The notes below the pieces were generated by a model. It had not been told where the DNA came from. It was given only the letters and a program-made list of their open reading frames with translations, and searched no databases. A stretch of DNA of 64,000 nt from Candidatus Latescibacterota bacterium. Its GTDB lineage: Bacteria; Latescibacterota; UBA2968; GCA-2709665. The first letter of the stretch is position 1; the number at the start of each line of letters is the position of its first letter. The stretch spans positions 64,001-128,000 of the forward strand of contig OZ220733.1 in NCBI GenBank assembly GCA_965116875.1, given 5' to 3'. Below are positions 1 through 64,000 of this stretch, one piece after another. The position numbers and the translations under genes are program-made.

Positions 1-945
1 GAAATGCAGCTGTGTCTCCGAGTAGAGGTCGTACTCGAACCCTTCCCGCTCCAGCCAGCCCATCAACCGCCATTCCGCCGGCGCCACGTGATTCGGGGCC
101 CGCCCCTCGATCGGATCGGTTACCTGTTCTTCCTCGGGTACCGCATTGATCGGCTCCGGACGCTCGAACGACAGCGGCAGATACTCCTCCGCATCGTAGT
201 TTATGTGCTCCGGATCGGTGTAGCGCTTCAATTCGAGCCGGGCATTGATGGTTGGTGTGGGAGGCATCTTGTCCGGGTGAATATAGTTGCTGCGTCCGCC
301 GAAATTATTGTAGCAGTTCCAGTTGATGTTCGACGCCAGCACGGCCACTCTCGCCCGCGGTTGGGACGGCGCAACAACCCACGGAAACGAAAAGAACAGG
401 CCGGAATCCGTTTTCGCATGAAAATAGTAGAGGCCGGACCGTTCAGGCGCCGTGACCAGTTGTTTATGTCCCGGGCTGGTATACCCGAACCGGTTCCACT
501 GTGCGCCCACCTGCGTATAATCACCGTCGGGAGTCAGCTGCACGGTAGCCCGCGGTCCGTGCTCGTCGTACCACCCGATCGGCCTGATGAGTTCCTTTTT
601 CCAGCCGTAACGCCACAACTCCAGTTTGTACTGTTCGTGTGAATGCACGCGAAATTCGGAGCGATCGCCCGACTTGACGCACTTGGGCCACACGTAGCCC
701 ATGAGGCAGTCCTTCAGCAGACGAAACTGATGGGGTTCATCGGGCTTCACCTCCATATTGACGATCTTCGACCCGTACCCATGCCGCGCCAGAACCACCT
801 GATACCGCCCTGGCGAAACGTCCGCATATACCGCACCCGATGCCGACGAACGTGCGGGAACCGCGTTTCCCGACGCGTCCCTGAACTCCAGCGCCACGTC
901 AGACATCGCGATATAGCGCTCATCACTCACGTATCCCACCAGCAT
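1..945 (-). CDS. N,N-dimethylformamidase beta-subunit-family protein with an N-terminal carboxypeptidase-regulatory-like domain (3' end runs off the window)
   Basis: Not in the ORF track because it has no stop in the window. I translated it from ATG 945 (RBS AAGGAG): MLVGYVSDERYIAMSDVALEF...GYVWPKCVKSGD...PERSGLYYFH...VAVLASNINWNCYNNFGGRSNY...LSFERP...EWRLMGWLEREGFEYDLYSETQLH. The W-x-x-YN-x-FGG-x-S-x-Y, SF-x-RP and WLEREG motifs are typical of this family. Confidence 0.75.
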   Translation of the reverse strand, partial: MLVGYVSDERYIAMSDVALEFRDASGNAVPARSSASGAVYADVSPGRYQVVLARHGYGSKIVNMEVKPDEPHQFRLLKDCLMGYVWPKCVKSGDRSEFRVHSHEQYKLELWRYGWKKELIRPIGWYDEHGPRATVQLTPDGDYTQVGAQWNRFGYTSPGHKQLVTAPERSGLYYFHAKTDSGLFFSFPWVVAPSQPRARVAVLASNINWNCYNNFGGRSNYIHPDKMPPTPTINARLELKRYTDPEHINYDAEEYLPLSFERPEPINAVPEEEQVTDPIEGRAPNHVAPAEWRLMGWLEREGFEYDLYSETQLHF

Positions 946-1021
946 ATCGCGCTCTCCTTGCTTTGAGTCTCCGTATTGATTCTCATCTGTCAATCGATGT
1001 GCGTTCGATGCAATCGTCCCC

Positions 1022-2422
1022 TTACGTCGTATAGCCGGGAGGGTGCTCCGCCCGCCAGTCCGTTGCCTGCTCGTACGCGTAGGCCAGCCGCAGAATCGTC
1101 GCCTCGTCGTAAGGCTTGCCGGTCAGCTGCAGTCCTACCGGAAGTCCCCGGGACGTAAACCCGCAGGGTACGGATACCGCGCACAGACCCAGCCAGTTTA
1201 CGAGCCGCGTGAGCAGACGGTGCGGCTCCCCGCGGTCCAGATCGCTCAAGCGCGGGGCGGGCGACAACATCGTGGGACCGGCGACGGCCTCGACGTCTCT
1301 CAACCTTGCCGCCGTCGTGCGCATCATTTCGGCTCGTTTTCGCTGAATCTCCGCAAGATCGACGGCAAGCAGGTCCGGCTCGACCTGAAGGCGCGCACGG
1401 ACGCCGGCGCCGAACGAATCCGGCGTTTCCGCCAACGCCTTGCGATGAACAACGACCGCCTCGGTCCGCAGGAGCCTCAGGTTATCTTCCTCTCGTTCGG
1501 CCTGAACCGCCTCGGGTAACGTCATTTCCCGGACGTGGACGCCCAGGCCGGCGAGGACATGAATCGCATCTTCCACGCGAGAGACGACGTCCGGTTCCGC
1601 CCCACTGAAGAATGGTTCGCGGACCACGGCGAGCCGAAGGCCGGAGACATCCTTCTTCATGAGACCCACGACGTCGCCAACCGGCAGATCGAGTGCGGTG
1701 GCATCTCCGGCATCCGCGCCCGCGATCGCCTCATAGATCAGCGCGGCGTCCTCGACGCATCTGGCCATGGGCCCGATCGTGTCCAGCGTCCAGGAAAGCG
1801 GCATGACGCCCGCCGTGCCGATGCGGCCCGTTGTGGTCTTGAGACCGACGATACCGCAGTATGCCGCGGGAATACGCACCGACCCGCCGGTGTCCGTTCC
1901 GATCGCGGTCGCGGCCAGGCCGGCCGCGACCGCCAGCCCGGATCCGCTGCTGGATCCGCCGGGAACCCGCCGCGGGTCCCATGGATTCGGCGGCGTGCCG
2001 AAGTGAGGGTTGATTCCGAACGGACCGAAGGCATATTCCACAAGGTTCGTCTTGCCCAGCAGCACCGTGCCCGCCCGCGCCAGTCGCTTCGCCACCGTGG
2101 AGGAGGCCGCGGGCACGTAGTCCTTCCTCGCCAGCGCTCCCGACGTGGTTCGAATGCCCGCGGTATCGCACAGGTCCTTCAATGCAATCGGCACGCCGTG
2201 CAGCGGCCCGGCATCGTTGCCGGACCGGAGCGCCCGTTCCGCGGCCTTCGCATCCGCCCGCGCTCGATCGGGGGTTACCGTAATGAAGGCATTCGTGCGA
2301 GGCTGATACCGATGGATGCGCTCCAGATACGCTTCGGTTACGTCTACAGGCGAAACCTGTCCGCTGCGGTACAGCCCGGCGAGTTCCCCGGCCGTCAGAA
2401 AATGAAGTGCGCGCTGTGCCAT
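1022..2422 (-). CDS. Amidase signature (AS) family amidase, GatA-like
   Basis: 466 aa; GPLHGVPIALKDL (catalytic Lys), PGGSSSGSG and GTDTGGSVRIPAAYCG (Ser-cisSer-Lys triad). No gatB or gatC is adjacent, so I do not call it gatA. Confidence 0.9.
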   Translation of the reverse strand: MAQRALHFLTAGELAGLYRSGQVSPVDVTEAYLERIHRYQPRTNAFITVTPDRARADAKAAERALRSGNDAGPLHGVPIALKDLCDTAGIRTTSGALARKDYVPAASSTVAKRLARAGTVLLGKTNLVEYAFGPFGINPHFGTPPNPWDPRRVPGGSSSGSGLAVAAGLAATAIGTDTGGSVRIPAAYCGIVGLKTTTGRIGTAGVMPLSWTLDTIGPMARCVEDAALIYEAIAGADAGDATALDLPVGDVVGLMKKDVSGLRLAVVREPFFSGAEPDVVSRVEDAIHVLAGLGVHVREMTLPEAVQAEREEDNLRLLRTEAVVVHRKALAETPDSFGAGVRARLQVEPDLLAVDLAEIQRKRAEMMRTTAARLRDVEAVAGPTMLSPAPRLSDLDRGEPHRLLTRLVNWLGLCAVSVPCGFTSRGLPVGLQLTGKPYDEATILRLAYAYEQATDWRAEHPPGYTT

Positions 2423-2521
2423 AACAGTCCGTTGATCATGCCGTTCTGAAGGCCTGCCCGTGAAGCGTTGGCAGGCAGGCGAGGCCGCCGCCGCAATACC
2501 CGGAACACCGCAGGCATCGGC

Positions 2522-2860
2522 CTAACCACAGCCCGGTCCTCTGACCTCCTGCCACGCAACCTGTTCCGGCAGCAACCCGCGCGCGAAGCCTTTCGGGTCC
2601 GCACGATGGCCATCGACGAGTTGCCGGATCTCTTTCAACACCCGCTCGCGGTCGTAAAGTCCGTACCGGTAGATGTCGATCGGCCCGATAAGCTTCAGAT
2701 AGAAATGGTTGCCGGCATCGTGCTCCTCCGCGCATGCGCTGGGCTTGTGAGCGATATCCAGCTGCGCATCGAACGCGTCCGCGAAAGCAGCCAGCAGCGG
2801 TTCACCGTGCAGATCGGCCGGAATCTCCGGAAACCGGTTTACCAGTTCCTGAATTGTCAT
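2522..2860 (-). CDS. Hypothetical protein (112 aa)
   Basis: ATG 2860 follows a strong RBS (CAGGAGG); MTIQELVNRFPEIP...VRGPGCG; co-directional with the operon. Confidence 0.7.
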   Translation of the reverse strand: MTIQELVNRFPEIPADLHGEPLLAAFADAFDAQLDIAHKPSACAEEHDAGNHFYLKLIGPIDIYRYGLYDRERVLKEIRQLVDGHRADPKGFARGLLPEQVAWQEVRGPGCG

Positions 2861-3269
2861 CCTCCTGCTCCTCTCCCTGATCCGTCCCGGTTTCCCGAAG
2901 CAACTCATCGGGAATCCGCTTGCGCCCCTGATAACCTTCCATGGGACCGTGGTAATGCGTGATGGCCGGCTCATCGCTTCGCCAGCACAGAAGCACCTCC
3001 TGTCCGTCAATTACGCCGGGAAAATCCACAAGACCCAGGCTGAAATTGGGGTCCTTGTACGAACATCCGATACCCTCCAGTTCCTGGAAGAACTCATTCA
3101 ACGATGCAATCAGCTTTTTGATCTCGGCATCGTCGGCCGCGGCTGGCCCCAGTTCCCCGGCAAGCTGCCTCAACCTGCGTCCGGACGCCTGGATGTCGGC
3201 AACGATGCGTTTCACCAGCGGCAGGGTCCGGTTGGCCTCAAGCGGCGTGAAATACCTGATTTCGTTCAT
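2802..3269 (-). CDS. DUF2203 family protein
   Basis: MNEIRYFTPLEANRTLPLV...GLVDFPGVIDGQEVLLCWRSDEPAITHYHGPMEGYQGRKRI matches the DUF2203 pattern; start moved to ATG 3269. Confidence 0.85.
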   Translation of the reverse strand: MNEIRYFTPLEANRTLPLVKRIVADIQASGRRLRQLAGELGPAAADDAEIKKLIASLNEFFQELEGIGCSYKDPNFSLGLVDFPGVIDGQEVLLCWRSDEPAITHYHGPMEGYQGRKRIPDELLRETGTDQGEEQEDDNSGTGKPVSGDSGRSAR

Positions 3270-3285
3270 CGACGCCACCCCCTTG

Positions 3286-4353
3286 TCAAAAGGCGCCGGG
3301 CTCCGTGCCCGCGTCCCGAGGGTTTCGATCCCGCCGGCCGACGTCACCCGACACGAAATCGTCCAGCCGTATCAGCGCTCCTCCGCGGGATGCAGACGCA
3401 TTCGCGCCCAGCACCGCGGCCAGACTGTTCAACGCCTGCCCGTACCCGTTTCGCAGTGCCGACGGGTCGCCCGATCGGATCGCGTTGACAAATTCACGCG
3501 CCTGGCTGGCAAACGCATTGTCCGCGGCGGGCGCCTTGAAAACCGTCTCCCCGTTTTCCACGACCCTCTCCGCTGACCACTCCATCAGCGAATCGTCGCA
3601 CACCACCACCACCTCCCGCCTGGACGCACTCACGTTCGTCAGCACGCGCGAGGTGGTCACACTGGCCACAACGCCGTTTTCGAATCGGTAATTCACGTCG
3701 TACACATGGGGCAGGTTGATGGGCTCGGGACCTTCCCCGGGCTTGCGATAATGATAAAACGCGGAAACCTCCGTGATGTCACCCAGGAAGAACCTGAGCA
3801 GGTCCACCATATGAATCGTATTCTCCACAAACGATCCGCCGCAGAGTTCGAAACGGCTTGTCCAGTATCGAATGTGGCTGCCGCTGTAAAGCAGTTGTAC
3901 GAGCGCGTGTCTGGGCGTCCGTTTCGAGATCCGGTCTCGCATGAACTTCGCGGTTGTGTAGTACCGACTCATGAAACCAACCTGAGAAGGAACCCCCGAC
4001 TTCCTTATCGCTTCGCTGAACCGGACGGCCTGTGCCATGTCGAGCGTCTGGGGCTTCTCCACCATGACGGGAATCCCCTTCTCCGCGGCAATCAATTCGG
4101 CATCCGTATGCAGGGTGGGCGGGATGCAGACGTAGACGCCGTCCAGATGCTCCTTGTCGAACATTTCGCGATGGTCTGTATATACGGCATTCGCCCCGAA
4201 AGTCCGCGCGTGGCTGGCGGCCGTTTCACCGTCCACGTCGCAAAACGCCTGCAGGGTTACCATGCCTTTCCCCGCCAGCTCGGCAAGCGGCGGTAGATGG
4301 GCATTGACCGTAATGTGCCCCAGTCCGACGAAACCCAGTCGTGCGGCGGTCAT
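3286..4353 (-). CDS. Gfo/Idh/MocA family oxidoreductase
   Basis: LGFVGLGHI Rossmann start, VMVEKP, GGSFVENTIHMVD; start ATG 4353 after GAGGAAGAGG. Confidence 0.9.
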   Translation of the reverse strand: MTAARLGFVGLGHITVNAHLPPLAELAGKGMVTLQAFCDVDGETAASHARTFGANAVYTDHREMFDKEHLDGVYVCIPPTLHTDAELIAAEKGIPVMVEKPQTLDMAQAVRFSEAIRKSGVPSQVGFMSRYYTTAKFMRDRISKRTPRHALVQLLYSGSHIRYWTSRFELCGGSFVENTIHMVDLLRFFLGDITEVSAFYHYRKPGEGPEPINLPHVYDVNYRFENGVVASVTTSRVLTNVSASRREVVVVCDDSLMEWSAERVVENGETVFKAPAADNAFASQAREFVNAIRSGDPSALRNGYGQALNSLAAVLGANASASRGGALIRLDDFVSGDVGRRDRNPRDAGTEPGAF

Positions 4354-4373
4354 CCTCTTCCTCCTCGATCTGC

Positions 4374-5057
4374 TCACCGTACGTCGCGATAAAGACGGCA
4401 CAGCCGCTTGTCCGAGACCGAACACAGATACAGGATTCGTAACATCCACATCCAGAGAATCGTGGGTACGACCCCCCACCGCCGCCATCGGCGCGTGGAC
4501 GTACGGACGCTGCCCTCCAGCAGAACGAAACGGCCCAGCTTCCTCACGGCGGCGCAGAACTCCGAGTCCTCGAAAAGCGCCACTTCCGGAAAGCCGGCCA
4601 CGCGGTCGAAAACGGCCCGCCGGACGTATATTCCCTGATCTCCGTAGGTGATTCCCAGATATCTGGACCGCATCGTGGAGAGGAATGCGATCGTCCGGAA
4701 CATCCACGTATCTTCGGTTAGCCCCATCCGGAAACTTCCGCCTGCCACTCCCGGGTCCTGGAGCGATTCCCGGATCATCCGGACGGCGCCGTCAGGCAGA
4801 AACGTATCGGCGTGCAGAAACAGAAGCACGTCCCCGGAGGCCAGACTCGCCCCGCGATTCAGCTGCGCGGACCGGCCTGATTTCGGCGACGTCACCAGCC
4901 GCGCGATTCCGGCTGCCCGGGTCCGGTCCTGCGTTCCGTCCCGGCTGCCGCCATCGACCACGATCACCTCGACGTTCCGAAGTCCGCGGAACTGCGCCAG
5001 GCAGCCGGCTATCGCTTCCGCCTCGTTGACAACGGGAATGATGACACTGATCTGCAA
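4374..5057 (-). CDS. GT2 glycosyltransferase, TIGR04283-like
   Basis: ISVIIPVVNEA, VVDGGSRDGT, GRSAQLNRGA, FLHADT, YGDQG, LFED, TSTRRW. Confidence 0.85.
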   Translation of the reverse strand: MQISVIIPVVNEAEAIAGCLAQFRGLRNVEVIVVDGGSRDGTQDRTRAAGIARLVTSPKSGRSAQLNRGASLASGDVLLFLHADTFLPDGAVRMIRESLQDPGVAGGSFRMGLTEDTWMFRTIAFLSTMRSRYLGITYGDQGIYVRRAVFDRVAGFPEVALFEDSEFCAAVRKLGRFVLLEGSVRTSTRRWRRWGVVPTILWMWMLRILYLCSVSDKRLCRLYRDVR

Positions 5058-5090
5058 CGTGGTCTCGTGGAATGAAAAACGCCTGTCGCG

Positions 5091-5660
5091 CTACCGCCTT
5101 TGTTTCAGCAAGATGCGCGCGTAGCTTGCTGACGAAGTCAGAAGAAGAAACGCCGACAGATACAGAAAAGGTACTTTCAGCGGTTGCGCATCCATTGCGT
5201 AGGCAATCAGCAGGACGCTCAACGCACAACTGGTCAGCTTGCCCCAGACGTTGGAAGAGTGCACGATTCGTTCCCGATTCAACAAGAAGACACCGGCCGC
5301 CACAATGGAAACATCCCGTCCAACGACCACGGCGACGACCCAGAGCGGCAATCCCTTTACAATTGCCAGCGTGATCGCGATCGCATCGATGGCCACCTTG
5401 TCGGCAAGCGGGTCCAGGATCTTTCCCCAGCGGGTAACCGTCTCCCAGCGCCTTGCGAGATATCCGTCCAGAATATCGGTTATAATCATTGCCATGACAA
5501 CGGAGAACAGATACCACTTATACGCCGGACCCATCCAGATCATCCAGAGAACCGGGCCGGTCAACACGACGCGGAGCAGGCTCAGGCCGTTTGCGACTGT
5601 CCAGAACGGATCTGCCGAACCATTCCGGCGGGGCTCGGCAGGGGAGGCTCCTTCGTTCAT
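5091..5660 (-). CDS. CDP-alcohol phosphatidyltransferase (PgsA-like)
   Basis: TVANGLSLLR and the signature DILDGYLARR-x5-WGKILDPLADK; hydrophobic; start overlaps the upstream stop (ATGA). Confidence 0.9.
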   Translation of the reverse strand: MNEGASPAEPRRNGSADPFWTVANGLSLLRVVLTGPVLWMIWMGPAYKWYLFSVVMAMIITDILDGYLARRWETVTRWGKILDPLADKVAIDAIAITLAIVKGLPLWVVAVVVGRDVSIVAAGVFLLNRERIVHSSNVWGKLTSCALSVLLIAYAMDAQPLKVPFLYLSAFLLLTSSASYARILLKQRR

Positions 5661-6316
5661 CGATCCACCTGTTCGCGGGACGAGAGCACGACACAGCCCA
5701 TGTTCGCCAATTCGCAAAACGCATTCTGCGCGGGACCCCACGTGGTCAGATGGTACGTTCCGTCCGGTACCTTCTGGCTTCGCGTGAAATTCGCGAAAAT
5801 ACACGCCACGCCGTCGTGTCGCGCCCGGCTCACCTCAGGTACGCCGTCCCACGGGATGGCCAGTTGCGCGCACCAGCGTCCATTCGGGCCCAACTCCCCG
5901 ACCGTCCAAACCAGTCCCGGAACGTCGAATTCCGCCATCGCCCGCCAGTCGGTCTCCTCCTCATGCGGAAAGTAAAGGTCCAGAACGGCGCCAAGGGGGT
6001 TCACCTCGATTTCGTAGTAACCGCTTCCTGCTCGAAGGAAGACCTCCACCGCACATTCGTTGAACAGGTCCTGGTCCCGCTCCCGCATCGTGACGGAAAC
6101 GGGGGACGGATCGGATACAAGACACACGTAAAGGGCCTCGTCGTCCCAGAGCGCCGCGGCTTCCAGGAAATAACCCGGCGGGTCGGCCCGGGTACCGATC
6201 AGATGGAACGCCCGGCTGATTTTCTCTGCCGAAGCCCACACCGTTCCGGCAATGTTTCCATCCAGTGGCGGCGGAGTGGAGACTCTTCTGCAGCAGTAGA
6301 CAGGTCGCTCTCTCAT
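5657..6316 (-). CDS. Carbohydrate-binding family 9-like (CBM9/DOMON-like) protein
   Basis: PPPLDGNI...W, LWDDEALYV, ECAVEVFL, YYEIEVNPLGAVLD, WCAQLAIPW; start ATG 6316 after AAGGA. Confidence 0.8.
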   Translation of the reverse strand: MRERPVYCCRRVSTPPPLDGNIAGTVWASAEKISRAFHLIGTRADPPGYFLEAAALWDDEALYVCLVSDPSPVSVTMRERDQDLFNECAVEVFLRAGSGYYEIEVNPLGAVLDLYFPHEEETDWRAMAEFDVPGLVWTVGELGPNGRWCAQLAIPWDGVPEVSRARHDGVACIFANFTRSQKVPDGTYHLTTWGPAQNAFCELANMGCVVLSSREQVDR

Positions 6317-6419
6317 TCCTTTTTCCTTCCTGGATTCGTACATGCGAACGGCAACGCCCGCATGCCGCGTTCGTTCATAACACTCCGGAACGACAACGGC
6401 GTTGGTCGCCGCGGTTGAT

Positions 6420-7160
6420 TCAGTCGCGTACGACGGTTTCCCGGTTCCTGCCTGCCCGCGATATTGAAACCAGATGTTCGAATATGCGGTCCCACACCGT
6501 TCCCGGCAACCCCTCAGGGTGAAATTGTACGCCAATGATGCGTCCGTCTTCCGATTCTATTCCTTCAATAACGCCGTCATCGCTTACCGCATTGACGCGG
6601 AGCCCGTTACCGGGTCCCTCAATGGCCTGGATGTGGGAGCTGTTCACTTCGAGGGGCTCGCCCGGCCGGCCGGTCAGGCCGGCGAGCCAGGTATCCGCCA
6701 GCGTCCTCACTCCATGCCGCACCTGCCTTCCTTCCGTCCGCCCGGGGGAATGGGCGCATTTGCCGAGTTGGGCCTGTAAATCCGCGTAAATCGCGCCGTC
6801 GAATCTGGCATTGATGAACTGCATACCGTAGCAGATGCCCAGCATTGGCAAATTCCGTTTCCGTGCGCCGTGGTAGATCCAGTTGTCCGTCTGAGCCCGG
6901 ATTGGATCTACAGGGGGCAAATCGTCGGGAAGTACGCCAATCAGACCGTCGGTAATGCCCGGACCGCCCGTTATAATCAGCCCGTCAATCAGAGTCAGTA
7001 CCGGCGCAAGCACCTCCCTCCGTTCGACCATGGGAAGAATCACCGGGCAACCGCCCGCCCGTTCCACGGCGTTGATATACGCGCAACCCACGGCCTGGCG
7101 TGAGGCGAGACCCTTCGACGTCTCGATGCTGGTTGTGATGCCGATTACCGGTCGTGACAC
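6420..7160 (-). CDS. Peptidase C26 / gamma-glutamyl-gamma-aminobutyrate hydrolase family (class I glutamine amidotransferase)
   Basis: RPVIGIT, DGLIITGG, LGICYGMQ (catalytic Cys), VNSSHIQAI, GVQFHPE. Confidence 0.9.
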   Translation of the reverse strand: MSRPVIGITTSIETSKGLASRQAVGCAYINAVERAGGCPVILPMVERREVLAPVLTLIDGLIITGGPGITDGLIGVLPDDLPPVDPIRAQTDNWIYHGARKRNLPMLGICYGMQFINARFDGAIYADLQAQLGKCAHSPGRTEGRQVRHGVRTLADTWLAGLTGRPGEPLEVNSSHIQAIEGPGNGLRVNAVSDDGVIEGIESEDGRIIGVQFHPEGLPGTVWDRIFEHLVSISRAGRNRETVVRD

Positions 7161-7193
7161 GCGTTTCTCCGCTTCTCACCCGCGACCGCGGTC

Positions 7194-7928
7194 CTAGGAT
7201 AGCATCAACCGGACCCCGATCGTCAGGACAAGGACCAGAATCGCCCTGTTGAACCAGACCGCCGACAACCCGCGATTCATCAGGATCCCCAGGCCCACGC
7301 CCGCGGCCAACGTTGGCAGCATAAGGAGATCCATGCGCCACACTTCCGGTCCCAGCAGCCCAAGGTGCACATAGGCCAGCGCTTTCATGGAATTCAACGC
7401 CAGCCCCACAAGCATCGCGGTTGCAACAAATACCCTGCCGCTCAGGCCCTGCGGTATCAGATACAGCATCAGGATAATACCGCCGGAATGGGTGAGCACC
7501 GAGACGACACCCAGCGCCACGCCGGCGGCGGCAGCGGACATAACGGGCACGCCTGGCAGTCGGTCTCTGAATGCCTGCAACAGGCCGAAGACGCACGCCA
7601 GACCGCCCAGGACCCGCCGGAACCAGAGTTCGGGTATTGCATCCAGCAAGACCCAGCCGACCAGCACGCCCACCGCCATCCCCGGAATCAGGCTCCCGAC
7701 GACCCGGGACACGCGGTACTTCCAATAATACCGAATCGCGATCAGGTCCGCCGCGAGCGAAAGCGGCAACATAACGCCCAGCGCCATCTTGGCGGGTATC
7801 ACGAGCGCCAGCAGCGGCGTCACGACCACGCCCACGCCGCCCCCGAACCCGGCTTTCATGACGCCAATGAGCAGGCCCGCCACCGCCAGCACCAGATGCG
7901 TAATATCCAAACGCCCCCCTGTTGTCAC
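7194..7928 (-). CDS. Sulfite exporter TauE/SafE family membrane protein
   Basis: Multi-TM; GVMKAGFGGGVG, PLLAL, HSGG repeat motifs. Confidence 0.85.
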   Translation of the reverse strand: MTTGGRLDITHLVLAVAGLLIGVMKAGFGGGVGVVVTPLLALVIPAKMALGVMLPLSLAADLIAIRYYWKYRVSRVVGSLIPGMAVGVLVGWVLLDAIPELWFRRVLGGLACVFGLLQAFRDRLPGVPVMSAAAAGVALGVVSVLTHSGGIILMLYLIPQGLSGRVFVATAMLVGLALNSMKALAYVHLGLLGPEVWRMDLLMLPTLAAGVGLGILMNRGLSAVWFNRAILVLVLTIGVRLMLS

Positions 7929-7937
7929 CGGACCGAT

Positions 7938-8714
7938 TTATCGGCGGCGGAACACGACTCTTTTCAGCTTCCGCAGTGCGCAAAACAGCCAGCGTACGTC
8001 TCTGACGAGCGGCAGTTTGAAGTAGAGACCGAGTCGATATTTCCGTCGGACACACCACACTGCCCGGTCGTCGGACTCCCTGCGGCTGATGTTTGCGCTG
8101 TGGATCCGGTAGAAGTAAAGGGGCTTTGGAACATAGTGCCCGCGGCCGTGCTGTCTCAGGACGACATTCAGCCAAAGGTCCCAGTCCTGATAACGCCGCA
8201 GTGTTTCGTCGAAACCGGGAAAGCTGCCTGACCGCAAGAGTGAGGCGACATCCACGTAATTACCCTCTCGCAGCCTTTCCGGCCGGAAGGGTCCGGACTT
8301 CCTGACCCCGTCCGGCTCGGGATGCCATGAGCCGTCCCCATCGGTGAAGTTGACCCGATCGCAATAGATGAAGTCCAGGTCCGGCCGCGCACGTGCCGCC
8401 TTATAGAGTTCATCCAGAAACCCGGGCGCCATATGGTTGTCCGCGTCAAAGAAGAGCACCCATTCGGCGGAAACCTGAGTGAAGCCGAAATTCCGCGCCC
8501 TGTTGGCGTTCAGGAATTCAACGCGGCGGTAATCCACCTCCGGAAACTGACGTGCGACGGCTTCGGTCTCGTCGGTGCTGGCGTCGTCCACCACCAGAAC
8601 CGACGCCGGTTTCAGCAACTGGCTTTCTATCGAATGCAGGCATTGCGACAGATAACGGCCGTAATTGTGACAGGTGACGATAACGGCAATATCCGCCTTG
8701 CGCTCTGGATTCAT
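7938..8714 (-). CDS. GT2 family glycosyltransferase
   Basis: VIVTCHNYGRYL, VVDDASTD, ARNFG, FFDADN, QDWDLWL; start ATG 8714 overlaps the upstream stop. Confidence 0.9.
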   Translation of the reverse strand: MNPERKADIAVIVTCHNYGRYLSQCLHSIESQLLKPASVLVVDDASTDETEAVARQFPEVDYRRVEFLNANRARNFGFTQVSAEWVLFFDADNHMAPGFLDELYKAARARPDLDFIYCDRVNFTDGDGSWHPEPDGVRKSGPFRPERLREGNYVDVASLLRSGSFPGFDETLRRYQDWDLWLNVVLRQHGRGHYVPKPLYFYRIHSANISRRESDDRAVWCVRRKYRLGLYFKLPLVRDVRWLFCALRKLKRVVFRRR

Positions 8715-9724
8715 CCGTGTGCGTCCGGTGCGGGCGGGCGCGGGGAAACCCGATCGCGGGCCATTCGCAACAGTTCGACCTGGTACTCCAGCCCCAGCAG
8801 CCCATCCGCGCCCGACACGACGGGCCGACCGGCAGAATCCCGCACGCATGCGACGAAGGCGTCGACCAGGATGTGCAGAAAGTCGTCACATTGCAGGGAC
8901 TCTCTACCGTGGACGAGGCGGGCGCGGTAGATTCCATCGTCGACGACGTGCCCCTCCCAATCCACCAGAAATCCGTTGACACCGAACCGGCGGGCCGGAA
9001 TGCCCTCGTCGACGTCCCGCAGTACCAGATCCACGCCGCACCGTCCGCGGGGGCTGACGTAGTCGAATTGCGCCCGGTTCTCACGCTCATCGATTTCGCA
9101 AACGGCGGTTGTCGCATCCATCCTGCCGTCCGGAAGGAAGCCGATGACCAGACTCAACGCGTGCGGAGCGACGTCAGCCCAGATTTCCTCGCGGCGTTTC
9201 GGCCCCTTTCTTCCCTTCACCTCCATTTCCATCGAAATCCGCGTCACGGGGTCCCAGGTTCCGCGGACCCGCTCATAAAACGCCCGGTAGTGCGGTATAC
9301 CCGCCGGATACTGGGCGGACACCCCCAGCAGGCGGCCTGCGTCCTTCGCCTTCGCGACGACTGCCCGTCCGTCGGCGATAATCTCGTCCAGTTCCTTGTC
9401 TTTGTCCCAGCAGAACGGCTTCTCGCAAAGCACATGGGCGCCTGCGTCGAGCGCGGCGACCGCGTGGGCCCTGTGCATCGGATACGGGCTCGTCACCGCG
9501 ACAATGTCGGGAGTTTCGTCCTGCAACATCGTCTCCACGTCCTGATACGTCCGGCCCCTGAACCCGAAGTACGACGCCAGCCGTTCGCGGGTGCGCTCGC
9601 ACGAATCTTTCGACGTGCCCGCGAACGCAACCACCTCGCAACCGGAGAGATCGTACCACCGGGCGTGATGCTGACCGATGCCGCTGGCGCCGATAACGGC
9701 AACCCTGAGAGGCGTGTCGTCCAT
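8711..9724 (-). CDS. Gfo/Idh/MocA family oxidoreductase
   Basis: LRVAVIGASGIG, HVLCEKP. Confidence 0.88.
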   Translation of the reverse strand: MDDTPLRVAVIGASGIGQHHARWYDLSGCEVVAFAGTSKDSCERTRERLASYFGFRGRTYQDVETMLQDETPDIVAVTSPYPMHRAHAVAALDAGAHVLCEKPFCWDKDKELDEIIADGRAVVAKAKDAGRLLGVSAQYPAGIPHYRAFYERVRGTWDPVTRISMEMEVKGRKGPKRREEIWADVAPHALSLVIGFLPDGRMDATTAVCEIDERENRAQFDYVSPRGRCGVDLVLRDVDEGIPARRFGVNGFLVDWEGHVVDDGIYRARLVHGRESLQCDDFLHILVDAFVACVRDSAGRPVVSGADGLLGLEYQVELLRMARDRVSPRPPAPDAHG

Positions 9725-9834
9725 GACAGCTCCTGGATAATGAATCCGTTGATGGTTCCATGTAAAATAGAAATCCTCCGTACCGGGGCCAATCCTTTTT
9801 TCGGCGCTTCACCTGAAAAGTCACCAACGGCCAC

Positions 9835-9886
9835 TTGACACTTTGGTATAAAATGCGTATGTTTTAAATATAAAACAAACGTATTT
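9835..9886 (+). promoter_or_regulatory. Sigma70-type promoter with an overlapping 36-bp imperfect palindrome (candidate operator)
   Basis: TTGACA (9835-9840), 17 nt, TATGTT (9858-9863); palindrome AAATGCGTATGTTTTAAATATAAAACAAACGTATTT at 9851-9886. Confidence 0.6.
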
Positions 9887-10034
9887 GCCATTGAACATAT
9901 GTAGTCTTTGCATAAAATCGGATCTCGTCATTCTTGTAAGTAATTCTGATGAATCGAACCCATGCGCTGCCAAACACCGAGCGGAACAGCGCTCCACATG
10001 CCGCCTCGAGGCGGCGCAAGAAAGGAAAACCGCG

Positions 10035-12317
10035 GTGAGAATCGCCCAGTCTGAACGAACAAGACGCTTTCTTTGGATTATCTTCGGTGTACCTTCAATC
10101 CTCTGGGCCGGCGGAAGCGTGGCGCTGGCCGATCACCCTGCCGCGTCTGCCGGAAACGAACCCGTCGATTCGGTTCTCTCCGAAGTCATCGTACTCGACA
10201 GAGTGATGGTCATCGGCGATCCGGACAAAATCGATGAAATCCCCGGATCGGCCCACGTTATCGGCGAGGCGCGGCTTGCCAGACAGAGCTACAACGACGT
10301 CCTGCGCGTGCTGAGAGAGGTTCCGGGCGTGAATATCCAGGAAGAGGACGGCTACGGGCTGCGGCCCAACATCGGCATGCGCGGAACCGGCGTTGAACGC
10401 AGTTCGAAGATCACGCTTATGGAAGACGGCATCCTGATGGCGCCGGCGCCGTACGTGGCCCCCGCGGCATATTACTTTCCCACCGTCGGACGTATGCAAA
10501 GCATTGAAGTCCGAAAGGGGTCCAGCCAGATCAGACATGGCCCATATACAACGGGAGGGGCACTGAACCTGATCTCCACCTCGATTCCCGATCGATTCAG
10601 CGGCAGGGCGAACCTCTCCCTCGGCCAGGACCAATCACACAATCTCCACGCGTTCGCCGGCGACTCGTACGAGCACTTCGGTTGGATGATTGAAAGTTAC
10701 CAGGCCAATACCAAAGGGTACAAGAGTCTCGACGGGGGTGGGAATACGGGTTTCGACAAGGAAGACTACGTGGCCAAGTTCCGGATCAACACGCGTGCCG
10801 GTCAGGAAGTCTACCAGGAAATTCTGCTGAAACTGGGACGCGCCAACGAAGTCTCGAACGAGACCTATCTGGGCCTGACTGACGCCGACTATGCCCGTTC
10901 GCCATATCGCAGGTACGCCGGGTCCCGGAAGGACCTGATGACGACCGGACAGGAACAGGCGGTCGTTCGCTATTTCGTCCGTGCAAACCAGGCCCTGGAT
11001 TTCACCGCGGCAGTGTATCGTACCGATTTCAGCCGGAACTGGTACAAGCTGGATCGGGTGCGCGCCTCGGTTGACGGGGACCGGGTCAAAATCGGAGACA
11101 TCCTGAAAGATCCCTCCGGTCACGCGGCGGAATACGAGATCATAACCGGAGCCACCAGTCCCAATGACAATGCCCTCGAAGTCAAGGCCAACAACCGCAG
11201 CTATTATGCAAAAGGAGCGCAGGCAATCATCGCCATGCGCAAAGATGACGGAAAATCAGCCCACGATCTGGAAATCGGACTCAGGCTGCACGAGGATCAG
11301 ATCGACCGGTTTCAGTGGGTGGACAAGTACAGGATGGATTCCGGCGCAATGAGGTTGACCCAAGCCGGGACGCGGGGAACGGAGAGCAATCGAATCGAGA
11401 CAGCAAGGGCTCTTGCTTCCTTTGCGCAGTACAAACTCACGGTCAACAGGTGGTCCGTCACACCAGGTGTGCGGTACGAGAATATCAGAATAGAACGCAG
11501 GGACTATGGAAAGACGGACCCCGGTCGTTCAGGTGCGGATCTGTCAACCCGTGAAAACAGCGTAGACGTATGGATCCCCGGCCTTGGCGTGAACTTCAGG
11601 CTTACGCCTCGCACGGTCGTCCTTGCGGGAGTCCACAAGGGCTTTTCCCCTCCGGGCTCCAGAGCGGGCGCGAAGCCGGAGGACAGCATCGGCTACGAAC
11701 TGGGTCTGCGGCATCGAAAGAACAGCCTCAAGGCAGAGGCCATCGTCTATCTCAACAGGTACGACAATCTTCTCGGAGCCGACCTCGCCGCAGCGGGTGG
11801 AACCGGTTCCGGCGATCTGTTCAATGGCGGCAAGGCCATCTCCAGGGGCATGGAACTCGAACTCCAGTTTGATCCCGCAGCCGCGTCTCAGCAGACCTTT
11901 TCGCTGCCCGTTCGACTCGCGTACACCTACACGAACGCCTCGTTCAGCAGCAGTTTCGAGAGCGAATTCGATGCCTGGGGAACCGTAACCGAAGGGGACG
12001 AGCTACCCTATATTCCCAGGCACCAATGCTTCCTGAACCTGGGCCTTGTTTTCGGACGTTGGGACCTGGACCTCGGCGGCAAGTATTCCGGAAGAATGCG
12101 AACAGCTCCCGGCGCGGGCGCCATTCCGGATCACATCAGCACGGACGCGGCTTTCGTGGTCGACTTCACCGCGGAATACCGGCTTGCCAACGGAGCGAGA
12201 CTGTTCGGCGGCGTACGCAACCTGACCGACAAGACGTACATTACCGCCCGGCGCCCGGCAGGTGTGCGACCCGGTCTTCCTCGCAGACTGATCGGCGGCG
12301 TCAAGACCGACTTTTAG
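10035..12317 (+). CDS. TonB-dependent receptor, FecA-like iron transporter
   Basis: Signal peptide, TonB-box-like LDRVMVIG, plug motif VPGVNIQEEDGYGLRPNIGMRG, beta-barrel ending in Phe (VKTDF); GTG start at 10035 inferred from the RBS. Confidence 0.9.
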   Translation: MRIAQSERTRRFLWIIFGVPSILWAGGSVALADHPAASAGNEPVDSVLSEVIVLDRVMVIGDPDKIDEIPGSAHVIGEARLARQSYNDVLRVLREVPGVNIQEEDGYGLRPNIGMRGTGVERSSKITLMEDGILMAPAPYVAPAAYYFPTVGRMQSIEVRKGSSQIRHGPYTTGGALNLISTSIPDRFSGRANLSLGQDQSHNLHAFAGDSYEHFGWMIESYQANTKGYKSLDGGGNTGFDKEDYVAKFRINTRAGQEVYQEILLKLGRANEVSNETYLGLTDADYARSPYRRYAGSRKDLMTTGQEQAVVRYFVRANQALDFTAAVYRTDFSRNWYKLDRVRASVDGDRVKIGDILKDPSGHAAEYEIITGATSPNDNALEVKANNRSYYAKGAQAIIAMRKDDGKSAHDLEIGLRLHEDQIDRFQWVDKYRMDSGAMRLTQAGTRGTESNRIETARALASFAQYKLTVNRWSVTPGVRYENIRIERRDYGKTDPGRSGADLSTRENSVDVWIPGLGVNFRLTPRTVVLAGVHKGFSPPGSRAGAKPEDSIGYELGLRHRKNSLKAEAIVYLNRYDNLLGADLAAAGGTGSGDLFNGGKAISRGMELELQFDPAAASQQTFSLPVRLAYTYTNASFSSSFESEFDAWGTVTEGDELPYIPRHQCFLNLGLVFGRWDLDLGGKYSGRMRTAPGAGAIPDHISTDAAFVVDFTAEYRLANGARLFGGVRNLTDKTYITARRPAGVRPGLPRRLIGGVKTDF

Positions 12318-12389
12318 TGTCCTGTCCCCCGAAAGTTGAACTCAGCCTCGGCCGCGCCTCCCGATCTTTCCGCAATCCGGTCGCAGCGG

Positions 12390-12428
12390 ACGGCCATTCC
12401 GCCCATGAGCGGAATGGCCGTTCCTTTT
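12390..12428 (+). terminator. Intrinsic terminator after the TonB receptor
   Basis: ACGGCCATTCCGC-CCATGA-GCGGAATGGCCGT followed by TCCTTTT. Confidence 0.7.
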
Positions 12429-12600
12429 GTGGGCATGATAGGAAACCCTTGTTTTTTTTTCGCTTTTTGAGTTAATTATGGTTCCGCTTCCGATACCGGA
12501 TTGCCATGGAGACTCGCCAATCCACCATACGCGGCGCATCACGGATTCGGCGTAAGGACGTCCTGTCCGTCCCGGTCTCTCGTTCTCAAGGAGGACATCG

Positions 12601-13110
12601 ATGATAAAGGAAAACGTACAGGCTGCATTGAATCAACAGTTGAATTCAGAACTGTACGCCTCGTATTATTATCTTTCGATGTCGGCCTATTTTCACGCCA
12701 CAAACCTTACGGGATTCGCCTCCTGGATGCGCGCCCAGGCCCAGGAGGAACTGATGCACGCAATGAAGATTTACGACTTCATCAATGACAGGGAAGGCGA
12801 GGTTGCACTGACGACCGTTGCGGCGCCGAAACGCCAATGGGACGATTCACTCGCGGCGTTCGAAGATGCCTATCAGCACGAAAAGGCGGTAACCGCCCAG
12901 ATTTACGACCTGGTAGACCTAAGCGTCGAAGAACGTGACCATGCGACCAACACCTTCCTTCAGTGGTTCGTGACCGAACAGGTGGAAGAAGAGGCCACCG
13001 CAAGCGATATCGTAAACAAGCTGAAACTGGTCGGCAACGACGGCAACGGCCTGTTTCTTCTGGACAGGGACCTGGGAAGCCGAAACCAGGAATCGGACGG
13101 GGACGAATAA
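12601..13110 (+). CDS. ftnA: Non-heme ferritin
   Basis: LNQQLNSELYASYYYLSMS, QAQEELMHAMK, HEKAVT, FLQWFVTEQVEEE ferroxidase motifs; RBS AAGGAGG. Confidence 0.95.
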   Translation: MIKENVQAALNQQLNSELYASYYYLSMSAYFHATNLTGFASWMRAQAQEELMHAMKIYDFINDREGEVALTTVAAPKRQWDDSLAAFEDAYQHEKAVTAQIYDLVDLSVEERDHATNTFLQWFVTEQVEEEATASDIVNKLKLVGNDGNGLFLLDRDLGSRNQESDGDE

Positions 13111-13204
13111 ATCACCTCGCCCCGGCGCGTTTGTTGCATCACACTGAACACCTCGGCCGACCGGCGCCGACGGAATTTCCCTGCGAAAAAATCATGATCG
13201 CATA

Positions 13205-13233
13205 TTGACAAATCGTCATTCCTATGTTATCTT
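13205..13233 (+). promoter_or_regulatory. Strong sigma70-type promoter (extended -10)
   Basis: TTGACA (13205-13210), 17 nt, TATCTT (13228-13233) preceded by TGn. Confidence 0.75.
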
Positions 13234-13238
13234 GTTAT

Positions 13239-13446
13239 TTCACAGGGCTTTCTGTAAGCAGGAAGCCGCATTTGATACCGGAATCACCTGCCACCCCCTG
13301 GCAATGAAACGGTGACTCCGGCAAGTCGTGCGATCCGGCGTTACAGGATCCGGGCGGTGGAACCCCGGAGTTCCGGATCGAAATGCTACATCGGGAATCG
13401 GTTCCCCTGATCGGCTCCCGCATGAATCGTCAGTTTTCCCCGTGAG
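13239..13446 (+). ncRNA. Putative structured non-coding RNA or leader, family unidentified
   Basis: Begins at the predicted TSS; the 5' end (TTCACAGGG) pairs with the 3' end (CCCCGTGAG); several nested stems found by eye; no credible ORF; followed by a hairpin. Confidence 0.55.
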
Positions 13447-13480
13447 TTCAACGCCTCGCCCCTGGAGGGGTTGAACTTTC
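13445..13480 (+). terminator. Hairpin closing the putative ncRNA (terminator or attenuator candidate)
   Basis: AGTTCAAC-GCCTC...GAGGG-GTTGAACT followed by a pyrimidine-rich tract; the U-run is weak. Confidence 0.45.
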
Positions 13481-13500
13481 CGATCCTCCCTTCTCCCTTA

Positions 13501-13662
13501 GAAGCTGTTTTAAAATCCCCAGCGGTCTTCGCGCGGCTGCAAAAGCGCCGGTCGGCGTTGGTAAAGCCCACCCGTATAGACAAATATGGGCGGATTTTCC
13601 CGCCTTGACCGCCACTTTTTCGCTCGCGCTCGGGAACTCACCGGTAATTTTAATACAGCTTC
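13501..13662. mobile_element. MITE-like element, family A copy 1 (162 bp)
   Basis: Terminal inverted repeats GAAGCTGTTTTAAAAT / ATTTTAATACAGCTTC, flanked by TTA on both sides; second copy at 49293-49478. Confidence 0.85.
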
Positions 13663-13855
13663 TTATTCGTTTCCTCCCCTTTCCAGGTTGTGTTGTTCAC
13701 GTTCACGGTCGGCACTGTCGAACCTGTGTGTCGCGGTTCGTGCGTTCTGCACCCACGGGATCTGTCTGTGTACGGGTTCCGGGTGGCTCCTGATCGATCG
13801 TAATGATGCCGGGAACCGCCACGCAGACGACCGCACCATTGTCCGGGGGAAAGTA

Positions 13856-14737
13856 ATGCCTGCAACGGTAATGAGCCAACAGAACGGGATTTCGTCACGG
13901 GGAAAGAAGCGATCAGCACTTGAACTCTACCTTAAGGATATCGCATATAACGACCTGCTCACGCCGCAACAGGAAGTTACGTTGGCCAAACGTATCAGAG
14001 CCGGAGACCGCAAGAGCCTGGAACAGATGGTCGAATCCAACCTCCGGTTCGTCATCACGATCGCCAAGGAATATCAGGGGCGGGGATTGCCCCTTGAAGA
14101 TCTGATTGCCGAGGGAAATCTCGGTCTGGTTCGGGCGGCGACGCGGTACGATGAAACGGTGGGGGTCAAATTTACAACCTACGCAGTCTGGTGGATCCGG
14201 CAGGGCATCCTCTCCTCTCTGGCGGAAAAAGCCCGCATGGTCAGGCTGCCCGTAAACAAAATCAAACATCTGTGCCGGCTGGAGCGCATTGCATCAGGCC
14301 TCAAGCAGAAACTCGGGAGGGAACCAAGCATCGACGAGATCGCGGTGGGGGCCGAAATGCAGCCCAAGCAGGCGCAGGATCTGCTAAACGCTTCGCGTTG
14401 GCACGTGTCCCTTGATATGCCACTGGAGGAGGGTCCGGATTCGTCCCTGCTCGAGGTCCTCGAGGATAAAGACCAGGTCTCACCCGAAAACGAAGTGATG
14501 GAACAGGCGATGGCCGACGAGATCCGGGCCGCGCTCGATACCCTGTCTTCCCGCGAGGCCCGAATCCTGCGCCTTTATTTCGGAATCAACGGCGAAGATT
14601 CCATGACTCTGGAACAAATCGGCAATCAACTCAGTCTAACTAAGGAGCGCGTTCGGCAGATTCGGGACAAAGCGCTTGCATCGCTTAAACACCCGTCGCG
14701 GGTGCGAAAAATCCGGGCATACCTCACGGAGAACTGA
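13856..14737 (+). CDS. RNA polymerase sigma factor, RpoD/SigA family lacking region 1.1
   Basis: LELYLKDI (1.2), SNLRFVITIAKEY, DLIAEGNLGL, KFTTYAVWWIRQ (2.3-2.4), VSLD, TLEQIG-x4-LTKERVRQI (4.2). Start is ATG 13856 or 13871. Confidence 0.93.
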   Translation: MPATVMSQQNGISSRGKKRSALELYLKDIAYNDLLTPQQEVTLAKRIRAGDRKSLEQMVESNLRFVITIAKEYQGRGLPLEDLIAEGNLGLVRAATRYDETVGVKFTTYAVWWIRQGILSSLAEKARMVRLPVNKIKHLCRLERIASGLKQKLGREPSIDEIAVGAEMQPKQAQDLLNASRWHVSLDMPLEEGPDSSLLEVLEDKDQVSPENEVMEQAMADEIRAALDTLSSREARILRLYFGINGEDSMTLEQIGNQLSLTKERVRQIRDKALASLKHPSRVRKIRAYLTEN

Positions 14738-14742
14738 GAACC

Positions 14743-15177
14743 GTGGCACACGATACCCTCAAGAATCCGGAATTTTCCCTCAGGGGCGCCGTTACACCTG
14801 TGCTGGATATTGTGGGCGTACATCACATCACGCTGGTTGCGCGAGATCTGGATCGATCCAGGTCCTTCTATGAGAAATTCCTGGGACTGAGCCCGATTCC
14901 GAGGCCCGATTATGATTTCGAAGGCGCCTGGTACCAATGTGGAAGCCTGGAGATTCACCTGCTGGTGGCGGAAGAACACCGCGATCCGTCCAGGCGACAC
15001 ATCGCGTTCGAGGTTTCGGACTTTGACCGCGTCGTCAAGTCTCTGGACGGCGGGTGGGTACACGTTGTCGGCGGCCCGGGCATCAGACCGCACGACGGGA
15101 GCCGCTTTGTGTTTCTCCATGATCCCGATGGCAACCTGATTGAAATCACGTCTCGAGAGGCGACGCGACAGAATTGA
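14743..15177 (+). CDS. VOC / glyoxalase family protein
   Basis: VHHITL, FYEKFLGL, HIAFEV, FLHDPDGNLIEI; the start may be further downstream. Confidence 0.88.
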   Translation: MAHDTLKNPEFSLRGAVTPVLDIVGVHHITLVARDLDRSRSFYEKFLGLSPIPRPDYDFEGAWYQCGSLEIHLLVAEEHRDPSRRHIAFEVSDFDRVVKSLDGGWVHVVGGPGIRPHDGSRFVFLHDPDGNLIEITSREATRQN

Positions 15178-15193
15178 ATGATTGTAGAGTTGG

Positions 15194-15237
15194 GACGAAG
15201 AACGGGCCGCGATGGACATCGCGGCCCGTTCTTCGTC
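15194..15237. terminator. Perfect 21-bp inverted repeat between convergent genes (bidirectional terminator candidate)
   Basis: GACGAAGAACGGGCCGCGATG-GA-CATCGCGGCCCGTTCTTCGTC. Confidence 0.7.
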
Positions 15238-15259
15238 TGGCGTAATCCTTCCTGAGGCG

Positions 15260-16711
15260 TCATTTGCGCCCGGTCGCCCGCAGAACCGGCTTTCGCGCTG
15301 CCGTGGCTTCGTCCATCCGGCGTACAGGCGTGTGATGCGGCGCTTCGTGAATCAGTCCGGGATTTTCCTCCGCCTCGAGAGCAATCCGGATCATGGCTTC
15401 GATGTACTCGTCAAGCTGTTCCAGGCTCTCTGTCTCCGTGGGCTCGATCAGCATCGCTTCCGGCGCCACTCTGGGCAGTGGAAAATAGATGGTCGGCGGA
15501 TGATGGCCGTAGTCGATGAGTCTCTTCGCGATATCCAGCGCGCTTACCCCGCTGGACTTTTTCTGTCGCGACGCGGAGAACACCATTTCGTGCATGGGCT
15601 GCGCGGACTTCGGGCGGTCATAATGTCCATCCAGCCTGCTGGCGATGTAGTTCGCGTTCAGGACGGCCATCTCGCTCGTGCGTCGCATCCCTTCCGCGCC
15701 CAGCATTCTGGCATAGACGTAGGCGCGAATCACCATCCCGAAATTCCCGTAAAATGTACTGACCTTTCCGATCGTTCGCGGGCGATCGTAGTCCAGTCCG
15801 AAGCGGTCGCCGGATTTCGTGACGACGGGGACCGGAAGGTACGGCAGCAACGCTTCCTTCACGCCCACGGGTCCGGATCCGGGTCCCCCGCCCCCGTGCG
15901 GGGTTGTGAAGGTCTTGTGCAGGTTGATGTGGACAACGTCAAAACCCATATCTCCCGGCCTGCATTGTCCCAGGAATGCATTCAGATTCGCTCCATCGTA
16001 ATAGAGCAGACCCCCGCCGTCGTGCACCACCTGCTGGATTTCAAGGATTTCATCCTCAAACACGCCGAAGGTATTGGGATTGGTCAGCATCAATCCCGCA
16101 ACCCGGTCGTTCATCTTGGCCTTCAGGTCCGCAACGTCCACCGTTCCGCGGCCGGTAGATTTCAACGTCTCCACCCGATAGCCGCACATCGCCGCCGTCG
16201 CGGGGTTCGTCCCGTGCGCCGAATCCGGAATCAATACAACCTGCCTGTTGTCCCGGTTTTCACGATGGTACGCGGCGATCAGCGAAATGCCCACGAATTC
16301 ACCCTGTGCGCCTGCGGCCGGTTGAAACGTAAAGCCGTCCATTCCGGTAACGGCCGTCAATATCCGGTCCATCTCCCACAGGACGCGCAATGCAGCCTGC
16401 GACGCCTCCTTGTCCGCGAAGGGATGCAAACCCGCGAAGTCGGGCAGGCGCGCGACGCGCTCATGAACTTTGGGATTGTACTTCATTGTGCAGGATCCCA
16501 GCGGGTAGAATGCCGTATCGATACTGAAATTCATGGACGAGAGATTTACGTAATGGCGCACAAGTTCCAATTCGCTGACTTCAGGCAGCGCGGGCGCGTC
16601 GTTCCGATACATCCCGTCCGGTATGGGCACAACCGCGTCGCCCGCGTCAGGAAACCTCGTGCACCGGCGCCCGCTGCCGCCTCTCTCGAAAATCAGCAGA
16701 TCCCTGTCCAT
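15260..16711 (-). CDS. gcvPB: Glycine dehydrogenase (decarboxylating) subunit 2
   Basis: LPEVSELELVRHY, YPLGSCTMKYNPK, HINLHKTFTTPHGGGGPG (PLP Lys), IEPTETES; start overlaps the gcvPA stop. Confidence 0.95.
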   Translation of the reverse strand: MDRDLLIFERGGSGRRCTRFPDAGDAVVPIPDGMYRNDAPALPEVSELELVRHYVNLSSMNFSIDTAFYPLGSCTMKYNPKVHERVARLPDFAGLHPFADKEASQAALRVLWEMDRILTAVTGMDGFTFQPAAGAQGEFVGISLIAAYHRENRDNRQVVLIPDSAHGTNPATAAMCGYRVETLKSTGRGTVDVADLKAKMNDRVAGLMLTNPNTFGVFEDEILEIQQVVHDGGGLLYYDGANLNAFLGQCRPGDMGFDVVHINLHKTFTTPHGGGGPGSGPVGVKEALLPYLPVPVVTKSGDRFGLDYDRPRTIGKVSTFYGNFGMVIRAYVYARMLGAEGMRRTSEMAVLNANYIASRLDGHYDRPKSAQPMHEMVFSASRQKKSSGVSALDIAKRLIDYGHHPPTIYFPLPRVAPEAMLIEPTETESLEQLDEYIEAMIRIALEAEENPGLIHEAPHHTPVRRMDEATAARKPVLRATGRK

Positions 16712-18048
16712 TACATATCTCTCCAGGCGTCGACCAGGCGCGCCACGTCCGAGCCGGTCTTCGTTTCCGTCACGCAGGTCAGGACACACCGATCCAGTTC
16801 CGGATAGAGGCGCCCCAGGTCGATTCCGCCCGCGATGCCCTTTCGCCGCAACGCTTCGAGTGCTTCACGCGCGGGGCGGGATGTTTCAACCACGAATTCG
16901 TTGAACGACGCGCCGGAGAACCTGAGAGAAAGCCCGTCAATCTCACACAGCGCGGACGCTGCTTCGTGGCTCCGGTTCCAGTTCAACATGCCAACTTCAC
17001 GCAGGCCGTTCGGACCCAGCGACGCCAGATAGACGGTCGCGGCCGTCGCGCAAAGCGTCTGGTTCGTGCAGATATTCGAGGTTGCGCGCTCCCTGCGAAT
17101 GTGTTGTTCGCGTGTCTGAAGCGTCATCACGAATCCACGCTTCCCGTCCGAGTCCGTGGTCTGCCCGACCACGCGACCGGGCATTCGTCGAACGTGCTGC
17201 TCGCGCGTGGCGAACATTCCCACGTAGGGGCCGCCGTAGGACAACGGCAGGCCCAACGGCTGACCGTCGCCAACCACGATGTCCGCTCCGAAGTCACCCG
17301 GCGGCCGGATCACCCCGAGCGAGATGGGATTCACCGACGCGACAAATGCCGAACGGCGGCTCTGCAACAGGCTGCCCAGCGCGTCCAGGGGTTCGAGCAC
17401 ACCCAGGAAATTCGGATTTTGGACCACGACCGCGGCAGTATCGTCATTCAACTCCTCGTCGACCCGCTCCATATCGATCGTCCCGGCAACCGACCAGGGA
17501 ATTTCCACCACTTCCAGCCCGATTCCCTGAACATAAGTCTCGACGACCCGGCGGTAGAACGGGTGCAGGCTGCGCGGCAGCAGTACGCGCGTCCCGTTGT
17601 TGATCCGGACCGCCATCATCACCGCTTCCGCCAGGGCGGACGCGCCGTCGTACATGGAGGCATTGGCCACCTCCATTCCGGTCAACTCGCAGACCATGGT
17701 CTGAAACTCGAAAATCGCACGCAGCGTACCCTGGCTCACCTCCGGTTGATACGGCGTGTACGCCGTGTAGAACTCACTGCGGGAGATCATTGCGTCAACG
17801 ACGCTGGGCGTGAAGTGCTCGTAGGCGCCGCCGCCCGCGAATGACAACGCGGGGGACCGCTCCCGCGCCGAACGGCCCAGGTCCTCGATCAGTCCAAGGG
17901 CCTCCATTTCGCTGATCCCGGACGGCAGGTCCAGGTAAGCCAGCCGCAGAGACGCCGGGACGGGATCGAAGAGTTCATCGGTGGAATCGATCCCTACCGT
18001 ATCCAGCATCGTCCGAATGTCCTGATCCGTGTGCGGTGTATAATTCAC
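16711..18048 (-). CDS. gcvPA: Glycine dehydrogenase (decarboxylating) subunit 1
   Basis: YTPHT, EFYTAYTPYQPEVSQG, ANASMYDG, TREQHIRRERATSNICTNQ; GTG start at 18048. Confidence 0.95.
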   Translation of the reverse strand: MNYTPHTDQDIRTMLDTVGIDSTDELFDPVPASLRLAYLDLPSGISEMEALGLIEDLGRSARERSPALSFAGGGAYEHFTPSVVDAMISRSEFYTAYTPYQPEVSQGTLRAIFEFQTMVCELTGMEVANASMYDGASALAEAVMMAVRINNGTRVLLPRSLHPFYRRVVETYVQGIGLEVVEIPWSVAGTIDMERVDEELNDDTAAVVVQNPNFLGVLEPLDALGSLLQSRRSAFVASVNPISLGVIRPPGDFGADIVVGDGQPLGLPLSYGGPYVGMFATREQHVRRMPGRVVGQTTDSDGKRGFVMTLQTREQHIRRERATSNICTNQTLCATAATVYLASLGPNGLREVGMLNWNRSHEAASALCEIDGLSLRFSGASFNEFVVETSRPAREALEALRRKGIAGGIDLGRLYPELDRCVLTCVTETKTGSDVARLVDAWRDM

Positions 18049-18085
18049 AGACTCAACCTCGCAACTTGAAACGGTGGAAGAATTC

Positions 18086-18808
18086 CTATGCCTTCGAATA
18101 CGTGAATTCCAGACCATCTCCGGGCTGCCACCCGAGAAGCCGCTTCGCCTTCTCGTTCGAGAACTGCCCGTGAGGGCGATCTCCGAAAATGTTGAACACC
18201 TCGCACCGCGAAGGCAACCGGTCCAGTTCAATGGTGAGCCCCGGAATGAACGCGGCAGCCGCGTCGCGCCAGGATACCAGAAACGACCAGTCCCGAACCG
18301 GCTCGGCAGACGCGTCGTGATCTCTGAAGATGTAGAACAGGTAGCACAGCACGTAAACGTCACAATGAACGGTAAAGATCCGACAGATTTCCTGTCCCAG
18401 GCCCTTCGAAAGCGCATACAGGTTCGTACCGGGCTTCGGCGGTACGTCGGGTCCGATCCCGAAATCCCACGCCTCGTAGGGCGGCCCCTGTACGGTGAAA
18501 TGCGGTCCCGTGTTGATGACGCGCCGGATCCCATGTTTGACGGCGGCCCTCATGATGTTGTAACACCCCATGGCATTCACGTCGAATGCGACCTTTCGAT
18601 GCGGACGCAGCACGGACAGGTTGATGATTGCATCCATCCCCTCGGCTGCGCGCATGACGGCGACCGGGTCCGCCACGTCCACGGGCATCATTTCATGCGG
18701 AGTATCGAACGGGTCCAGATCCGTTATCCGCAGCGAGGCGCGGCCTTCCAGCGCTTTCACGACGTGCGGCCCCAGCATTCCGTTGCCGCCGTAAATCACG
18801 ACTTTCAT
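18086..18808 (-). CDS. NAD-dependent epimerase/dehydratase (extended SDR, uronate-dehydrogenase-like), tandem copy C
   Basis: GGNGMLG, YALSK (YxxxK), KAKRLLGWQP. Confidence 0.9.
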   Translation of the reverse strand: MKVVIYGGNGMLGPHVVKALEGRASLRITDLDPFDTPHEMMPVDVADPVAVMRAAEGMDAIINLSVLRPHRKVAFDVNAMGCYNIMRAAVKHGIRRVINTGPHFTVQGPPYEAWDFGIGPDVPPKPGTNLYALSKGLGQEICRIFTVHCDVYVLCYLFYIFRDHDASAEPVRDWSFLVSWRDAAAAFIPGLTIELDRLPSRCEVFNIFGDRPHGQFSNEKAKRLLGWQPGDGLEFTYSKA

Positions 18809-19704
18809 ATCCGTCTCCAGCGTTGTTCAGTTCAGGCTACACCGGTTTCTTCATATACGTGTATTCCAGCCCGTCCCGCGGCTGCCAGCCCAGGATCCGT
18901 CTGGCCTTTTCGTTCGTAAAGTGTCCGTGCGGCCGGTCGCCGAGAATGTTGAATGCCTCGCAACGCGACGGCAGACTCTCAAGTGGAATTCTCAATCCGG
19001 GGAGGAACGCGTCTGCGGCATCCCGCCACGTCACGATAAACGACCGGTCGTGAACGGGTTGGGCGGATGGGTCGTGATCGCGAAAGCTCCAGAACATGTA
19101 ACAAAGCACGTGCACGTCGAAGTTGGCCGTGAAAACCCGGCAGATTTCCTGGCCCAGCCCCTTGGAGATCGCATACAGATTCGTTCCCGGCCTGGGGGGC
19201 ACATCCGGAGAGATGTGGTCGTCCCAGTCCACGTAGGATTCGCCCTGTACGGTAAAGTGCGGTCCCGAGTTGATGACGCGCCGGATCCCGTGTTTAACCG
19301 CGGCCCTCATGATGTTGTAACACCCCATGGCATTCACGTCGAATGCGACCCTTCGATGCGGACGCAGCACGGACAGGTTGATGATTGCATCCATCCCCTC
19401 TGCTGCGCGCATGACGGCGACCGGGTCCGCCACGTCCACGGGCGTCATTTCATGCGGAGTATCGAACGGCTCCAGGTCCGTAATCCGCAGAGTCACCTGC
19501 CCTTCCAGCGCCTTCACGACGTGGGGTCCCAGCATCCCGTTGCCGCCGTAAATCACGACTTTCATATCCGTCTCCAGCGTTGTTCAGTTCAGGCTACACC
19601 GGTTTCTTCATATACGTGTATTCCAGCCCGTCCCGCGGCTGCCAGCCCAGGATCCGTCTGGCCTTTTCGTTCGTAAAGTGTCCGTGCGGCCGGTCGCCGA
19701 GAAT
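18780..19704. repeat. Direct repeat: 18780-18947 identical to 19537-19704 (168 bp, 757-bp spacing)
   Basis: Base-by-base comparison; each unit spans a gene 3' end, the 28-nt spacer and the next gene start. Confidence 0.9.
18837..19565 (-). CDS. NAD-dependent epimerase/dehydratase, tandem copy B (chimeric)
   Basis: GGNGMLG, YAISK; N-terminal half resembles copy C, C-terminal half resembles copy A. Confidence 0.9.
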   Translation of the reverse strand: MKVVIYGGNGMLGPHVVKALEGQVTLRITDLEPFDTPHEMTPVDVADPVAVMRAAEGMDAIINLSVLRPHRRVAFDVNAMGCYNIMRAAVKHGIRRVINSGPHFTVQGESYVDWDDHISPDVPPRPGTNLYAISKGLGQEICRVFTANFDVHVLCYMFWSFRDHDPSAQPVHDRSFIVTWRDAADAFLPGLRIPLESLPSRCEAFNILGDRPHGHFTNEKARRILGWQPRDGLEYTYMKKPV

Positions 19705-20340
19705 ATTGAATACCTCGCATCTTGACGGCAGGCGCTCCAGTGGAATTTTCAATCCAGGGAGGAACGCGTCGGCGGCATCCCGCCACGTCACGATAAAAGA
19801 CCGGTCGCGAACGGGTTGGGCGGATGGGTCGTGATCGCGAAAACTCCAGAACAGGTAACACAGTACGTACACGTCGAAGTTCGAGGTAAAGACCCGGCAG
19901 ATTTCCTGGCCCAGTCCCTTGGACAGCACATACACACCCGTTCCGGGCCTCGGGGGCAAGTCCGGACCGATGCGATGGTCCCAATTCATGTAGGGGTCGC
20001 CCTGTAAGGTGTAATACGGCCCCGTGTTGATCACGCGCCGGATCCCGTTTTTCACGGCCGCGCGTATCACGTTATAGCATCCCAGGGTATTCACGTCGAA
20101 CGCGATTTTTCGATGCGGCCGCAGAACGGACAGGTTGATAATCGCGTCCATCCCTTCCGCGGCGCGCATGACGGCTACAGGGTCCGCCACGTCCACGGGC
20201 ATCATCTCGTGGGACGTTTCAAACGGCTCCAGATCCGTAATCCGAAGGGACACGCGCCCTTCAAGCGCCTTCACGACGTGCGGACCCACCATCCCGTTGC
20301 CGCCGTAAATCACGACTTTCATATCCGTCACCAGGGTCAC
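19594..20340 (-). CDS. NAD-dependent epimerase/dehydratase, tandem copy A
   Basis: GGNGMVG, YVLSK; the start may be ATG 20322 (MKVVIY). Confidence 0.9.
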   Translation of the reverse strand: MTLVTDMKVVIYGGNGMVGPHVVKALEGRVSLRITDLEPFETSHEMMPVDVADPVAVMRAAEGMDAIINLSVLRPHRKIAFDVNTLGCYNVIRAAVKNGIRRVINTGPYYTLQGDPYMNWDHRIGPDLPPRPGTGVYVLSKGLGQEICRVFTSNFDVYVLCYLFWSFRDHDPSAQPVRDRSFIVTWRDAADAFLPGLKIPLERLPSRCEVFNILGDRPHGHFTNEKARRILGWQPRDGLEYTYMKKPV

Positions 20341-20354
20341 GCGGATTCAACGAT

Positions 20355-20999
20355 TCAGATTCCGAGGGCACTCTTAGCCTGGTCGACTGGAAACCTCGCG
20401 TTTTCGACCTCGGACTGCACGTGCAGCACCCGCCACATCGGCCCGTCTATCGTCAATGCGGATGCGATTGCCCTGACCGCGTCCGTCACAGACAACGCGG
20501 CGTCGCCGTCGCCGCCAACTTCCCCGAGCCGCAGGCAAGTCACGCGCACCGAGTGTTCCCGAGCGAATTCTCTGCACGTGAACTCACCGAGGTACTTCCC
20601 CAGAGGTCCTGCGTCCGTCGACGGCCTGGGCGCCCACTGCTCCGTCACGTTCCAGTTCGGATCGCACGTCTCGAAAAGGCTGAGCGAACTGAGGTAGACC
20701 ACGTGGCGGACGTTTTTCTCCCGTGCGGCCGCCATCAGATTGTACGTGCAACGCGTCTGGAAATCGATCTCGCTCTCGTCAGTCCTCTGCCGTTCGGGCA
20801 ACTGCGCGACGTGCACGATCGCATCCATCCCGTCCACCAGGGATTCCGTGTCGCCGTCGTGGCCCAGTTCACACGTGCGAAATGCGAATTCCGTCGACAC
20901 TTCCACGACGTCGGTCAACGTCACCTCGTGTTGCCGCGACAGGTCCTCAGCCAACGCCCGAGCAAGCGCCGTCCCTGCTGATGTAATCAGTACTCTCAT
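20355..20999 (-). CDS. Divergent NAD(P)-binding SDR-like protein with degenerate catalytic motifs
   Basis: MRVLITSAGTALA, GMDAIVHVA, TYNLMAAA, VVYLSS, CLRLG; lacks the canonical GxxGxxG and YxxxK motifs. Confidence 0.8.
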   Translation of the reverse strand: MRVLITSAGTALARALAEDLSRQHEVTLTDVVEVSTEFAFRTCELGHDGDTESLVDGMDAIVHVAQLPERQRTDESEIDFQTRCTYNLMAAAREKNVRHVVYLSSLSLFETCDPNWNVTEQWAPRPSTDAGPLGKYLGEFTCREFAREHSVRVTCLRLGEVGGDGDAALSVTDAVRAIASALTIDGPMWRVLHVQSEVENARFPVDQAKSALGI

Positions 21000-21136
21000 G
21001 AGTCTCGCTCCTGTATCTGGAAATTCCATCTGCCCAAGCAAAGAGGTGCCTATCCAGCCAACGAACCTCAATTCGAAAAGAGACAACAGTCAAACCGGCC
21101 ATAGCAACCGCATTCCACCCACAAGCAAATCGTGCG

Positions 21137-21460
21137 CTACACGGCGATCACGCGTCGTTGTCCCTCCCTGCTTTCTGACGGGATGATCCGGATCTCGATA
21201 TCGCGATTGAGGCGGATAAGAAATGTCATCAGACGCTCTACGCTATAATGATTGAAATTTCCCCTCTTGAGACGGGATATTTCAGGCTGCTGCACGCCCA
21301 GGATATCGGCTGCTTCCGCCTGCGTCAGCTTCCGCTTTCCTATAATTTGAAACACCTCATAGCCGAGCGATGCCTTCAGAAACAACTCACCCGCGTCGGG
21401 TAATTCCAGATCTTCGAACACGTTGCCTGAACTCCGTTCAATGGCGATCTCATCGCTCAT
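21137..21460 (-). CDS. XRE-family HTH protein (HTH_37 / HigA-like antitoxin)
   Basis: SSGNVFEDLELPDA, LTQAEAADILGVQQPEISRL, SVERLMTFL; RBS GGAGG before ATG 21460. Confidence 0.88.
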   Translation of the reverse strand: MSDEIAIERSSGNVFEDLELPDAGELFLKASLGYEVFQIIGKRKLTQAEAADILGVQQPEISRLKRGNFNHYSVERLMTFLIRLNRDIEIRIIPSESREGQRRVIAV

Positions 21461-21708
21461 GCTTCGCCTCCGGTTTCTGCGCCACTTGAACAGTCCGTTG
21501 AGAAAGTCGCTCTGCAGGCGAGGCCTGGTGTCCCGCCCCGGAAATAAATCGCCATTGTGGTCGAAGACAAGGCGCGCGACCGGGTCCCATCCTGCGATTC
21601 GGTGAGGGAGCGCAACGCAGCTTTTCGACGGCAAGGGCCGGCCGTAGCCCGGATGGACTTTTTCAACGGGCTGTTCAGGCGTGTACCTGACAGATCGCCC
21701 TCTCTCAC
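21450..21708 (-). pseudogene. Probable remnant of a RelE/HigB-type toxin gene, interrupted and deleted by the MITE
   Basis: GAGG RBS plus GTG 21708 (MREGDLSGTR) before the MITE; ...VAQKPEAKHER* after it, overlapping the antitoxin start. Toxin identity is inferred from position only. Confidence 0.45.
21487..21677. mobile_element. MITE-like element, family B (191 bp)
   Basis: 22-bp terminal inverted repeats TGAACAGTCCGTTGAGAAAGTC / GACTTTTTCAACGGGCTGTTCA (20 of 22 complementary); no coding capacity; no obvious target duplication. Confidence 0.75.
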
Positions 21709-21733
21709 GGGAACCTCACGGAGATCATGTCCA

Positions 21734-21762
21734 AATATAACCAATTGGATATAAATTGTCAA
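21734..21762 (-). promoter_or_regulatory. Sigma70 promoter with a palindromic operator in the spacer
   Basis: Minus strand TTGACA, 17 nt, TATATT; palindrome TATAACCAATTGGATATA at 21736-21753. Confidence 0.7.
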
Positions 21763-21795
21763 GGTCTTTGCCGCTTGCAACAGGATAAACACCCT

Positions 21796-22308
21796 CTAAA
21801 GATACTGATAATACGTGACCTGGGGCTGGACGATGTTGAAACCCGCCTTTTCGTATGCGCGGCGCGCGGGAGCGTGACCCTCGTCCAGACCGGTACCCAC
21901 ACAGGCAAAGCGGAGTCCCTCGGACCTGAAGCAGTCGAGGGCATAGCGATACATCGCCGTGCCGAGACCCTTGCCCTGCGCCTCGGGCGCCACGGCATTG
22001 TTCGTGATTCTGCCCAGGGATTTCTTCCGGTCGATCGAAAACGTCAGGAATGCGACAACGTCCGGTGTCTCCGCGGCGACGACAACGCGGAACCACTCCG
22101 GATGCGTCTCCCAGTGGCGGCGGACCGCGATTGTTTTCTCTTCCTCCCAATTCGCGCACAGCACGGCGTGCATTTCTTCTCCCATGATCTCCGCGGTACT
22201 GACGTGGATCCTCTTCCACCCCTGCCGGGCGATCTCACCCACGCGCTCCATATCCTGCGAAACCGCCCGTCGTATTCGAAATCCTGCGGTGAGTTCGGAA
22301 TCCGGCAT
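21796..22308 (-). CDS. GNAT family N-acetyltransferase
   Basis: NNAVAPEAQGKGLGT acetyl-CoA motif, ARRAYEKAGF. Confidence 0.9.
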   Translation of the reverse strand: MPDSELTAGFRIRRAVSQDMERVGEIARQGWKRIHVSTAEIMGEEMHAVLCANWEEEKTIAVRRHWETHPEWFRVVVAAETPDVVAFLTFSIDRKKSLGRITNNAVAPEAQGKGLGTAMYRYALDCFRSEGLRFACVGTGLDEGHAPARRAYEKAGFNIVQPQVTYYQYL

Positions 22309-22559
22309 GCCTAACCATCCCTCTGGCTTTCGTCATTCGTCGCCTGGTCCTGCATGGAGTCTTCAGCAGGAAAAGCGAATGGACTTAATGTGCGGAACGC
22401 GTTACCCTCGGCCGTTGCCCCTGTAGTGAAGCGTCATCAGGACAGGACGCGCAGTCGACGGCGCTGTTCGCGAAATACAAAGGCGTTGACATTCGGCCGG
22501 GAGCCGATATCTTGAAATCGATGGCCGAAACCAACCAGGCACGAAAGGAGCGACACCGG

Positions 22560-23324
22560 ATGAAACTTGGCATCGTCACCTATCAGATCGCGAAAGACTG
22601 GGATGTTCCCACACTGATCGACATGTGCCACACCACGGGAATCCAGGGCGTCGAACTTCGCACCACCCACGCGCACGGTGTGGAGATCGCGCTTTCATCC
22701 GCCGAACGGAGCGCGGTCAGGCGCCGCTTCGAGGACGCGGGGGTCGAAATCGTGGGCCTCGGGAGCGTCTACGAGTACCACGCCGCGGATCCGGAGACCG
22801 TGCGCCGGAACATCGACGGGACCGTCGAAACCGCGCGGCTCGCCGCGGACCTGGGCTGCTCCGGCGTCAAGGTTCGTCCCAACGGGCTGCAGACGGAAAA
22901 GGGCATTCCGGAAGAACAGACCCTGGAACAGATCGGGCGCGCGTTGGGAGAATGCGGCGAAGCAACCGTGGACCTGGGCGTCCAGATTCGCGTTGAGGTC
23001 CACGGCAGGGACACGTGCGAACCCCGGCGCATGCGCACGATCATCGACCATGCCGACCATGACAACGTCTACATCTGCTGGAACTGCAACCCCCAGGACG
23101 TCGTTGACGGCTCGGTCAGGAGCGGCTTCGACTTGCTGAAACACAAAATCGGGCTCGTGCACATCAACGAATTGCACAAAGCCGAATACCCCTGGCGGGA
23201 ACTCTTCGGGCTCCTGAAAGCCGAAGGATACGACGGATACACCCTGGCCGAAATCCCCGACAGCCCGGAGCCGGAACGGCTCTTGCGTTACTACAAAGCC
23301 CTGTGGCAGGCGCTTATGGCCTAG
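22560..23324 (+). CDS. Sugar phosphate isomerase/epimerase (xylose-isomerase-like TIM barrel)
   Basis: GIQGVELR, VEVHG, LVHINEL, GYDGYTLAE; RBS AAGGAG; upstream TTGACA-16-TATCTT at 22486-22513. Confidence 0.88.
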   Translation: MKLGIVTYQIAKDWDVPTLIDMCHTTGIQGVELRTTHAHGVEIALSSAERSAVRRRFEDAGVEIVGLGSVYEYHAADPETVRRNIDGTVETARLAADLGCSGVKVRPNGLQTEKGIPEEQTLEQIGRALGECGEATVDLGVQIRVEVHGRDTCEPRRMRTIIDHADHDNVYICWNCNPQDVVDGSVRSGFDLLKHKIGLVHINELHKAEYPWRELFGLLKAEGYDGYTLAEIPDSPEPERLLRYYKALWQALMA

Positions 23325-25225
23325 CAGCCCGGAATCCGGAAGCTCCAGACTTCGGATCTGTGGGTATAATAGAGCCTGCCTTCGCGAATGACAATGCCCG
23401 CGTTCGCATTCACCGGGGGTGTTCCCAGCGACGAGTGTTCGAACGAACCCGGTTCGATCCGAACGATCGCGTTGCGAAAGAGCGCGTAGATCTCGTTGTC
23501 GGGCCCCGCCGCCATGATCCTGGGGGCCTGTTGGCCCGCCAGGTCGCCGTAGGGCAGCTTCGCCTCGAAGTGGACGATCTCGCGCGACCCGGGATCGAAA
23601 ACGAAGAATGCCGATCCGGCGGCCAGGCCGTAGATCAATCCGTCGGGACCCAGGAGCATGTCCGGAATCACCGTGGCGCCCGGCACAACCACTTCGCGAA
23701 AAAGCACACGGCCTTCATCCGGATCCAGAATGTAGAGTTCCGCCTCCTTCGCGTGCGTCTCACCTCCCGTTCCGGGACTTATCGTCGTCCCGCACACGAT
23801 CTTCCCGTCCGGCAGCGCCACAATCGATACCGTGCTGTGGGCGGGAATCAGCTCCTCGTGGGTCAACAGCGTATGGCTCCCGGACCCGGTATCCCAGATC
23901 AGCATCCCTCCGCCCGTCAAACCATAGCCCGGCGTTCCCGTCATGATCAACCGCCGCCCGTCCGGGTGCGCCAGAAGCGCGTGCGGGCGGATAATTGTGG
24001 GATTCACGGATATCAAAACCCTGGGGTTCGGGTCCTCAGGCGCCCGATCGTCCCACGGCCGCGCGGGGTCGTATTCCCAGAGCCTGCCGTCCGCGTACTC
24101 CGCGCAGTAGATCTTTTCGCCCTGAACGGCGAGCGCGTTCAGGTGTCCGATCAGGTCCAACAGACCGTGGTGGGTGAACGCATCCGCCTCCGGATCGTAC
24201 GTATAGAACCTCAGCGGATGCCCGGTCGAACCGTGGATTCTGCCGTCCGGACCCTCCGCGATCGACAGGATGGGGGATCCCTCCGACTCATAGTCGATTT
24301 CCAGACGTCTTACCGTTCCCGCCTCGTTGACTTCGACGTACTTCTCCGGAAGGTTGATCTCATCGAGCGACCAGCCATCCGGGAAATTGTCCAGGACCGC
24401 CTCCTGGATGCCGGCCATGATCGGCCGCTCGGCGGCGGGCGCGTCCACCGGCGTCACCGCGCCTTCGAGCATCGCCCACCACGGACCGGTGTCGAACGTC
24501 CTCCCGTACACCTTGCCGTCCACACCCCGGTAGACGGACGATGAGCCGTGCCGGCGGTCGGACTCGGGAATCAACGCGGCACGTTCGCCTGTTGCCGGAT
24601 TGAATGAAACGATCTGCCCGCGCGTGGCGCCGATGCCCGCGTAGACCCACCCGGAACCGTCCACCGCGATCGTCCTCGGGTACTGAGGCCAATTCTCATG
24701 GTTGAGCGGGCCGTGGTTCTCCAGTTTTTGGCTGTCCGGATCGAAGCTCAGCAATTCGCAGTTGGGATACGCGGACGTCCAGACCGTGCCGTCATCGTCT
24801 TCTGTAAACGACATGGCGAATCTCGGCGGCGCGTCGGACCAGAACGTGAAGCGGCGTGATTCGGCGTCGAACTCCACGAACTTGTCGAAATACGAATAGA
24901 ACCGGTTCCGCGTGGACAACAGAACGGCAAAGGGCGTGGAGGCCATCCCGAACGGCGTCGGAATCTCCTCCACCTCGCCCGTCCGTGCGTCGATCACGAG
25001 AATCGAACCGCATCCCCTGTGGTCCATCGGCCACGCCAGGACGATGGGCTGCCCGTCACCGTCCACCGTTGCCGCCACGCCTCGCGCGCGGGACACCGGG
25101 GCGGCAACGCCATGCCGCGCGAACCCGTCCCCGAAATCACGGGTCGCGGCCTCAGCCGTACGTCTGAAAACCAACAGAAACGTGGCCAACAGTATGGCAA
25201 ATGCCGTGAACGAAACCGGGCTCAT
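23321..25225 (-). CDS. Secreted beta-propeller repeat protein
   Basis: Signal peptide (MSPVSFTAFAILLATFLL...AEA); repeated GPDGxIYG, DGKVYG and FDPxxx blade motifs. Confidence 0.75.
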   Translation of the reverse strand: MSPVSFTAFAILLATFLLVFRRTAEAATRDFGDGFARHGVAAPVSRARGVAATVDGDGQPIVLAWPMDHRGCGSILVIDARTGEVEEIPTPFGMASTPFAVLLSTRNRFYSYFDKFVEFDAESRRFTFWSDAPPRFAMSFTEDDDGTVWTSAYPNCELLSFDPDSQKLENHGPLNHENWPQYPRTIAVDGSGWVYAGIGATRGQIVSFNPATGERAALIPESDRRHGSSSVYRGVDGKVYGRTFDTGPWWAMLEGAVTPVDAPAAERPIMAGIQEAVLDNFPDGWSLDEINLPEKYVEVNEAGTVRRLEIDYESEGSPILSIAEGPDGRIHGSTGHPLRFYTYDPEADAFTHHGLLDLIGHLNALAVQGEKIYCAEYADGRLWEYDPARPWDDRAPEDPNPRVLISVNPTIIRPHALLAHPDGRRLIMTGTPGYGLTGGGMLIWDTGSGSHTLLTHEELIPAHSTVSIVALPDGKIVCGTTISPGTGGETHAKEAELYILDPDEGRVLFREVVVPGATVIPDMLLGPDGLIYGLAAGSAFFVFDPGSREIVHFEAKLPYGDLAGQQAPRIMAAGPDNEIYALFRNAIVRIEPGSFEHSSLGTPPVNANAGIVIREGRLYYTHRSEVWSFRIPGC

Positions 25226-25533
25226 GTCAATCCTCCGGTTGGTTACATCATATACCGACGGGCCCACGGCTGCCAATATGTGGAGCCGCGCTTCGAAAGT
25301 CAAGCGGATGCAATGCCACCGAGGCAGTTCTGGTCGGCATACCCACCAATCTCCCATTAGAAACAGAAATGCCAATCCGGGAGCAGATCGGCTTCTGAAA
25401 AACGTGCCGCACAACTTTGGAAAGAAGAGCCATTTCAGACAGCGAGATCTGCGCACTGCCTGTCGCACGGCTCTGATTGGCGGGGATGATTGTCGAACAC
25501 GTCGAATTGATGCGCGATTTCGTCGTTTTGGGT

Positions 25534-26577
25534 TCAGCTATTTGATAGGTGCGCAATCAACTCCGTTTCCAAATTTTCGGCTTCCTCCCTTGTAAGGTAT
25601 GGCACCTTTATCGTGCGCGCCCAGAAGAAGCTTTTTCCGGTAATTTCAGAAACTTTCCGAAAGTCCATTGCACAGATTTTCGGACCCCTTACCGGTATTG
25701 GAGTTGTAAATTCCACTTGCCTAAACCACATATCCTTCTCTTCACTCTTTTCGATGTTACCTCCCTTTACTCGACCAGCAGCAACGATGCCGGTCCCTCT
25801 GTGGGAAAGGAAAATAAAGTCGTCCGGATGTATGTATCCAACGAAATGTTTCGTAGTTCCCCACGCGGCGACTCGGCTATGTTCGATCATTTCCCAGATC
25901 GATTCTTTATTGTAGGTCTTGTTGGTATCGAATAGCACTCCTTTAATGGAATTTGGATTTCGATGCTTGTCATATGGCAACGCGAAAAACTCGAAATATT
26001 TCTCGTTGTTCAGTTCATAAATTCTATACGGCAGGAAGTCGATTAAAATTCCCTGTTTCTTCCAATAGTCCGCCGCATTGATTAGGCTATCGTCCGCAGC
26101 GCTTCCGATTACAATCAACCTCTGTCTGTTGTTTATGTCTTCAACGTCCAGTTGTTGCTTAAGGCCGAATGCTTCCTTGTGCGCTTTGCGTAGTTCGATT
26201 TCATCTCCGTCAGCGTACATTCGGTTTCCTTTGTACTCACGGTATTTCTTTTGTAACGTCTCGTAACTCCATTGTCCGGCACTCTGCGCATAGCGCAAAG
26301 CCTGTTGGACGGCATCTTCGCCAGTAGTACCTCTCTTTAGCTCAAAAATGACCAACTCACCTCTTTCGTCCAACGCATAAATGTCTGCTTCTGCCTTGCC
26401 TTTCTGTTCTTGGAATACTGGCATTAGACTCGATTCCTCATACAGCACATCCAGAATGCTCTTTGCGATCAAATCTTCCAGATCTTTCTCGACGTTCTTA
26501 AAGCTTGCGAAATCCCTAAATGCCACGGGTTCGAGTGTATCGAATTTCCCTTCGGTCGACCCAAGTTTGTATAACAT
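25534..26577 (-). CDS. NucS/EndoMS-like PD-(D/E)xK nuclease fused to a C-terminal PUA/EVE-like domain; AT-rich
   Basis: EKDLE...ADIYALDERGELVIFELKR...QALRY nuclease motifs; C-terminal DDFIFLSHRGTGIVAAGRV; visibly lower GC than the flanks; ATG 26577 after GAGG. Confidence 0.75.
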   Translation of the reverse strand: MLYKLGSTEGKFDTLEPVAFRDFASFKNVEKDLEDLIAKSILDVLYEESSLMPVFQEQKGKAEADIYALDERGELVIFELKRGTTGEDAVQQALRYAQSAGQWSYETLQKKYREYKGNRMYADGDEIELRKAHKEAFGLKQQLDVEDINNRQRLIVIGSAADDSLINAADYWKKQGILIDFLPYRIYELNNEKYFEFFALPYDKHRNPNSIKGVLFDTNKTYNKESIWEMIEHSRVAAWGTTKHFVGYIHPDDFIFLSHRGTGIVAAGRVKGGNIEKSEEKDMWFRQVEFTTPIPVRGPKICAMDFRKVSEITGKSFFWARTIKVPYLTREEAENLETELIAHLSNS

Positions 26578-26675
26578 AGAACTACCTCTTTCTGGTAACA
26601 AATGTACCGGAACAGGACGTATTTGAAGTCAAATCCAGACCGCCACAAGTACCCGGGTTTTCCCGTGCGTCCAAT

Positions 26676-27251
26676 CTACAGGTCCTTGTACCAGGTCAAT
26701 TCCACCTCGTCCAGGCCTTCCGCGCGGTAGGCGTATAGATGGACTTTGCCGAGCCGGGCCCCCATGCGCGCGTAGAAGCGGCAGGCGGCGACGTTGACGT
26801 TCTGGGTTTCGATCTTCAAATGCGTGCATCCACGCTTTCCGGCAGCGGTCTCCGCGTGCTGGAACAGCGCCCTGCCGACTCCCCTTCCGCGGTATTCCGG
26901 ACTGACCCGAATGTCCCACAGGCCCGCGAGGTCTTCGCGCCCTTCGCAGTAGCCCAGGCCGTCGGCGTGAAACGCGACGATCGCGCCGCCGATTCGGTCC
27001 TGCCCCCGGAAGGCGCCCAGAAAGATCCAGTTCGACAGGTCCCACGACCTGCGGGCCAATCGTTCGGGGCCCTCGGGTTCGTCATAGTCCTTGATATAGG
27101 GCGGCTTCACGGCTTCTTCGATCAGCCGGATTCCCCCGAGGCCGCCGGATACCGGTTGGACGCGAAAGCGGCGCCTGACCTCGAAGGCAATCGGTACGTT
27201 GCCGTATTCCGAAAGAACGTCGGCGGCTTCTACTGCTATCCTGAACTTCAT
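26676..27251 (-). CDS. GNAT acetyltransferase, streptothricin-acetyltransferase-like
   Basis: PYIKDYD, LWDIRVSPEYRGRGVG, IETQNVNVAACRFY. Confidence 0.85.
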   Translation of the reverse strand: MKFRIAVEAADVLSEYGNVPIAFEVRRRFRVQPVSGGLGGIRLIEEAVKPPYIKDYDEPEGPERLARRSWDLSNWIFLGAFRGQDRIGGAIVAFHADGLGYCEGREDLAGLWDIRVSPEYRGRGVGRALFQHAETAAGKRGCTHLKIETQNVNVAACRFYARMGARLGKVHLYAYRAEGLDEVELTWYKDL

Positions 27252-27577
27252 TGGCGTTTCCGTCTCGACACGGCGATGCGCCTGATGAATCGTATACGGT
27301 ATCTTGCTCGATATTTCCTGCGAAACCCTGCGGCGGATATATTGTACCCCCTCGTCCCGTTACCTATCGAACCGTAATCCCTAACGAAGATACCGATATC
27401 GTCAAACGACGGTCAAGCTTCATGTGCGGCCGGAACGAAGCCTGTTGGCGATCAAAGCCCATGGGTCCTGTTGCAACTGTCGGAACCGTCGCCAAGTGAC
27501 GACGATCGCGCATAACCTGTTAATTTCATTGCAATTTGTGAGTTCTTTGTCTATTTTCGATCTTCCGCGTTCACACA

Positions 27578-28975
27578 ATGAATCAGGGCATGCCCATAAT
27601 GACCCGAAAAACCGCAGCCGGGCTGATTCTCGCCGTCCTTCTGCCGCTGGCGGTCGTCCTGTATCCTGGAGACCTGGACACCGTGCCGCGCCTGGCGCTG
27701 GCGCTCTCCCTTGCCACGGTCATCCTTTGGACCTTCGAACCGGTCCCCCTTGAATACAGTTCGCTGTTGCTGATTGTCCTCTTCCCCGTCCTGGGCGTAC
27801 TCCCGTTCGAGACCGCCTTCGGACCCTTTGCGAGCAAGACGGTCTGGCTCATCTTCGCCGGCATGGCCCTCAGCCTCGGCATCACCGAAACCCCTCTGGG
27901 CGCACGGCTCTCGCGCCTGGTCCTCGGTCGCATCGGAAGCCTGAACGGGCTGATCCTCGCGCTTCACGTACTGGGCATGCTTTCCGCGCTTCTCATCCCC
28001 TCGGGAGTCGTGCGAATCCTGATCCTCATGCCCCTCATCGTCACCCTGCTGCGGACGCTCGGCGAACCGCCGGGATCACGGGTGAGCGCGGCATTGATCC
28101 TCTCTCTGGCCTGTTCCACCTACTACGGCGGCACCGGTGTCCTCACGGCTTCGGTGCCCAGCCTGGTAGTCTTCGGCGTCCTGGAATCCCGGGACATCAC
28201 CGTGTACTGGGGTCAGTGGACGCTGTATCTCTTTCCCGTATTTTCCCTGTGCCGGGTCGCGCTCTGTTACGCGCTGATCCGCCTGTTATTGCCGGTGAGA
28301 GGCGATACCCGCATCGGGACGAAACCCGACGTGGATGAGGAAGTCCCCGACCGAGTCACGCCCGCGGAGAAGAAAACCCTGTGCATCCTGTTTGCGGGCA
28401 TATTGCTATGGGCAACCGACGCGCTGCACGGCATCCATCCGGCCTACGTGGGCCTGGGGCTTGTCCTGGCCTGTTATCTCCCGGGATTGGGGCCTCTGCA
28501 TCCCGACCTGCTGAAAAAGATCAACTTTCCGCTGCTCATCTACATCGCCGCAGCGTTCTCCGTGGGTCACGCGCTCGAAACCACCGGTTTCAGCCCCCTG
28601 CTCGCCAACCAGTTTACGGAATGGCTGAGCCGTTTCGACGGCAGCCTGCTTACACAACTCGGCGTACTCTCGGCCTTCATTCTGCCTTTCAATTTTCTGG
28701 CGGACACGGCCGCGGTCGCCGCCATCCTCACGCCCGTCCTCCTGGACGTCGCCGCCCAGACCGGCCTGGCGCCGCTTCCCGCCGCCCTCTGTATGGCGAT
28801 TGTCGCAAGTTGCGGATTCTTTCCGTACCAGGCGGCGCCGTTCATCCTGGCGTACAGCTTCCGCTACGTGCACATGGGGCAGTTCATCCGGCTCATGGTT
28901 CTGCTGGCGCTGGTCTCGCTCCTGTTTCTCATTCCCCTCAACTTCCTCTACTGGCGGCTGATCGGGTTTGTCTGA
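27578..28975 (+). CDS. SLC13/DASS family permease
   Basis: Multi-TM 465 aa; WTFEPVP, LIPSGVVR, LTASVPS, FFPYQAAP. Confidence 0.85.
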   Translation: MNQGMPIMTRKTAAGLILAVLLPLAVVLYPGDLDTVPRLALALSLATVILWTFEPVPLEYSSLLLIVLFPVLGVLPFETAFGPFASKTVWLIFAGMALSLGITETPLGARLSRLVLGRIGSLNGLILALHVLGMLSALLIPSGVVRILILMPLIVTLLRTLGEPPGSRVSAALILSLACSTYYGGTGVLTASVPSLVVFGVLESRDITVYWGQWTLYLFPVFSLCRVALCYALIRLLLPVRGDTRIGTKPDVDEEVPDRVTPAEKKTLCILFAGILLWATDALHGIHPAYVGLGLVLACYLPGLGPLHPDLLKKINFPLLIYIAAAFSVGHALETTGFSPLLANQFTEWLSRFDGSLLTQLGVLSAFILPFNFLADTAAVAAILTPVLLDVAAQTGLAPLPAALCMAIVASCGFFPYQAAPFILAYSFRYVHMGQFIRLMVLLALVSLLFLIPLNFLYWRLIGFV

Positions 28976-28989
28976 CAATCAGTCGTAAA

Positions 28990-29120
28990 GCGGTGAGAGG
29001 GGAGACGTGAGACGGGAGAGATTGCACGCCTTGTGAGGTTTCGTCTCGTGCCGGAGGCAAGGAGGAATAATATACCGGGCAAGGGTTTCTTCTACCGTCT
29101 ACCCTCTCCCCTCTCACCGC
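28990..29120. repeat. Inverted arrays of 4 x 7-nt repeats enclosing a 71-nt spacer
   Basis: GGTGAGA GGGGAGA CGTGAGA CGGGAGA (28992-29019) ... TCTACCG TCTACCC TCTCCCC TCTCACC (29091-29118). Confidence 0.8.
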
Positions 29121-29182
29121 CTCGATTTACTCGCACAAATTCGATTTAACGCCCACGAAAACTCACGAATCAAGGTTAGCGC

Positions 29183-29211
29183 TTGACAAGCCCCGGGTGT
29201 ACGGGTACCAT
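29183..29211 (+). promoter_or_regulatory. Sigma70-type promoter for the iorA-like gene
   Basis: TTGACA, 17 nt, TACCAT. Confidence 0.6.
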
Positions 29212-29243
29212 CGTTCCTCCGTCCACCATCAGAACGATTCCCT

Positions 29244-30872
29244 ATGGAGAACCCGATGAATGCAATGCGAATCAATGGAGATACGGCATTGGCCTGGGGC
29301 GCGATCGAGGCCGGTGTCGGCTGCGTTACCGGGTATCCCGGTTCGCCGGGCACCGGCACGTTTACGGCGCTGGCGGACTCAGCGACCGAATACGGCCACG
29401 ATGCCGAGTGGTGTCTGAACGAACGCATCGCCCTGGACGTCGCCGCGGGGGTCTCCCAGGGCGGGCGCCGGGTGCTCGTGTGCATGAAGAGCGTGGGAAT
29501 GAACGTGGCGCTGGATACCCTGATGGTCCTGAACATGACCGGCGTTCACGCCGGGCTGGTAATCCTCATGGGCGACGATCCGGGAGCGTGGGGGTCACAG
29601 AACGAACAGGACGGCCGGTTTTTCGCTCCCCTTGCGGAAATCCCCATGCTCGAGCCCGCGACGCCGGCGGAGGGACGGCGAATGATGCGCTGGGCTTTCG
29701 ACTTCTCCGAGTCGTTCCGCACGGTTGTGATCCTGCGCATCACCCGGAGCTTCAGCGTCTGCGAAGCCGACCTGCCCCCCGTCCGCACCCCCGCGTCTGT
29801 GCCGGCGCTGGAACCGGACAGGGAGCCGATGCGCTGGATTTCGTCCCTTTCCAACTGCATACCCAACCACCGACGGCTCCACCGCAATCTCAGGGACATC
29901 TCTCAATCGTTCGAGGATCTTCCCTTCAACCGGGTCGACGGCGACGGAGAACTGGGCGTCATTGCAACGGGATTCGCACACAGCAAGCTTCAGGACGCGC
30001 TGGAAGGCGCGGATACCTCGGGGCTCAGGCGCCTGAAACTCGCATCCGTCTATCCCCTTCCCGGCGGCCTGATCGCGGACTTCCTGAAAGCGTGCAGGCA
30101 GGTGCTGGTTCTGGAGGAAGTAGACCCGTATCTGGAAGACGGCATCAAGACCATCGGGTACGACGCCGGCGTCACGCCGCCGGTCATCGGCAAACGCAGC
30201 GGTCACGTCCCCGGAGAAGGCGAGCTCTTCCGCTGGCAGATACAGCAGGCGCTGAAGGCCTGTCTGCCGGCCCTGGACCCGAAGCGCGTCTTCACGGAAG
30301 CCGGCTGGCAGGAGGAAAAGCCATACCGGAAGTCCCACTGCGCCGGCTGCCCGTACAATGAAATCCTCGCCGCGCTGCGCGAGGAAGCGGCCGCCCTGGG
30401 ACAGAACCCGTTCCTCACCGCCGATCCCGGCTGCGTCGTCATCGCCGCCCGATACCTCGACACCAAGTTGTGTATGGGATCCGCCGTCGGCGCGGCGCTG
30501 GGGCTTCAGAAGGCGGGAGTGGGAGAGCGCGCGGTGGCCATTACGGGCGACTCGGCTTTCTATCACAGCAGCGTGAACGCGCTGATCCACGCGGGCTCTA
30601 CCGGCGCCAATCTCCTGCTCGTCGTACTCGACAACGCCGGTTCACTCACAACGGGTGGTCAGCCCACCCCGGATCGAGGCGTCCCGGTCGCCGGAAAACC
30701 CGGTCCGGTGATTGCCATCAACAACCTGGCTGCGGCCTGCGGCGTCGATTCGGTCTGGACGGTAGAAGAAAAGGATCCGGAGGCACGTATGCGAGGTATC
30801 TTCCGGGAAGCCCTTCAGACCGACGGGCTCGGCCTCGTGACAATTCGAAGACGTTGTGAGCCGGTGGACTGA
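29244..30872 (+). CDS. iorA: Indolepyruvate:ferredoxin oxidoreductase alpha-subunit-like TPP enzyme
   Basis: TGYPGSPGT, NERIALD, MKSVGMNVA, GDDPGAWGSQNEQD, CAGCPY, GDSAFYHS...VLDN (TPP motif). Confidence 0.85.
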   Translation: MENPMNAMRINGDTALAWGAIEAGVGCVTGYPGSPGTGTFTALADSATEYGHDAEWCLNERIALDVAAGVSQGGRRVLVCMKSVGMNVALDTLMVLNMTGVHAGLVILMGDDPGAWGSQNEQDGRFFAPLAEIPMLEPATPAEGRRMMRWAFDFSESFRTVVILRITRSFSVCEADLPPVRTPASVPALEPDREPMRWISSLSNCIPNHRRLHRNLRDISQSFEDLPFNRVDGDGELGVIATGFAHSKLQDALEGADTSGLRRLKLASVYPLPGGLIADFLKACRQVLVLEEVDPYLEDGIKTIGYDAGVTPPVIGKRSGHVPGEGELFRWQIQQALKACLPALDPKRVFTEAGWQEEKPYRKSHCAGCPYNEILAALREEAAALGQNPFLTADPGCVVIAARYLDTKLCMGSAVGAALGLQKAGVGERAVAITGDSAFYHSSVNALIHAGSTGANLLLVVLDNAGSLTTGGQPTPDRGVPVAGKPGPVIAINNLAAACGVDSVWTVEEKDPEARMRGIFREALQTDGLGLVTIRRRCEPVD

Positions 30873-30878
30873 CCGGCG

Positions 30879-30928
30879 TAAAAAAAAGGGTCGCCCGGGA
30901 CAATATCCAGTCCCGCTCGAACCCTTTA
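30879..30928. terminator. Imperfect hairpin with A/T tails between convergent genes
   Basis: AAAAAAAAGGGTCG...GGGAC...GTCCC...CGAACCCTTT. Confidence 0.5.
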
Positions 30929-31057
30929 AGACCCACGCCCGATGTACCGCCCCGGAGGCAGCCGGGTAACTCCCTGGCAAAACACAAAACGCTCGGTGCC
31001 GGTCATCCGGACGCGTGGAAGCTGCCCCGCGCCCCTACTTCCAACTCTCTCGCGAAT

Positions 31058-31639
31058 TCATCGGAACTCAAGAGAAGACGTGATGGTACGGTACTCGTCC
31101 ACGGGAAAGGCGGCGGACGTCCCGTTGCCCATCATCAGATACGCCTTTCGCCCGTCCAGGACGACCGTAACTAGAAACCGGTTTCCCCTTCGACTCAGAA
31201 ACACCGTCCGGAAAATCCACTCGATGCCTTCGCGTCCGGCAATCTGAAACGTGCGCTTCTCCTGGGCCGTATATCCTAGAAAGGTGGCCTTGAACTCTTC
31301 CTCGAGTTCGGCCGTAACGGTCTGAAGTGTCGCTTTTTCTGAAAGCGCGCGGGGCCTCAGGGTCAGCACGGCCACGAATCCCGAAATCGGCTCCCGGTTC
31401 ATAACCACTTCAACCCTGGGCAATCCGTTCGGCTCGCGGGTCTGGAAGGACGTCTGGGCCGTCCATCCCCACACGTCCGGGACCGTAATTCGGAATCCCC
31501 ATTCATCATTGGAATACACCCGGTCGCCATCGGTGTCGCCGGTCGGATTGTTGGCGGTGTCCTCCGGTATCGGGCTGCAACTCAGCGTCGCGAAGAGCAA
31601 TATGAGGCAGAACCGGAAACTGGTACGTCGTCTGGACAT
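31058..31639 (-). CDS. Lipoprotein with a PsbP/DcrB-like fold
   Basis: Basic N-terminus, hydrophobic stretch, lipobox ATLSC; YSNDEWGFRITVPDVW...IAGREG...ITSSLEFR. Confidence 0.7.
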   Translation of the reverse strand: MSRRRTSFRFCLILLFATLSCSPIPEDTANNPTGDTDGDRVYSNDEWGFRITVPDVWGWTAQTSFQTREPNGLPRVEVVMNREPISGFVAVLTLRPRALSEKATLQTVTAELEEEFKATFLGYTAQEKRTFQIAGREGIEWIFRTVFLSRRGNRFLVTVVLDGRKAYLMMGNGTSAAFPVDEYRTITSSLEFR

Positions 31640-31742
31640 GGGCCCCGCCTTCCTTTGTTCTGAACTCACACTCCCGCCTGTTTAAAGCGGTTTTTCGTCT
31701 GGCGCAGTCCCGTCACCGCGATCGGGAAACACCCGGCGACGA

Positions 31743-32420
31743 TCATTGCACCATCCCCAGCCGTCTCCATCGGATCTTTACGAACGGATTCCAGATCGGC
31801 GCGCCGGAATTCCAGGAAAAATAGATGAGCAGCGGGTGCGCCTTCACCCGGTCGAGCGACACCGGTCCCCAGAACCGGCTGTCGTCGCTGTTATCCCGAT
31901 TGTCACCCATCACGAATACATGACCCGGAGGCACCAGATAGGGGCCGTAGTTGTCGCGCGGGCTATACCGTCTTGACTGTGTCCGCCGGTCCATGAACTT
32001 CACGCCCGAGGGATTCTCGAATGCCTTGCCGTTGACGTAGACAACCTTGTTCCTGATCTCAATCGTCTGACCTTCCACTGCGATACAACGCTTGATGAAG
32101 TCCCGCGACGGATCCTGCGGATATTCGAAAATCACCAGATCTCCGGGTTGCGGAGAACGAAAACCCGGTAATCGAAAGGAAGGCAGCTTGTAGTTCAAAA
32201 CCGGCAGGCGATCGGGAATCTGCGTACCGAACGTCAGCTTGTCGCCCAGAACATAGTCGCCCTCCATCAACGTGTTCTCCATGGAACCTGATGGAATATG
32301 ATAGGCCTGCACCAGCGTTGCCCGGATCAATACTGCCAGAAAAACAGCAAAGAAGATCGACTTCAGATAATCCACCAGAATCCGTCCGGTACGTGGCCGC
32401 CGGTGACGCTGTGACTTCAT
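31743..32420 (-). CDS. lepB: Signal peptidase I
   Basis: IPSGSMENTL, DFIKRCIA, FVMGDNRDNSDDSRFWG. Confidence 0.95.
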   Translation of the reverse strand: MKSQRHRRPRTGRILVDYLKSIFFAVFLAVLIRATLVQAYHIPSGSMENTLMEGDYVLGDKLTFGTQIPDRLPVLNYKLPSFRLPGFRSPQPGDLVIFEYPQDPSRDFIKRCIAVEGQTIEIRNKVVYVNGKAFENPSGVKFMDRRTQSRRYSPRDNYGPYLVPPGHVFVMGDNRDNSDDSRFWGPVSLDRVKAHPLLIYFSWNSGAPIWNPFVKIRWRRLGMVQ

Positions 32421-32510
32421 AGGTTGACCTCCATTACGTCTCCTTGTCCGTATCCTGGAAGCTGAATCAGGTATGCATGCTTACACGCGGAACCGGGTAG
32501 CCGGTTCCCT

Positions 32511-33497
32511 TCAGGCGCCGCCCATACTTGAGAAACAGGGCGCTTCCGGCCGACCGCTGTCGGCGGAACGGTTGGCCGCAAGGGTCACGTCGAGTGAACG
32601 AACGCCGTCCTCGTAGTCCGACAGAATGGCCGATCCGTCGCCCTTGCGGATGGCATCCACAAAAACCTCGTCGATATCTCCGGCGTCAGGATGAACGGGT
32701 CCCGGATCCGCCGCGGATTCCGGACGGACCACGAGACCTTCCGCACCGAATTCCGCTCGCATGTCTTTCATCACGAACGACATGAGTCCCGTCCCCCCGC
32801 CGTTTCGAAACGTGCAGGTGGAGGTCAACGAGCCGATCGCCCCCGATTTGAACTTCAGATTGATCGAATGTACGTCCGGTATATTCAGGTTTTCCTCGTC
32901 ATCCAGCGTACGCAATGCGTAATAGGCGTGCACTTCCGCCACCTCGCCTGCAAGAAAGCGCAGCAGATCCACCTGGTGAGTGGTCTGTTCGACAATCTGG
33001 CCACCCGATTGCTCCATAACGCGCCACCACGGTGTTCCAGGCAGCCCGCCCCATCTGTGGACCGCAGCCATCCCGATCTTTCGACCCTCCAGGAATGCCT
33101 TCGCCTGCTGTACGATACCGGAATAACGCAACTGGTAACCCACGCAGGTCAATACGCCCGACTCCCGCACGGCCTCCAGGATTTCGAAGGCCTTTTCCAT
33201 TGTCGGCGCAACGGGTTTTTCCACGAACAGGTGCACACCCTGCCGTACCGCCAGAATCTCGGCGTCGGTATGCGCAAACGTGGGTACGCAGACGTACAGG
33301 GCGCACAGCGATTCACGGTCCAGCATCATCCGATGGTCTGAATATGGCCTCGCGCCGTACTCTCCCGCCACCTGCTCGGCGGTTTCGCGCCGCACGTCGC
33401 AAATCGCCACGATCTCCACGTCCTCAATCGCCTGCAAAACCCGCATATGGGAACTCGCGCGACCCCCGGCGCCGATAAACCCAACCTGTATTGCCAA
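32511..33497 (-). CDS. Gfo/Idh/MocA family oxidoreductase
   Basis: VGFIGAGG, LFVEKP, SGGQIVEQTTHQVD. Confidence 0.9.
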   Translation of the reverse strand: MAIQVGFIGAGGRASSHMRVLQAIEDVEIVAICDVRRETAEQVAGEYGARPYSDHRMMLDRESLCALYVCVPTFAHTDAEILAVRQGVHLFVEKPVAPTMEKAFEILEAVRESGVLTCVGYQLRYSGIVQQAKAFLEGRKIGMAAVHRWGGLPGTPWWRVMEQSGGQIVEQTTHQVDLLRFLAGEVAEVHAYYALRTLDDEENLNIPDVHSINLKFKSGAIGSLTSTCTFRNGGGTGLMSFVMKDMRAEFGAEGLVVRPESAADPGPVHPDAGDIDEVFVDAIRKGDGSAILSDYEDGVRSLDVTLAANRSADSGRPEAPCFSSMGGA

Positions 33498-33909
33498 GGT
33501 ACCCCCTCAAGCTACGATGACGCTACCAGCCGGACCTCAACACTCCGTTGACAGGCTTTATCCACGGGCTGTTAAATTAGCCGGGTGCGGCATGCGCTGT
33601 CAAGCGAAATCAGCAGAAAAGGAAAGATCACGCACATGTTTTTGTCTTTGAATTATCCCCTCCCGGCACGTAACTTACCCGTGCAGGTCACACTTCAACC
33701 AGGATTCGTATGTTTTCGTGGACGTGAAACCGAATATGTGAAAATTGACAAAGGCGATGAAACTGCGGATTACCAGGATACACCAGGTCAATGGATGAGA
33801 ACGGAAAAAATGTGCTTTTGGACGACCTTTTCGGTCCGTTTCGAAAGGTTTCGTCACGGCGCCGCGTTGCTGTTCTTGTCGAATTGAGGTCAATCCCTGA
33901 ACGAAGAGG

Positions 33910-34959
33910 ATGTTTCCCATGCGAGTCGAGGATCTGGATACGCCCGCGCTGACCATAGACCTGGACATACTCTCCAGAAATATCCGCGATCTGGCCGAAT
34001 CCTGCCGCAGGTACAGAATCGCGCTTCGGGTCCATACCAAGACCCACAAGATCCCCGAAATCGCCCACCTTCAGCTTCAGGCCGGCGCCGCGGGAATCGT
34101 TTGCCAGAAGCTGGGAGAAGCGGAGGCGATGGCCGACGCGGGGATTGCCGACATCCTCATTCCGTACAACATCGTTGGCGCCAGGAAAGTGGAACGCCTC
34201 GTCCGTCTCCGGAAGAGGGTAACGATAACCGTCGCCCTGGACTCGGAGACGACGGCACGAGGCATTTCAGACCAGGCGGGTGAACCGGATATTCCCGTAT
34301 TGATCGAACTGGATACCGGCGGCAACCGATGCGGCGTCCAGTCTCCCGAAACAGCCCTGGAACTCGCCCGAAAAGTCGTCCGGATGCCCGGCCTCCGCTT
34401 CCGGGGTATCATGACCTATCCCAGCCGGCCTCAGGCGGAACCCTTTCTGAAACGGACGCGAATGCTTCTGGAAGACGCCGGCATCCCGGTGCCCGTTGTC
34501 AGCGGAGGCGGGACCGGAAGCGAAGCCGTTTCCAAACAGATTGGCTGCACCGAAACCCGCATCGGCTCCTACGTTTTCGAGGGGATGCGGCGTATCAATC
34601 ACACGGACAACCCTCCGAACCCCGTCACCTGTGCAGAACGCATGATCGTGACCGTCGTCAGCACCCCCACTCCCAATCGCATTATCGTGGACGGCGGCCA
34701 GAAAACCTTCGCGAGCTATCCGCCCATCCCGTATGGTTACATCGTGGAACACCCCGATGCCAGAATTAACGGCATGTCGGTCGAACACGGGCATATCGAC
34801 GTCAGCGCCTGCGAACATACGTTCCAGGTAGGGGAACGCCTTTCGATCATTCCCCAGCACCAGGGGATGACCACCAATCTGCACGATACCGCCTACGCGG
34901 TGAGGAACGGAGTTGTCAAAGCCGTGTGGGCCGTTGCCGGCCGGGGCAGGGTCCAATAG
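33910..34959 (+). CDS. Fold-type III PLP enzyme, D-threonine aldolase / DSD1-like
   Basis: LDTPAL, RVHTKTHK (PLP Lys), RCGV, SGGGT, VDGGQK, SVEHG. Confidence 0.9.
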   Translation: MFPMRVEDLDTPALTIDLDILSRNIRDLAESCRRYRIALRVHTKTHKIPEIAHLQLQAGAAGIVCQKLGEAEAMADAGIADILIPYNIVGARKVERLVRLRKRVTITVALDSETTARGISDQAGEPDIPVLIELDTGGNRCGVQSPETALELARKVVRMPGLRFRGIMTYPSRPQAEPFLKRTRMLLEDAGIPVPVVSGGGTGSEAVSKQIGCTETRIGSYVFEGMRRINHTDNPPNPVTCAERMIVTVVSTPTPNRIIVDGGQKTFASYPPIPYGYIVEHPDARINGMSVEHGHIDVSACEHTFQVGERLSIIPQHQGMTTNLHDTAYAVRNGVVKAVWAVAGRGRVQ

Positions 34960-35060
34960 ACGGCAGGCCGGGACCGCCGCCGCCCGTCGCCGCTGGATCC
35001 AGCCTCCGTCGTTCGCGGCCGGTACATTCCGCAGTTCGTCGATCCGAGAGGAGATTCGCA

Positions 35061-35954
35061 ATGCGCCAGGTACAATGGGAACGCATGTTTCCCGATCAGC
35101 TGGAAGCCGCGTATGAGGATTGTCCGCTTGTCTACTTCCCTTATGGCCTCTGCGAACCTCACGGGCCGCACGACGCGGTGGGCCTGGATGGACTAAAAGC
35201 CCACGGTATCGCCTGCGAGGCCGCGCGTGCGCACGGCGGCATCGTTGCCCCGCCGGACTTCTGGCACATACACGAACTGGGTGGGTACGCGCTGTGGCTC
35301 GAGCGAACCGTGGGGCAGGTCAAACGCTCCTGGATGACCTGCATGCCGCCGTGGCAGCATTTCAAGAACATCTGCTACCACATCCGGATGGCCGACCATC
35401 TCCAATTCCACGCCGCCATCTTGATTACGGGTCATTATGGCCCCAACTGGAAAGACCTCAAAACGCTGATCGACCTGGTGCAACCCCACGTGGGCACCAG
35501 GCTCTACGGCCTTCCGGACCACGAAGCCAACCAGCCCGGCTTCGATCGTGACGGGAAGAGCGGCGGCGACCACGCCGGTAAGGTTGAGACGTCGCTTCTC
35601 TGGGCGCTTCATCCCGACTGCGTGGACCTGTCCCGGTTGCCTCCCGAAGACGCCCCCGGTCCTCATTTTGCAATGGGGCCAACGGTCCGGGAATCAGACC
35701 GTCGCGCTGGTGAGCGCATGGTGGCGGACGAAGTTCGCTGGCTGGGCGACAAGGCCCGGGAACTGCTCGACGAATACAAGAGGAAAAGCCCGGATCACAA
35801 GCTGCGGAATTATGAAGACGTGGAAGCTCTCTGGGAGACCGTGGTTGGCCCGGCGCTCGCTGAATTCGAAACCATGCAGAACAGCTGGTCAGCCGAAACC
35901 CTGCCCGAAACCTCCGTCTGGCATCCCAACTGGCGCGTACCCAAACGGGGATAG
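35061..35954 (+). CDS. Creatininase family amidohydrolase
   Basis: CEPHGPH..VGLD, GHYGPN, DHAGKVETS; RBS GAGGAG before ATG 35061. Confidence 0.85.
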   Translation: MRQVQWERMFPDQLEAAYEDCPLVYFPYGLCEPHGPHDAVGLDGLKAHGIACEAARAHGGIVAPPDFWHIHELGGYALWLERTVGQVKRSWMTCMPPWQHFKNICYHIRMADHLQFHAAILITGHYGPNWKDLKTLIDLVQPHVGTRLYGLPDHEANQPGFDRDGKSGGDHAGKVETSLLWALHPDCVDLSRLPPEDAPGPHFAMGPTVRESDRRAGERMVADEVRWLGDKARELLDEYKRKSPDHKLRNYEDVEALWETVVGPALAEFETMQNSWSAETLPETSVWHPNWRVPKRG

Positions 35955-36039
35955 ACGTACCGACCTCCGGTTCTACCGCGTACGGACGTACATAAGCACG
36001 AAGCGTGAAAAAACGTATCGGACGCTTCCCGTGTTTCCT

Positions 36040-36420
36040 TTATGTCCGTTCAAGCAGTTCGATCTCGTACCCGTCCGGGTCATCCACAAAGGCCATCTTT
36101 CGTCCCGCGGGAAACGTCTCGCGCCAATCGCCGGGCCAGATTTCGATGCCCTTGTTTTCGAGCCCGTCACAGAACGCAATGAGGTCGGGCACGCCGATTG
36201 CAAGATGCATCAGATCCTCAGGCACGTTCAGATCGTAATCGTCCGAGTAGGTCAGTTCGAGCGTATGGGCGTTGCCCGGCAGTTCCAGGTGCATGATCTG
36301 GTTTCCCGCCGGGGACTTCTCCGACCTGCTCTTCACCACAAAGCCAAAATGGTCGCAATAGAACGCCGCCGACCTGTCCAGGTCGCTTACCCGTATTCTG
36401 GTGTGAAGAAATACCGCCAC
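36040..36420 (-). CDS. VOC family protein (lactoylglutathione lyase-like)
   Basis: FLHTRIRVSDLDRS, LELTY, HLAIGV, FVDDPDGYEIELL. Confidence 0.88.
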   Translation of the reverse strand: MAVFLHTRIRVSDLDRSAAFYCDHFGFVVKSRSEKSPAGNQIMHLELPGNAHTLELTYSDDYDLNVPEDLMHLAIGVPDLIAFCDGLENKGIEIWPGDWRETFPAGRKMAFVDDPDGYEIELLERT

Positions 36421-36476
36421 CGCAGGCTCCTTTCTTCAAAATCGATGTCCGCCGGACCAACCGATCAACCGTTCAT

Positions 36477-36500
36477 AAAAAAAGACAGCCGATAGCTGCC
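36477..36500 (-). terminator. Intrinsic terminator after the small HTH gene
   Basis: Minus strand GGCAGC-TATCG-GCTGTC followed by a T run. Confidence 0.65.
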
Positions 36501-36532
36501 CCTGTGCATGCACCTCCCGTCCCGCCCATCAA

Positions 36533-36907
36533 TCAGCCCGTTGAAACCGTTTCGTTTCCTTCCGTACCGACCGGCGTCTCTTTCCCTTCGATTTCGACGC
36601 CCAGCGCCTCGCGTACCTGCTTGATCGCCTGAAGGTAATAATTCCTGACCGTACTCTTGGAGACGGAGAGCAGCATCGCGATTTCCGCCATGGACTTGCC
36701 CTGCGAGCGAAGGAGAAGCACCTCGTACTTGCGGCCGGTCAGTGTGGGCTCGATCACTCTCCTTACGGCTTCCAGCTTTTCGACGTCCAGATCCATGTTT
36801 GCATATGGATCTGGATCGAGCGAATGCCGGATGATGAATGACAGCGGCACGGTCTCCGTTCGGGGATGACACCGCTCCATCACCGTGTTGTATCTGGGTC
36901 CTCTCAT
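36533..36907 (-). CDS. Stand-alone sigma70 region-4 / LuxR-type HTH protein
   Basis: LTGRKYEVLLLRSQGKSMAEIAMLLSVSKSTVRNYYLQAIKQVR; followed by its own terminator. Confidence 0.75.
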   Translation of the reverse strand: MRGPRYNTVMERCHPRTETVPLSFIIRHSLDPDPYANMDLDVEKLEAVRRVIEPTLTGRKYEVLLLRSQGKSMAEIAMLLSVSKSTVRNYYLQAIKQVREALGVEIEGKETPVGTEGNETVSTG

Positions 36908-37025
36908 GCCGGGATCTGACTCCTCGTTTGACCGATGACTTCCCCCGCTGCCGCGGGCGCAGTTTCACACGTCGACAATTTAGCCAGTTCTCTTCACCCA
37001 GGCAAGAGAAAACTCAAACTTCGGT

Positions 37026-37958
37026 TCAGTCCAGCGGCCGCCGTGCGAAGCCCAACCCGTCGGCAGCCTGCAGCACGCGTTCGTTCAGCCGGTCCGCGTG
37101 CAACAGTGTTTCGCGGTCCGGTGTCAACGCGAGGCTGCGCACCGTTGAATGTCTGATAATTCCCCTCGCGGCCAACAGCCGCTTCTCCACCACCAGGTAA
37201 AGCTCCATATCCTGAAGGGAGAAGACGATCTGCGCCAGGATCCCGTCGAACACGTCAAGCGCGCCGTCCACGTCGCCGGCCGACCCCAGCTCCCAGATCC
37301 GATTCATCAGATCCGCGTGCCCGAGCCCCGGCATCACGCCCGCAACGCCCCACTCGAACAGGTCAGGCATATACATGCCACCCCAGCCCTCCAGCACTGC
37401 GACCCCGTCATTCGTCTCCTCCCGAATGCCGCGAAGCTTGCGGCCCAGAAGCGGTTCCTCCAGTTTGATATACCTGAAATTGTCACAAGTTTCGCGAAGT
37501 TGACGACAGAAGGCGCCGTCGACGGTCGGCCCGCCCGGATTGAAATCCTGAATCAGGACCGGAACCTTCACCGCGTCACAGACGGTCCGGCAATAGCCCA
37601 GCAGATCCGCATCCGTCGTGCCGAACTGTCTCGGAATTGCGAAACTGATGACGTCGGCGCCGGCATCCACGTTGGCCCGCGCGAAGTTCGCCGCCTGCCG
37701 GGCCGAAGGGTGGTTCGACTGACCGACCACCGGAATTCTCCCGGCGGCGGACGACACCGCTGCGCGGACGACAGCAAGACGCTCGCGTCCCGACTGCTTG
37801 TAAAACTCGCTCGCGTATGCAGGCAGACAGACCGCCCCGATGCCGAACGCCACCGCCGCCTCCACCTGCCGTCCGATATCTTCAAATACGATCTCTTCCC
37901 GGACGTCGAATGGCGTTACAAGCACCGCCGCAACCCCCCGGATTTCTTCGAAGGACAT
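37026..37958 (-). CDS. Dihydrodipicolinate synthase family aldolase/dehydratase (not DapA)
   Basis: GVAAVLVTPF, AYASEF, AGRIPVV, YIKLE (Schiff-base Lys). Confidence 0.88.
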   Translation of the reverse strand: MSFEEIRGVAAVLVTPFDVREEIVFEDIGRQVEAAVAFGIGAVCLPAYASEFYKQSGRERLAVVRAAVSSAAGRIPVVGQSNHPSARQAANFARANVDAGADVISFAIPRQFGTTDADLLGYCRTVCDAVKVPVLIQDFNPGGPTVDGAFCRQLRETCDNFRYIKLEEPLLGRKLRGIREETNDGVAVLEGWGGMYMPDLFEWGVAGVMPGLGHADLMNRIWELGSAGDVDGALDVFDGILAQIVFSLQDMELYLVVEKRLLAARGIIRHSTVRSLALTPDRETLLHADRLNERVLQAADGLGFARRPLD

Positions 37959-38120
37959 GTCGAACCTCCACGAACTCTGTCAATGGGCGATCGCATCCTT
38001 CCACAGACGCCCCTCAGGGAACGGACAGGCTGTGGCGAGAGAGAACGAAGACCCGGTAACAACGCCGCGCGCCGGCCGCCGGTTGCAGGAAATCACGCCC
38101 CCGGCGCACGCCGCCAGCGG

Positions 38121-38149
38121 TTGACTCCGGCGCATGGATATGTTAAATT
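38121..38149 (+). promoter_or_regulatory. Sigma70-type promoter for relA/spoT
   Basis: TTGACT, 17 nt, TAAATT with a TGn extension. Confidence 0.6.
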
Positions 38150-38207
38150 GAAAGGCCCGATGGTATTCGCCAAGAGACGGCCCGGGGACGCGGGCCGATA
38201 CAATCCG

Positions 38208-40424
38208 ATGGAGGTCTCCGTGGCGCTGCTGACGGCCGGATCCGAATCCCACCCCGCCATCGAAGCCATTTTCGAATCTGAGTCGGCATTCCCCGATCTT
38301 CAGAACCTGCTCCGGGCTGCGATCGACGTCCGCCCGAACCAGAATCTGAACCTCATTGCCAAAGCCTACCACTTTGCCGAACTGGCTCATCGCAATCAGC
38401 AACGCAAATCGGGTGATCCCGCCATCTCCCATGCAGTGGCTGTGTGCCGCATCATTATCGACCTTGGCCTGGACTCTGCCACCATCGCGGCCGGCCTGCT
38501 GCACGACGTCGTCGACGAGACCCACGTTCCGCTCTCTCAGATCGAATCCCATTTCGGGCCCCAGATCGCAGGCCTCGTGGATGGCGTTTCCCGGATCAGG
38601 GATTTTTCGTTTCAGAGCCCCGAATCGGAACAGGCCGAAAATTTCCGCAAGATGCTGCTGTCAATGGCCCGCGACATCCGCGTGGTTCTGGTCAAACTGG
38701 CGGACCGCCTGCACAATATGCGCACCCTCAAGTATATGCGGCCCGCAAGCCAGGAACGCATGATCAGCGAAAGTCGCGACATCTACGCGCCCCTTGCCCA
38801 CCGGCTTGGCATGTCCCGAATGCGTGCGGAACTCGAAGATCTCAGCCTCAAGTGGCTGGAACCGAAAGCGTACCGGTATATCCAGGAAAAGATCAATCTG
38901 ACGCGCGAGGAGCGGGAGTCCTGCATCGAAGCCGTGCAGAAACCGCTTGCGGAAGCGCTCGAAGAGGCCGGAATTCAGGCCGAAATGACAGGCCGTTCAA
39001 AGAATTTCAGCAGTATTTACAAGAAAATGAACGTGCGCGGAAAAACCTTCGACGAAATCTACGATCTTCTTGCGCTTCGTATTCTGGTTGAAACCGTTCC
39101 GGAATGTTACAACGTTCTGGGCCTGGTGCACACGATGTATCCGCCGGTCATGGCCCGTTTCAAAGACTTCATCGCCACGCCCAAGAGCAACATGTACCAG
39201 TCGCTTCACACGACAATTGTGGGACCGAACGGCATGATGCTGGAGGTGCAGATCCGCACGCGGGAAATGCATCAGACGGCGGAGGTCGGGATCGCGGCCC
39301 ATTGGCTTTACAAGGAGGGCAAGCGCGGCCCGTCCGAAATGGACCGTCATATGGCCTGGCTGCGCAGCCTTCTGGAGTGGCAGCGTGAAACCAGCGATCC
39401 GCGGGAATTCCTGGATGACCTTAAGGTGGATCTCTTTCCGAACGAGATCTACGTCTTCACCCCCAAGGGCGACCTCATCCAGCTGCCGGAGGATGCCACG
39501 CCTCTGGACTTTGCATTTGCGGTGCACACCGACGTAGGGCTGCGATGTACCGGCAGCCGCGTGGACGACCGGATGGTCCCCCTGTCTACCCCGCTGCAAA
39601 CGGGCAGTACCGTCGAGGTAATGACTTCACCTCATCAGAGACCCAATCGTGACTGGCTCGATTTTGTCAAGAGCGCGAAAGCCCGCAGCCGAATCAAGCG
39701 GTGGTTACGCGAGGAAGCGTATTCTCAAAGCGTCCGGCTTGGCCAGGACATCCTGGATCGCGAACTCAAGAGACGGCGGAAACGGACCGCTGAAGACAAA
39801 CTCGAATCGGCCGCCGCACACTTCAATCTGCGGGACATCGAACATCTCTACGCCAGCCTGGGAAACGGGACCGTCTCACTGGAACGGGTGGTACATCAGA
39901 TCTTTCCCGCGGCCCGTCCCACTCCGAAACGACCGCGCGTGGAACCCAGGAAGCCGGTCCGAAAAAACCCGATCGTCATTCACAGTCTGAATCACCTGAT
40001 GATTCAGTTCGCCCGCTGCTGCCAGCCCATTTACGGTGACGTCGTTCTCGGCGTAATTACACGGGGGAAGGGCATCTCCGTGCACCGGCGGGACTGTCAC
40101 AACATTTCAAACCTGCCTGAAGGGCGCGACCGCCTGGTTGACGTGGACTGGAATTCCGAAGAAGAAACGACGTTCACGGTGCAGATTCGCGTCAGTGGCG
40201 CCGACCGCCCCAATTTCCTCCGCGACGTCAGCCACGCGATATCGGGCCTTGGCGTGCCTGTGATCGAGGGCATGCTGAACACCGACGGCGGCCATGTCGG
40301 CAACCGGTTCACCGTAGAGGTCAGAAACGTCGCACAGCTCCGCGAACTCAGAAAAAAAATCCTCTCCGTTCCCGGCGTCTCATCCGTTCAGCGCATAAAC
40401 GGAACATCCGACGACGTCTTGTAG
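38208..40424 (+). CDS. spoT: Bifunctional (p)ppGpp synthetase/hydrolase (long RSH)
   Basis: QRKSGDP, LLHDVVDET (HD), KLADRLHNMRTL, YQSLHT, EVQIRT, TGS (VFTPKG, DFAFAVH), CCQP, ACT domain; start trimmed to ATG 38208. Confidence 0.95.
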   Translation: MEVSVALLTAGSESHPAIEAIFESESAFPDLQNLLRAAIDVRPNQNLNLIAKAYHFAELAHRNQQRKSGDPAISHAVAVCRIIIDLGLDSATIAAGLLHDVVDETHVPLSQIESHFGPQIAGLVDGVSRIRDFSFQSPESEQAENFRKMLLSMARDIRVVLVKLADRLHNMRTLKYMRPASQERMISESRDIYAPLAHRLGMSRMRAELEDLSLKWLEPKAYRYIQEKINLTREERESCIEAVQKPLAEALEEAGIQAEMTGRSKNFSSIYKKMNVRGKTFDEIYDLLALRILVETVPECYNVLGLVHTMYPPVMARFKDFIATPKSNMYQSLHTTIVGPNGMMLEVQIRTREMHQTAEVGIAAHWLYKEGKRGPSEMDRHMAWLRSLLEWQRETSDPREFLDDLKVDLFPNEIYVFTPKGDLIQLPEDATPLDFAFAVHTDVGLRCTGSRVDDRMVPLSTPLQTGSTVEVMTSPHQRPNRDWLDFVKSAKARSRIKRWLREEAYSQSVRLGQDILDRELKRRRKRTAEDKLESAAAHFNLRDIEHLYASLGNGTVSLERVVHQIFPAARPTPKRPRVEPRKPVRKNPIVIHSLNHLMIQFARCCQPIYGDVVLGVITRGKGISVHRRDCHNISNLPEGRDRLVDVDWNSEEETTFTVQIRVSGADRPNFLRDVSHAISGLGVPVIEGMLNTDGGHVGNRFTVEVRNVAQLRELRKKILSVPGVSSVQRINGTSDDVL

Positions 40425-40504
40425 GTATCCGGGGAACGCGTCGTCAAACGGCGCCACGCAATATTCAGGACGTTCCTCCGTCTCCCATCGCACGGCGCCA
40501 ACCG

Positions 40505-43138
40505 TCACGTCCTCCCTTCCATCTCCTTTTTCCACCGATCCAGAGTAACCAGAGCCTCGAGCGGCGTGGTCTCGCCCAGGTCCAGATTGCGCAACTCGGT
40601 CAGCACCGGGTCTTCCGGAGGCAAGTTGAAAAGATTCATCTGTCCCGTGCCGATGGCCGCCTCACGACTCACCGAGGCCTGTGTTTTCCTCTCCGCCGGG
40701 GTCAGGTCTTTTTCTTCCAGCCTGCGCAACACTTCACGGGCTCTTGCAATCAGGTTTCGGGGCATTCCGGCAAGCCGCGCCACTTCAATGCCGTAACTGT
40801 GGTCGCACCCGCCGGCCACCAGCCGGTGCAGAAACGTCACGTTGTCGCCTTCCTTCCTGACCGCCACGCTGTAGTTCTTCACTCTTGCGAGCGATTCCTC
40901 GAGTTCCGTCAATTCATGATAGTGCGTGGCGAACAGCGTGCGTGGTTGTATGGACGCCGTGTTGTGCAGGTATTCCGTCATGGCCCAGGCAATGCTGAGC
41001 CCGTCGAACGTACTGGTGCCGCGGCCGATTTCATCCAGAAGCACCAGGCTTCTGGGGCTGGCGTTGTTCAGTATGTTTGCGGCTTCGTTCATCTCCACAA
41101 GAAACGTGGATTCCCCCCTGGCCAGATTATCGGACGCGCCCACTCGTGTGAAAATCCGGTCCACCACGCCGACACGCGCCGCCCTCGCAGGAACAAAGCT
41201 GCCCAGTTGGGCCAGCAGCACGATCAGTCCGATCTGCCTCAATATCGTGGACTTCCCGGCCATATTGGGACCGGTAATGATCAGCACCTGTTCGCGTTCG
41301 GCATCCACGAAGAAATCGTTGGGCACAAACTTGCCCGCCGGCAACAACCCTTCAACAACGGGATGACGCCCCTCCCGAATTTCGATACCCGTGGATTCAT
41401 CCACTTCCGGACGGACGTAGTCGTTGTCTGCAGCCACCTCTGCCAGACAGGCCAACACGTCAACCACGGCCACGGTGCGCGCCGTGCGCTGCACCTCGTC
41501 CACCCAGGCCTCAACTTCACCCCTGAGTTGCTGAAACAGCTCTTTCTCAAGTTCTTTCGCCCGCTCGTCGGCGCCAAGGATCTTCGCTTCCCACTCTTTC
41601 AGCGCAGGGGTAATGAAGCGCTCCGCGTTCACCAGGGTCTGCTTGCGCAGGTAGTCGTCCGGAGCCTTGTCCATATTCGCCTTCGTGATTTCGATATAGT
41701 ACCCGAAAGCCTTGTTGTATCCGACCTTGAGCGACGGAATGCCGGTACGCTCCCTCTCTCTCGCCTGCAATTCAGCCACCCACCGGCGTCCTCCCGACGC
41801 CGCGTCGCGAAGCTCGTCGAGTTCCGCGCGATGGCCCTCCCTGATGATGCCCCCGTCACTCAACTGGAACGGCGGCTCGTCCACAACCGTGCGGCGGATC
41901 AGCTCGATCAGTTCGCCCAATTCCGGCAACCCGTGACATCTCGCTCTTACCAGCAGTTCCGAATCGGCCTCATCCAGCGCGCCCCGCAGGCCCGGTACGG
42001 CCTGAAGCGACGTCCTGAGCGCCACGAGGTCCCTGGGGCTGCAACGTCCGCAGCAGATGCGTGACATCAACCGCTCGAGGTCCCCGACATGCTTCAGGGC
42101 CTCACGGACCGACTCGCGACGGACAGGATGACGGACGAGATCCTCCACGGCGTCCTGCCTGGATTCGATTCTCGATATATCCAGCAGCGGCTGAGAAAGC
42201 CACGCCCGCAGCGTCCGCGCTCCCATGGCGGTGCAGGTTCGGTCCAGCAGGGACAGCAGCGTCCCTTCCCGCCGGCCTTCCTGTATAGACGTGATCAGTT
42301 CCAGGTTCCGCTGGGTTACCAGATCGAGGCCCATGCACGCACTGTCGGACTCCTGTGACAGACGCGTGATGTGCGAGACCGCACCCTTCTGGTTCTGCTT
42401 CAGATATGCAAGCACCGCACCGGCCGCGCTGACGCCCACCGTCAGCCGGTCGCAGCCGAATCCCTTTAACGAGTTGACCCGGAAGTGTTCCAGAAGCAAA
42501 TCGTGCGCATACGCGAATCCGAAATGCCATTCTTCCGCCCGAACGACGAGCGTTCCCGGCATCCGCCGCGTGATCTCAACCTCATGGGCATCGACCCATG
42601 ACTCGGGGGCAAGCACTTCGGCGGGGCTGATCCGCTCCAGGAGATCCCACAGTTCGTCCACGTCCTTCTCCATGGTGCGGAAATCACCGGTGGACAGATC
42701 CGTTACCGCGGCGCCCAGCCGGTCCGATTCCACCCAGAGACCCAGCAGGTAGTTGTTTCGGTTCTGATCGAGCAGGTTATCCGAGAGTGCGGTACCTGGA
42801 GAAACGACCTGGACGACTTCGCGCCGCACGACCGCCTTGCCCTTCTGCGGCGCCTCCATCTGCTCGCAGATGGCGACTTTGCGACCGGCCTTGATCAATC
42901 TCGCCAGGTAGGTATCGAGTGCGTGATGAGGCACGCCCGCCATCGGCACGCTTTCGCCTCCCCTGCCGTTGTTGCGGGACGTTAATGCCAGCCCGAGAAG
43001 ACCGGAGACCTCCTTGGCGTCGTCGTAGAACGTCTCATAGAAGTCGCCCATTCGGAAAAGCAGTACGGCGTCTCTGTGTTCGTCCTTGAAACGCAGGTAC
43101 TGTTCCATTGCGGGCGTGACGTCTCTTGGCCGTGCCAT
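40505..43138 (-). CDS. mutS: DNA mismatch repair protein MutS
   Basis: TPAMEQY, FRMGDFYE, TGPNMAGKST, DEIGRGTST, SYGIEVA. Confidence 0.97.
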   Translation of the reverse strand: MARPRDVTPAMEQYLRFKDEHRDAVLLFRMGDFYETFYDDAKEVSGLLGLALTSRNNGRGGESVPMAGVPHHALDTYLARLIKAGRKVAICEQMEAPQKGKAVVRREVVQVVSPGTALSDNLLDQNRNNYLLGLWVESDRLGAAVTDLSTGDFRTMEKDVDELWDLLERISPAEVLAPESWVDAHEVEITRRMPGTLVVRAEEWHFGFAYAHDLLLEHFRVNSLKGFGCDRLTVGVSAAGAVLAYLKQNQKGAVSHITRLSQESDSACMGLDLVTQRNLELITSIQEGRREGTLLSLLDRTCTAMGARTLRAWLSQPLLDISRIESRQDAVEDLVRHPVRRESVREALKHVGDLERLMSRICCGRCSPRDLVALRTSLQAVPGLRGALDEADSELLVRARCHGLPELGELIELIRRTVVDEPPFQLSDGGIIREGHRAELDELRDAASGGRRWVAELQARERERTGIPSLKVGYNKAFGYYIEITKANMDKAPDDYLRKQTLVNAERFITPALKEWEAKILGADERAKELEKELFQQLRGEVEAWVDEVQRTARTVAVVDVLACLAEVAADNDYVRPEVDESTGIEIREGRHPVVEGLLPAGKFVPNDFFVDAEREQVLIITGPNMAGKSTILRQIGLIVLLAQLGSFVPARAARVGVVDRIFTRVGASDNLARGESTFLVEMNEAANILNNASPRSLVLLDEIGRGTSTFDGLSIAWAMTEYLHNTASIQPRTLFATHYHELTELEESLARVKNYSVAVRKEGDNVTFLHRLVAGGCDHSYGIEVARLAGMPRNLIARAREVLRRLEEKDLTPAERKTQASVSREAAIGTGQMNLFNLPPEDPVLTELRNLDLGETTPLEALVTLDRWKKEMEGRT

Positions 43139-43148
43139 CTGAACTTCC

Positions 43149-44054
43149 CTAGTCTCGTTCAACGATTGCGCTATGCGCCGCCCCGGCCTCCTTCTTCACG
43201 CGGGGCATCTGCATTTCGGCTGAAGTCCGGTCGGGAAACGGTCCGACCAGCAGGACCCGCATGCCGGCGACCTTCGCCGCCTCTTCCCGAACCGGAAGTC
43301 CCGCCTGAGCCAGCCGACCGGAAAGACGGCGCAGGTTCTCTCCGACTCCGAAAACACCCACGCGCACCCATATCCTGCGTGCCGGCTTCCTTCCTTTCAA
43401 ACGTTCGTTGAGTTCCGCCAGCCGCGTCGAGATGACAGGCGGAGGTCTGCCTGCGGCGAGGGCGCCTGCTTCGCGCTCCGCTTCCCGGGTCCGCCCGGCC
43501 ATCACCAGCGCCTCTATCCGGCCCAGGCGGGCATGAAGGGCGATTTCTGAACGGGGGTCGGCATCGAGTACGTTCTGAAAAACGACGAGCGCAGAGTCCG
43601 GCCGCCGGGTGTTCAGGTAAACGCACCCCAACCGGTGCCGCGACAGAGACGCAAGAGGACTGCTCCGGTATTCGTTCAGCAGCCGTTTGTAGCGGTCCGC
43701 CGCGCGAAAATATCGCCCCGACGGCCCGGCATAGTCCGCTTCCGCCAGCTCAAACAACGCGTCGTCCGCGAGTTCGTGCCCGGGGTGGGATTTCAGCAGG
43801 CGCTTGAAATACTCGCGTGATTTCGCTCCCTCGCGGGTCAGACGTCCCAGATAATACAGTGCCACCGGATTATCGGGCTCGGCATTCAGCGCGCGAGTGA
43901 ACACCGCTTTCGCCCGGTCGAACTGCCCGTCCCGGAACAGCGCGACCGGATCCGCGGTCTCCGAACGCAGGGAGATTGCCGGCAGACCCAGAAAAATGAG
44001 GAAACTGATGCGCCGGATGCGAATCAATGTCAACTTGCGCCTGTGGGTACACAT
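43149..44054 (-). CDS. Exported TPR protein with a C-terminal SPOR domain
   Basis: Signal-like N-terminus, TPR helices, C-terminal VRVGVF...VLLVGPFPDRTSA; start uncertain. Confidence 0.75.
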   Translation of the reverse strand: MCTHRRKLTLIRIRRISFLIFLGLPAISLRSETADPVALFRDGQFDRAKAVFTRALNAEPDNPVALYYLGRLTREGAKSREYFKRLLKSHPGHELADDALFELAEADYAGPSGRYFRAADRYKRLLNEYRSSPLASLSRHRLGCVYLNTRRPDSALVVFQNVLDADPRSEIALHARLGRIEALVMAGRTREAEREAGALAAGRPPPVISTRLAELNERLKGRKPARRIWVRVGVFGVGENLRRLSGRLAQAGLPVREEAAKVAGMRVLLVGPFPDRTSAEMQMPRVKKEAGAAHSAIVERD

Positions 44055-45412
44055 ACAGATGAGACGTGTGGGCGGACCTCAGGATTGACGTCCGTCATTC
44101 GACCGACGACCCGACCGGGCCGTACGTCGGTCAGCCGCACGGGCGCGACAGAATTCTTCGCGCTGTCGGGCCCCGGGGCGAAGACGCGAATGTAATTGTC
44201 GGTAACGCCCTGCAGGTATCCCGTTTCCGGCTCGCGCCTGTCTTCAAAGAGCACGTTCAGGGTCCGCCCCTCAAACCGGCGGTTGAAGGCCTCTGTTTTC
44301 CGCTCGCCAAGACGCCTGAGCAGTGCGCCTCGCCGCTTCTTGACGTCCGCTTCCACTTCCCCGCCCATTTTCGCCGCAAACGTGCCGGCCCGTGGTGAAA
44401 AGGGAAACACATGCAGGAATGCGAGGGGACCCTTGTCAATCAGATCGAACGTATTGGCGAACGCCTCATCGGTTTCTCCGGGAAACCCCACCATCACATC
44501 CGCGCCCAGGCCGATTTCGGGCACCCTTTCAGCCAGCGTCTCGATCAGCGAGAGGTAGTGCGCACGCGTATACGGCCTGCGCATTGCTGCCAGAATCCCG
44601 TCGTCGCCGCTCTGGAGCGGTATATGCAGGTGCCTGCAGAACCTGGACGACGACGAGAAGAAATCGACCATTGCATCGCTGATGAACGACGCTTCGATCG
44701 AACTCACACGAAACCGCCGCAGGCCCTCGATTCGCTCAATGCCCTCGAACAGATCGAGCAGACCGTGTCCGTCCAGGTCCGCGCCGTAGTCTCCAATGTG
44801 TACGCCCGCAAGGACGACCTCCTGATAACCGGCGTCAACCAGCCTCCGCACCTGGTCCAGGCAGCTGTGCAGACTGCGGCTGCGGCTCCGACCTCGTGCA
44901 AACGGAATGACGCAGAAGGAACAGAACTCGTTGCAACCCTCCTGTATCTTCACGAAGGCGCGCGCCCTTCCGCCGAAATTGAAGATATCCATCTCCTGAA
45001 ATTCAGCCGTTCTACGCCGGGTCACGTAACTTCGTCCGATGGAACACGTATCGTTGATCAGATCGAGCAGCCGGGTCTTCTCAGCCGTACCGACGACGAG
45101 ATCGACTTCGGGCATTCCGATCAGCACGTCGGGATCGGTTTGGGCGTAACATCCCATGGCCACGACCGTACCCTCGGGAGATATCCGATGCGCCCGACGC
45201 AACATCTGCCGTGACTGGGCCGCGCCCTGTCCCGTCACCGTGCAGGTGTTCACAACCGTCACGTCCGCCGGACGTCCGAACGCGACCTCACGGTACCCCT
45301 CGTGTCTGAATTGCTCGCGGTACCATTCCGTATCGTACGTATTCAACTTGCAGCCGAGCGTATAAAACGATACGGTTCTGACGTTTCCGTTCATCCCGCC
45401 ATTTCCTCGCAT
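44030..45412 (-). CDS. mtaB: tRNA t6A37 methylthiotransferase
   Basis: TLGCKLN, VNTCTVT, GCYAQ, CNEFCSFC radical-SAM motif, FPFSPRAGT. Confidence 0.92.
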   Translation of the reverse strand: MRGNGGMNGNVRTVSFYTLGCKLNTYDTEWYREQFRHEGYREVAFGRPADVTVVNTCTVTGQGAAQSRQMLRRAHRISPEGTVVAMGCYAQTDPDVLIGMPEVDLVVGTAEKTRLLDLINDTCSIGRSYVTRRRTAEFQEMDIFNFGGRARAFVKIQEGCNEFCSFCVIPFARGRSRSRSLHSCLDQVRRLVDAGYQEVVLAGVHIGDYGADLDGHGLLDLFEGIERIEGLRRFRVSSIEASFISDAMVDFFSSSSRFCRHLHIPLQSGDDGILAAMRRPYTRAHYLSLIETLAERVPEIGLGADVMVGFPGETDEAFANTFDLIDKGPLAFLHVFPFSPRAGTFAAKMGGEVEADVKKRRGALLRRLGERKTEAFNRRFEGRTLNVLFEDRREPETGYLQGVTDNYIRVFAPGPDSAKNSVAPVRLTDVRPGRVVGRMTDVNPEVRPHVSSVCVPTGAS

Positions 45413-45512
45413 TCAAGGCGCTGCTTTTCCGGAATCTGCAAACTCCATACAACAAAGAGTTGAGGACAATGCCTCAACTCTCTGTCTCGAGCGAAACCGC
45501 TGTCCGATGGTC

Positions 45513-47501
45513 CTATGCTTCCGGTTTTGGCGCAGCCTCCGTCTCGTCGCCGTTACCGGCTTTTTTCTGAGCAGGCGGACCGTCTTCGCCGGGTACGTCG
45601 CCGGTCGATTCGGCATCCGTTTCTTCACCGGACCCTTCGGCACTGGCTTCGGGCTGTGGCGCCGGCTCCGCAGCCCCGGTCGATCCGGCCTCCTCCCCTT
45701 CGGCGGACGCTTCGGCGCCGGCTTCGGGCTTCGGTGCAGGCTCCGCGTCCCCGGTCGATTCAGCCGCATCGCCAACCACGTCGCCTACGGTGACCGGCTT
45801 CGGCCGGTGGCTTTCGATGTAAGCGTCAATCTCGGCCTGTTCGGCGTCGCGCAGATATTCCTTGACGCTCAAGACGATCTTGCGCTGCTCTTCATCGAAT
45901 TCGACGACCTTGAGGGGTAACTCGTCCTGTTCCGAGAAATGCGTTTGAGGGGTCTGCAGATCCGACAGTCCCAGCTGCGAGACCGGAATGAATCCCTCCA
46001 CGTCTCCGTCCAGGTCGACGACGACCCCGCGCTCCAGCAGCCGGGATATCCTCCCATCCGTCGTTTTGCCCACAGCGTAACGGACGGCCAGTTCGGGCCA
46101 GGGGTTCTCAATGGTCTGCTTGTGCCCCAGGGAGATGCGGCGACGTTTCTTGTCTATATTGAGCACGACCACGTCGATCTGCTCACCCTTCTTGACGACG
46201 TCGCTGGGATGGCGCACCCGCCGCGTCCAGGACATATCGGAAATATGGACCAGCCCGTCGATTCCCTCTTCGATTTCCACAAACGCGCCGAAATTGACCA
46301 GGTTTCGAACCAGGCCTGCAAGACGCGTACCCACGGGATACTTCTCGTCCAGCGAAAGCCAGGGGTCGTCGGTTGTCTGCTTCATGCCAAGCGAGATCTT
46401 CTGGCCCTCTTTGTCCACGTTCAGAATGACAACCTTCAACTGGTCGCCAATTGAGACAAGCTTGGACGGATGCCGGATGTGCTGCGTCCAGGACATCTCG
46501 GAGATGTGGACGAGACCCTCCACGCCCTGTTCCAGTTCCACGAAAGCTCCGTAATCCGTGATACTGACCACTTTGCCGTCCACGCGGTCTCCAACGGGAA
46601 ACTTCTCCTCGATATTCTCCCAGGGATGGGGCATCAGCTGTTTCATGCCCAGTGAAATCCGCTCGCGTTCTTCGTCGTAATTGAGCACTTTGACCTGGAC
46701 ATCGTCGCCAATGGACAACACCTCGGACGGGTGTCCGATCCGGCCCCATGAGATATCGGTAATGTGCAACAGACCGTCCAGACCACCGAGGTCGATAAAT
46801 GCGCCAAAATCCGTGATATTCTTTACCGCTCCCTCGCGGATCTGGCCGACTTCCAGCGTCTGAAGAATCTGTTTGCGCAGACGCTCCCTCTCGGCTTCCA
46901 GCACGACCCGTCTGGAAACGACGATATTGCGACGGTTCTTGTTGAGTTTGATGATCCGGAAGGGAAAAACCTCGCCAATGAACTGATCGAAATTCTTCAC
47001 CTGTTTGATATCGATCTGAGACCCCGGCAGGAACGCGTCAACTCCGAACAGATCCACGACAATACCGCCCTTGATCCGCCGCACCAGCCGACCCTCGACG
47101 ATCTGATCGCTGTCGTAGGCGTCCTTGATGCGGTCCCACACCCGCATGAAGTCAGCCTTCTGTTTGGACAGCACAATCTGTCCTTCCTGATCTTCCACGT
47201 CTTCCAGGTACACCTCTATTTCCTGTCCCACCTCGACTTCTGACGGATCGGCAAATTCGGCAAGTGGTATGGCGCCCTCGGACTTGAAACCGATATCGAC
47301 CACAACTGTATTATCCGCGACGGCCAGAACGGTCCCGGAGACAATTTCACCTTCGGAGATATTGCTCATTGTATCTTCGTACAGACTCATCATCGAGGCG
47401 AATTCCTCTTCCGAGTATTCGCGCTCGTCCAATGCATCCAGCGCCTCTGCGCTGGATGCCTGCGAGACGGGATGGCTTGCGGTGTTGTTTTCTTCCGACA
47501 T
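45513..47501 (-). CDS. rpsA: 30S ribosomal protein S1 with an acidic C-terminal tail
   Basis: Six S1 repeats (FGAFIDLGGLDGLLHITDISW and similar). Confidence 0.97.
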   Translation of the reverse strand: MSEENNTASHPVSQASSAEALDALDEREYSEEEFASMMSLYEDTMSNISEGEIVSGTVLAVADNTVVVDIGFKSEGAIPLAEFADPSEVEVGQEIEVYLEDVEDQEGQIVLSKQKADFMRVWDRIKDAYDSDQIVEGRLVRRIKGGIVVDLFGVDAFLPGSQIDIKQVKNFDQFIGEVFPFRIIKLNKNRRNIVVSRRVVLEAERERLRKQILQTLEVGQIREGAVKNITDFGAFIDLGGLDGLLHITDISWGRIGHPSEVLSIGDDVQVKVLNYDEERERISLGMKQLMPHPWENIEEKFPVGDRVDGKVVSITDYGAFVELEQGVEGLVHISEMSWTQHIRHPSKLVSIGDQLKVVILNVDKEGQKISLGMKQTTDDPWLSLDEKYPVGTRLAGLVRNLVNFGAFVEIEEGIDGLVHISDMSWTRRVRHPSDVVKKGEQIDVVVLNIDKKRRRISLGHKQTIENPWPELAVRYAVGKTTDGRISRLLERGVVVDLDGDVEGFIPVSQLGLSDLQTPQTHFSEQDELPLKVVEFDEEQRKIVLSVKEYLRDAEQAEIDAYIESHRPKPVTVGDVVGDAAESTGDAEPAPKPEAGAEASAEGEEAGSTGAAEPAPQPEASAEGSGEETDAESTGDVPGEDGPPAQKKAGNGDETEAAPKPEA

Positions 47502-47606
47502 GATACTGCGACCTCCTTGGCCGTTCCGCGAAAGGCCGTTGCCCCGGACGTGCGGTTCGGCGCAAAAATGCAGGGAAAAGACGGAGACCGGTTCTCCGCA
47601 GGGACC

Positions 47607-48290
47607 CTACCGGCGCTCGTGCATGGCACCCGGCGCAGGCGGGCCGGTATTGCGCCTGCCGGGTCTCAGGTTACCTATACAGTGCATCACCTCGCTGCTG
47701 ATGGTGTGATAAGCCGCTCGACGTCTGACGGGCAATCCGGCTGGAGACACGCGAATCGGTTCTCCGAACCGCACGGTTACCCGGTTGAGTCCGATCAGAC
47801 TCGTCCAGATGTTGACCGTGCCCGAAATATAGACCGGAACCACTGGAACCCGCGCACGGAATGCCAACATGCCCACGCCGTCTTTGGGCGGCCTGAGTCT
47901 GGACGTCTTGTTGCGGGTTCCCTCCGGCGATAGAAACATCGCACCGCCGGCCTTGAGACACCCTTCGATGCCCCGCAAGGCGCCCCGGTCTCCGCGAGAA
48001 CGGTCTATTGGCAGTGCATTCAGTTTCCGAATCAGCCAGCCCAGAATCGGAACGGGAAATGCTTCCCGCTTGGTAACATACGAAAGTTCCCTGCACGCCG
48101 CAACCCCGATGAATACGGGATCCGCATAGGAGGCGTGGTTGCTGGCCAGAATGACCCCTCCGCGCCGGGGCACAAAGTGAAGGCCGGCAACTCGAAGCCG
48201 AAACAGGCAGCTGCATACTCCAACGCCGAGCGCCCAGAGAAAACGGTACAGGAGATTGCCCGGTCGTCCGGTGTAAATGTCTGTCCGCAT
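47607..48290 (-). CDS. plsC: 1-acyl-sn-glycerol-3-phosphate acyltransferase
   Basis: SNHASYAD, SPEGTR, VPVVPVYI; cmk-plsC-rpsA synteny. Confidence 0.85.
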   Translation of the reverse strand: MRTDIYTGRPGNLLYRFLWALGVGVCSCLFRLRVAGLHFVPRRGGVILASNHASYADPVFIGVAACRELSYVTKREAFPVPILGWLIRKLNALPIDRSRGDRGALRGIEGCLKAGGAMFLSPEGTRNKTSRLRPPKDGVGMLAFRARVPVVPVYISGTVNIWTSLIGLNRVTVRFGEPIRVSPAGLPVRRRAAYHTISSEVMHCIGNLRPGRRNTGPPAPGAMHERR

Positions 48291-48309
48291 TTTGTACACT
48301 TGAGTACGT

Positions 48310-48990
48310 CTAGACGCCGCACTTGCGAGCGAGTTCCACCACGCGGGCCACCTGCGCGTCGACGTCCAGACCCGTGGTATCCACGGTGATTGCATCCGAA
48401 GCCGGCCAGGATCCGGAACGCCGCTGCGTGGCTTTGTCGCGGGTGTCCCGCTCTCGAATCTGTCCCATCAATACGTCCAGTTCCGCCGCGACTCCGCAAT
48501 TGAGCAACTCACGGTGTCGGCGTCGCGCTCGCTCGGCGACGTCGGCAACCAGGAATATTTTCAGTTCGGCTTCCGGAAAAACTGCCGTGCCCGTGTCCCG
48601 ACCTTCCAGTACGATGCCGCCCTCGTGTCCGAGTTCCCGCTGGCGTGCCACGAGTATCTTCCGGACCGCGGCGTGTACGGCCACCCGGGAGGCGGCATCG
48701 GAAACATCCGCCGAACGGATCTCTCCGGTCACGTCCTCCCCGTTGATCAGCACCCGTTGGCCGGACTCCTCCAGGCGAAAATCGAATTCCAGTGCTGCTG
48801 CGTTCCCGGCGGCCGCGGATTCGTCGTCGGGGCTGAGCCCCTTGCGAATCATGGACCAGCCCAGAGCGCGGTACATCGCGCCGGTATCCAGATAGAGGTA
48901 TCCCAGCCTGCCGGCGACACACCGGGCCGTCGTGCTCTTGCCCGATCCCGCGGGACCGTCGATGGCAATCACGATACCCCTCTTCCGCAT
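48310..48990 (-). CDS. cmk: Cytidylate kinase
   Basis: IAIDGPAGSGKST, LDTGAMYRA, LEGRDTGT. Confidence 0.95.
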   Translation of the reverse strand: MRKRGIVIAIDGPAGSGKSTTARCVAGRLGYLYLDTGAMYRALGWSMIRKGLSPDDESAAAGNAAALEFDFRLEESGQRVLINGEDVTGEIRSADVSDAASRVAVHAAVRKILVARQRELGHEGGIVLEGRDTGTAVFPEAELKIFLVADVAERARRRHRELLNCGVAAELDVLMGQIRERDTRDKATQRRSGSWPASDAITVDTTGLDVDAQVARVVELARKCGV

Positions 48991-49043
48991 CGCGACCCTC
49001 CGCCCCCGATCCTTAGCCTCTTCTATTCACAATAACCGAAACG

Positions 49044-49092
49044 AACATGGATAAACAGGATAGACAGGATAAAAGCCAAATCCGAACAGGAT
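49044..49092. repeat. Short 9-nt tandem repeats (nnACAGGAT)
   Basis: AACATGGAT AAACAGGAT AGACAGGAT (49044-49070) plus GAACAGGAT (49084-49092). Confidence 0.6.
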
Positions 49093-49292
49093 GAGAAACC
49101 AGGAGCAGGACAAATGCTCACTTTTCCGTGCAAGAATAATCGACGCCTACCTCTGCAAACTGCGCATCCTCACACCGAACAACCAGATTCCGCATTTCTT
49201 CAGGTGCTGTCGTAAAAAAAATCTCGCGTTATTTATCGAAATACAACCGGTTATACAACAGAACCACCGGTCTTTGTGAATAATTCAAGTTA

Positions 49293-49478
49293 GAAGCTGT
49301 GTTAAAATTCCCAGCGGTCTTCGCGCGGCTGCAAAAGCGCCGGTCGGCGTTGGTCAAACCCACCCGTCTTACGAGATCGAGGCTGCGCTTGCTCGCCTCT
49401 CATAGCCGGATTTTCCCGCCTTGACCGCCACTCTTTCGCTCGCGTTCGGGAACTCACCGGTAATTTTAACACACCTTC
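49293..49478. mobile_element. MITE-like element, family A copy 2 (186 bp)
   Basis: Near-identical arms to 13501-13662 with a different centre; flanks TTA/CTA, where the CTA is the scpB stop codon. Confidence 0.85.
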
Positions 49479-50228
49479 CTACGGATCAGGTTCCCCTCCC
49501 TGTGTGTCTGCACCGTCCCCCTCCGATTCCCCGCCTCCCCCTTCGGGGCCCTTCATCGGCTCCGATGGGTCTCCCGCGCCCCCACGGATATTCCCCGTCC
49601 GGGCTTCCGGGCTTTGCATTGCCTGCAGCAACTCGTTTGGTGATGCTTCCGCAGCGGCCTTGTCTTCCAGCAATTCATCCAATTCCCTGACCTTTGGCAG
49701 ATCCGACAACGTCTTGAGTCCAAAGTGCTTCAGGAAGTCCCGGGTCGTACCATAGAGCAGCGGCCGTCCGGGCGCATCCGACCGGCCGGCGATGCGGATC
49801 AAACCCTTCTCGAGCAGGTGGCGTACAACCCCGTCTACAGACACGCCGCGAATGTGCTCAACCTCTGCCTTCATGACCGGCTGCTTGAACACGATAATGG
49901 CAAGCGTTTCCAGGGCTGCCGACGAAAGGCGGACGGGCGCCTTGTCTTTCAGGAGCCGCCGGACCCAGACACCGTATTCCGAATGTACCATAAACAGGAA
50001 TCCGCCGGCAATCTCGGAGATTTTGAAACTGCGCCCGGTCTGGCCGTACTGCGCGTTCAGGTCCTCCACGTACGCACGCACGTCTCCGGCCCGTACTCCA
50101 TCAAGCAACGAGGCGATCCGGGTGGCGCCGAGCGGTCTGTCGGACGCCATCAACAGGGCTTCCACAATGCCCCGGTTGCGCGCGTCTTCGTCCGACGCGA
50201 CCGGGTCTATACCGTACGACTCGCCCAT
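49479..50228 (-). CDS. scpB: SMC-Scp complex subunit ScpB
   Basis: VEALLMAS, LSSAALETLAII.FKQP, IRGVS, GRPLLYGTT..FL..FGL. Confidence 0.95.
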   Translation of the reverse strand: MGESYGIDPVASDEDARNRGIVEALLMASDRPLGATRIASLLDGVRAGDVRAYVEDLNAQYGQTGRSFKISEIAGGFLFMVHSEYGVWVRRLLKDKAPVRLSSAALETLAIIVFKQPVMKAEVEHIRGVSVDGVVRHLLEKGLIRIAGRSDAPGRPLLYGTTRDFLKHFGLKTLSDLPKVRELDELLEDKAAAEASPNELLQAMQSPEARTGNIRGGAGDPSEPMKGPEGGGGESEGDGADTQGGEPDP

Positions 50229-50297
50229 TGAATCTCGACCTGTTCGGGTTTTCAATCGGCTGAAACGGCCCGGATTGTCAGGCGCCGCTGATGAACC

Positions 50298-51101
50298 TTA
50301 CCCGGCAAACGACCGGGCGCCGCCGGGTCCGGATTGATCTTCGACTCGCCTGTAAACCCAGATTTCGCCTTCCGAACCGCTCTGCCTTGCAAGGGCTTGC
50401 CCGGTCTTTATCAGTTCGAGCAGGGCGATGAACGTGACGATGAGGACGATTCGCGGAAGACCCGCAACCAGATCCGAGAACTGAACCCGATGGCTCTCAT
50501 CCAGTATGTTCCGGACGACCTCCATCCGTTCCTCGGTCGTGACTTCCAGTTGATGAATCTCGTGGTAATCCGCTTTCGGCGCTGCTGAGAGTGCTGTCCG
50601 GAACGCCGCCATCAGGTCGAAAAGACTTGCGGAACCACCGGCTGCGAGCGGATCCTGTTCCTGCTCGGCGATTTCTCCGGTATCCAGCGCGGTGCCCCGA
50701 TAAAAACTGTCACGATGCGAATCCTGCTTGTCTTCGAGCCAATTGGCCACTTCCTTGAACTGCTGATATTCCAGCAGGCGCCGTACCAGCTCTTCTCTGG
50801 GGTCCTCTTCCTCTTCATCCGCATCGGGGTCCGCGGGCAGCAACATGCGTGACTTGATTTTCATCAGCGTGGCCGCCATCACCAGGAAGTCGCCGGCGTG
50901 TTCCAGATGAAGCGTCTCCATCATTTCGACGAACTCCAGAAACTGCCGCGTAACGTCGGCGATGGGGATATCGTAGATGTCGATCTCATCCCTGCGAATC
51001 AGAAAGAGCAGCAGATCCAGGGGCCCCTCGAAAACGTCGAGCTTCACCCCGCATGTGTCGTCTGCGGCGTTATCCTGAACTGCCAGCGCTTCCGCAACCA
51101 T
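50298..51101 (-). CDS. scpA: Segregation and condensation protein ScpA
   Basis: FEGPLDLLLFLI, DIYDIPI, FLVMAATL..IKSRMLLP, LVRRLLEY, TFIALLEL. Confidence 0.95.
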   Translation of the reverse strand: MVAEALAVQDNAADDTCGVKLDVFEGPLDLLLFLIRRDEIDIYDIPIADVTRQFLEFVEMMETLHLEHAGDFLVMAATLMKIKSRMLLPADPDADEEEEDPREELVRRLLEYQQFKEVANWLEDKQDSHRDSFYRGTALDTGEIAEQEQDPLAAGGSASLFDLMAAFRTALSAAPKADYHEIHQLEVTTEERMEVVRNILDESHRVQFSDLVAGLPRIVLIVTFIALLELIKTGQALARQSGSEGEIWVYRRVEDQSGPGGARSFAG

Positions 51102-51202
51102 TCGTTCGATCTCCCTTGACGTTCATCCGGTTCGCAGGCATGCCCGACGCGGGTCGGGGCGTGACGGAAGTCCCCTGAGGGTCCGGCTCCCGCTGCTGCA
51201 GT

Positions 51203-51712
51203 TCAATCCATGAAGAGATACGGCCGCCATTTACTGTCCGGTACGCCGATCAACTGGCTGATGGAAGTGACGGTGCTGGGCCTGCGGGGACGGCGGAGCA
51301 GATTGATTCCCGCCTGTTCCGGAGTTTGATTGCCCTTGAGATTATTGCAGGGCAGACAGGCACACACCAGATTCTCCCACGTATCCCGACCGTTTCCGGT
51401 TCGGGGGACGACGTGATCAACCGTCATCGGGCCCTTCCGGGTCCCGCAATACTGGCAGCGGTGTCCGTCCCGCTTCAGGACGTTTTTCTTGGAAAGTGCG
51501 AGCTGTCTGGGCGCAACGCGCACGTAGATGCCCAGGCGTACCACGCTGGGGACAGGAAACCGGTCTGAAACCGTGCGGACATACAGGTCCAGCGCCTCGA
51601 TGACCTCCGCACGGCCACGAAATACAAGTACGATGGCCCGGCGCGCACTACACACCTGGATGGGTTCGTAACTCTGGTTCAGGACCAGAACCGGCCGATT
51701 CAGCAATGGCAT
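51203..51712 (-). CDS. HNH endonuclease (conserved McrA-like family)
   Basis: VLVLNQSYEP, RDGHRCQYCG, TVDHVVP, WENLVCACLPCNNLKG, WRPYL. Confidence 0.9.
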   Translation of the reverse strand: MPLLNRPVLVLNQSYEPIQVCSARRAIVLVFRGRAEVIEALDLYVRTVSDRFPVPSVVRLGIYVRVAPRQLALSKKNVLKRDGHRCQYCGTRKGPMTVDHVVPRTGNGRDTWENLVCACLPCNNLKGNQTPEQAGINLLRRPRRPSTVTSISQLIGVPDSKWRPYLFMD

Positions 51713-51796
51713 ACATCCCCTCTTGCAACAACCCCGGGGCGAAAAAGGTTTGAATGTCGTCAGACGTGGCGGGACACATCTCGTGTACACCGGTCG

Positions 51797-52183
51797 CTAG
51801 GCGTCTTCGACAAGCTCCGCGTACGCCTGTGGGCTGAGAAGCGATTCGAGTTCTTCGTCGTTCGTCATCCGAACCACGACCATCCAGCCCTCGCCGTACG
51901 GATCCGCGTTTATCTGAGACGCATCCTCGCCAAGTTCATCGTTAACCTCGAGAACGACGCCGGACACGGGCGCATAGAGGTCCTCCACCGTCTTCACCGC
52001 CTCGATCGTACCAAAGGGCTGACCCTGCTCGAACTCAGCACCCGGCTCCGGCAATTCGGCAAAGACGATGTCCCCCAGTTCGCCCTGCGCATAATCTGTG
52101 ATGCCTATCGTGCCCCGCTCGCCCTCCACACGAATCCACTCGTGCTCTGAAGTATAAAGAAGGCCGTCCGGAATATCCGACAT
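51797..52183 (-). CDS. gcvH: Glycine cleavage system H protein
   Basis: YTSEHEW, GITDYAQGELGDIVF, EAVKT (lipoyl Lys), INADPYGEGW. Confidence 0.95.
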   Translation of the reverse strand: MSDIPDGLLYTSEHEWIRVEGERGTIGITDYAQGELGDIVFAELPEPGAEFEQGQPFGTIEAVKTVEDLYAPVSGVVLEVNDELGEDASQINADPYGEGWMVVVRMTNDEELESLLSPQAYAELVEDA

Positions 52184-52277
52184 GATTGATGGCTCCACGA
52201 TGAAGGTGTTGTTTCCCGTTCCAGGCCGCAAGCCGTCCGATCAGTGGACGCCAGGCGCATCCCGGTTCCACCAGGGT

Positions 52278-53636
52278 TCAACCTCCGTATCCCAATCTGG
52301 CCACGAAGTCCGTGTCGATCCGACCCTCACGGAAGTCGGTATGCCGCATCGCGGCGATATGGAACGGAATGGTTGTGGGGATCCCCTCGATCACGAACTC
52401 CTCGAGCGCACGGACCATACGCGCGGTCGCTTCCTCCCGGGTGTCGCCAAACGCCAGCAACTTGGCAAGGAGCGAATCGTAATGGGAAGGGACGCGATAG
52501 CCGGCATACGCGTGAGAATCAATTCGAATACCCGGTCCGCCCGGTGCATGGAACGTGCTGATTTCTCCAGCGGAGGGACGGAAGTTGTGATCGGGATCTT
52601 CCGCGTTGATGCGGCATTCAATGGCGTGGCCCGTCGGCCGTACGTCTGCCTGGGCGAATGGAAGCGGCTTACCCGCGGCCACGCTGATCTGCGTCTTGAC
52701 CAGATCGATTCCGGTTACCATCTCGGTGACCGGGTGCTCGACCTGAATGCGGGTGTTCATTTCGAGGAAATAGAAGCTTCCGGACGCATCCAGCAGAAAC
52801 TCCACGGTCCCCGCGCCCGAATAGCCCACCGCGCGGGCGCCTGCAACGGCCTCTCGTCCCATCCGCCGGCGCAGGTCGTCGTCGACCACGGGCGAAGGCG
52901 ACTCCTCGATCAACTTCTGATGGCGTCTCTGGATGGAACATTCGCGCTCACCCAGGTGTACGACGTCTCCAGTCTCGTCGCCCATCACCTGGATTTCCAC
53001 GTGCCGCGGCGAAACGACTTCCTTTTCCAGATAGAGCGTTCCCGACGTGAACGCCGCAGACGCCTCCGCCTGCGCAGCATTCCACGCGCGCTCGAGGCCT
53101 TCCACCGAGTCGACGGTGCGCATGCCACGGCCGCCGCCGCCTGCAACGGCCTTCAGACGGATCGGGTAACCGATCTCCTCGGCGGCGAGCCGCGCCTCCT
53201 CAAGGCTGTTCAATACCCCGGTGCCCGGCGCTACAGGCACGTTTGCGGCCAGCATCGTTTCCCGCGCAACGGCTTTGTCGCCCATCCTTCGAATGGCATC
53301 CGGAGACGGTCCAATGAATACGATGCCGCAGGATGCGCACATTTCCGCGAAATCCGCGTTCTCGGCCAACGGCCCGTACCCCGGGTGGATCGCATCGGCG
53401 TTGGTGACTTCCGCGGCGCTCAGAATGCGAGGAATATTCCGATAGCTCTGGTCCCCCGGAGGCGGTCCGATGCAGACGTCCTCGTCGGCAACGCCAATAT
53501 GCAGCGAATTGCCATCGGCTTCGGAGTGGATGGCAATCGTCCGGATGCCGAGTTCCTTGCATGCCCGGATCACTCGCACGGCGATTTCGCCCCGGTCCGC
53601 AACAAGGATCTTATCGAATAAGGGAGTGGATGACAC
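52278..53636 (-). CDS. accC: Acetyl-CoA carboxylase, biotin carboxylase subunit
   Basis: [48 protein letters not shown]. Confidence 0.96.
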
Positions 53637-53689
53637 GGCAGATCTGGTGGGACGGCGGTTTGGGCCGCCGCATCGTTGAAAGAAGCGCT

Positions 53690-54157
53690 TTACAGCGGTT
53701 CGATGAGGAAAAGAGGCGTATTGTATTCGACAGGATTGCCATTCTCGACCAGGACACGAACCACCCGGCCCTTGGCATCCGCTTCAATTTCGTTCATGAT
53801 TTTCATGGCTTCGATGATGCACAGAGTCTGACCGACGGACACGACGTCGCCTTCCTCCACGAACGGCGGCGAGTCCGGGTTCGGCGCACGATAGAACATG
53901 CCCACCATGGGAGAACTGATTTTGTGCAGCCCCTCCGTATCGTCCGGTTCCGGGGCAGCCGACGTATCGTCGGCACCGGCCGGCTGCGACGCGACCTGGG
54001 CAACCGGCTGGACCGCAGTTGCATCGATTCCCGCGGCGACGCGTATTTTTCTGAGTCCCAGTAAACCACGCTCAATTTCAATCTCCCGGACCCGGTCTTC
54101 GCCAACCAGTTCGATCAGTTGCTGCAGGGTCTCCATCAAGACCTTGGAGAGTTTCAC
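53690..54157 (-). CDS. accB: Biotin carboxyl carrier protein
   Basis: [17 protein letters not shown] (biotinyl Lys). Confidence 0.95.
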
Positions 54158-54237
54158 ACGCGCTCCTTCGAAAAAACGACAGCCGGAAATCGGGTTACGG
54201 CTCGCGTTGGCCGCGATGCTACCGTGACGACTTCCGA

Positions 54238-54795
54238 TCAGATTCGTTCGACGTATGACTCCGATCGGGTATCGATCTTCAAGACGTCGCCCCTTTCAAC
54301 GAACAGGGGCACCTGGACCGAAGCTCCCGTTTCCAGCAGGGCCGGCTTGCTGCCGCCGCTGGCGGTATCTCCCCGCAGCCCGGGATCGGTTTCCGTGACT
54401 TCCAGTTCAACGAATATTGGCAACGCAACGCTCACGGCATTTTGCTCCGCGACCAGTATCTCCAGAATTTCGTTCTCTTTCAGATATTTAACCGCGTTGC
54501 CCATCACCTCCGGAGACAGCTCGAACTGATCGTACGTTTCACTATCCATAAAACAGTACAGATCGCCCGACCTGTAGAGATATTGCATTTTGCGCCGTTC
54601 CAGCCGGACGTCGTCAACCTTGTCTCCGGAACGAAATGTCCGGTCAATCATTGCCCCCGTTTTCACACCCTTGAGGCGGGTACGAACAACGGCAGCTCCC
54701 TTGCCCGGTTTGAAGTGCTCGAATTCGACCATAAAATAAAGATCGCCGTCCAGACGCAGGACCATTCCATTTCTGAATTCGGACGTTGAAACCAT
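54238..54795 (-). CDS. efp: Elongation factor P
   Basis: KPGKGAAVVR, MQYLY, PGLRGDTASGGSKPA. Confidence 0.97.
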   Translation of the reverse strand: MVSTSEFRNGMVLRLDGDLYFMVEFEHFKPGKGAAVVRTRLKGVKTGAMIDRTFRSGDKVDDVRLERRKMQYLYRSGDLYCFMDSETYDQFELSPEVMGNAVKYLKENEILEILVAEQNAVSVALPIFVELEVTETDPGLRGDTASGGSKPALLETGASVQVPLFVERGDVLKIDTRSESYVERI

Positions 54796-54804
54796 AGTTC
54801 GACA

Positions 54805-55560
54805 TTATCCTCCAGTGCACGCGTCATCCATCTTCCGAAGTTCCTTCAACCTTTTTCTGATGCGTTTATTGTCCGGTTCCTGCTCGCAAACCTGCGCCAG
54901 TACGGTCACCGCCTCCTCAAACAGCCCCTGAACCGCGTACAGCTCGGCCAGAGTGGAGGTGGCGATTGGCGCGGTCTCGGCGTCTGAATCTGCAGATCGA
55001 TCGTCTTCATGGCCCCGATGTTCCTGAAGGTCCCGTAACAATAAGGAGTAATCTTCGGGTCCCGCCGGCGTCCTGCCACCCTCCGCGGTCAAATCCGGCG
55101 CCGGACGCTCCGTCTCGTCTCCGGCCCGGGATTCCGAGGCCGTTTCGCCTTCCGCCAGAACTTCAGCGTCCAGTTCGGCAGCCAGCAACCGGCTCAGTGG
55201 ATCGACAGTCCGGGCGTACCTGAAGTAATGCAACGCCCGGTCCTCGAAACCCGTCTCTCGTTCGATCTTGCCGAGCAGCCAGAAGGCGGAAGGATTGTCA
55301 GGATCCAGCGCGAGCGTACGTTGAAACTCCCGGCGGGCGTCTTCCAACCGTCCGGCCGCCATGTGGCATCTGCCCATGACGAGATGGCCGGTGGGGTAAA
55401 GCGGGCGATACCTCAGGCCCTTGCGACAGATCTCTGCGGCGCGGTCCACGTTGCCAAGTCGCAGCAACTCGTCGGCGAGGCGCGCAAACAGGATCGACGC
55501 CGGATTCCTGCCGCATACGTTTTCAAGCTTTGCAAGGGTTGTGGCCGTCGCTGGGCACAT
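54805..55560 (-). CDS. Tetratricopeptide repeat protein
   Basis: FARLAD, TPR helices, C-terminal IATSTLAELYAVQG motif. Confidence 0.8.
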   Translation of the reverse strand: MCPATATTLAKLENVCGRNPASILFARLADELLRLGNVDRAAEICRKGLRYRPLYPTGHLVMGRCHMAAGRLEDARREFQRTLALDPDNPSAFWLLGKIERETGFEDRALHYFRYARTVDPLSRLLAAELDAEVLAEGETASESRAGDETERPAPDLTAEGGRTPAGPEDYSLLLRDLQEHRGHEDDRSADSDAETAPIATSTLAELYAVQGLFEEAVTVLAQVCEQEPDNKRIRKRLKELRKMDDACTGG

Positions 55561-55707
55561 TCAGGTGCTGCCTCGTTACGGCACTGAAATTGACCGGCCC
55601 GGTTTTTGATTCTGGCTGACGGACGGGTGCTGACAGCTGTTTTTGCCGCTTCGGATCGGCCGAAATCCGGCAATTCACCACCGGCGCGGTATACCACACC
55701 GGAGGGA

Positions 55708-55736
55708 AGTATAGGAAAAAGCCCAATGCTTGTCAA
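55708..55736 (-). promoter_or_regulatory. Sigma70 promoter for the TPR-efp-accBC-gcvH run
   Basis: Minus strand TTGACA, 17 nt, TATACT. Confidence 0.7.
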
Positions 55737-55900
55737 GGCCGCCCCGGCGCGCCCGCCCGCGGCGTTCCATACGGCGCGGAAAGTTGGGATTCGGCATGCC
55801 GGGAAGCGGGGGCGCGGGCGCCGAACGGGCACGGGAAATCCAGCAGCGTTCCCCTTTGGTTTCCAGCCCCGGCCGGGGCCGTATTTTTCCGGGATTTGCC

Positions 55901-55929
55901 TTGTGCGGTTTTGGGTGATGTGCTATATT
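55901..55929 (+). promoter_or_regulatory. Sigma70-type promoter for the chr-bioB-mnmG run
   Basis: TTGTGC, 17 nt, TATATT with TGn. Confidence 0.5.
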
Positions 55930-56088
55930 CAAAGCCGTTTCGCAGTCCGTTGACAGAGTCGCTTTGCAGGCGTGGCCGAGCAACGCGGGTTTTCGACCGC
56001 ATGGGCCGGACGCATCCCGGTTGGGCTCTCTCATCGGGCCGTCAGGGCTCTGTTTCGCACCTGTCCCGTCCGCTCGCGGAGGCGGTAT

Positions 56089-56610
56089 ATGGAACTCGTC
56101 AAATTGTTCGTTTCGTTCACAAAGGTCGGTTTTTTCGCGTATGGCGGCGGACCCTCCATGATTCCGCTGGTCCAGGAGGAAGTCGTCGACGTACATGGCT
56201 GGATGTCCATTGAAGAGTTTGCCGACGCTCTCGCCATGGGCTATGCCCTTCCGGGTCCTATCGCTACGAAAATGGCCGCCTACATCGGTTACCAGGTCGC
56301 ACAGACCCCGGGCCTGATCGTCGCTCTTCTGGGTACGGTCTTTCCGTCTCTCATCCTGATGATGGTCCTGGGGCTGTTCTTCATGGCGTATAAGGGTGCG
56401 CCGGCAGTCCAGGCAATGCTGAAGGCGGTCCGGCCGGCGGTTGTGGGACTGCTACTCGTTGTGGTCTGGCAGATGGCGCCCAAGTCGGTGAATTCATGGC
56501 ACACGGGCCTGATCGCCCTGGCCGCGTTCGTCGCGATCCATTTCCTGAACCTTCATCCGGCCGTCGCGATCGTCGGCACGGCAGTTCTCGGTCTGGCTGT
56601 CTACCGTTAG
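56089..56610 (+). CDS. Short-chain chromate transporter (CHR family)
   Basis: FTKVGFFAYGGG, ALPGPIAT, RPAVVGL; RBS GGAGG before ATG 56089. Confidence 0.88.
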   Translation: MELVKLFVSFTKVGFFAYGGGPSMIPLVQEEVVDVHGWMSIEEFADALAMGYALPGPIATKMAAYIGYQVAQTPGLIVALLGTVFPSLILMMVLGLFFMAYKGAPAVQAMLKAVRPAVVGLLLVVVWQMAPKSVNSWHTGLIALAAFVAIHFLNLHPAVAIVGTAVLGLAVYR

Positions 56611-56652
56611 TACGACGTTACCGACATCACTCTCGCGGGAGCTCAACCTCGT

Positions 56653-57681
56653 ATGAAGGACTACTCGATACTCGAACGCAAGGCGCTGCGGAACAAACCC
56701 CTGGCCAATGAGGAAATGTTGTCGGTACTCGATACGCCGGACGAAGACCTGCTCCTCCTGATCCACGCGGCATATCGGGTTCGACACCGCTTCTTTGGAA
56801 ACCGCGTGCGCCTGCACGTCCTGCAGAACGCCAAGAGCGGACTGTGTCCGGAGGACTGCGCCTACTGTTCACAATCGGCCGTTTCGACCGCGGACATCGA
56901 TAAATACCCTCTGTTGCCGCGCGAGCAGATTCTCGACGGCGCCAGAAAGGCAAAGGCGGGAGATGCTCTGCGTTATTGTATCGTCACCAGTGGAAGAGGC
57001 CCCACCGCAAGAGAGGTGGACGCCGTTGCCGACGTCGTGCGCGAAGTCAAGCAGACCGTTGATATCGACATCTGCTGTTGCATGGGGCTTTTGGACGAAG
57101 CGCAGGCCAGAACGTTGAAAGAGGCCGGCGTGGACCGGATCAATCACAATCTCAATACCAGCGCCAGGCATCATGGCAGCATCGTTAGCACGCACACCTA
57201 CACGGACCGGCTGAATACCCTGAAAGCTGTCAAGGCGGCCGGCCTCGAGACCTGTTGCGGAGGAATCATCGGGATGGGAGAGTCCAGGCAGGATATCGTC
57301 GACCTGGCGGTGGCCGTCCGTGAACTCGACATCGATTCGATCCCGGTCAACTTCCTGCATCCCATCGACGGCACGCCCCTGGCCGGATGCAAACCGCTGT
57401 CGCCCAGAGAAGGCCTCAGGGTTCTGTGCCTGTTCCGCTTCGTAAACCCGGACAGGGAACTCCGTATCGCGGGAGGAAGGGAACTCACGCTGGGTTCCCT
57501 TCAGGCCCTCGCCCTCTATCCGGCGAACTCCGTCTTTATGGAAGGTTATCTTACCACCGGAGGACAGTCCACTTCGGAGACCCATCGACTCATTGAGGAC
57601 CTGGGATTCGAAGTCGAGGCGCATTTGAAGTCTGACGACGGATCGAGTGTGCCGGCATGCGCGGGGAATGCAGTCGCGTAA
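56653..57681 (+). CDS. bioB: Biotin synthase
   Basis: NAKSGLCPEDCAYCSQS, HNLNT, CCGGIIGMGE, SIPVNFL, YLTT. Confidence 0.95.
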   Translation: MKDYSILERKALRNKPLANEEMLSVLDTPDEDLLLLIHAAYRVRHRFFGNRVRLHVLQNAKSGLCPEDCAYCSQSAVSTADIDKYPLLPREQILDGARKAKAGDALRYCIVTSGRGPTAREVDAVADVVREVKQTVDIDICCCMGLLDEAQARTLKEAGVDRINHNLNTSARHHGSIVSTHTYTDRLNTLKAVKAAGLETCCGGIIGMGESRQDIVDLAVAVRELDIDSIPVNFLHPIDGTPLAGCKPLSPREGLRVLCLFRFVNPDRELRIAGGRELTLGSLQALALYPANSVFMEGYLTTGGQSTSETHRLIEDLGFEVEAHLKSDDGSSVPACAGNAVA

Positions 57682-57697
57682 CGCCTTTCATACACCT

Positions 57698-59569
57698 ATG
57701 TGGACCTACGACAAACACTACGATATCATCGTTGTCGGCGGGGGGCACGCCGGTGCCGAGGCCGCCCTGGCAGGCGCGCGCATGGGGCGCCGCACTCTGC
57801 TGCTGACGATGAATCTGGACACGGTCGCCCAGATGTCGTGCAATCCGGCGGTCGGAGGGATCGCAAAGGGCCACATGGTGCGCGAAATCGATGCCCTGGG
57901 CGGGGAGATGGCGCAGAACATCGACGCGACGGGGCTGCAATTCCGCCTGCTGAACCGGAGCAAGGGTCCGGCGGTGCAGGCCCCCCGGGCGCAGGCCGAC
58001 AAGAAAGCATATCAGTTTCGGATGAAATCCGTCGTGGAGCGTCAGCCGAACCTGGATCTCAAACAGGGTCTGATCGAAGACCTGTTGGTCGACGAGGGAC
58101 GGATCAGGGGCATCCTTACGAAATCCGGCACGATCTTTCGGGGCCGGACCGTTATCCTGACGACCGGCACCTTTCTGAGGGGCCTCATCCACGTGGGCGA
58201 CCGCTCGTACCGCGCCGGGCGCGCAGGCGAGGGTTCCGCGGAACGGGCATCCGGCGGCCTTCGACGGTTGGGGTTCGACCTGGGAAGGCTGAAAACAGGC
58301 ACGCCGCCGCGGGTCAATTCACGCAGCGTGAATTACAGCGTGATGGATATCCAGCCCGGTGACGAGCAACCATGCCCCTTTTCGTTCCGCACCGGGGCCA
58401 TCACACGCGAACAGCTTGACTGCCACATCACCTGCACCACGCCTGAAACCCACGAAATCATCAGACGGAATCTGGATCGTTCGGCGATGTACAGCGGCCG
58501 CATCCAATCGGTGGGTCCGCGTTACTGTCCTTCGATCGAAGACAAGGTCGTCAGGTTCGCGGACAGGCAGAAGCACCAGCTCTTCATCGAGCCGGAAGGC
58601 TACGACACCCTGGAAGTCTACCTGAATGGGCTGTCGATGAGCCTGCCCGAAGACGTTCAGGTTGAGGTTGTGCGCAGCGTGACCGGCCTCGAAAACGCGG
58701 AAATCATGCGGCCGGGTTACGCCGTTGAATACGACTATGTTCCTCCGAACCAGATCCTTCCCACCCTTGAAACCAAACCCGTCCGCGGGCTGTTCTTCGC
58801 GGGGCAGATCAACGGCACCACGGGATATGAAGAAGCGGCCGGCCAGGGCCTGATGGCGGGCATCAACGCCGCATTGCAGGTCCGGAACGAGGACCCGCTC
58901 ATTCTGGACCGCGCTCAGGCCTATATAGGCGTGCTGATTGACGATCTTACCACCAAGGGTACCGATGAGCCGTACCGAATGTTCACCGCTTCGGCGGAAT
59001 ACCGTCTGTTGTTGCGGCACGACAACGCCGACCTGCGCCTGACCGAAACGGGACGCAGGATCGGGCTGATATCAGACAGCGCGTACGAATCCTTCAAGCG
59101 CCGGGCGGCAGCAATCAACGCAGAGCGTCGCCGTCTTAAAGAGGTGAAAATCAGGCCTTCAAGCCGGGTACAGCAGTACCTCCATAAAGCGGGAACTGCC
59201 CCGCTCGCTCAGCCCGTCCCTCTGATCGATCTGTTGCGCCGACCGCAGATCGACTACCGGTTTGTCCGGGAAGTGGCGCCACCTCCCGAGCCACTTCCTC
59301 ACGATGTCTGCCAGTCGGTTGAGGTCGAACTCAAATACGAAGGCTACATTCAGCGCCAGAAGTCGCAGGTGGCCAGGTTTCAGGATCTGGAGCGAAAACA
59401 TCTCCCGGAAGACATCAATTACCATAACCTTCCCGCCATCTCCCGCGAGGCCGCCGAAAAGCTCTCCCGTATACGCCCTCGCTCGCTGGGTCAGGCATCC
59501 CGGATCCCGGGTGTTTCACCCGCGGACGTCTCTGCCCTGATGGTCATCCTTGCCCGGGGCGCGGCATGA
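57698..59569 (+). CDS. mnmG: tRNA uridine-5-carboxymethylaminomethyl modification enzyme MnmG (GidA)
   Basis: VVGGGHAG.EAA, MSCNPAVGG, RLKTGTPPR, GPRYCPSIEDK, AGQINGTTGYEEAA. Confidence 0.97.
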   Translation: MWTYDKHYDIIVVGGGHAGAEAALAGARMGRRTLLLTMNLDTVAQMSCNPAVGGIAKGHMVREIDALGGEMAQNIDATGLQFRLLNRSKGPAVQAPRAQADKKAYQFRMKSVVERQPNLDLKQGLIEDLLVDEGRIRGILTKSGTIFRGRTVILTTGTFLRGLIHVGDRSYRAGRAGEGSAERASGGLRRLGFDLGRLKTGTPPRVNSRSVNYSVMDIQPGDEQPCPFSFRTGAITREQLDCHITCTTPETHEIIRRNLDRSAMYSGRIQSVGPRYCPSIEDKVVRFADRQKHQLFIEPEGYDTLEVYLNGLSMSLPEDVQVEVVRSVTGLENAEIMRPGYAVEYDYVPPNQILPTLETKPVRGLFFAGQINGTTGYEEAAGQGLMAGINAALQVRNEDPLILDRAQAYIGVLIDDLTTKGTDEPYRMFTASAEYRLLLRHDNADLRLTETGRRIGLISDSAYESFKRRAAAINAERRRLKEVKIRPSSRVQQYLHKAGTAPLAQPVPLIDLLRRPQIDYRFVREVAPPPEPLPHDVCQSVEVELKYEGYIQRQKSQVARFQDLERKHLPEDINYHNLPAISREAAEKLSRIRPRSLGQASRIPGVSPADVSALMVILARGAA

Positions 59570-60426
59570 GTCCGGACAGGACACGGGTCCGGGCGATTCT
59601 TTCTCTGCTGGCCGACCCCGACGCCGAAATCGTGGACGTCGTGCGGCGCAAGCTGTTCGCGATGGGTGAGCAGGCCGTACGCGAGGTTCTGGATGCCGCG
59701 CCCGGTGGCTCGCGGGCACAGCGGGAGGCCGGCCTGATTCTGCTGTGCCACAAGGAACCGCCTCTGGAATCTCAGTTTCGGAATCTCCACGAAGGTGCCA
59801 ACGGCGACATCGACCTGGAAACAGCGTCGTTTACCCTGGCCAGGCTCGAATATCCCGCCCTCGACATTCAGCGATACAGAAGCCGGCTCAACAAGATGGC
59901 GGAGGAACTGGCGCCCTCGATCGCACCTGACGACCATCCGCTCAGAGTCATCCAGACCCTGAACCACTACATTTTTGAATCACAGGGATTCAGGGGGCGC
60001 AGAAACGAATCCGCTGGCCCGGACGCCAGTTACATGAACCGGGTCCTGGATCGCAAGACGGGTCTTCCCATCTCGATATCGGCGCTCTACATTTTTCTGG
60101 CGCGCCGGCTCGAACTTCCCATTTTCGGCGTGGGGATGCCCGTACACTTTATCGTAAAGTACAAATCAACGGACGGCATGGAGTTCCTGTTCGACCCCTA
60201 CAACAAGGGCCAACTCCTGACGGCGAATGAATGCGCGGAAATCCTCTCCCGGTTCGACGTGGCTTTCGAGCCATCCATGCTGCGCCAGGCAACCGACCGG
60301 GAGATGCTCATCCGCATGATGTTCAACCTCTGTGCCGCCTACAGGCACCAAAAGGACGCAGGCAAGGTTGACGCGCTCGAACGGCTGGTTCGCATCCTTC
60401 TCAAGCGTCACCCGCTGCAGGAGTAA
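59566..60426 (+). CDS. SirB1-family transglutaminase-like protein
   Basis: SYMNRVLDRKTGLPISIS, GVGMPVHF, DPYNKG. Confidence 0.85.
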   Translation: MSPDRTRVRAILSLLADPDAEIVDVVRRKLFAMGEQAVREVLDAAPGGSRAQREAGLILLCHKEPPLESQFRNLHEGANGDIDLETASFTLARLEYPALDIQRYRSRLNKMAEELAPSIAPDDHPLRVIQTLNHYIFESQGFRGRRNESAGPDASYMNRVLDRKTGLPISISALYIFLARRLELPIFGVGMPVHFIVKYKSTDGMEFLFDPYNKGQLLTANECAEILSRFDVAFEPSMLRQATDREMLIRMMFNLCAAYRHQKDAGKVDALERLVRILLKRHPLQE

Positions 60427-60526
60427 CCGATTCGCTCAACCCGGAATGCGTTGGCCGGAGACAGGGTGACGGGCTTCACACCATGTCCGTTTCCGTGGAA
60501 CAAGGACCTGCCGCTCTACTGATCCC

Positions 60527-61000
60527 ATGCCCGAAAACATAAAGATCGTCGTGCAGAACCGTAAAGCCAGGCGGGACTTTTTTCTTGTCGACACCTATGA
60601 GGCCGGCGTCGAACTCAAGGGCACGGAAGTGAAGTCACTGCGCCTGGGCAACGCCAGTATGGCGGACAGCTATGCCCGAGTGGAAGACAATCAGGTCTTC
60701 CTGCACAACCTTCACATTGGCGAATACACCGAGGCCAACCGCTTCAATCACGATCCGGTGCGCAAACGCCGGCTCTTGCTGCACAGGCACGAAATCGACC
60801 GGCTCAGGGTCCGTACCGAAGAAAGGGGACTGACGCTAGTCGCCCTGAAGCTTTACTTCAAACGCGGCAGGGCCAAGGTCGAACTTGCCCTTGCCAGGGG
60901 CAAGCGCGAATACGACCGGCGCCGGGAGATTGCCAAACGCGACGCACATCGTGAAATGCGGCGGGAACTCAAGGTCCGGGAAACGAGATCTCGAAACTGA
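60527..61000 (+). CDS. smpB: SsrA-binding protein
   Basis: NRKAR, EAGVELKGTEVKSLR, RKRRLLLH, GKREYDRR. Confidence 0.97.
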   Translation: MPENIKIVVQNRKARRDFFLVDTYEAGVELKGTEVKSLRLGNASMADSYARVEDNQVFLHNLHIGEYTEANRFNHDPVRKRRLLLHRHEIDRLRVRTEERGLTLVALKLYFKRGRAKVELALARGKREYDRRREIAKRDAHREMRRELKVRETRSRN

Positions 61001-61062
61001 TGCACTGTCACTTGAACAGGTTGCCGGTATTGGGCTGCCGCGTCGCGAGGCGGGGAACCGCT

Positions 61063-62286
61063 GTGAGACGCCCCGTGAAGAATGAGAACCGGCGGGGAGC
61101 GATTCTCCCTGCCGCCCTGCTGGCCGCATGTACCGTGTTGTTGCCACTCTGTTCCTCTGGAAGCGCGGAAACAACCGAAGCGCCCGTTGCCATTCCCGCG
61201 TGGAGACTCGGCAGCGGCGATTACGTGTCCCTCCGCGACCTGGCCGAGGTCCTGGGCGGCCGACTCCGTCCCATCCCGTCCGCGGGAAAAATCGGTTTGC
61301 GAAAGGGTGGCAATCTGGTCGTTTTCACCCCGTTCTCCTCGGTCGTGACCGTAAACGACGTGGGATACAGGTTGCCGCTGGAAACGCGATATCACGACAC
61401 CGGGGCTCTTTACGTGCCGTCTGAAGCGATCCTGGCGTTGCTGGCGCGAACCTTTCCGGACCTTGCCGGTGTGCAGCCCGTTGAACAACCGGTTTACGCC
61501 GCACGCGCGTCGGTTCGCGAAAAACGGCGGACCGGTCCGGGAATGCATGGACCCGGTCCGAAGGTCGACCCGGATCGCTGGACGATCGACACCGTCATTA
61601 TAGATCCCGGGCATGGCGGCAGGGACCCCGGGGCGACGGGAAAACGGGGCACGAAGGAGAAGGACATCGCACTGAAGGTATCCGTACGTCTCAAGGAGTT
61701 ACTCGAAGAGCGACTCGGCGTACGTGCCGTGCTTACGCGCAATGCGGACACGTTTGTCACGCTTGGACAGCGTGCGCGCATTGCCAGAAAGCGTCAGGGC
61801 AAGCTTTTCGTCAGCATTCACTGCAACGCGAGCAGAAGTCGTCGCGCGCGCGGTTTCGAAGTCTACTTCCTCTCCGAAGCCAGGACGGAAGAAGCCGCCG
61901 AAGTGGCAAGGCGGGAGAACGCCGTACTCGACCTGGAGGAGCCGGACGAATCTGCTGACATGGATGAAATCGAAGGCATCAGGTTCGGCCTGCTTTCCAC
62001 GCAGTTTCTGAAAGAAAGCCAGGACCTGGCGGCCGATATACGCGCAGAGGTGGTCGGAAGCCTGGGTCCGTTGCCCGATCGCGGGGTTCGACAGGCGAAC
62101 TTCTACGTAATGAGAGGCACGATGGGACACATGCCTTCGGTCCTGGTGGAAATGGGCTTTGTCTCCAATCCGTCCGAAGAGATTCAGATGCGAAAGCGTG
62201 CGTATCAGCGTAAAATGGCCGAGGCGATTTTCAACGGGATTCGTAAATTCAAACACCGATATGAACAACAACTCACCAGGAACTGA
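61063..62286 (+). CDS. N-acetylmuramoyl-L-alanine amidase (Amidase_3, AmiC-like)
   Basis: IIDPGHGGRDPGA, EKDIAL, FVSIHCNA, VLVEMGFVSN; start uncertain (61000, 61063 or 61075). Confidence 0.9.
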   Translation: MRRPVKNENRRGAILPAALLAACTVLLPLCSSGSAETTEAPVAIPAWRLGSGDYVSLRDLAEVLGGRLRPIPSAGKIGLRKGGNLVVFTPFSSVVTVNDVGYRLPLETRYHDTGALYVPSEAILALLARTFPDLAGVQPVEQPVYAARASVREKRRTGPGMHGPGPKVDPDRWTIDTVIIDPGHGGRDPGATGKRGTKEKDIALKVSVRLKELLEERLGVRAVLTRNADTFVTLGQRARIARKRQGKLFVSIHCNASRSRRARGFEVYFLSEARTEEAAEVARRENAVLDLEEPDESADMDEIEGIRFGLLSTQFLKESQDLAADIRAEVVGSLGPLPDRGVRQANFYVMRGTMGHMPSVLVEMGFVSNPSEEIQMRKRAYQRKMAEAIFNGIRKFKHRYEQQLTRN

Positions 62287-63154
62287 TCCGTCCCCCGGGA
62301 TCGACCTTCCCGGCAGCGATCCGGGATACTTTTATGATCCCCAGGTCACGGCCGGCCTGCACGGCGAAATCAGACTCTCCCCAAGGGTCGAAACGCACTG
62401 CAGGTGCGGCGGCAGGCTGCCGTACCAGGTTTTTGAACGGCCGGATGCTGAACCGACCTGGTGTCCATGCAGGCGTTACCGTTTGAAGATTCAGGAGATC
62501 AACCGGCTCATCGGGAACTCCGGCATCCCCGATCCGTTTCGATACAGATTCCTGGACGATTTCTACGAGACGTACGATGGAACACCGATCAGGGGCGCGG
62601 ACCAGCTCAAACGCCATCTGCGTACCCTGATCGAACGATCCCGAAAACTGAATACCCGGCCGGACACCGGCGCACACGCGACTGGCTTCCAACCGATCAG
62701 AGGGTACTTTCTGACGGGAACACCCGGCGTGGGAAAAACCTACTTTTCCTATGTCGCGCTCAACGAACTGATTTTTCATACGGGAAGGCCGGGGAAATTC
62801 ATCAGCTTGTCGAAAGCGTTCTTCCAGAGACTGAGATTCGCGTTTGACGAAAAGAGTCCCATGCACGGCAAGTCGGAAACATTCCTCCGCACGCTCGGTA
62901 ACGTCCCGTTTCTGGTCATCGACGACTTCGGCGTGCAGCGGAACACGGAGTGGGAGCTGGAAATGCTCTACAACCTGGTGGATACACGCTATGCCAATCG
63001 ACGATTCACGATTGTAACCACAAACCAGGACATCGAAAACGCAAAGGGTCTGGCGGACGGCAGGCTCTATTCGAGATTCATCGAAATGTGTTATGTCATC
63101 CGCATTCAAGCATCGGACTACCGGGAGCGCGCACGTAAGGTATACGAGATATGA
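62261..63154 (+). CDS. DnaC/IstB-like AAA+ ATPase with an N-terminal CxC...CxC motif
   Basis: HCRCGG...WCPCR, GTPGVGKT (Walker A), LVIDDFG (Walker B), DTRY, TIVTTN, RLYSRFIEM. Confidence 0.85.
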   Translation: MNNNSPGTDPSPGIDLPGSDPGYFYDPQVTAGLHGEIRLSPRVETHCRCGGRLPYQVFERPDAEPTWCPCRRYRLKIQEINRLIGNSGIPDPFRYRFLDDFYETYDGTPIRGADQLKRHLRTLIERSRKLNTRPDTGAHATGFQPIRGYFLTGTPGVGKTYFSYVALNELIFHTGRPGKFISLSKAFFQRLRFAFDEKSPMHGKSETFLRTLGNVPFLVIDDFGVQRNTEWELEMLYNLVDTRYANRRFTIVTTNQDIENAKGLADGRLYSRFIEMCYVIRIQASDYRERARKVYEI

Positions 63155-63230
63155 GACCGCTCTCGAGTGAGGGCGGGCACTTCAACCACGGACCTGTTCC
63201 GCACGATCGATCGTGAATTTCAGGTTTGCC

Positions 63231-63821
63231 ATGCCCGTTTTGGTGGTCGCTACAAAAAATCCCGGCAAGCTCAGAGAGATCCGGGAGATTCTCGGGTCGG
63301 AAGTCAGGCTGCTTTCTCCGGCCGACTTCCCTGACGTCGGGGATATTGTGGAGGACGGCAGGACGTTCGAGGCCAACGCAATCAAGAAAGCGCTTGCCGT
63401 TGCATACCATACCGGTCACGTATCCCTCGCAGACGACTCCGGCCTGGAGGTGGACGCGCTCGACGGAGCGCCGGGAGTTTATTCCGCACGATTCGCGGGC
63501 GAAAAGGCCACCGACGAGCAGAACAACCGCAAGCTGCTCCGGCTCCTCGAAGACACCCCCGACGAACAACGTACAGCGCGTTTCCGCTGCGTGATTGCCG
63601 TAGGCAAGCCCGACGGTACCGTTCAGACGGCGCAGGGCACGGCCGAGGGAAGAATTCTGCACGGCCCGCGGGGAACCGGTGGATTCGGGTACGATCCCCT
63701 GTTCCTGGTTTCAGGCGAACGGCGGACGTTTGCGGAACTGCAGGCCGAAGAAAAAAACAGGCTCAGCCACCGTGGAAAAGCCCTGCAGTCCGCGTTCCCG
63801 ATGCTGAGCCGATTTCTCTGA
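63231..63821 (+). CDS. rdgB: Non-canonical purine NTP pyrophosphatase (RdgB/HAM1)
   Basis: ATKNPGKLRE, ADDSGLEVDAL.GAPGVYSAR, GFGYDPLF, KNRLSHRGKA. Confidence 0.95.
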   Translation: MPVLVVATKNPGKLREIREILGSEVRLLSPADFPDVGDIVEDGRTFEANAIKKALAVAYHTGHVSLADDSGLEVDALDGAPGVYSARFAGEKATDEQNNRKLLRLLEDTPDEQRTARFRCVIAVGKPDGTVQTAQGTAEGRILHGPRGTGGFGYDPLFLVSGERRTFAELQAEEKNRLSHRGKALQSAFPMLSRFL

Positions 63822-64000
63822 ATCGGGTATTTGAGTTGGAATGCGCGGCGTCCTGCGTGCGTCCCGTCGATCAGTCCGATCCGGAACCGTCCACCTTCGG
63901 ACGGCGCTGGTAACGCCTCACCCGCCGCACGAAGATCCAGACCAGACCCGCCACAGCAAGATATTTCAACACCTCCCACACCCACCCCTCCCATCCCAGG

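Follow-up and report, generated by a model that had tools for sequence, protein, structure and literature searches.

A conserved, structured non-coding RNA element upstream of a sigma-70-family gene in an uncultured Latescibacterota genus

What kind of RNA begins upstream of a sigma factor gene in an uncultured genus of Latescibacterota, and does it act alone or on the gene that follows? A sequence-only reading of the window (the whole stretch of DNA analyzed here, 64,000 nt) had placed an unannotated structured RNA with its own promoter in front of the sigma gene, and had offered a new sRNA, cis-acting control of the sigma factor, a 6S-like RNA or an iron-linked sRNA as explanations. We know of no work on post-transcriptional control in Latescibacterota, and a limited literature search found no description of this element. 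Judging from record titles, sponge-associated lineages occur in the phylum.

Promoter, conservation and extent of the leader

The features of the locus, in window coordinates, are as follows.

13186–13191, + strand: A-tract upstream of the −35 hexamer; the A run is kept in all aligned genus sequences and its flanks vary
13205–13233, + strand: promoter TTGACA, 17-nt spacer, TG-extended TATCTT, from a promoter scan and invariant hexamers
13246–13267, + strand: P1 hairpin, GGCUUUCUG / CAGGAAGCC, loop UAAG; 90.8% of cells paired
13278–13321, + strand: P3 hairpin; inner stem 13289–13293/13299–13303, C-rich apical loop 13294–13298
13322–13391, + strand: P4 region, fast evolving; helices differ by species in per-species folds; conserved unpaired AGAACC-like block
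13392–13420, + strand: P5 hairpin, CCCCU in the apical loop (13404–13408); 87.7% of cells paired
13434–13441, + strand: single-stranded UUUUCCCC block; across 15 sequences, nine columns do not vary or are conserved to at least 90%
13445–13477, + strand: P6 hairpin, 8+4 bp, loop GCCCCUG (13458–13464), then UUUCC; 97.2% of cells paired
13478–13500, + strand: first CU tract, UUUCCGAUCCUCCCUUCUCCCUU; mean pairwise identity 0.85
13501–13662, no strand assigned: MITE-like insertion, 162 bp, terminal inverted repeats GAAGCTGTTTTAAAAT / ATTTTAATACAGCTTC, TTA on both sides
13670–13684, + strand: central UUUCCUCCCCUUUCC motif, then AGGUUGU; conserved in the genus, predicted Shine-Dalgarno partner in 8 of 14 species
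13685–13844, + strand: 3' module of the leader, several hairpins; mean pairwise identity 0.75
13845–13853, + strand: Shine-Dalgarno region GGGGGAAAG, G-rich, 5' of the sigma ATG
13856–14737, + strand: sigma-70-family gene, 293 aa, regions 1.2, 2, 3 and 4 by Pfam matches

The sigma gene is one of eight paralogues in the genome. Its product is RpoD/RpoS-like in NCBIfam, scoring below every equivalog cut-off, and shares 95–98% identity with its orthologues within the genus, 73–87% with most others in the phylum and 64–66% with three outliers. In all 15 genus sequences the element occurs once per genome, directly 5' of this same gene. Matches to it were found by blastn in 13 of the 14 other genus genomes and in none of 46 genomes outside the genus; with nhmmer, all genus-level loci (13 of 13) showed a full-length copy 5' of the sigma gene, among them L027, which blastn had missed. 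The element is single-copy in this genome, and neither blastn nor nhmmer found it away from the sigma gene. Outside the genus, an nhmmer search for the 5' module over 80 loci gave only promoter-sized matches, in L029 and L032, and the best hit of a covariance model of P5–P6 (R1) over 42 loci had an E value of 0.66. A metagenome scan with the P6 pattern returned 83 stretches; the 80 loci examined held one true full-length copy, identical to that of L006, and 23 others that were similar only around the pattern.

The central claim of the sequence-only reading, an unannotated structured non-coding RNA tied to the sigma gene, stood: the element is conserved, has its own promoter and matches no Rfam family. 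Rfam, one of the checks suggested there, returned no family at threshold on the 64-kb window and only chance-level matches (E of at least 2.6) in 13100–13900. No reading frame is conserved in the element, and across the 15 sequences the longest open frames agree neither in strand nor in frame.

The near-consensus promoter described in the same reading was borne out. With TTGACA at 13205–13210, TG at 13225–13226 and TATCTT at 13228–13233, it is the best site in 12500–14500 (10 of 12 matches), where four sites were found against 1.1 expected, and neither hexamer varies among the 14 genus sequences in the alignment. At a spacing of 16 to 18 nt from TTGACA, TATCTT ranks second among the −10 hexamers of this genome (22 of 279). 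Transcription is expected to start near 13237–13242, and the A-tract may be a UP-element-like sequence. No second + strand promoter-like site was found by the promoter scan between ferritin and the sigma ATG, which lies 650 nt from the promoter, or approximately 490 nt without the MITE. Outside the genus, 21 of 36 loci have a TTGACA...TAT(C/T)TT promoter 390–710 nt 5' of the orthologous sigma ATG (23 of the 38 scanned in all). The ferritin gene appears not to be constant: in L030 and L034, judged by eye from the sequence, a regulator-type C terminus stands upstream in its place.

The promoter and the whole leader are conserved. Mean pairwise identity is 0.47 in the spacer after ferritin, 0.79 in the promoter, 0.65 in P1–P4, 0.80 in P5–P6, 0.85 in the CU tract, 0.75 in the 3' leader and 0.88 at the start of the sigma coding sequence. 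Conservation is thus unbroken from the promoter to the ATG, with no fall after P6 and approximately 215 further conserved nt between P6 and the gene. The 3' module (13685–13844) carries single-base indels and is therefore not coding; RNAalifold on the 3' leader gave 43 pairs, five of them with two-sided changes, and a covariation term of only −0.07.

The MITE lies outside the ancestral leader, which it splits in this genome. The exact site is empty in nine of the 15 genus sequences (L027 and eight of the 14 in the alignment); five genomes carry the MITE between the 5' module and the rest, and one more keeps a remnant. The last three bases of the CU tract, TTA, are one copy of the target duplication. 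The genome gives 123 blastn matches to the MITE, 75 of them at least 140 nt long; depth in DNA runs is 350–3450 over the insertion against 3.5–15 in its flanks, and contigs break at 13500 and 13663. Because of this insertion, the leader measures approximately 620 nt here compared with approximately 460 nt ancestrally.

Because conservation is continuous to the ATG, no second promoter was found and orthologues also have a distant promoter and a long leader, we favor, at somewhat better than even confidence, a reading of 13236–13480 as the genus-specific 5' module of a cis-acting sigma leader of 460–620 nt, and as neither a free-standing sRNA nor a 6S RNA. We infer that transcription continues from the leader into the sigma gene. 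Of the two roles first put forward, cis-acting control fits better and a new sRNA less well. Insertion of a MITE precisely at the junction of the 5' module with the rest of the leader counts against a single leader, as it would fit two independent units too.

Local hairpins of the 5' module

RNAalifold on a MAFFT alignment of the 5' module gave a weak consensus (covariation term −0.63), so the helices were defined by hand, which biases the pairing statistics. Across species, the local hairpins P1, P3, P5 and P6 pair in 91.7% of 780 cells, compared with 32–52% for slid controls, a difference inflated by the derivation of the tested structure from the same 15 sequences. Two-sided changes were found in eight local-hairpin pairs, a number equalled by 1 of 500 shuffles, and the covariation score was 0.152 against 0.114 in shuffles (0 of 500 reached it). 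In P1, the pair at columns 20–27 changes from U-A to G-C or G-U in four sequences. P3, which had been proposed from the sequence with its inner stem, is present and kept across species; its helices 2 and 3 are 90.6% and 91.5% paired, three of its pairs show two-sided changes, and a 12-nt internal segment is absent in this genome and its two nearest relatives and present in the other 12. Three P5 pairs are changed on both sides (GC/CG/GU, GU/UA/CG, GC/AU). P6, likewise proposed earlier and kept across species, is almost invariant, so covariation is little informative there. The P4 region contains 10-nt and 5-nt indels in the alignment. These data indicate that several of the hairpins are real and that the element is a candidate RNA motif with modest covariation.

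The idea that the RNA closes on itself fared worse: over the 15 sequences, long-range helices pair in 64.3% of cells compared with 91.7% for the local hairpins. The proposed closing helix, 13239–13247 with 13438–13446, is 66.7% paired, with two of its nine pairs formed in no sequence; the helix of 13258–13268 with 13412–13421 is 71.0% paired. Two further proposed helices, GCATTT/AAATGC and, in the P4 region, CGATCCGG/CCGGATCG, pair in 44–80% and 59.3% of cells, respectively. The GGGAA-TCGG-TTCCC hairpin is paired in 88% of cells, but none of its pairs has a two-sided change; the longer P5 hairpin that competes with it has three such pairs. Covariation in relatives, suggested earlier as a check, was modest, with two-sided changes in the local hairpins and poorly kept long-range helices.

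The hairpins also reveal the strand. On the + strand 715 of 780 cells pair, 118 of them as G-U, compared with 616 of 780 on the − strand, and the G-U pairs favor the + strand. Folding against shuffles, another check proposed with the claim, gave z = −2.98 for 13236–13480 on the + strand (matched by 1 of 200 shuffles), a modest signal, and z = −3.99 on the − strand; with modest values on both strands, energy alone does not choose between them. CCCC is exposed in the loops of P3, P5 and P6, and again in UUUUCCCC at 13434–13441.

C runs and the ribosome site of the sigma gene

Most of 38 sigma orthologues have GGGGGAA(A) ahead of the ATG, the exceptions being G-rich variants and three misplaced starts, and this unusual GGGGGAAA Shine-Dalgarno is also present on sigma orthologues across the phylum. 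The 16S rRNA of the organism ends in CACCUCCUUUCU, and GGAG-type sites are in use, with an 8-fold enrichment at −13 to −9; GGGGGAA lies near the start of only 8 of 3732 long ORFs. A set of 84 rows of ORFs with GGGGGAA near their start was too noisy to serve as a target list.

C runs are in excess on the transcribed strand of these leaders. In the 450 nt 5' of 48 sigma orthologues there are 278 C4 runs and 72 G4 runs. In 21 leaders, C4 was observed 122 times compared with 67 expected from dinucleotide shuffles, and YTCCCCH 69 times compared with approximately 12.6. Leaders across the phylum have five to nine C runs each, and in the examples taken the C content is 0.25–0.31 against 0.16–0.26 for G; the seven paralogous sigma genes of this genome have zero to three C4 runs over the same span, with starts estimated roughly. 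The excess is not significant in this window itself (6 versus 3.8, p approximately 0.10, and 2 versus 0.6), and by C4-run density the leader ranks no higher than roughly the top 1% of 450-nt windows. When the whole genome was searched for groups of at least five YTCCCC[ACT] within 350 nt, none was found, at this locus or elsewhere. Across the phylum, the long leader, the C-run excess and the G5 ribosome site go together with this sigma gene.

Partition-function folds of whole leaders from 14 species gave 65 of 70 Shine-Dalgarno guanines a summed pairing probability of at least 0.85, mostly with C-rich tracts, as raw fold values. The predicted partner differs among species: besides the central motif, it is the CU tract at 13478–13500 in 2 of 14 and, in another 2 of 14, the UUUUCCCC block, which is complementary to GGGGAAA of the ribosome site. 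In all nine MITE-free genus leaders RNAalifold paired UCCCCU with GGGGGA, and in 14 sequences of another family its partner for GGGGGA was a UUCCCC block; the UCCCCU/GGGGGA pairs never vary, so covariation speaks neither for nor against them. RNAduplex interactions of the Shine-Dalgarno or start region with the leader were not stronger than with mononucleotide-shuffled leaders (z from +0.9 to −2.9) or dinucleotide-shuffled leaders (z from +1.4 to −2.5). From the folds, it is probable that the C-rich loops and tracts mask the G-rich ribosome site of the sigma gene. A CUCCCCU...CC-AGGUUGU block, similar to the central motif and the AGGUUGU after it, was seen by eye in another family.

We propose that the strong vegetative-type promoter at 13205–13233 would start an RNA in which local hairpins (P1, P3, a variable P4, P5 and P6) form one after another and CU-rich tracts follow, three of the hairpins displaying a CCCC run in the apical loop. 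One or another C-rich element would then pair with the G-rich ribosome site GGGGGAAAG, and sigma translation may be held down until the leader is refolded by a signal, by a partner RNA or by a protein, a logic that can be likened to that of the E. coli rpoS leader. P6 might also be a partial transcription stop (attenuator). A more far-reaching version, which we put forward tentatively and consider doubtful, is a new leader type: an RNA of several hundred nt whose five to nine YUCCCC motifs, some of them displayed in hairpin loops, compete for a phylum-wide G5-AAA site or recruit a C-specific factor, and which in this genus carries a multi-hairpin 5' sensor, perhaps released at P6 as a C-rich-loop trans sRNA, so that one RNA would serve as leader and sRNA alike, with no Hfq, CsrA or RRM protein found.

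Alternative readings and comparison with known systems

The most serious alternative, though an unlikely one, is an independent trans-acting sRNA of approximately 240 nt (13240–13480) that has its own promoter, ends at P6 and uses its CCCC loops to pair with G-rich ribosome sites, possibly including that of the sigma mRNA, much as RoxS, FsrA and RsaE do with their C-rich regions. P6 was missed by the terminator scan because its tail, UUUCC, has three U where the scan asks for five T in eight; it has the stem of an intrinsic terminator and falls short in the U run. This genome shows no enrichment of U-tract terminators (16 found versus 19.8 expected), so weak tails may be normal and P6, stable, nearly invariant and followed by UUU, could be a real terminator. 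In another family, by contrast, the homologous stretch of the leader forms no P6-like terminator hairpin by eye, and in the genus conservation holds past P6. The strong promoter, with its A-tract and extended −10, would suit a separate RNA, but a transcript ending at P6 would leave the sigma gene without a promoter-like site. The three CCCC-loop hairpins and single-stranded UUUUCCCC would give such an sRNA its pairing regions, and the MITE is tolerated right after the CU tract 3' of P6; against this, the element was never found apart from the sigma gene and no C-rich sRNA family in Rfam matched it. A search of the genome, which is 97.7% complete, turned up no Hfq, CsrA or RRM protein; this is neutral here because RoxS-type sRNAs act without Hfq. 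Pairing of C-rich regions with ribosome sites is established for RoxS and FsrA, according to an excerpt of PMC8216469. A sequencing-run search returned one RNA run, with a share of 0.06, and two others, their kind unrecorded, which contain 98% of the words of the stretch and were taken as DNA. Contigs of the RNA run match the MITE, short conserved parts of the ferritin and sigma genes and nothing else; 13236–13480 lies outside this coverage, which makes the run uninformative either way.

Less probable again is a leader that serves as a binding platform, its YUCCCC motifs acting as Rho utilization sites for premature termination or as sites for a C-specific RNA-binding protein; this would be compatible with the cis-acting leader and does not exclude it. 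The genome has a rho gene, C exceeds G in the leaders, the five to nine C runs per leader recur across the phylum, and many copies of one short motif recall protein-titrating leaders. Rho, however, prefers unstructured RNA, and folding predicts base-pairing over much of the 5' module; the absence of detected RRM, CsrA and Hfq families leaves no candidate binding protein. Rho-dependent termination does occur in long 5' UTRs, including the rpoS leader, in the account excerpted from PMC6582626.

We regard it as highly improbable that the region is conserved as DNA, as operators for sigma regulators with incidental hairpins. P6 and the CU tracts are conserved in sequence beyond the need for pairing, and the one RNA run showed no transcript of the region, yet two-sided changes keep pairs in P1, P3 and P5, the G-U excess is strand-specific, the strand asymmetry of the C runs (278 versus 72) points to an RNA-level feature, and approximately 250 conserved nt (460 nt when the whole leader is counted) past a consensus promoter are far beyond what an operator needs. 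Least credible of all is a 6S-like RNA that binds the RNA polymerase holoenzyme and is encoded beside a sigma gene, as had been hypothesized: its size of approximately 240 nt, its strong promoter and a 6S slot left formally empty by the Rfam models genome-wide would suit it, but RF00013 and RF01685 had no match in the window at gathering score, in 13100–13900 with E up to 10 or in the genome with E up to 1, and what is conserved is a succession of local hairpins with a poorly kept closing helix, not a rod with a terminal stem and central bubble. The iron-linked sRNA also proposed finds no support at the promoter, where the best match to a Fur box, scored against an E. coli consensus, was 10 of 19, the background level; the conserved link of the element is to the sigma gene.

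The cis-acting leader therefore remains our preferred reading, and the locus is a defined, conserved and testable RNA element before a sigma factor of an uncultured phylum. As a candidate new RNA motif with modest covariation it is worth entering in motif collections and is no surprise in kind. If masking or attenuation is true, it offers a handle on when the sigma factor is made.

Among known systems, riboswitches and attenuators share with the locus a structured domain after the promoter, a terminator-like P6 and a gene downstream. They differ in that no known aptamer class in Rfam matches, no clear mutually exclusive antiterminator pairing was seen, approximately 215 conserved nt separate P6 from the gene and the P6 tail has three U. 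The likeness to 6S RNA (RF00013, RF01685) extends to the size range and to the abundance suggested by a strong promoter; the difference lies in the lack of a model match and of a conserved rod or closing stem.

RoxS/RsaE, FsrA and CsfG, the C-rich-region sRNAs of Bacillota, are short, discrete, trans-acting RNAs, and FsrA is Fur-regulated, echoing the earlier iron idea. The element resembles them in presenting CCCC in hairpin loops and single strands. C-rich regions mediate target mRNA pairing of RoxS and FsrA (excerpt of PMC8216469), and RsaE also pairs with target mRNAs through such a region (excerpt of PMC6158497). Here, in contrast, the RNA is approximately 240 nt long, fixed in cis to one gene and continuous with a conserved leader, with no Rfam match and no Fur-box-like site at its promoter.

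A further comparison is with the rpoS leader of E. coli, which itself occludes the ribosome site. We know of no counterpart in rpoS of the YUCCCC repeats and the G5 ribosome site. The two leaders have no sequence or structure homology and belong to different phyla, Hfq was not found here, and masking in our case is a fold prediction that failed shuffle tests. The rpoS leader is 567 nt long, and after the start of transcription its gene is controlled by sRNA-activated translation and Rho-dependent premature termination, as described in the excerpt of PMC6582626. What the two have in common is a long leader 5' of an alternative sigma gene, here probably some 460–620 nt with a ribosome site predicted to be paired; if masking or attenuation holds, the Latescibacterota locus would be a further case, sequence-unrelated to rpoS, of a long leader before an alternative sigma gene.

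Locus, promoter and extent of conservation

The element (13236–13480, + strand) is single copy in a complete genome of 5.45 Mb and lies between a ferritin gene and a sigma-70-family gene. The hairpins listed here come from per-species folds and the alignment.

Features of the sigma-gene leader and its surroundings (window coordinates)
Ends at 13110: ferritin gene, identified by family searches
13246–13267, + strand: P1 hairpin
13278–13321, + strand: P3 hairpin with an inner hairpin
13392–13420, + strand: P5 hairpin
13445–13477, + strand: P6 hairpin
13498–13500 and 13663–13665: TTA target duplication of the MITE
13501–13662: MITE inside the sigma leader; terminal inverted repeats GAAGCTGTTTTAAAAT / ATTTTAATACAGCTTC
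13856 (ATG) to 14737, + strand: sigma-70-family gene with regions 1.2, 2, 3 and 4, preceded by GGGGGAAAG

The sigma protein is RpoD/RpoS-like, yet it falls under every NCBIfam equivalog cut-off. Counting it, the genome encodes eight such paralogues, of which the closest is only 51% identical to it, and we therefore treat it as a putative alternative sigma factor. The seven further group-1/2-like paralogues (38–51% identical; contig coordinates 836439, 3917429, 4207084, 4781816, 1381151, 3863419 and 5191693) are approximately 270–330 aa in the stop-to-stop frame, except for one with a 270-aa N-terminal extension, and these matches included no long RpoD carrying region 1.1. Another of the genome's sigma paralogues resembles what we take to be the housekeeping sigma of Bacteroidota type.

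The near-consensus promoter noted in the sequence-only reading, TTGACA-17-TATCTT with an upstream TG, was the top promoter-like site in a scan of 12500–14500. Both hexamers are unchanged across 14 aligned genus sequences, in which an A-tract lies 5′ of the −35. TTGACA-type promoters are enriched in window 20001–40000 (13 versus 6.1 expected); the favoured −10 hexamers of the genome are TATATT and TATCTT, the latter ranking second among hexamers correctly spaced from TTGACA (22/279). By these features, the site resembles a strong promoter of the common vegetative type.

The region was matched by blastn in 13 of the 14 other genus genomes and in none of the 46 genomes that belong to other genera, families or orders. 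A profile search placed the element 5′ of the sigma gene in 13/13 genus-level loci fetched via the sigma protein and caught one copy (L027) that blastn had missed, and a metagenome scan gave no new sequences. In all, 15 distinct genus sequences were aligned. Mean pairwise identity along the locus rises from 0.47 in the spacer after ferritin to 0.79 in the promoter, then runs at 0.65 (P1–P4), 0.80 (P5–P6), 0.85 (CU tract), 0.75 (rest of the leader) and 0.88 (first sigma codons). Because identity stays high past P6 up to the sigma codons, the conserved unit, as judged by alignment, is the stretch from promoter through start codon, wider than the 13205–13480 interval originally drawn. The 15 sequences share no conserved reading frame, and Rfam gave no match to the element. 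Contigs of the one RNA run that matches any part of the stretch cover the MITE and gene fragments. The element is real, conserved, structured, non-coding and outside Rfam.

Local hairpins of the 5′ module

Folding energy was moderately better than that of shuffled controls (z −2.98 on the + strand), but the wrong strand scored better still (−3.99). Because the consensus that RNAalifold drew from the raw alignment was weak, helices were defined from per-species folds and the alignment. In the local hairpins P1, P3, P5 and P6, 91.7% of 780 cells were paired, compared with 32–52% in slid-partner controls, and 8 pairs had changed on both sides. The percentage paired, the two-sided changes (pairs or cells) and the covariation score were each equalled in at most 1/500 column shuffles; further pair types did not distinguish shuffles from the observed alignment (106/500). 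Covariation support for these hairpins is moderate, the tested structure being derived from the same, related sequences. The paired cells include 118 G-U pairs, and the same columns on the opposite strand pair in only 79%, which points to + as the RNA strand, as for the promoter and sigma gene.

P3 and P6, both proposed earlier, were kept across species, whereas the long-range helices thought to close the RNA on itself were kept in only 64% of cells. The GGGAA/UUCCC hairpin can form but shows no covariation, unlike an alternative P5 with CCCCU in its loop. Helices between P3 and P5 differ from species to species in the per-species folds, and some have a further hairpin, placed between P1 and P3, the two sides of which, by eye, diverge among species yet stay complementary.

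C-rich motifs across the phylum

P3, P5 and P6 each carry a CCCC run in the apical loop; single-stranded UUUUCCCC lies just 5′ of P6, CU tracts (CCUCCCUUCUCCC) lie 3′ of it, and UUUCCUCCCCUUUCC comes next after the MITE. The MITE is lacking at this site in 9/15 genus sequences, present in 5/15 and reduced to a remnant in one (L005), where the deletion also took the central CCUCCCC motif. It gives 123 blastn matches in the genome, 75 of them at least 140 nt (near-full copies), and is over-represented approximately 100- to 200-fold in DNA runs.

Sigma orthologues were collected from approximately 48 Latescibacterota genomes (73–98% identical, plus three outliers at 64–66%). A TTGACA...TAT(C/T)TT promoter stands 390–710 nt 5′ of the ATG in 23 of the 38 loci scanned (21/36 outside the genus), and GGGGGAA(A) precedes the sigma start in most of the 38. 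The organism has a canonical 16S tail and GGAG-type ribosome sites, and few gene starts of the genome carry GGGGGAA. All 16 aligned sequences of another family have a promoter approximately 330 nt upstream that shares the TATCTTG −10. By eye, that leader begins with two UCCCCU-loop hairpins; several YUCCCC blocks in single-stranded form come next, along with a CUCCCCU...CC-AGGUUGU block like the central motif of the window leader. A second promoter-like site, TTGACAAAT..TATTATTTT, occurs in locus L044 and most, but not all, of its relatives in that family alignment (f2), approximately 460 nt 5′ of the sigma start and 130 nt 5′ of the conserved TATCTT promoter.

The 450 nt upstream of 48 orthologues hold 278 C4 runs versus 72 G4 runs, one G4 usually being the ribosome site. 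Compared with dinucleotide shuffles, 21 leaders had 122 C4 runs (67 expected) and 69 YTCCCCH motifs (approximately 12.6 expected). The C-run excess of the window's own leader was not individually significant against such shuffles, and the feature is absent from the other seven sigma paralogues of the genome, whose starts were roughly estimated.

The upstream neighbour of the sigma orthologues is ferritin in several and, as read by eye, a regulator C-terminus in others; because it varies, the element's link appears to be to the sigma gene rather than iron genes. The iron-linked sRNA suggested earlier also found no support at the promoter when compared with the E. coli Fur-box consensus. Five loci have a perfect Shine-Dalgarno-like sequence, AAGGAGGUGU(A/G)A, approximately 380–480 nt 5′ of the sigma ATG: in L030 and L034 it coincides with the final codons of a gene upstream that reads like a regulator C-terminus, and in L029, L032 and L033 it lies within the leader, apparently as a remnant.

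Proposed leader control of the sigma gene and its alternatives

The 13236–13480 stretch most likely forms the 5′ module, specific to this genus, of a long leader acting in cis. Of the two roles first put forward, sRNA or cis-acting sigma attenuator, continuous conservation and sigma linkage favor the cis leader. In this leader, the ribosome site of the sigma gene would be masked by pairing with C-rich elements. In whole-leader ensembles of 14 species (native leaders only), 65/70 Shine-Dalgarno guanines had a pairing probability of at least 0.85. The predicted partner was most often the central motif (8 species); the first CU tract and the UUUUCCCC block each took this role in 2 species, and another segment did so in the last 2. 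RNAalifold paired UCCCCU with GGGGGA in 9/9 MITE-free genus leaders; in the other family, GGGGGA was paired with a UUCCCC block, and the region of the start codon with a segment next to that block. Because the genus pairs are invariant, the partner is inconstant and duplex energies were no better than with shuffled leaders, the case for masking is weak, and we offer it as a proposal, not a finding.

In loci L044–L058 and L064 of that other family, approximately 330 nt 5′ of the sigma start, RNAalifold pairs a 24-nt leader segment, UGCGGC.CGUG...UUUCCCC, with the ribosome site, start codon and codons 2–4. The 3′ strand of a hairpin with UCCCCU in its loop and the next UUUCCCC block make up this segment; hairpin and ribosome-site pairing would be mutually exclusive, a possible switch. 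This pairing shows one-sided changes only and no covariation.

An independent sRNA ending at P6 is a less likely alternative. P6 is strong and nearly invariant, the MITE follows right after the CU tract in 5/15 genomes, and the sRNAs RoxS and FsrA work through their C-rich loops, according to PMC8216469. U-tract terminators are also not in excess in this genome (16 hairpin-plus-U-tract terminators in window 20001–40000 versus 19.8 expected). However, conservation is unbroken along the leader, no second promoter was found, the element is strictly tied to the sigma gene and, by eye, the homologous stretch in another family is missing a P6-like hairpin. A Rho- or protein-binding platform would fit the excess of C over G in the leader and the presence of a rho gene. 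Hfq, CsrA and RRM_1 gave no Pfam family match in the 97.7% complete genome, and the usual RNA chaperones may be absent from the lineage. The 6S-like RNA once suggested fails both the fold test and the searches with Rfam 6S models. These models detect no 6S anywhere in the 97.7% complete genome, and this genome-wide absence is not usable against the idea.

We class the element as a new candidate for a cis-regulatory leader that controls a sigma-factor gene. The rpoS leader, 567 nt long, combines sRNA-activated translation with Rho-dependent termination, as described in PMC6582626, and the window leader may be like it in the logic of its proposed control.
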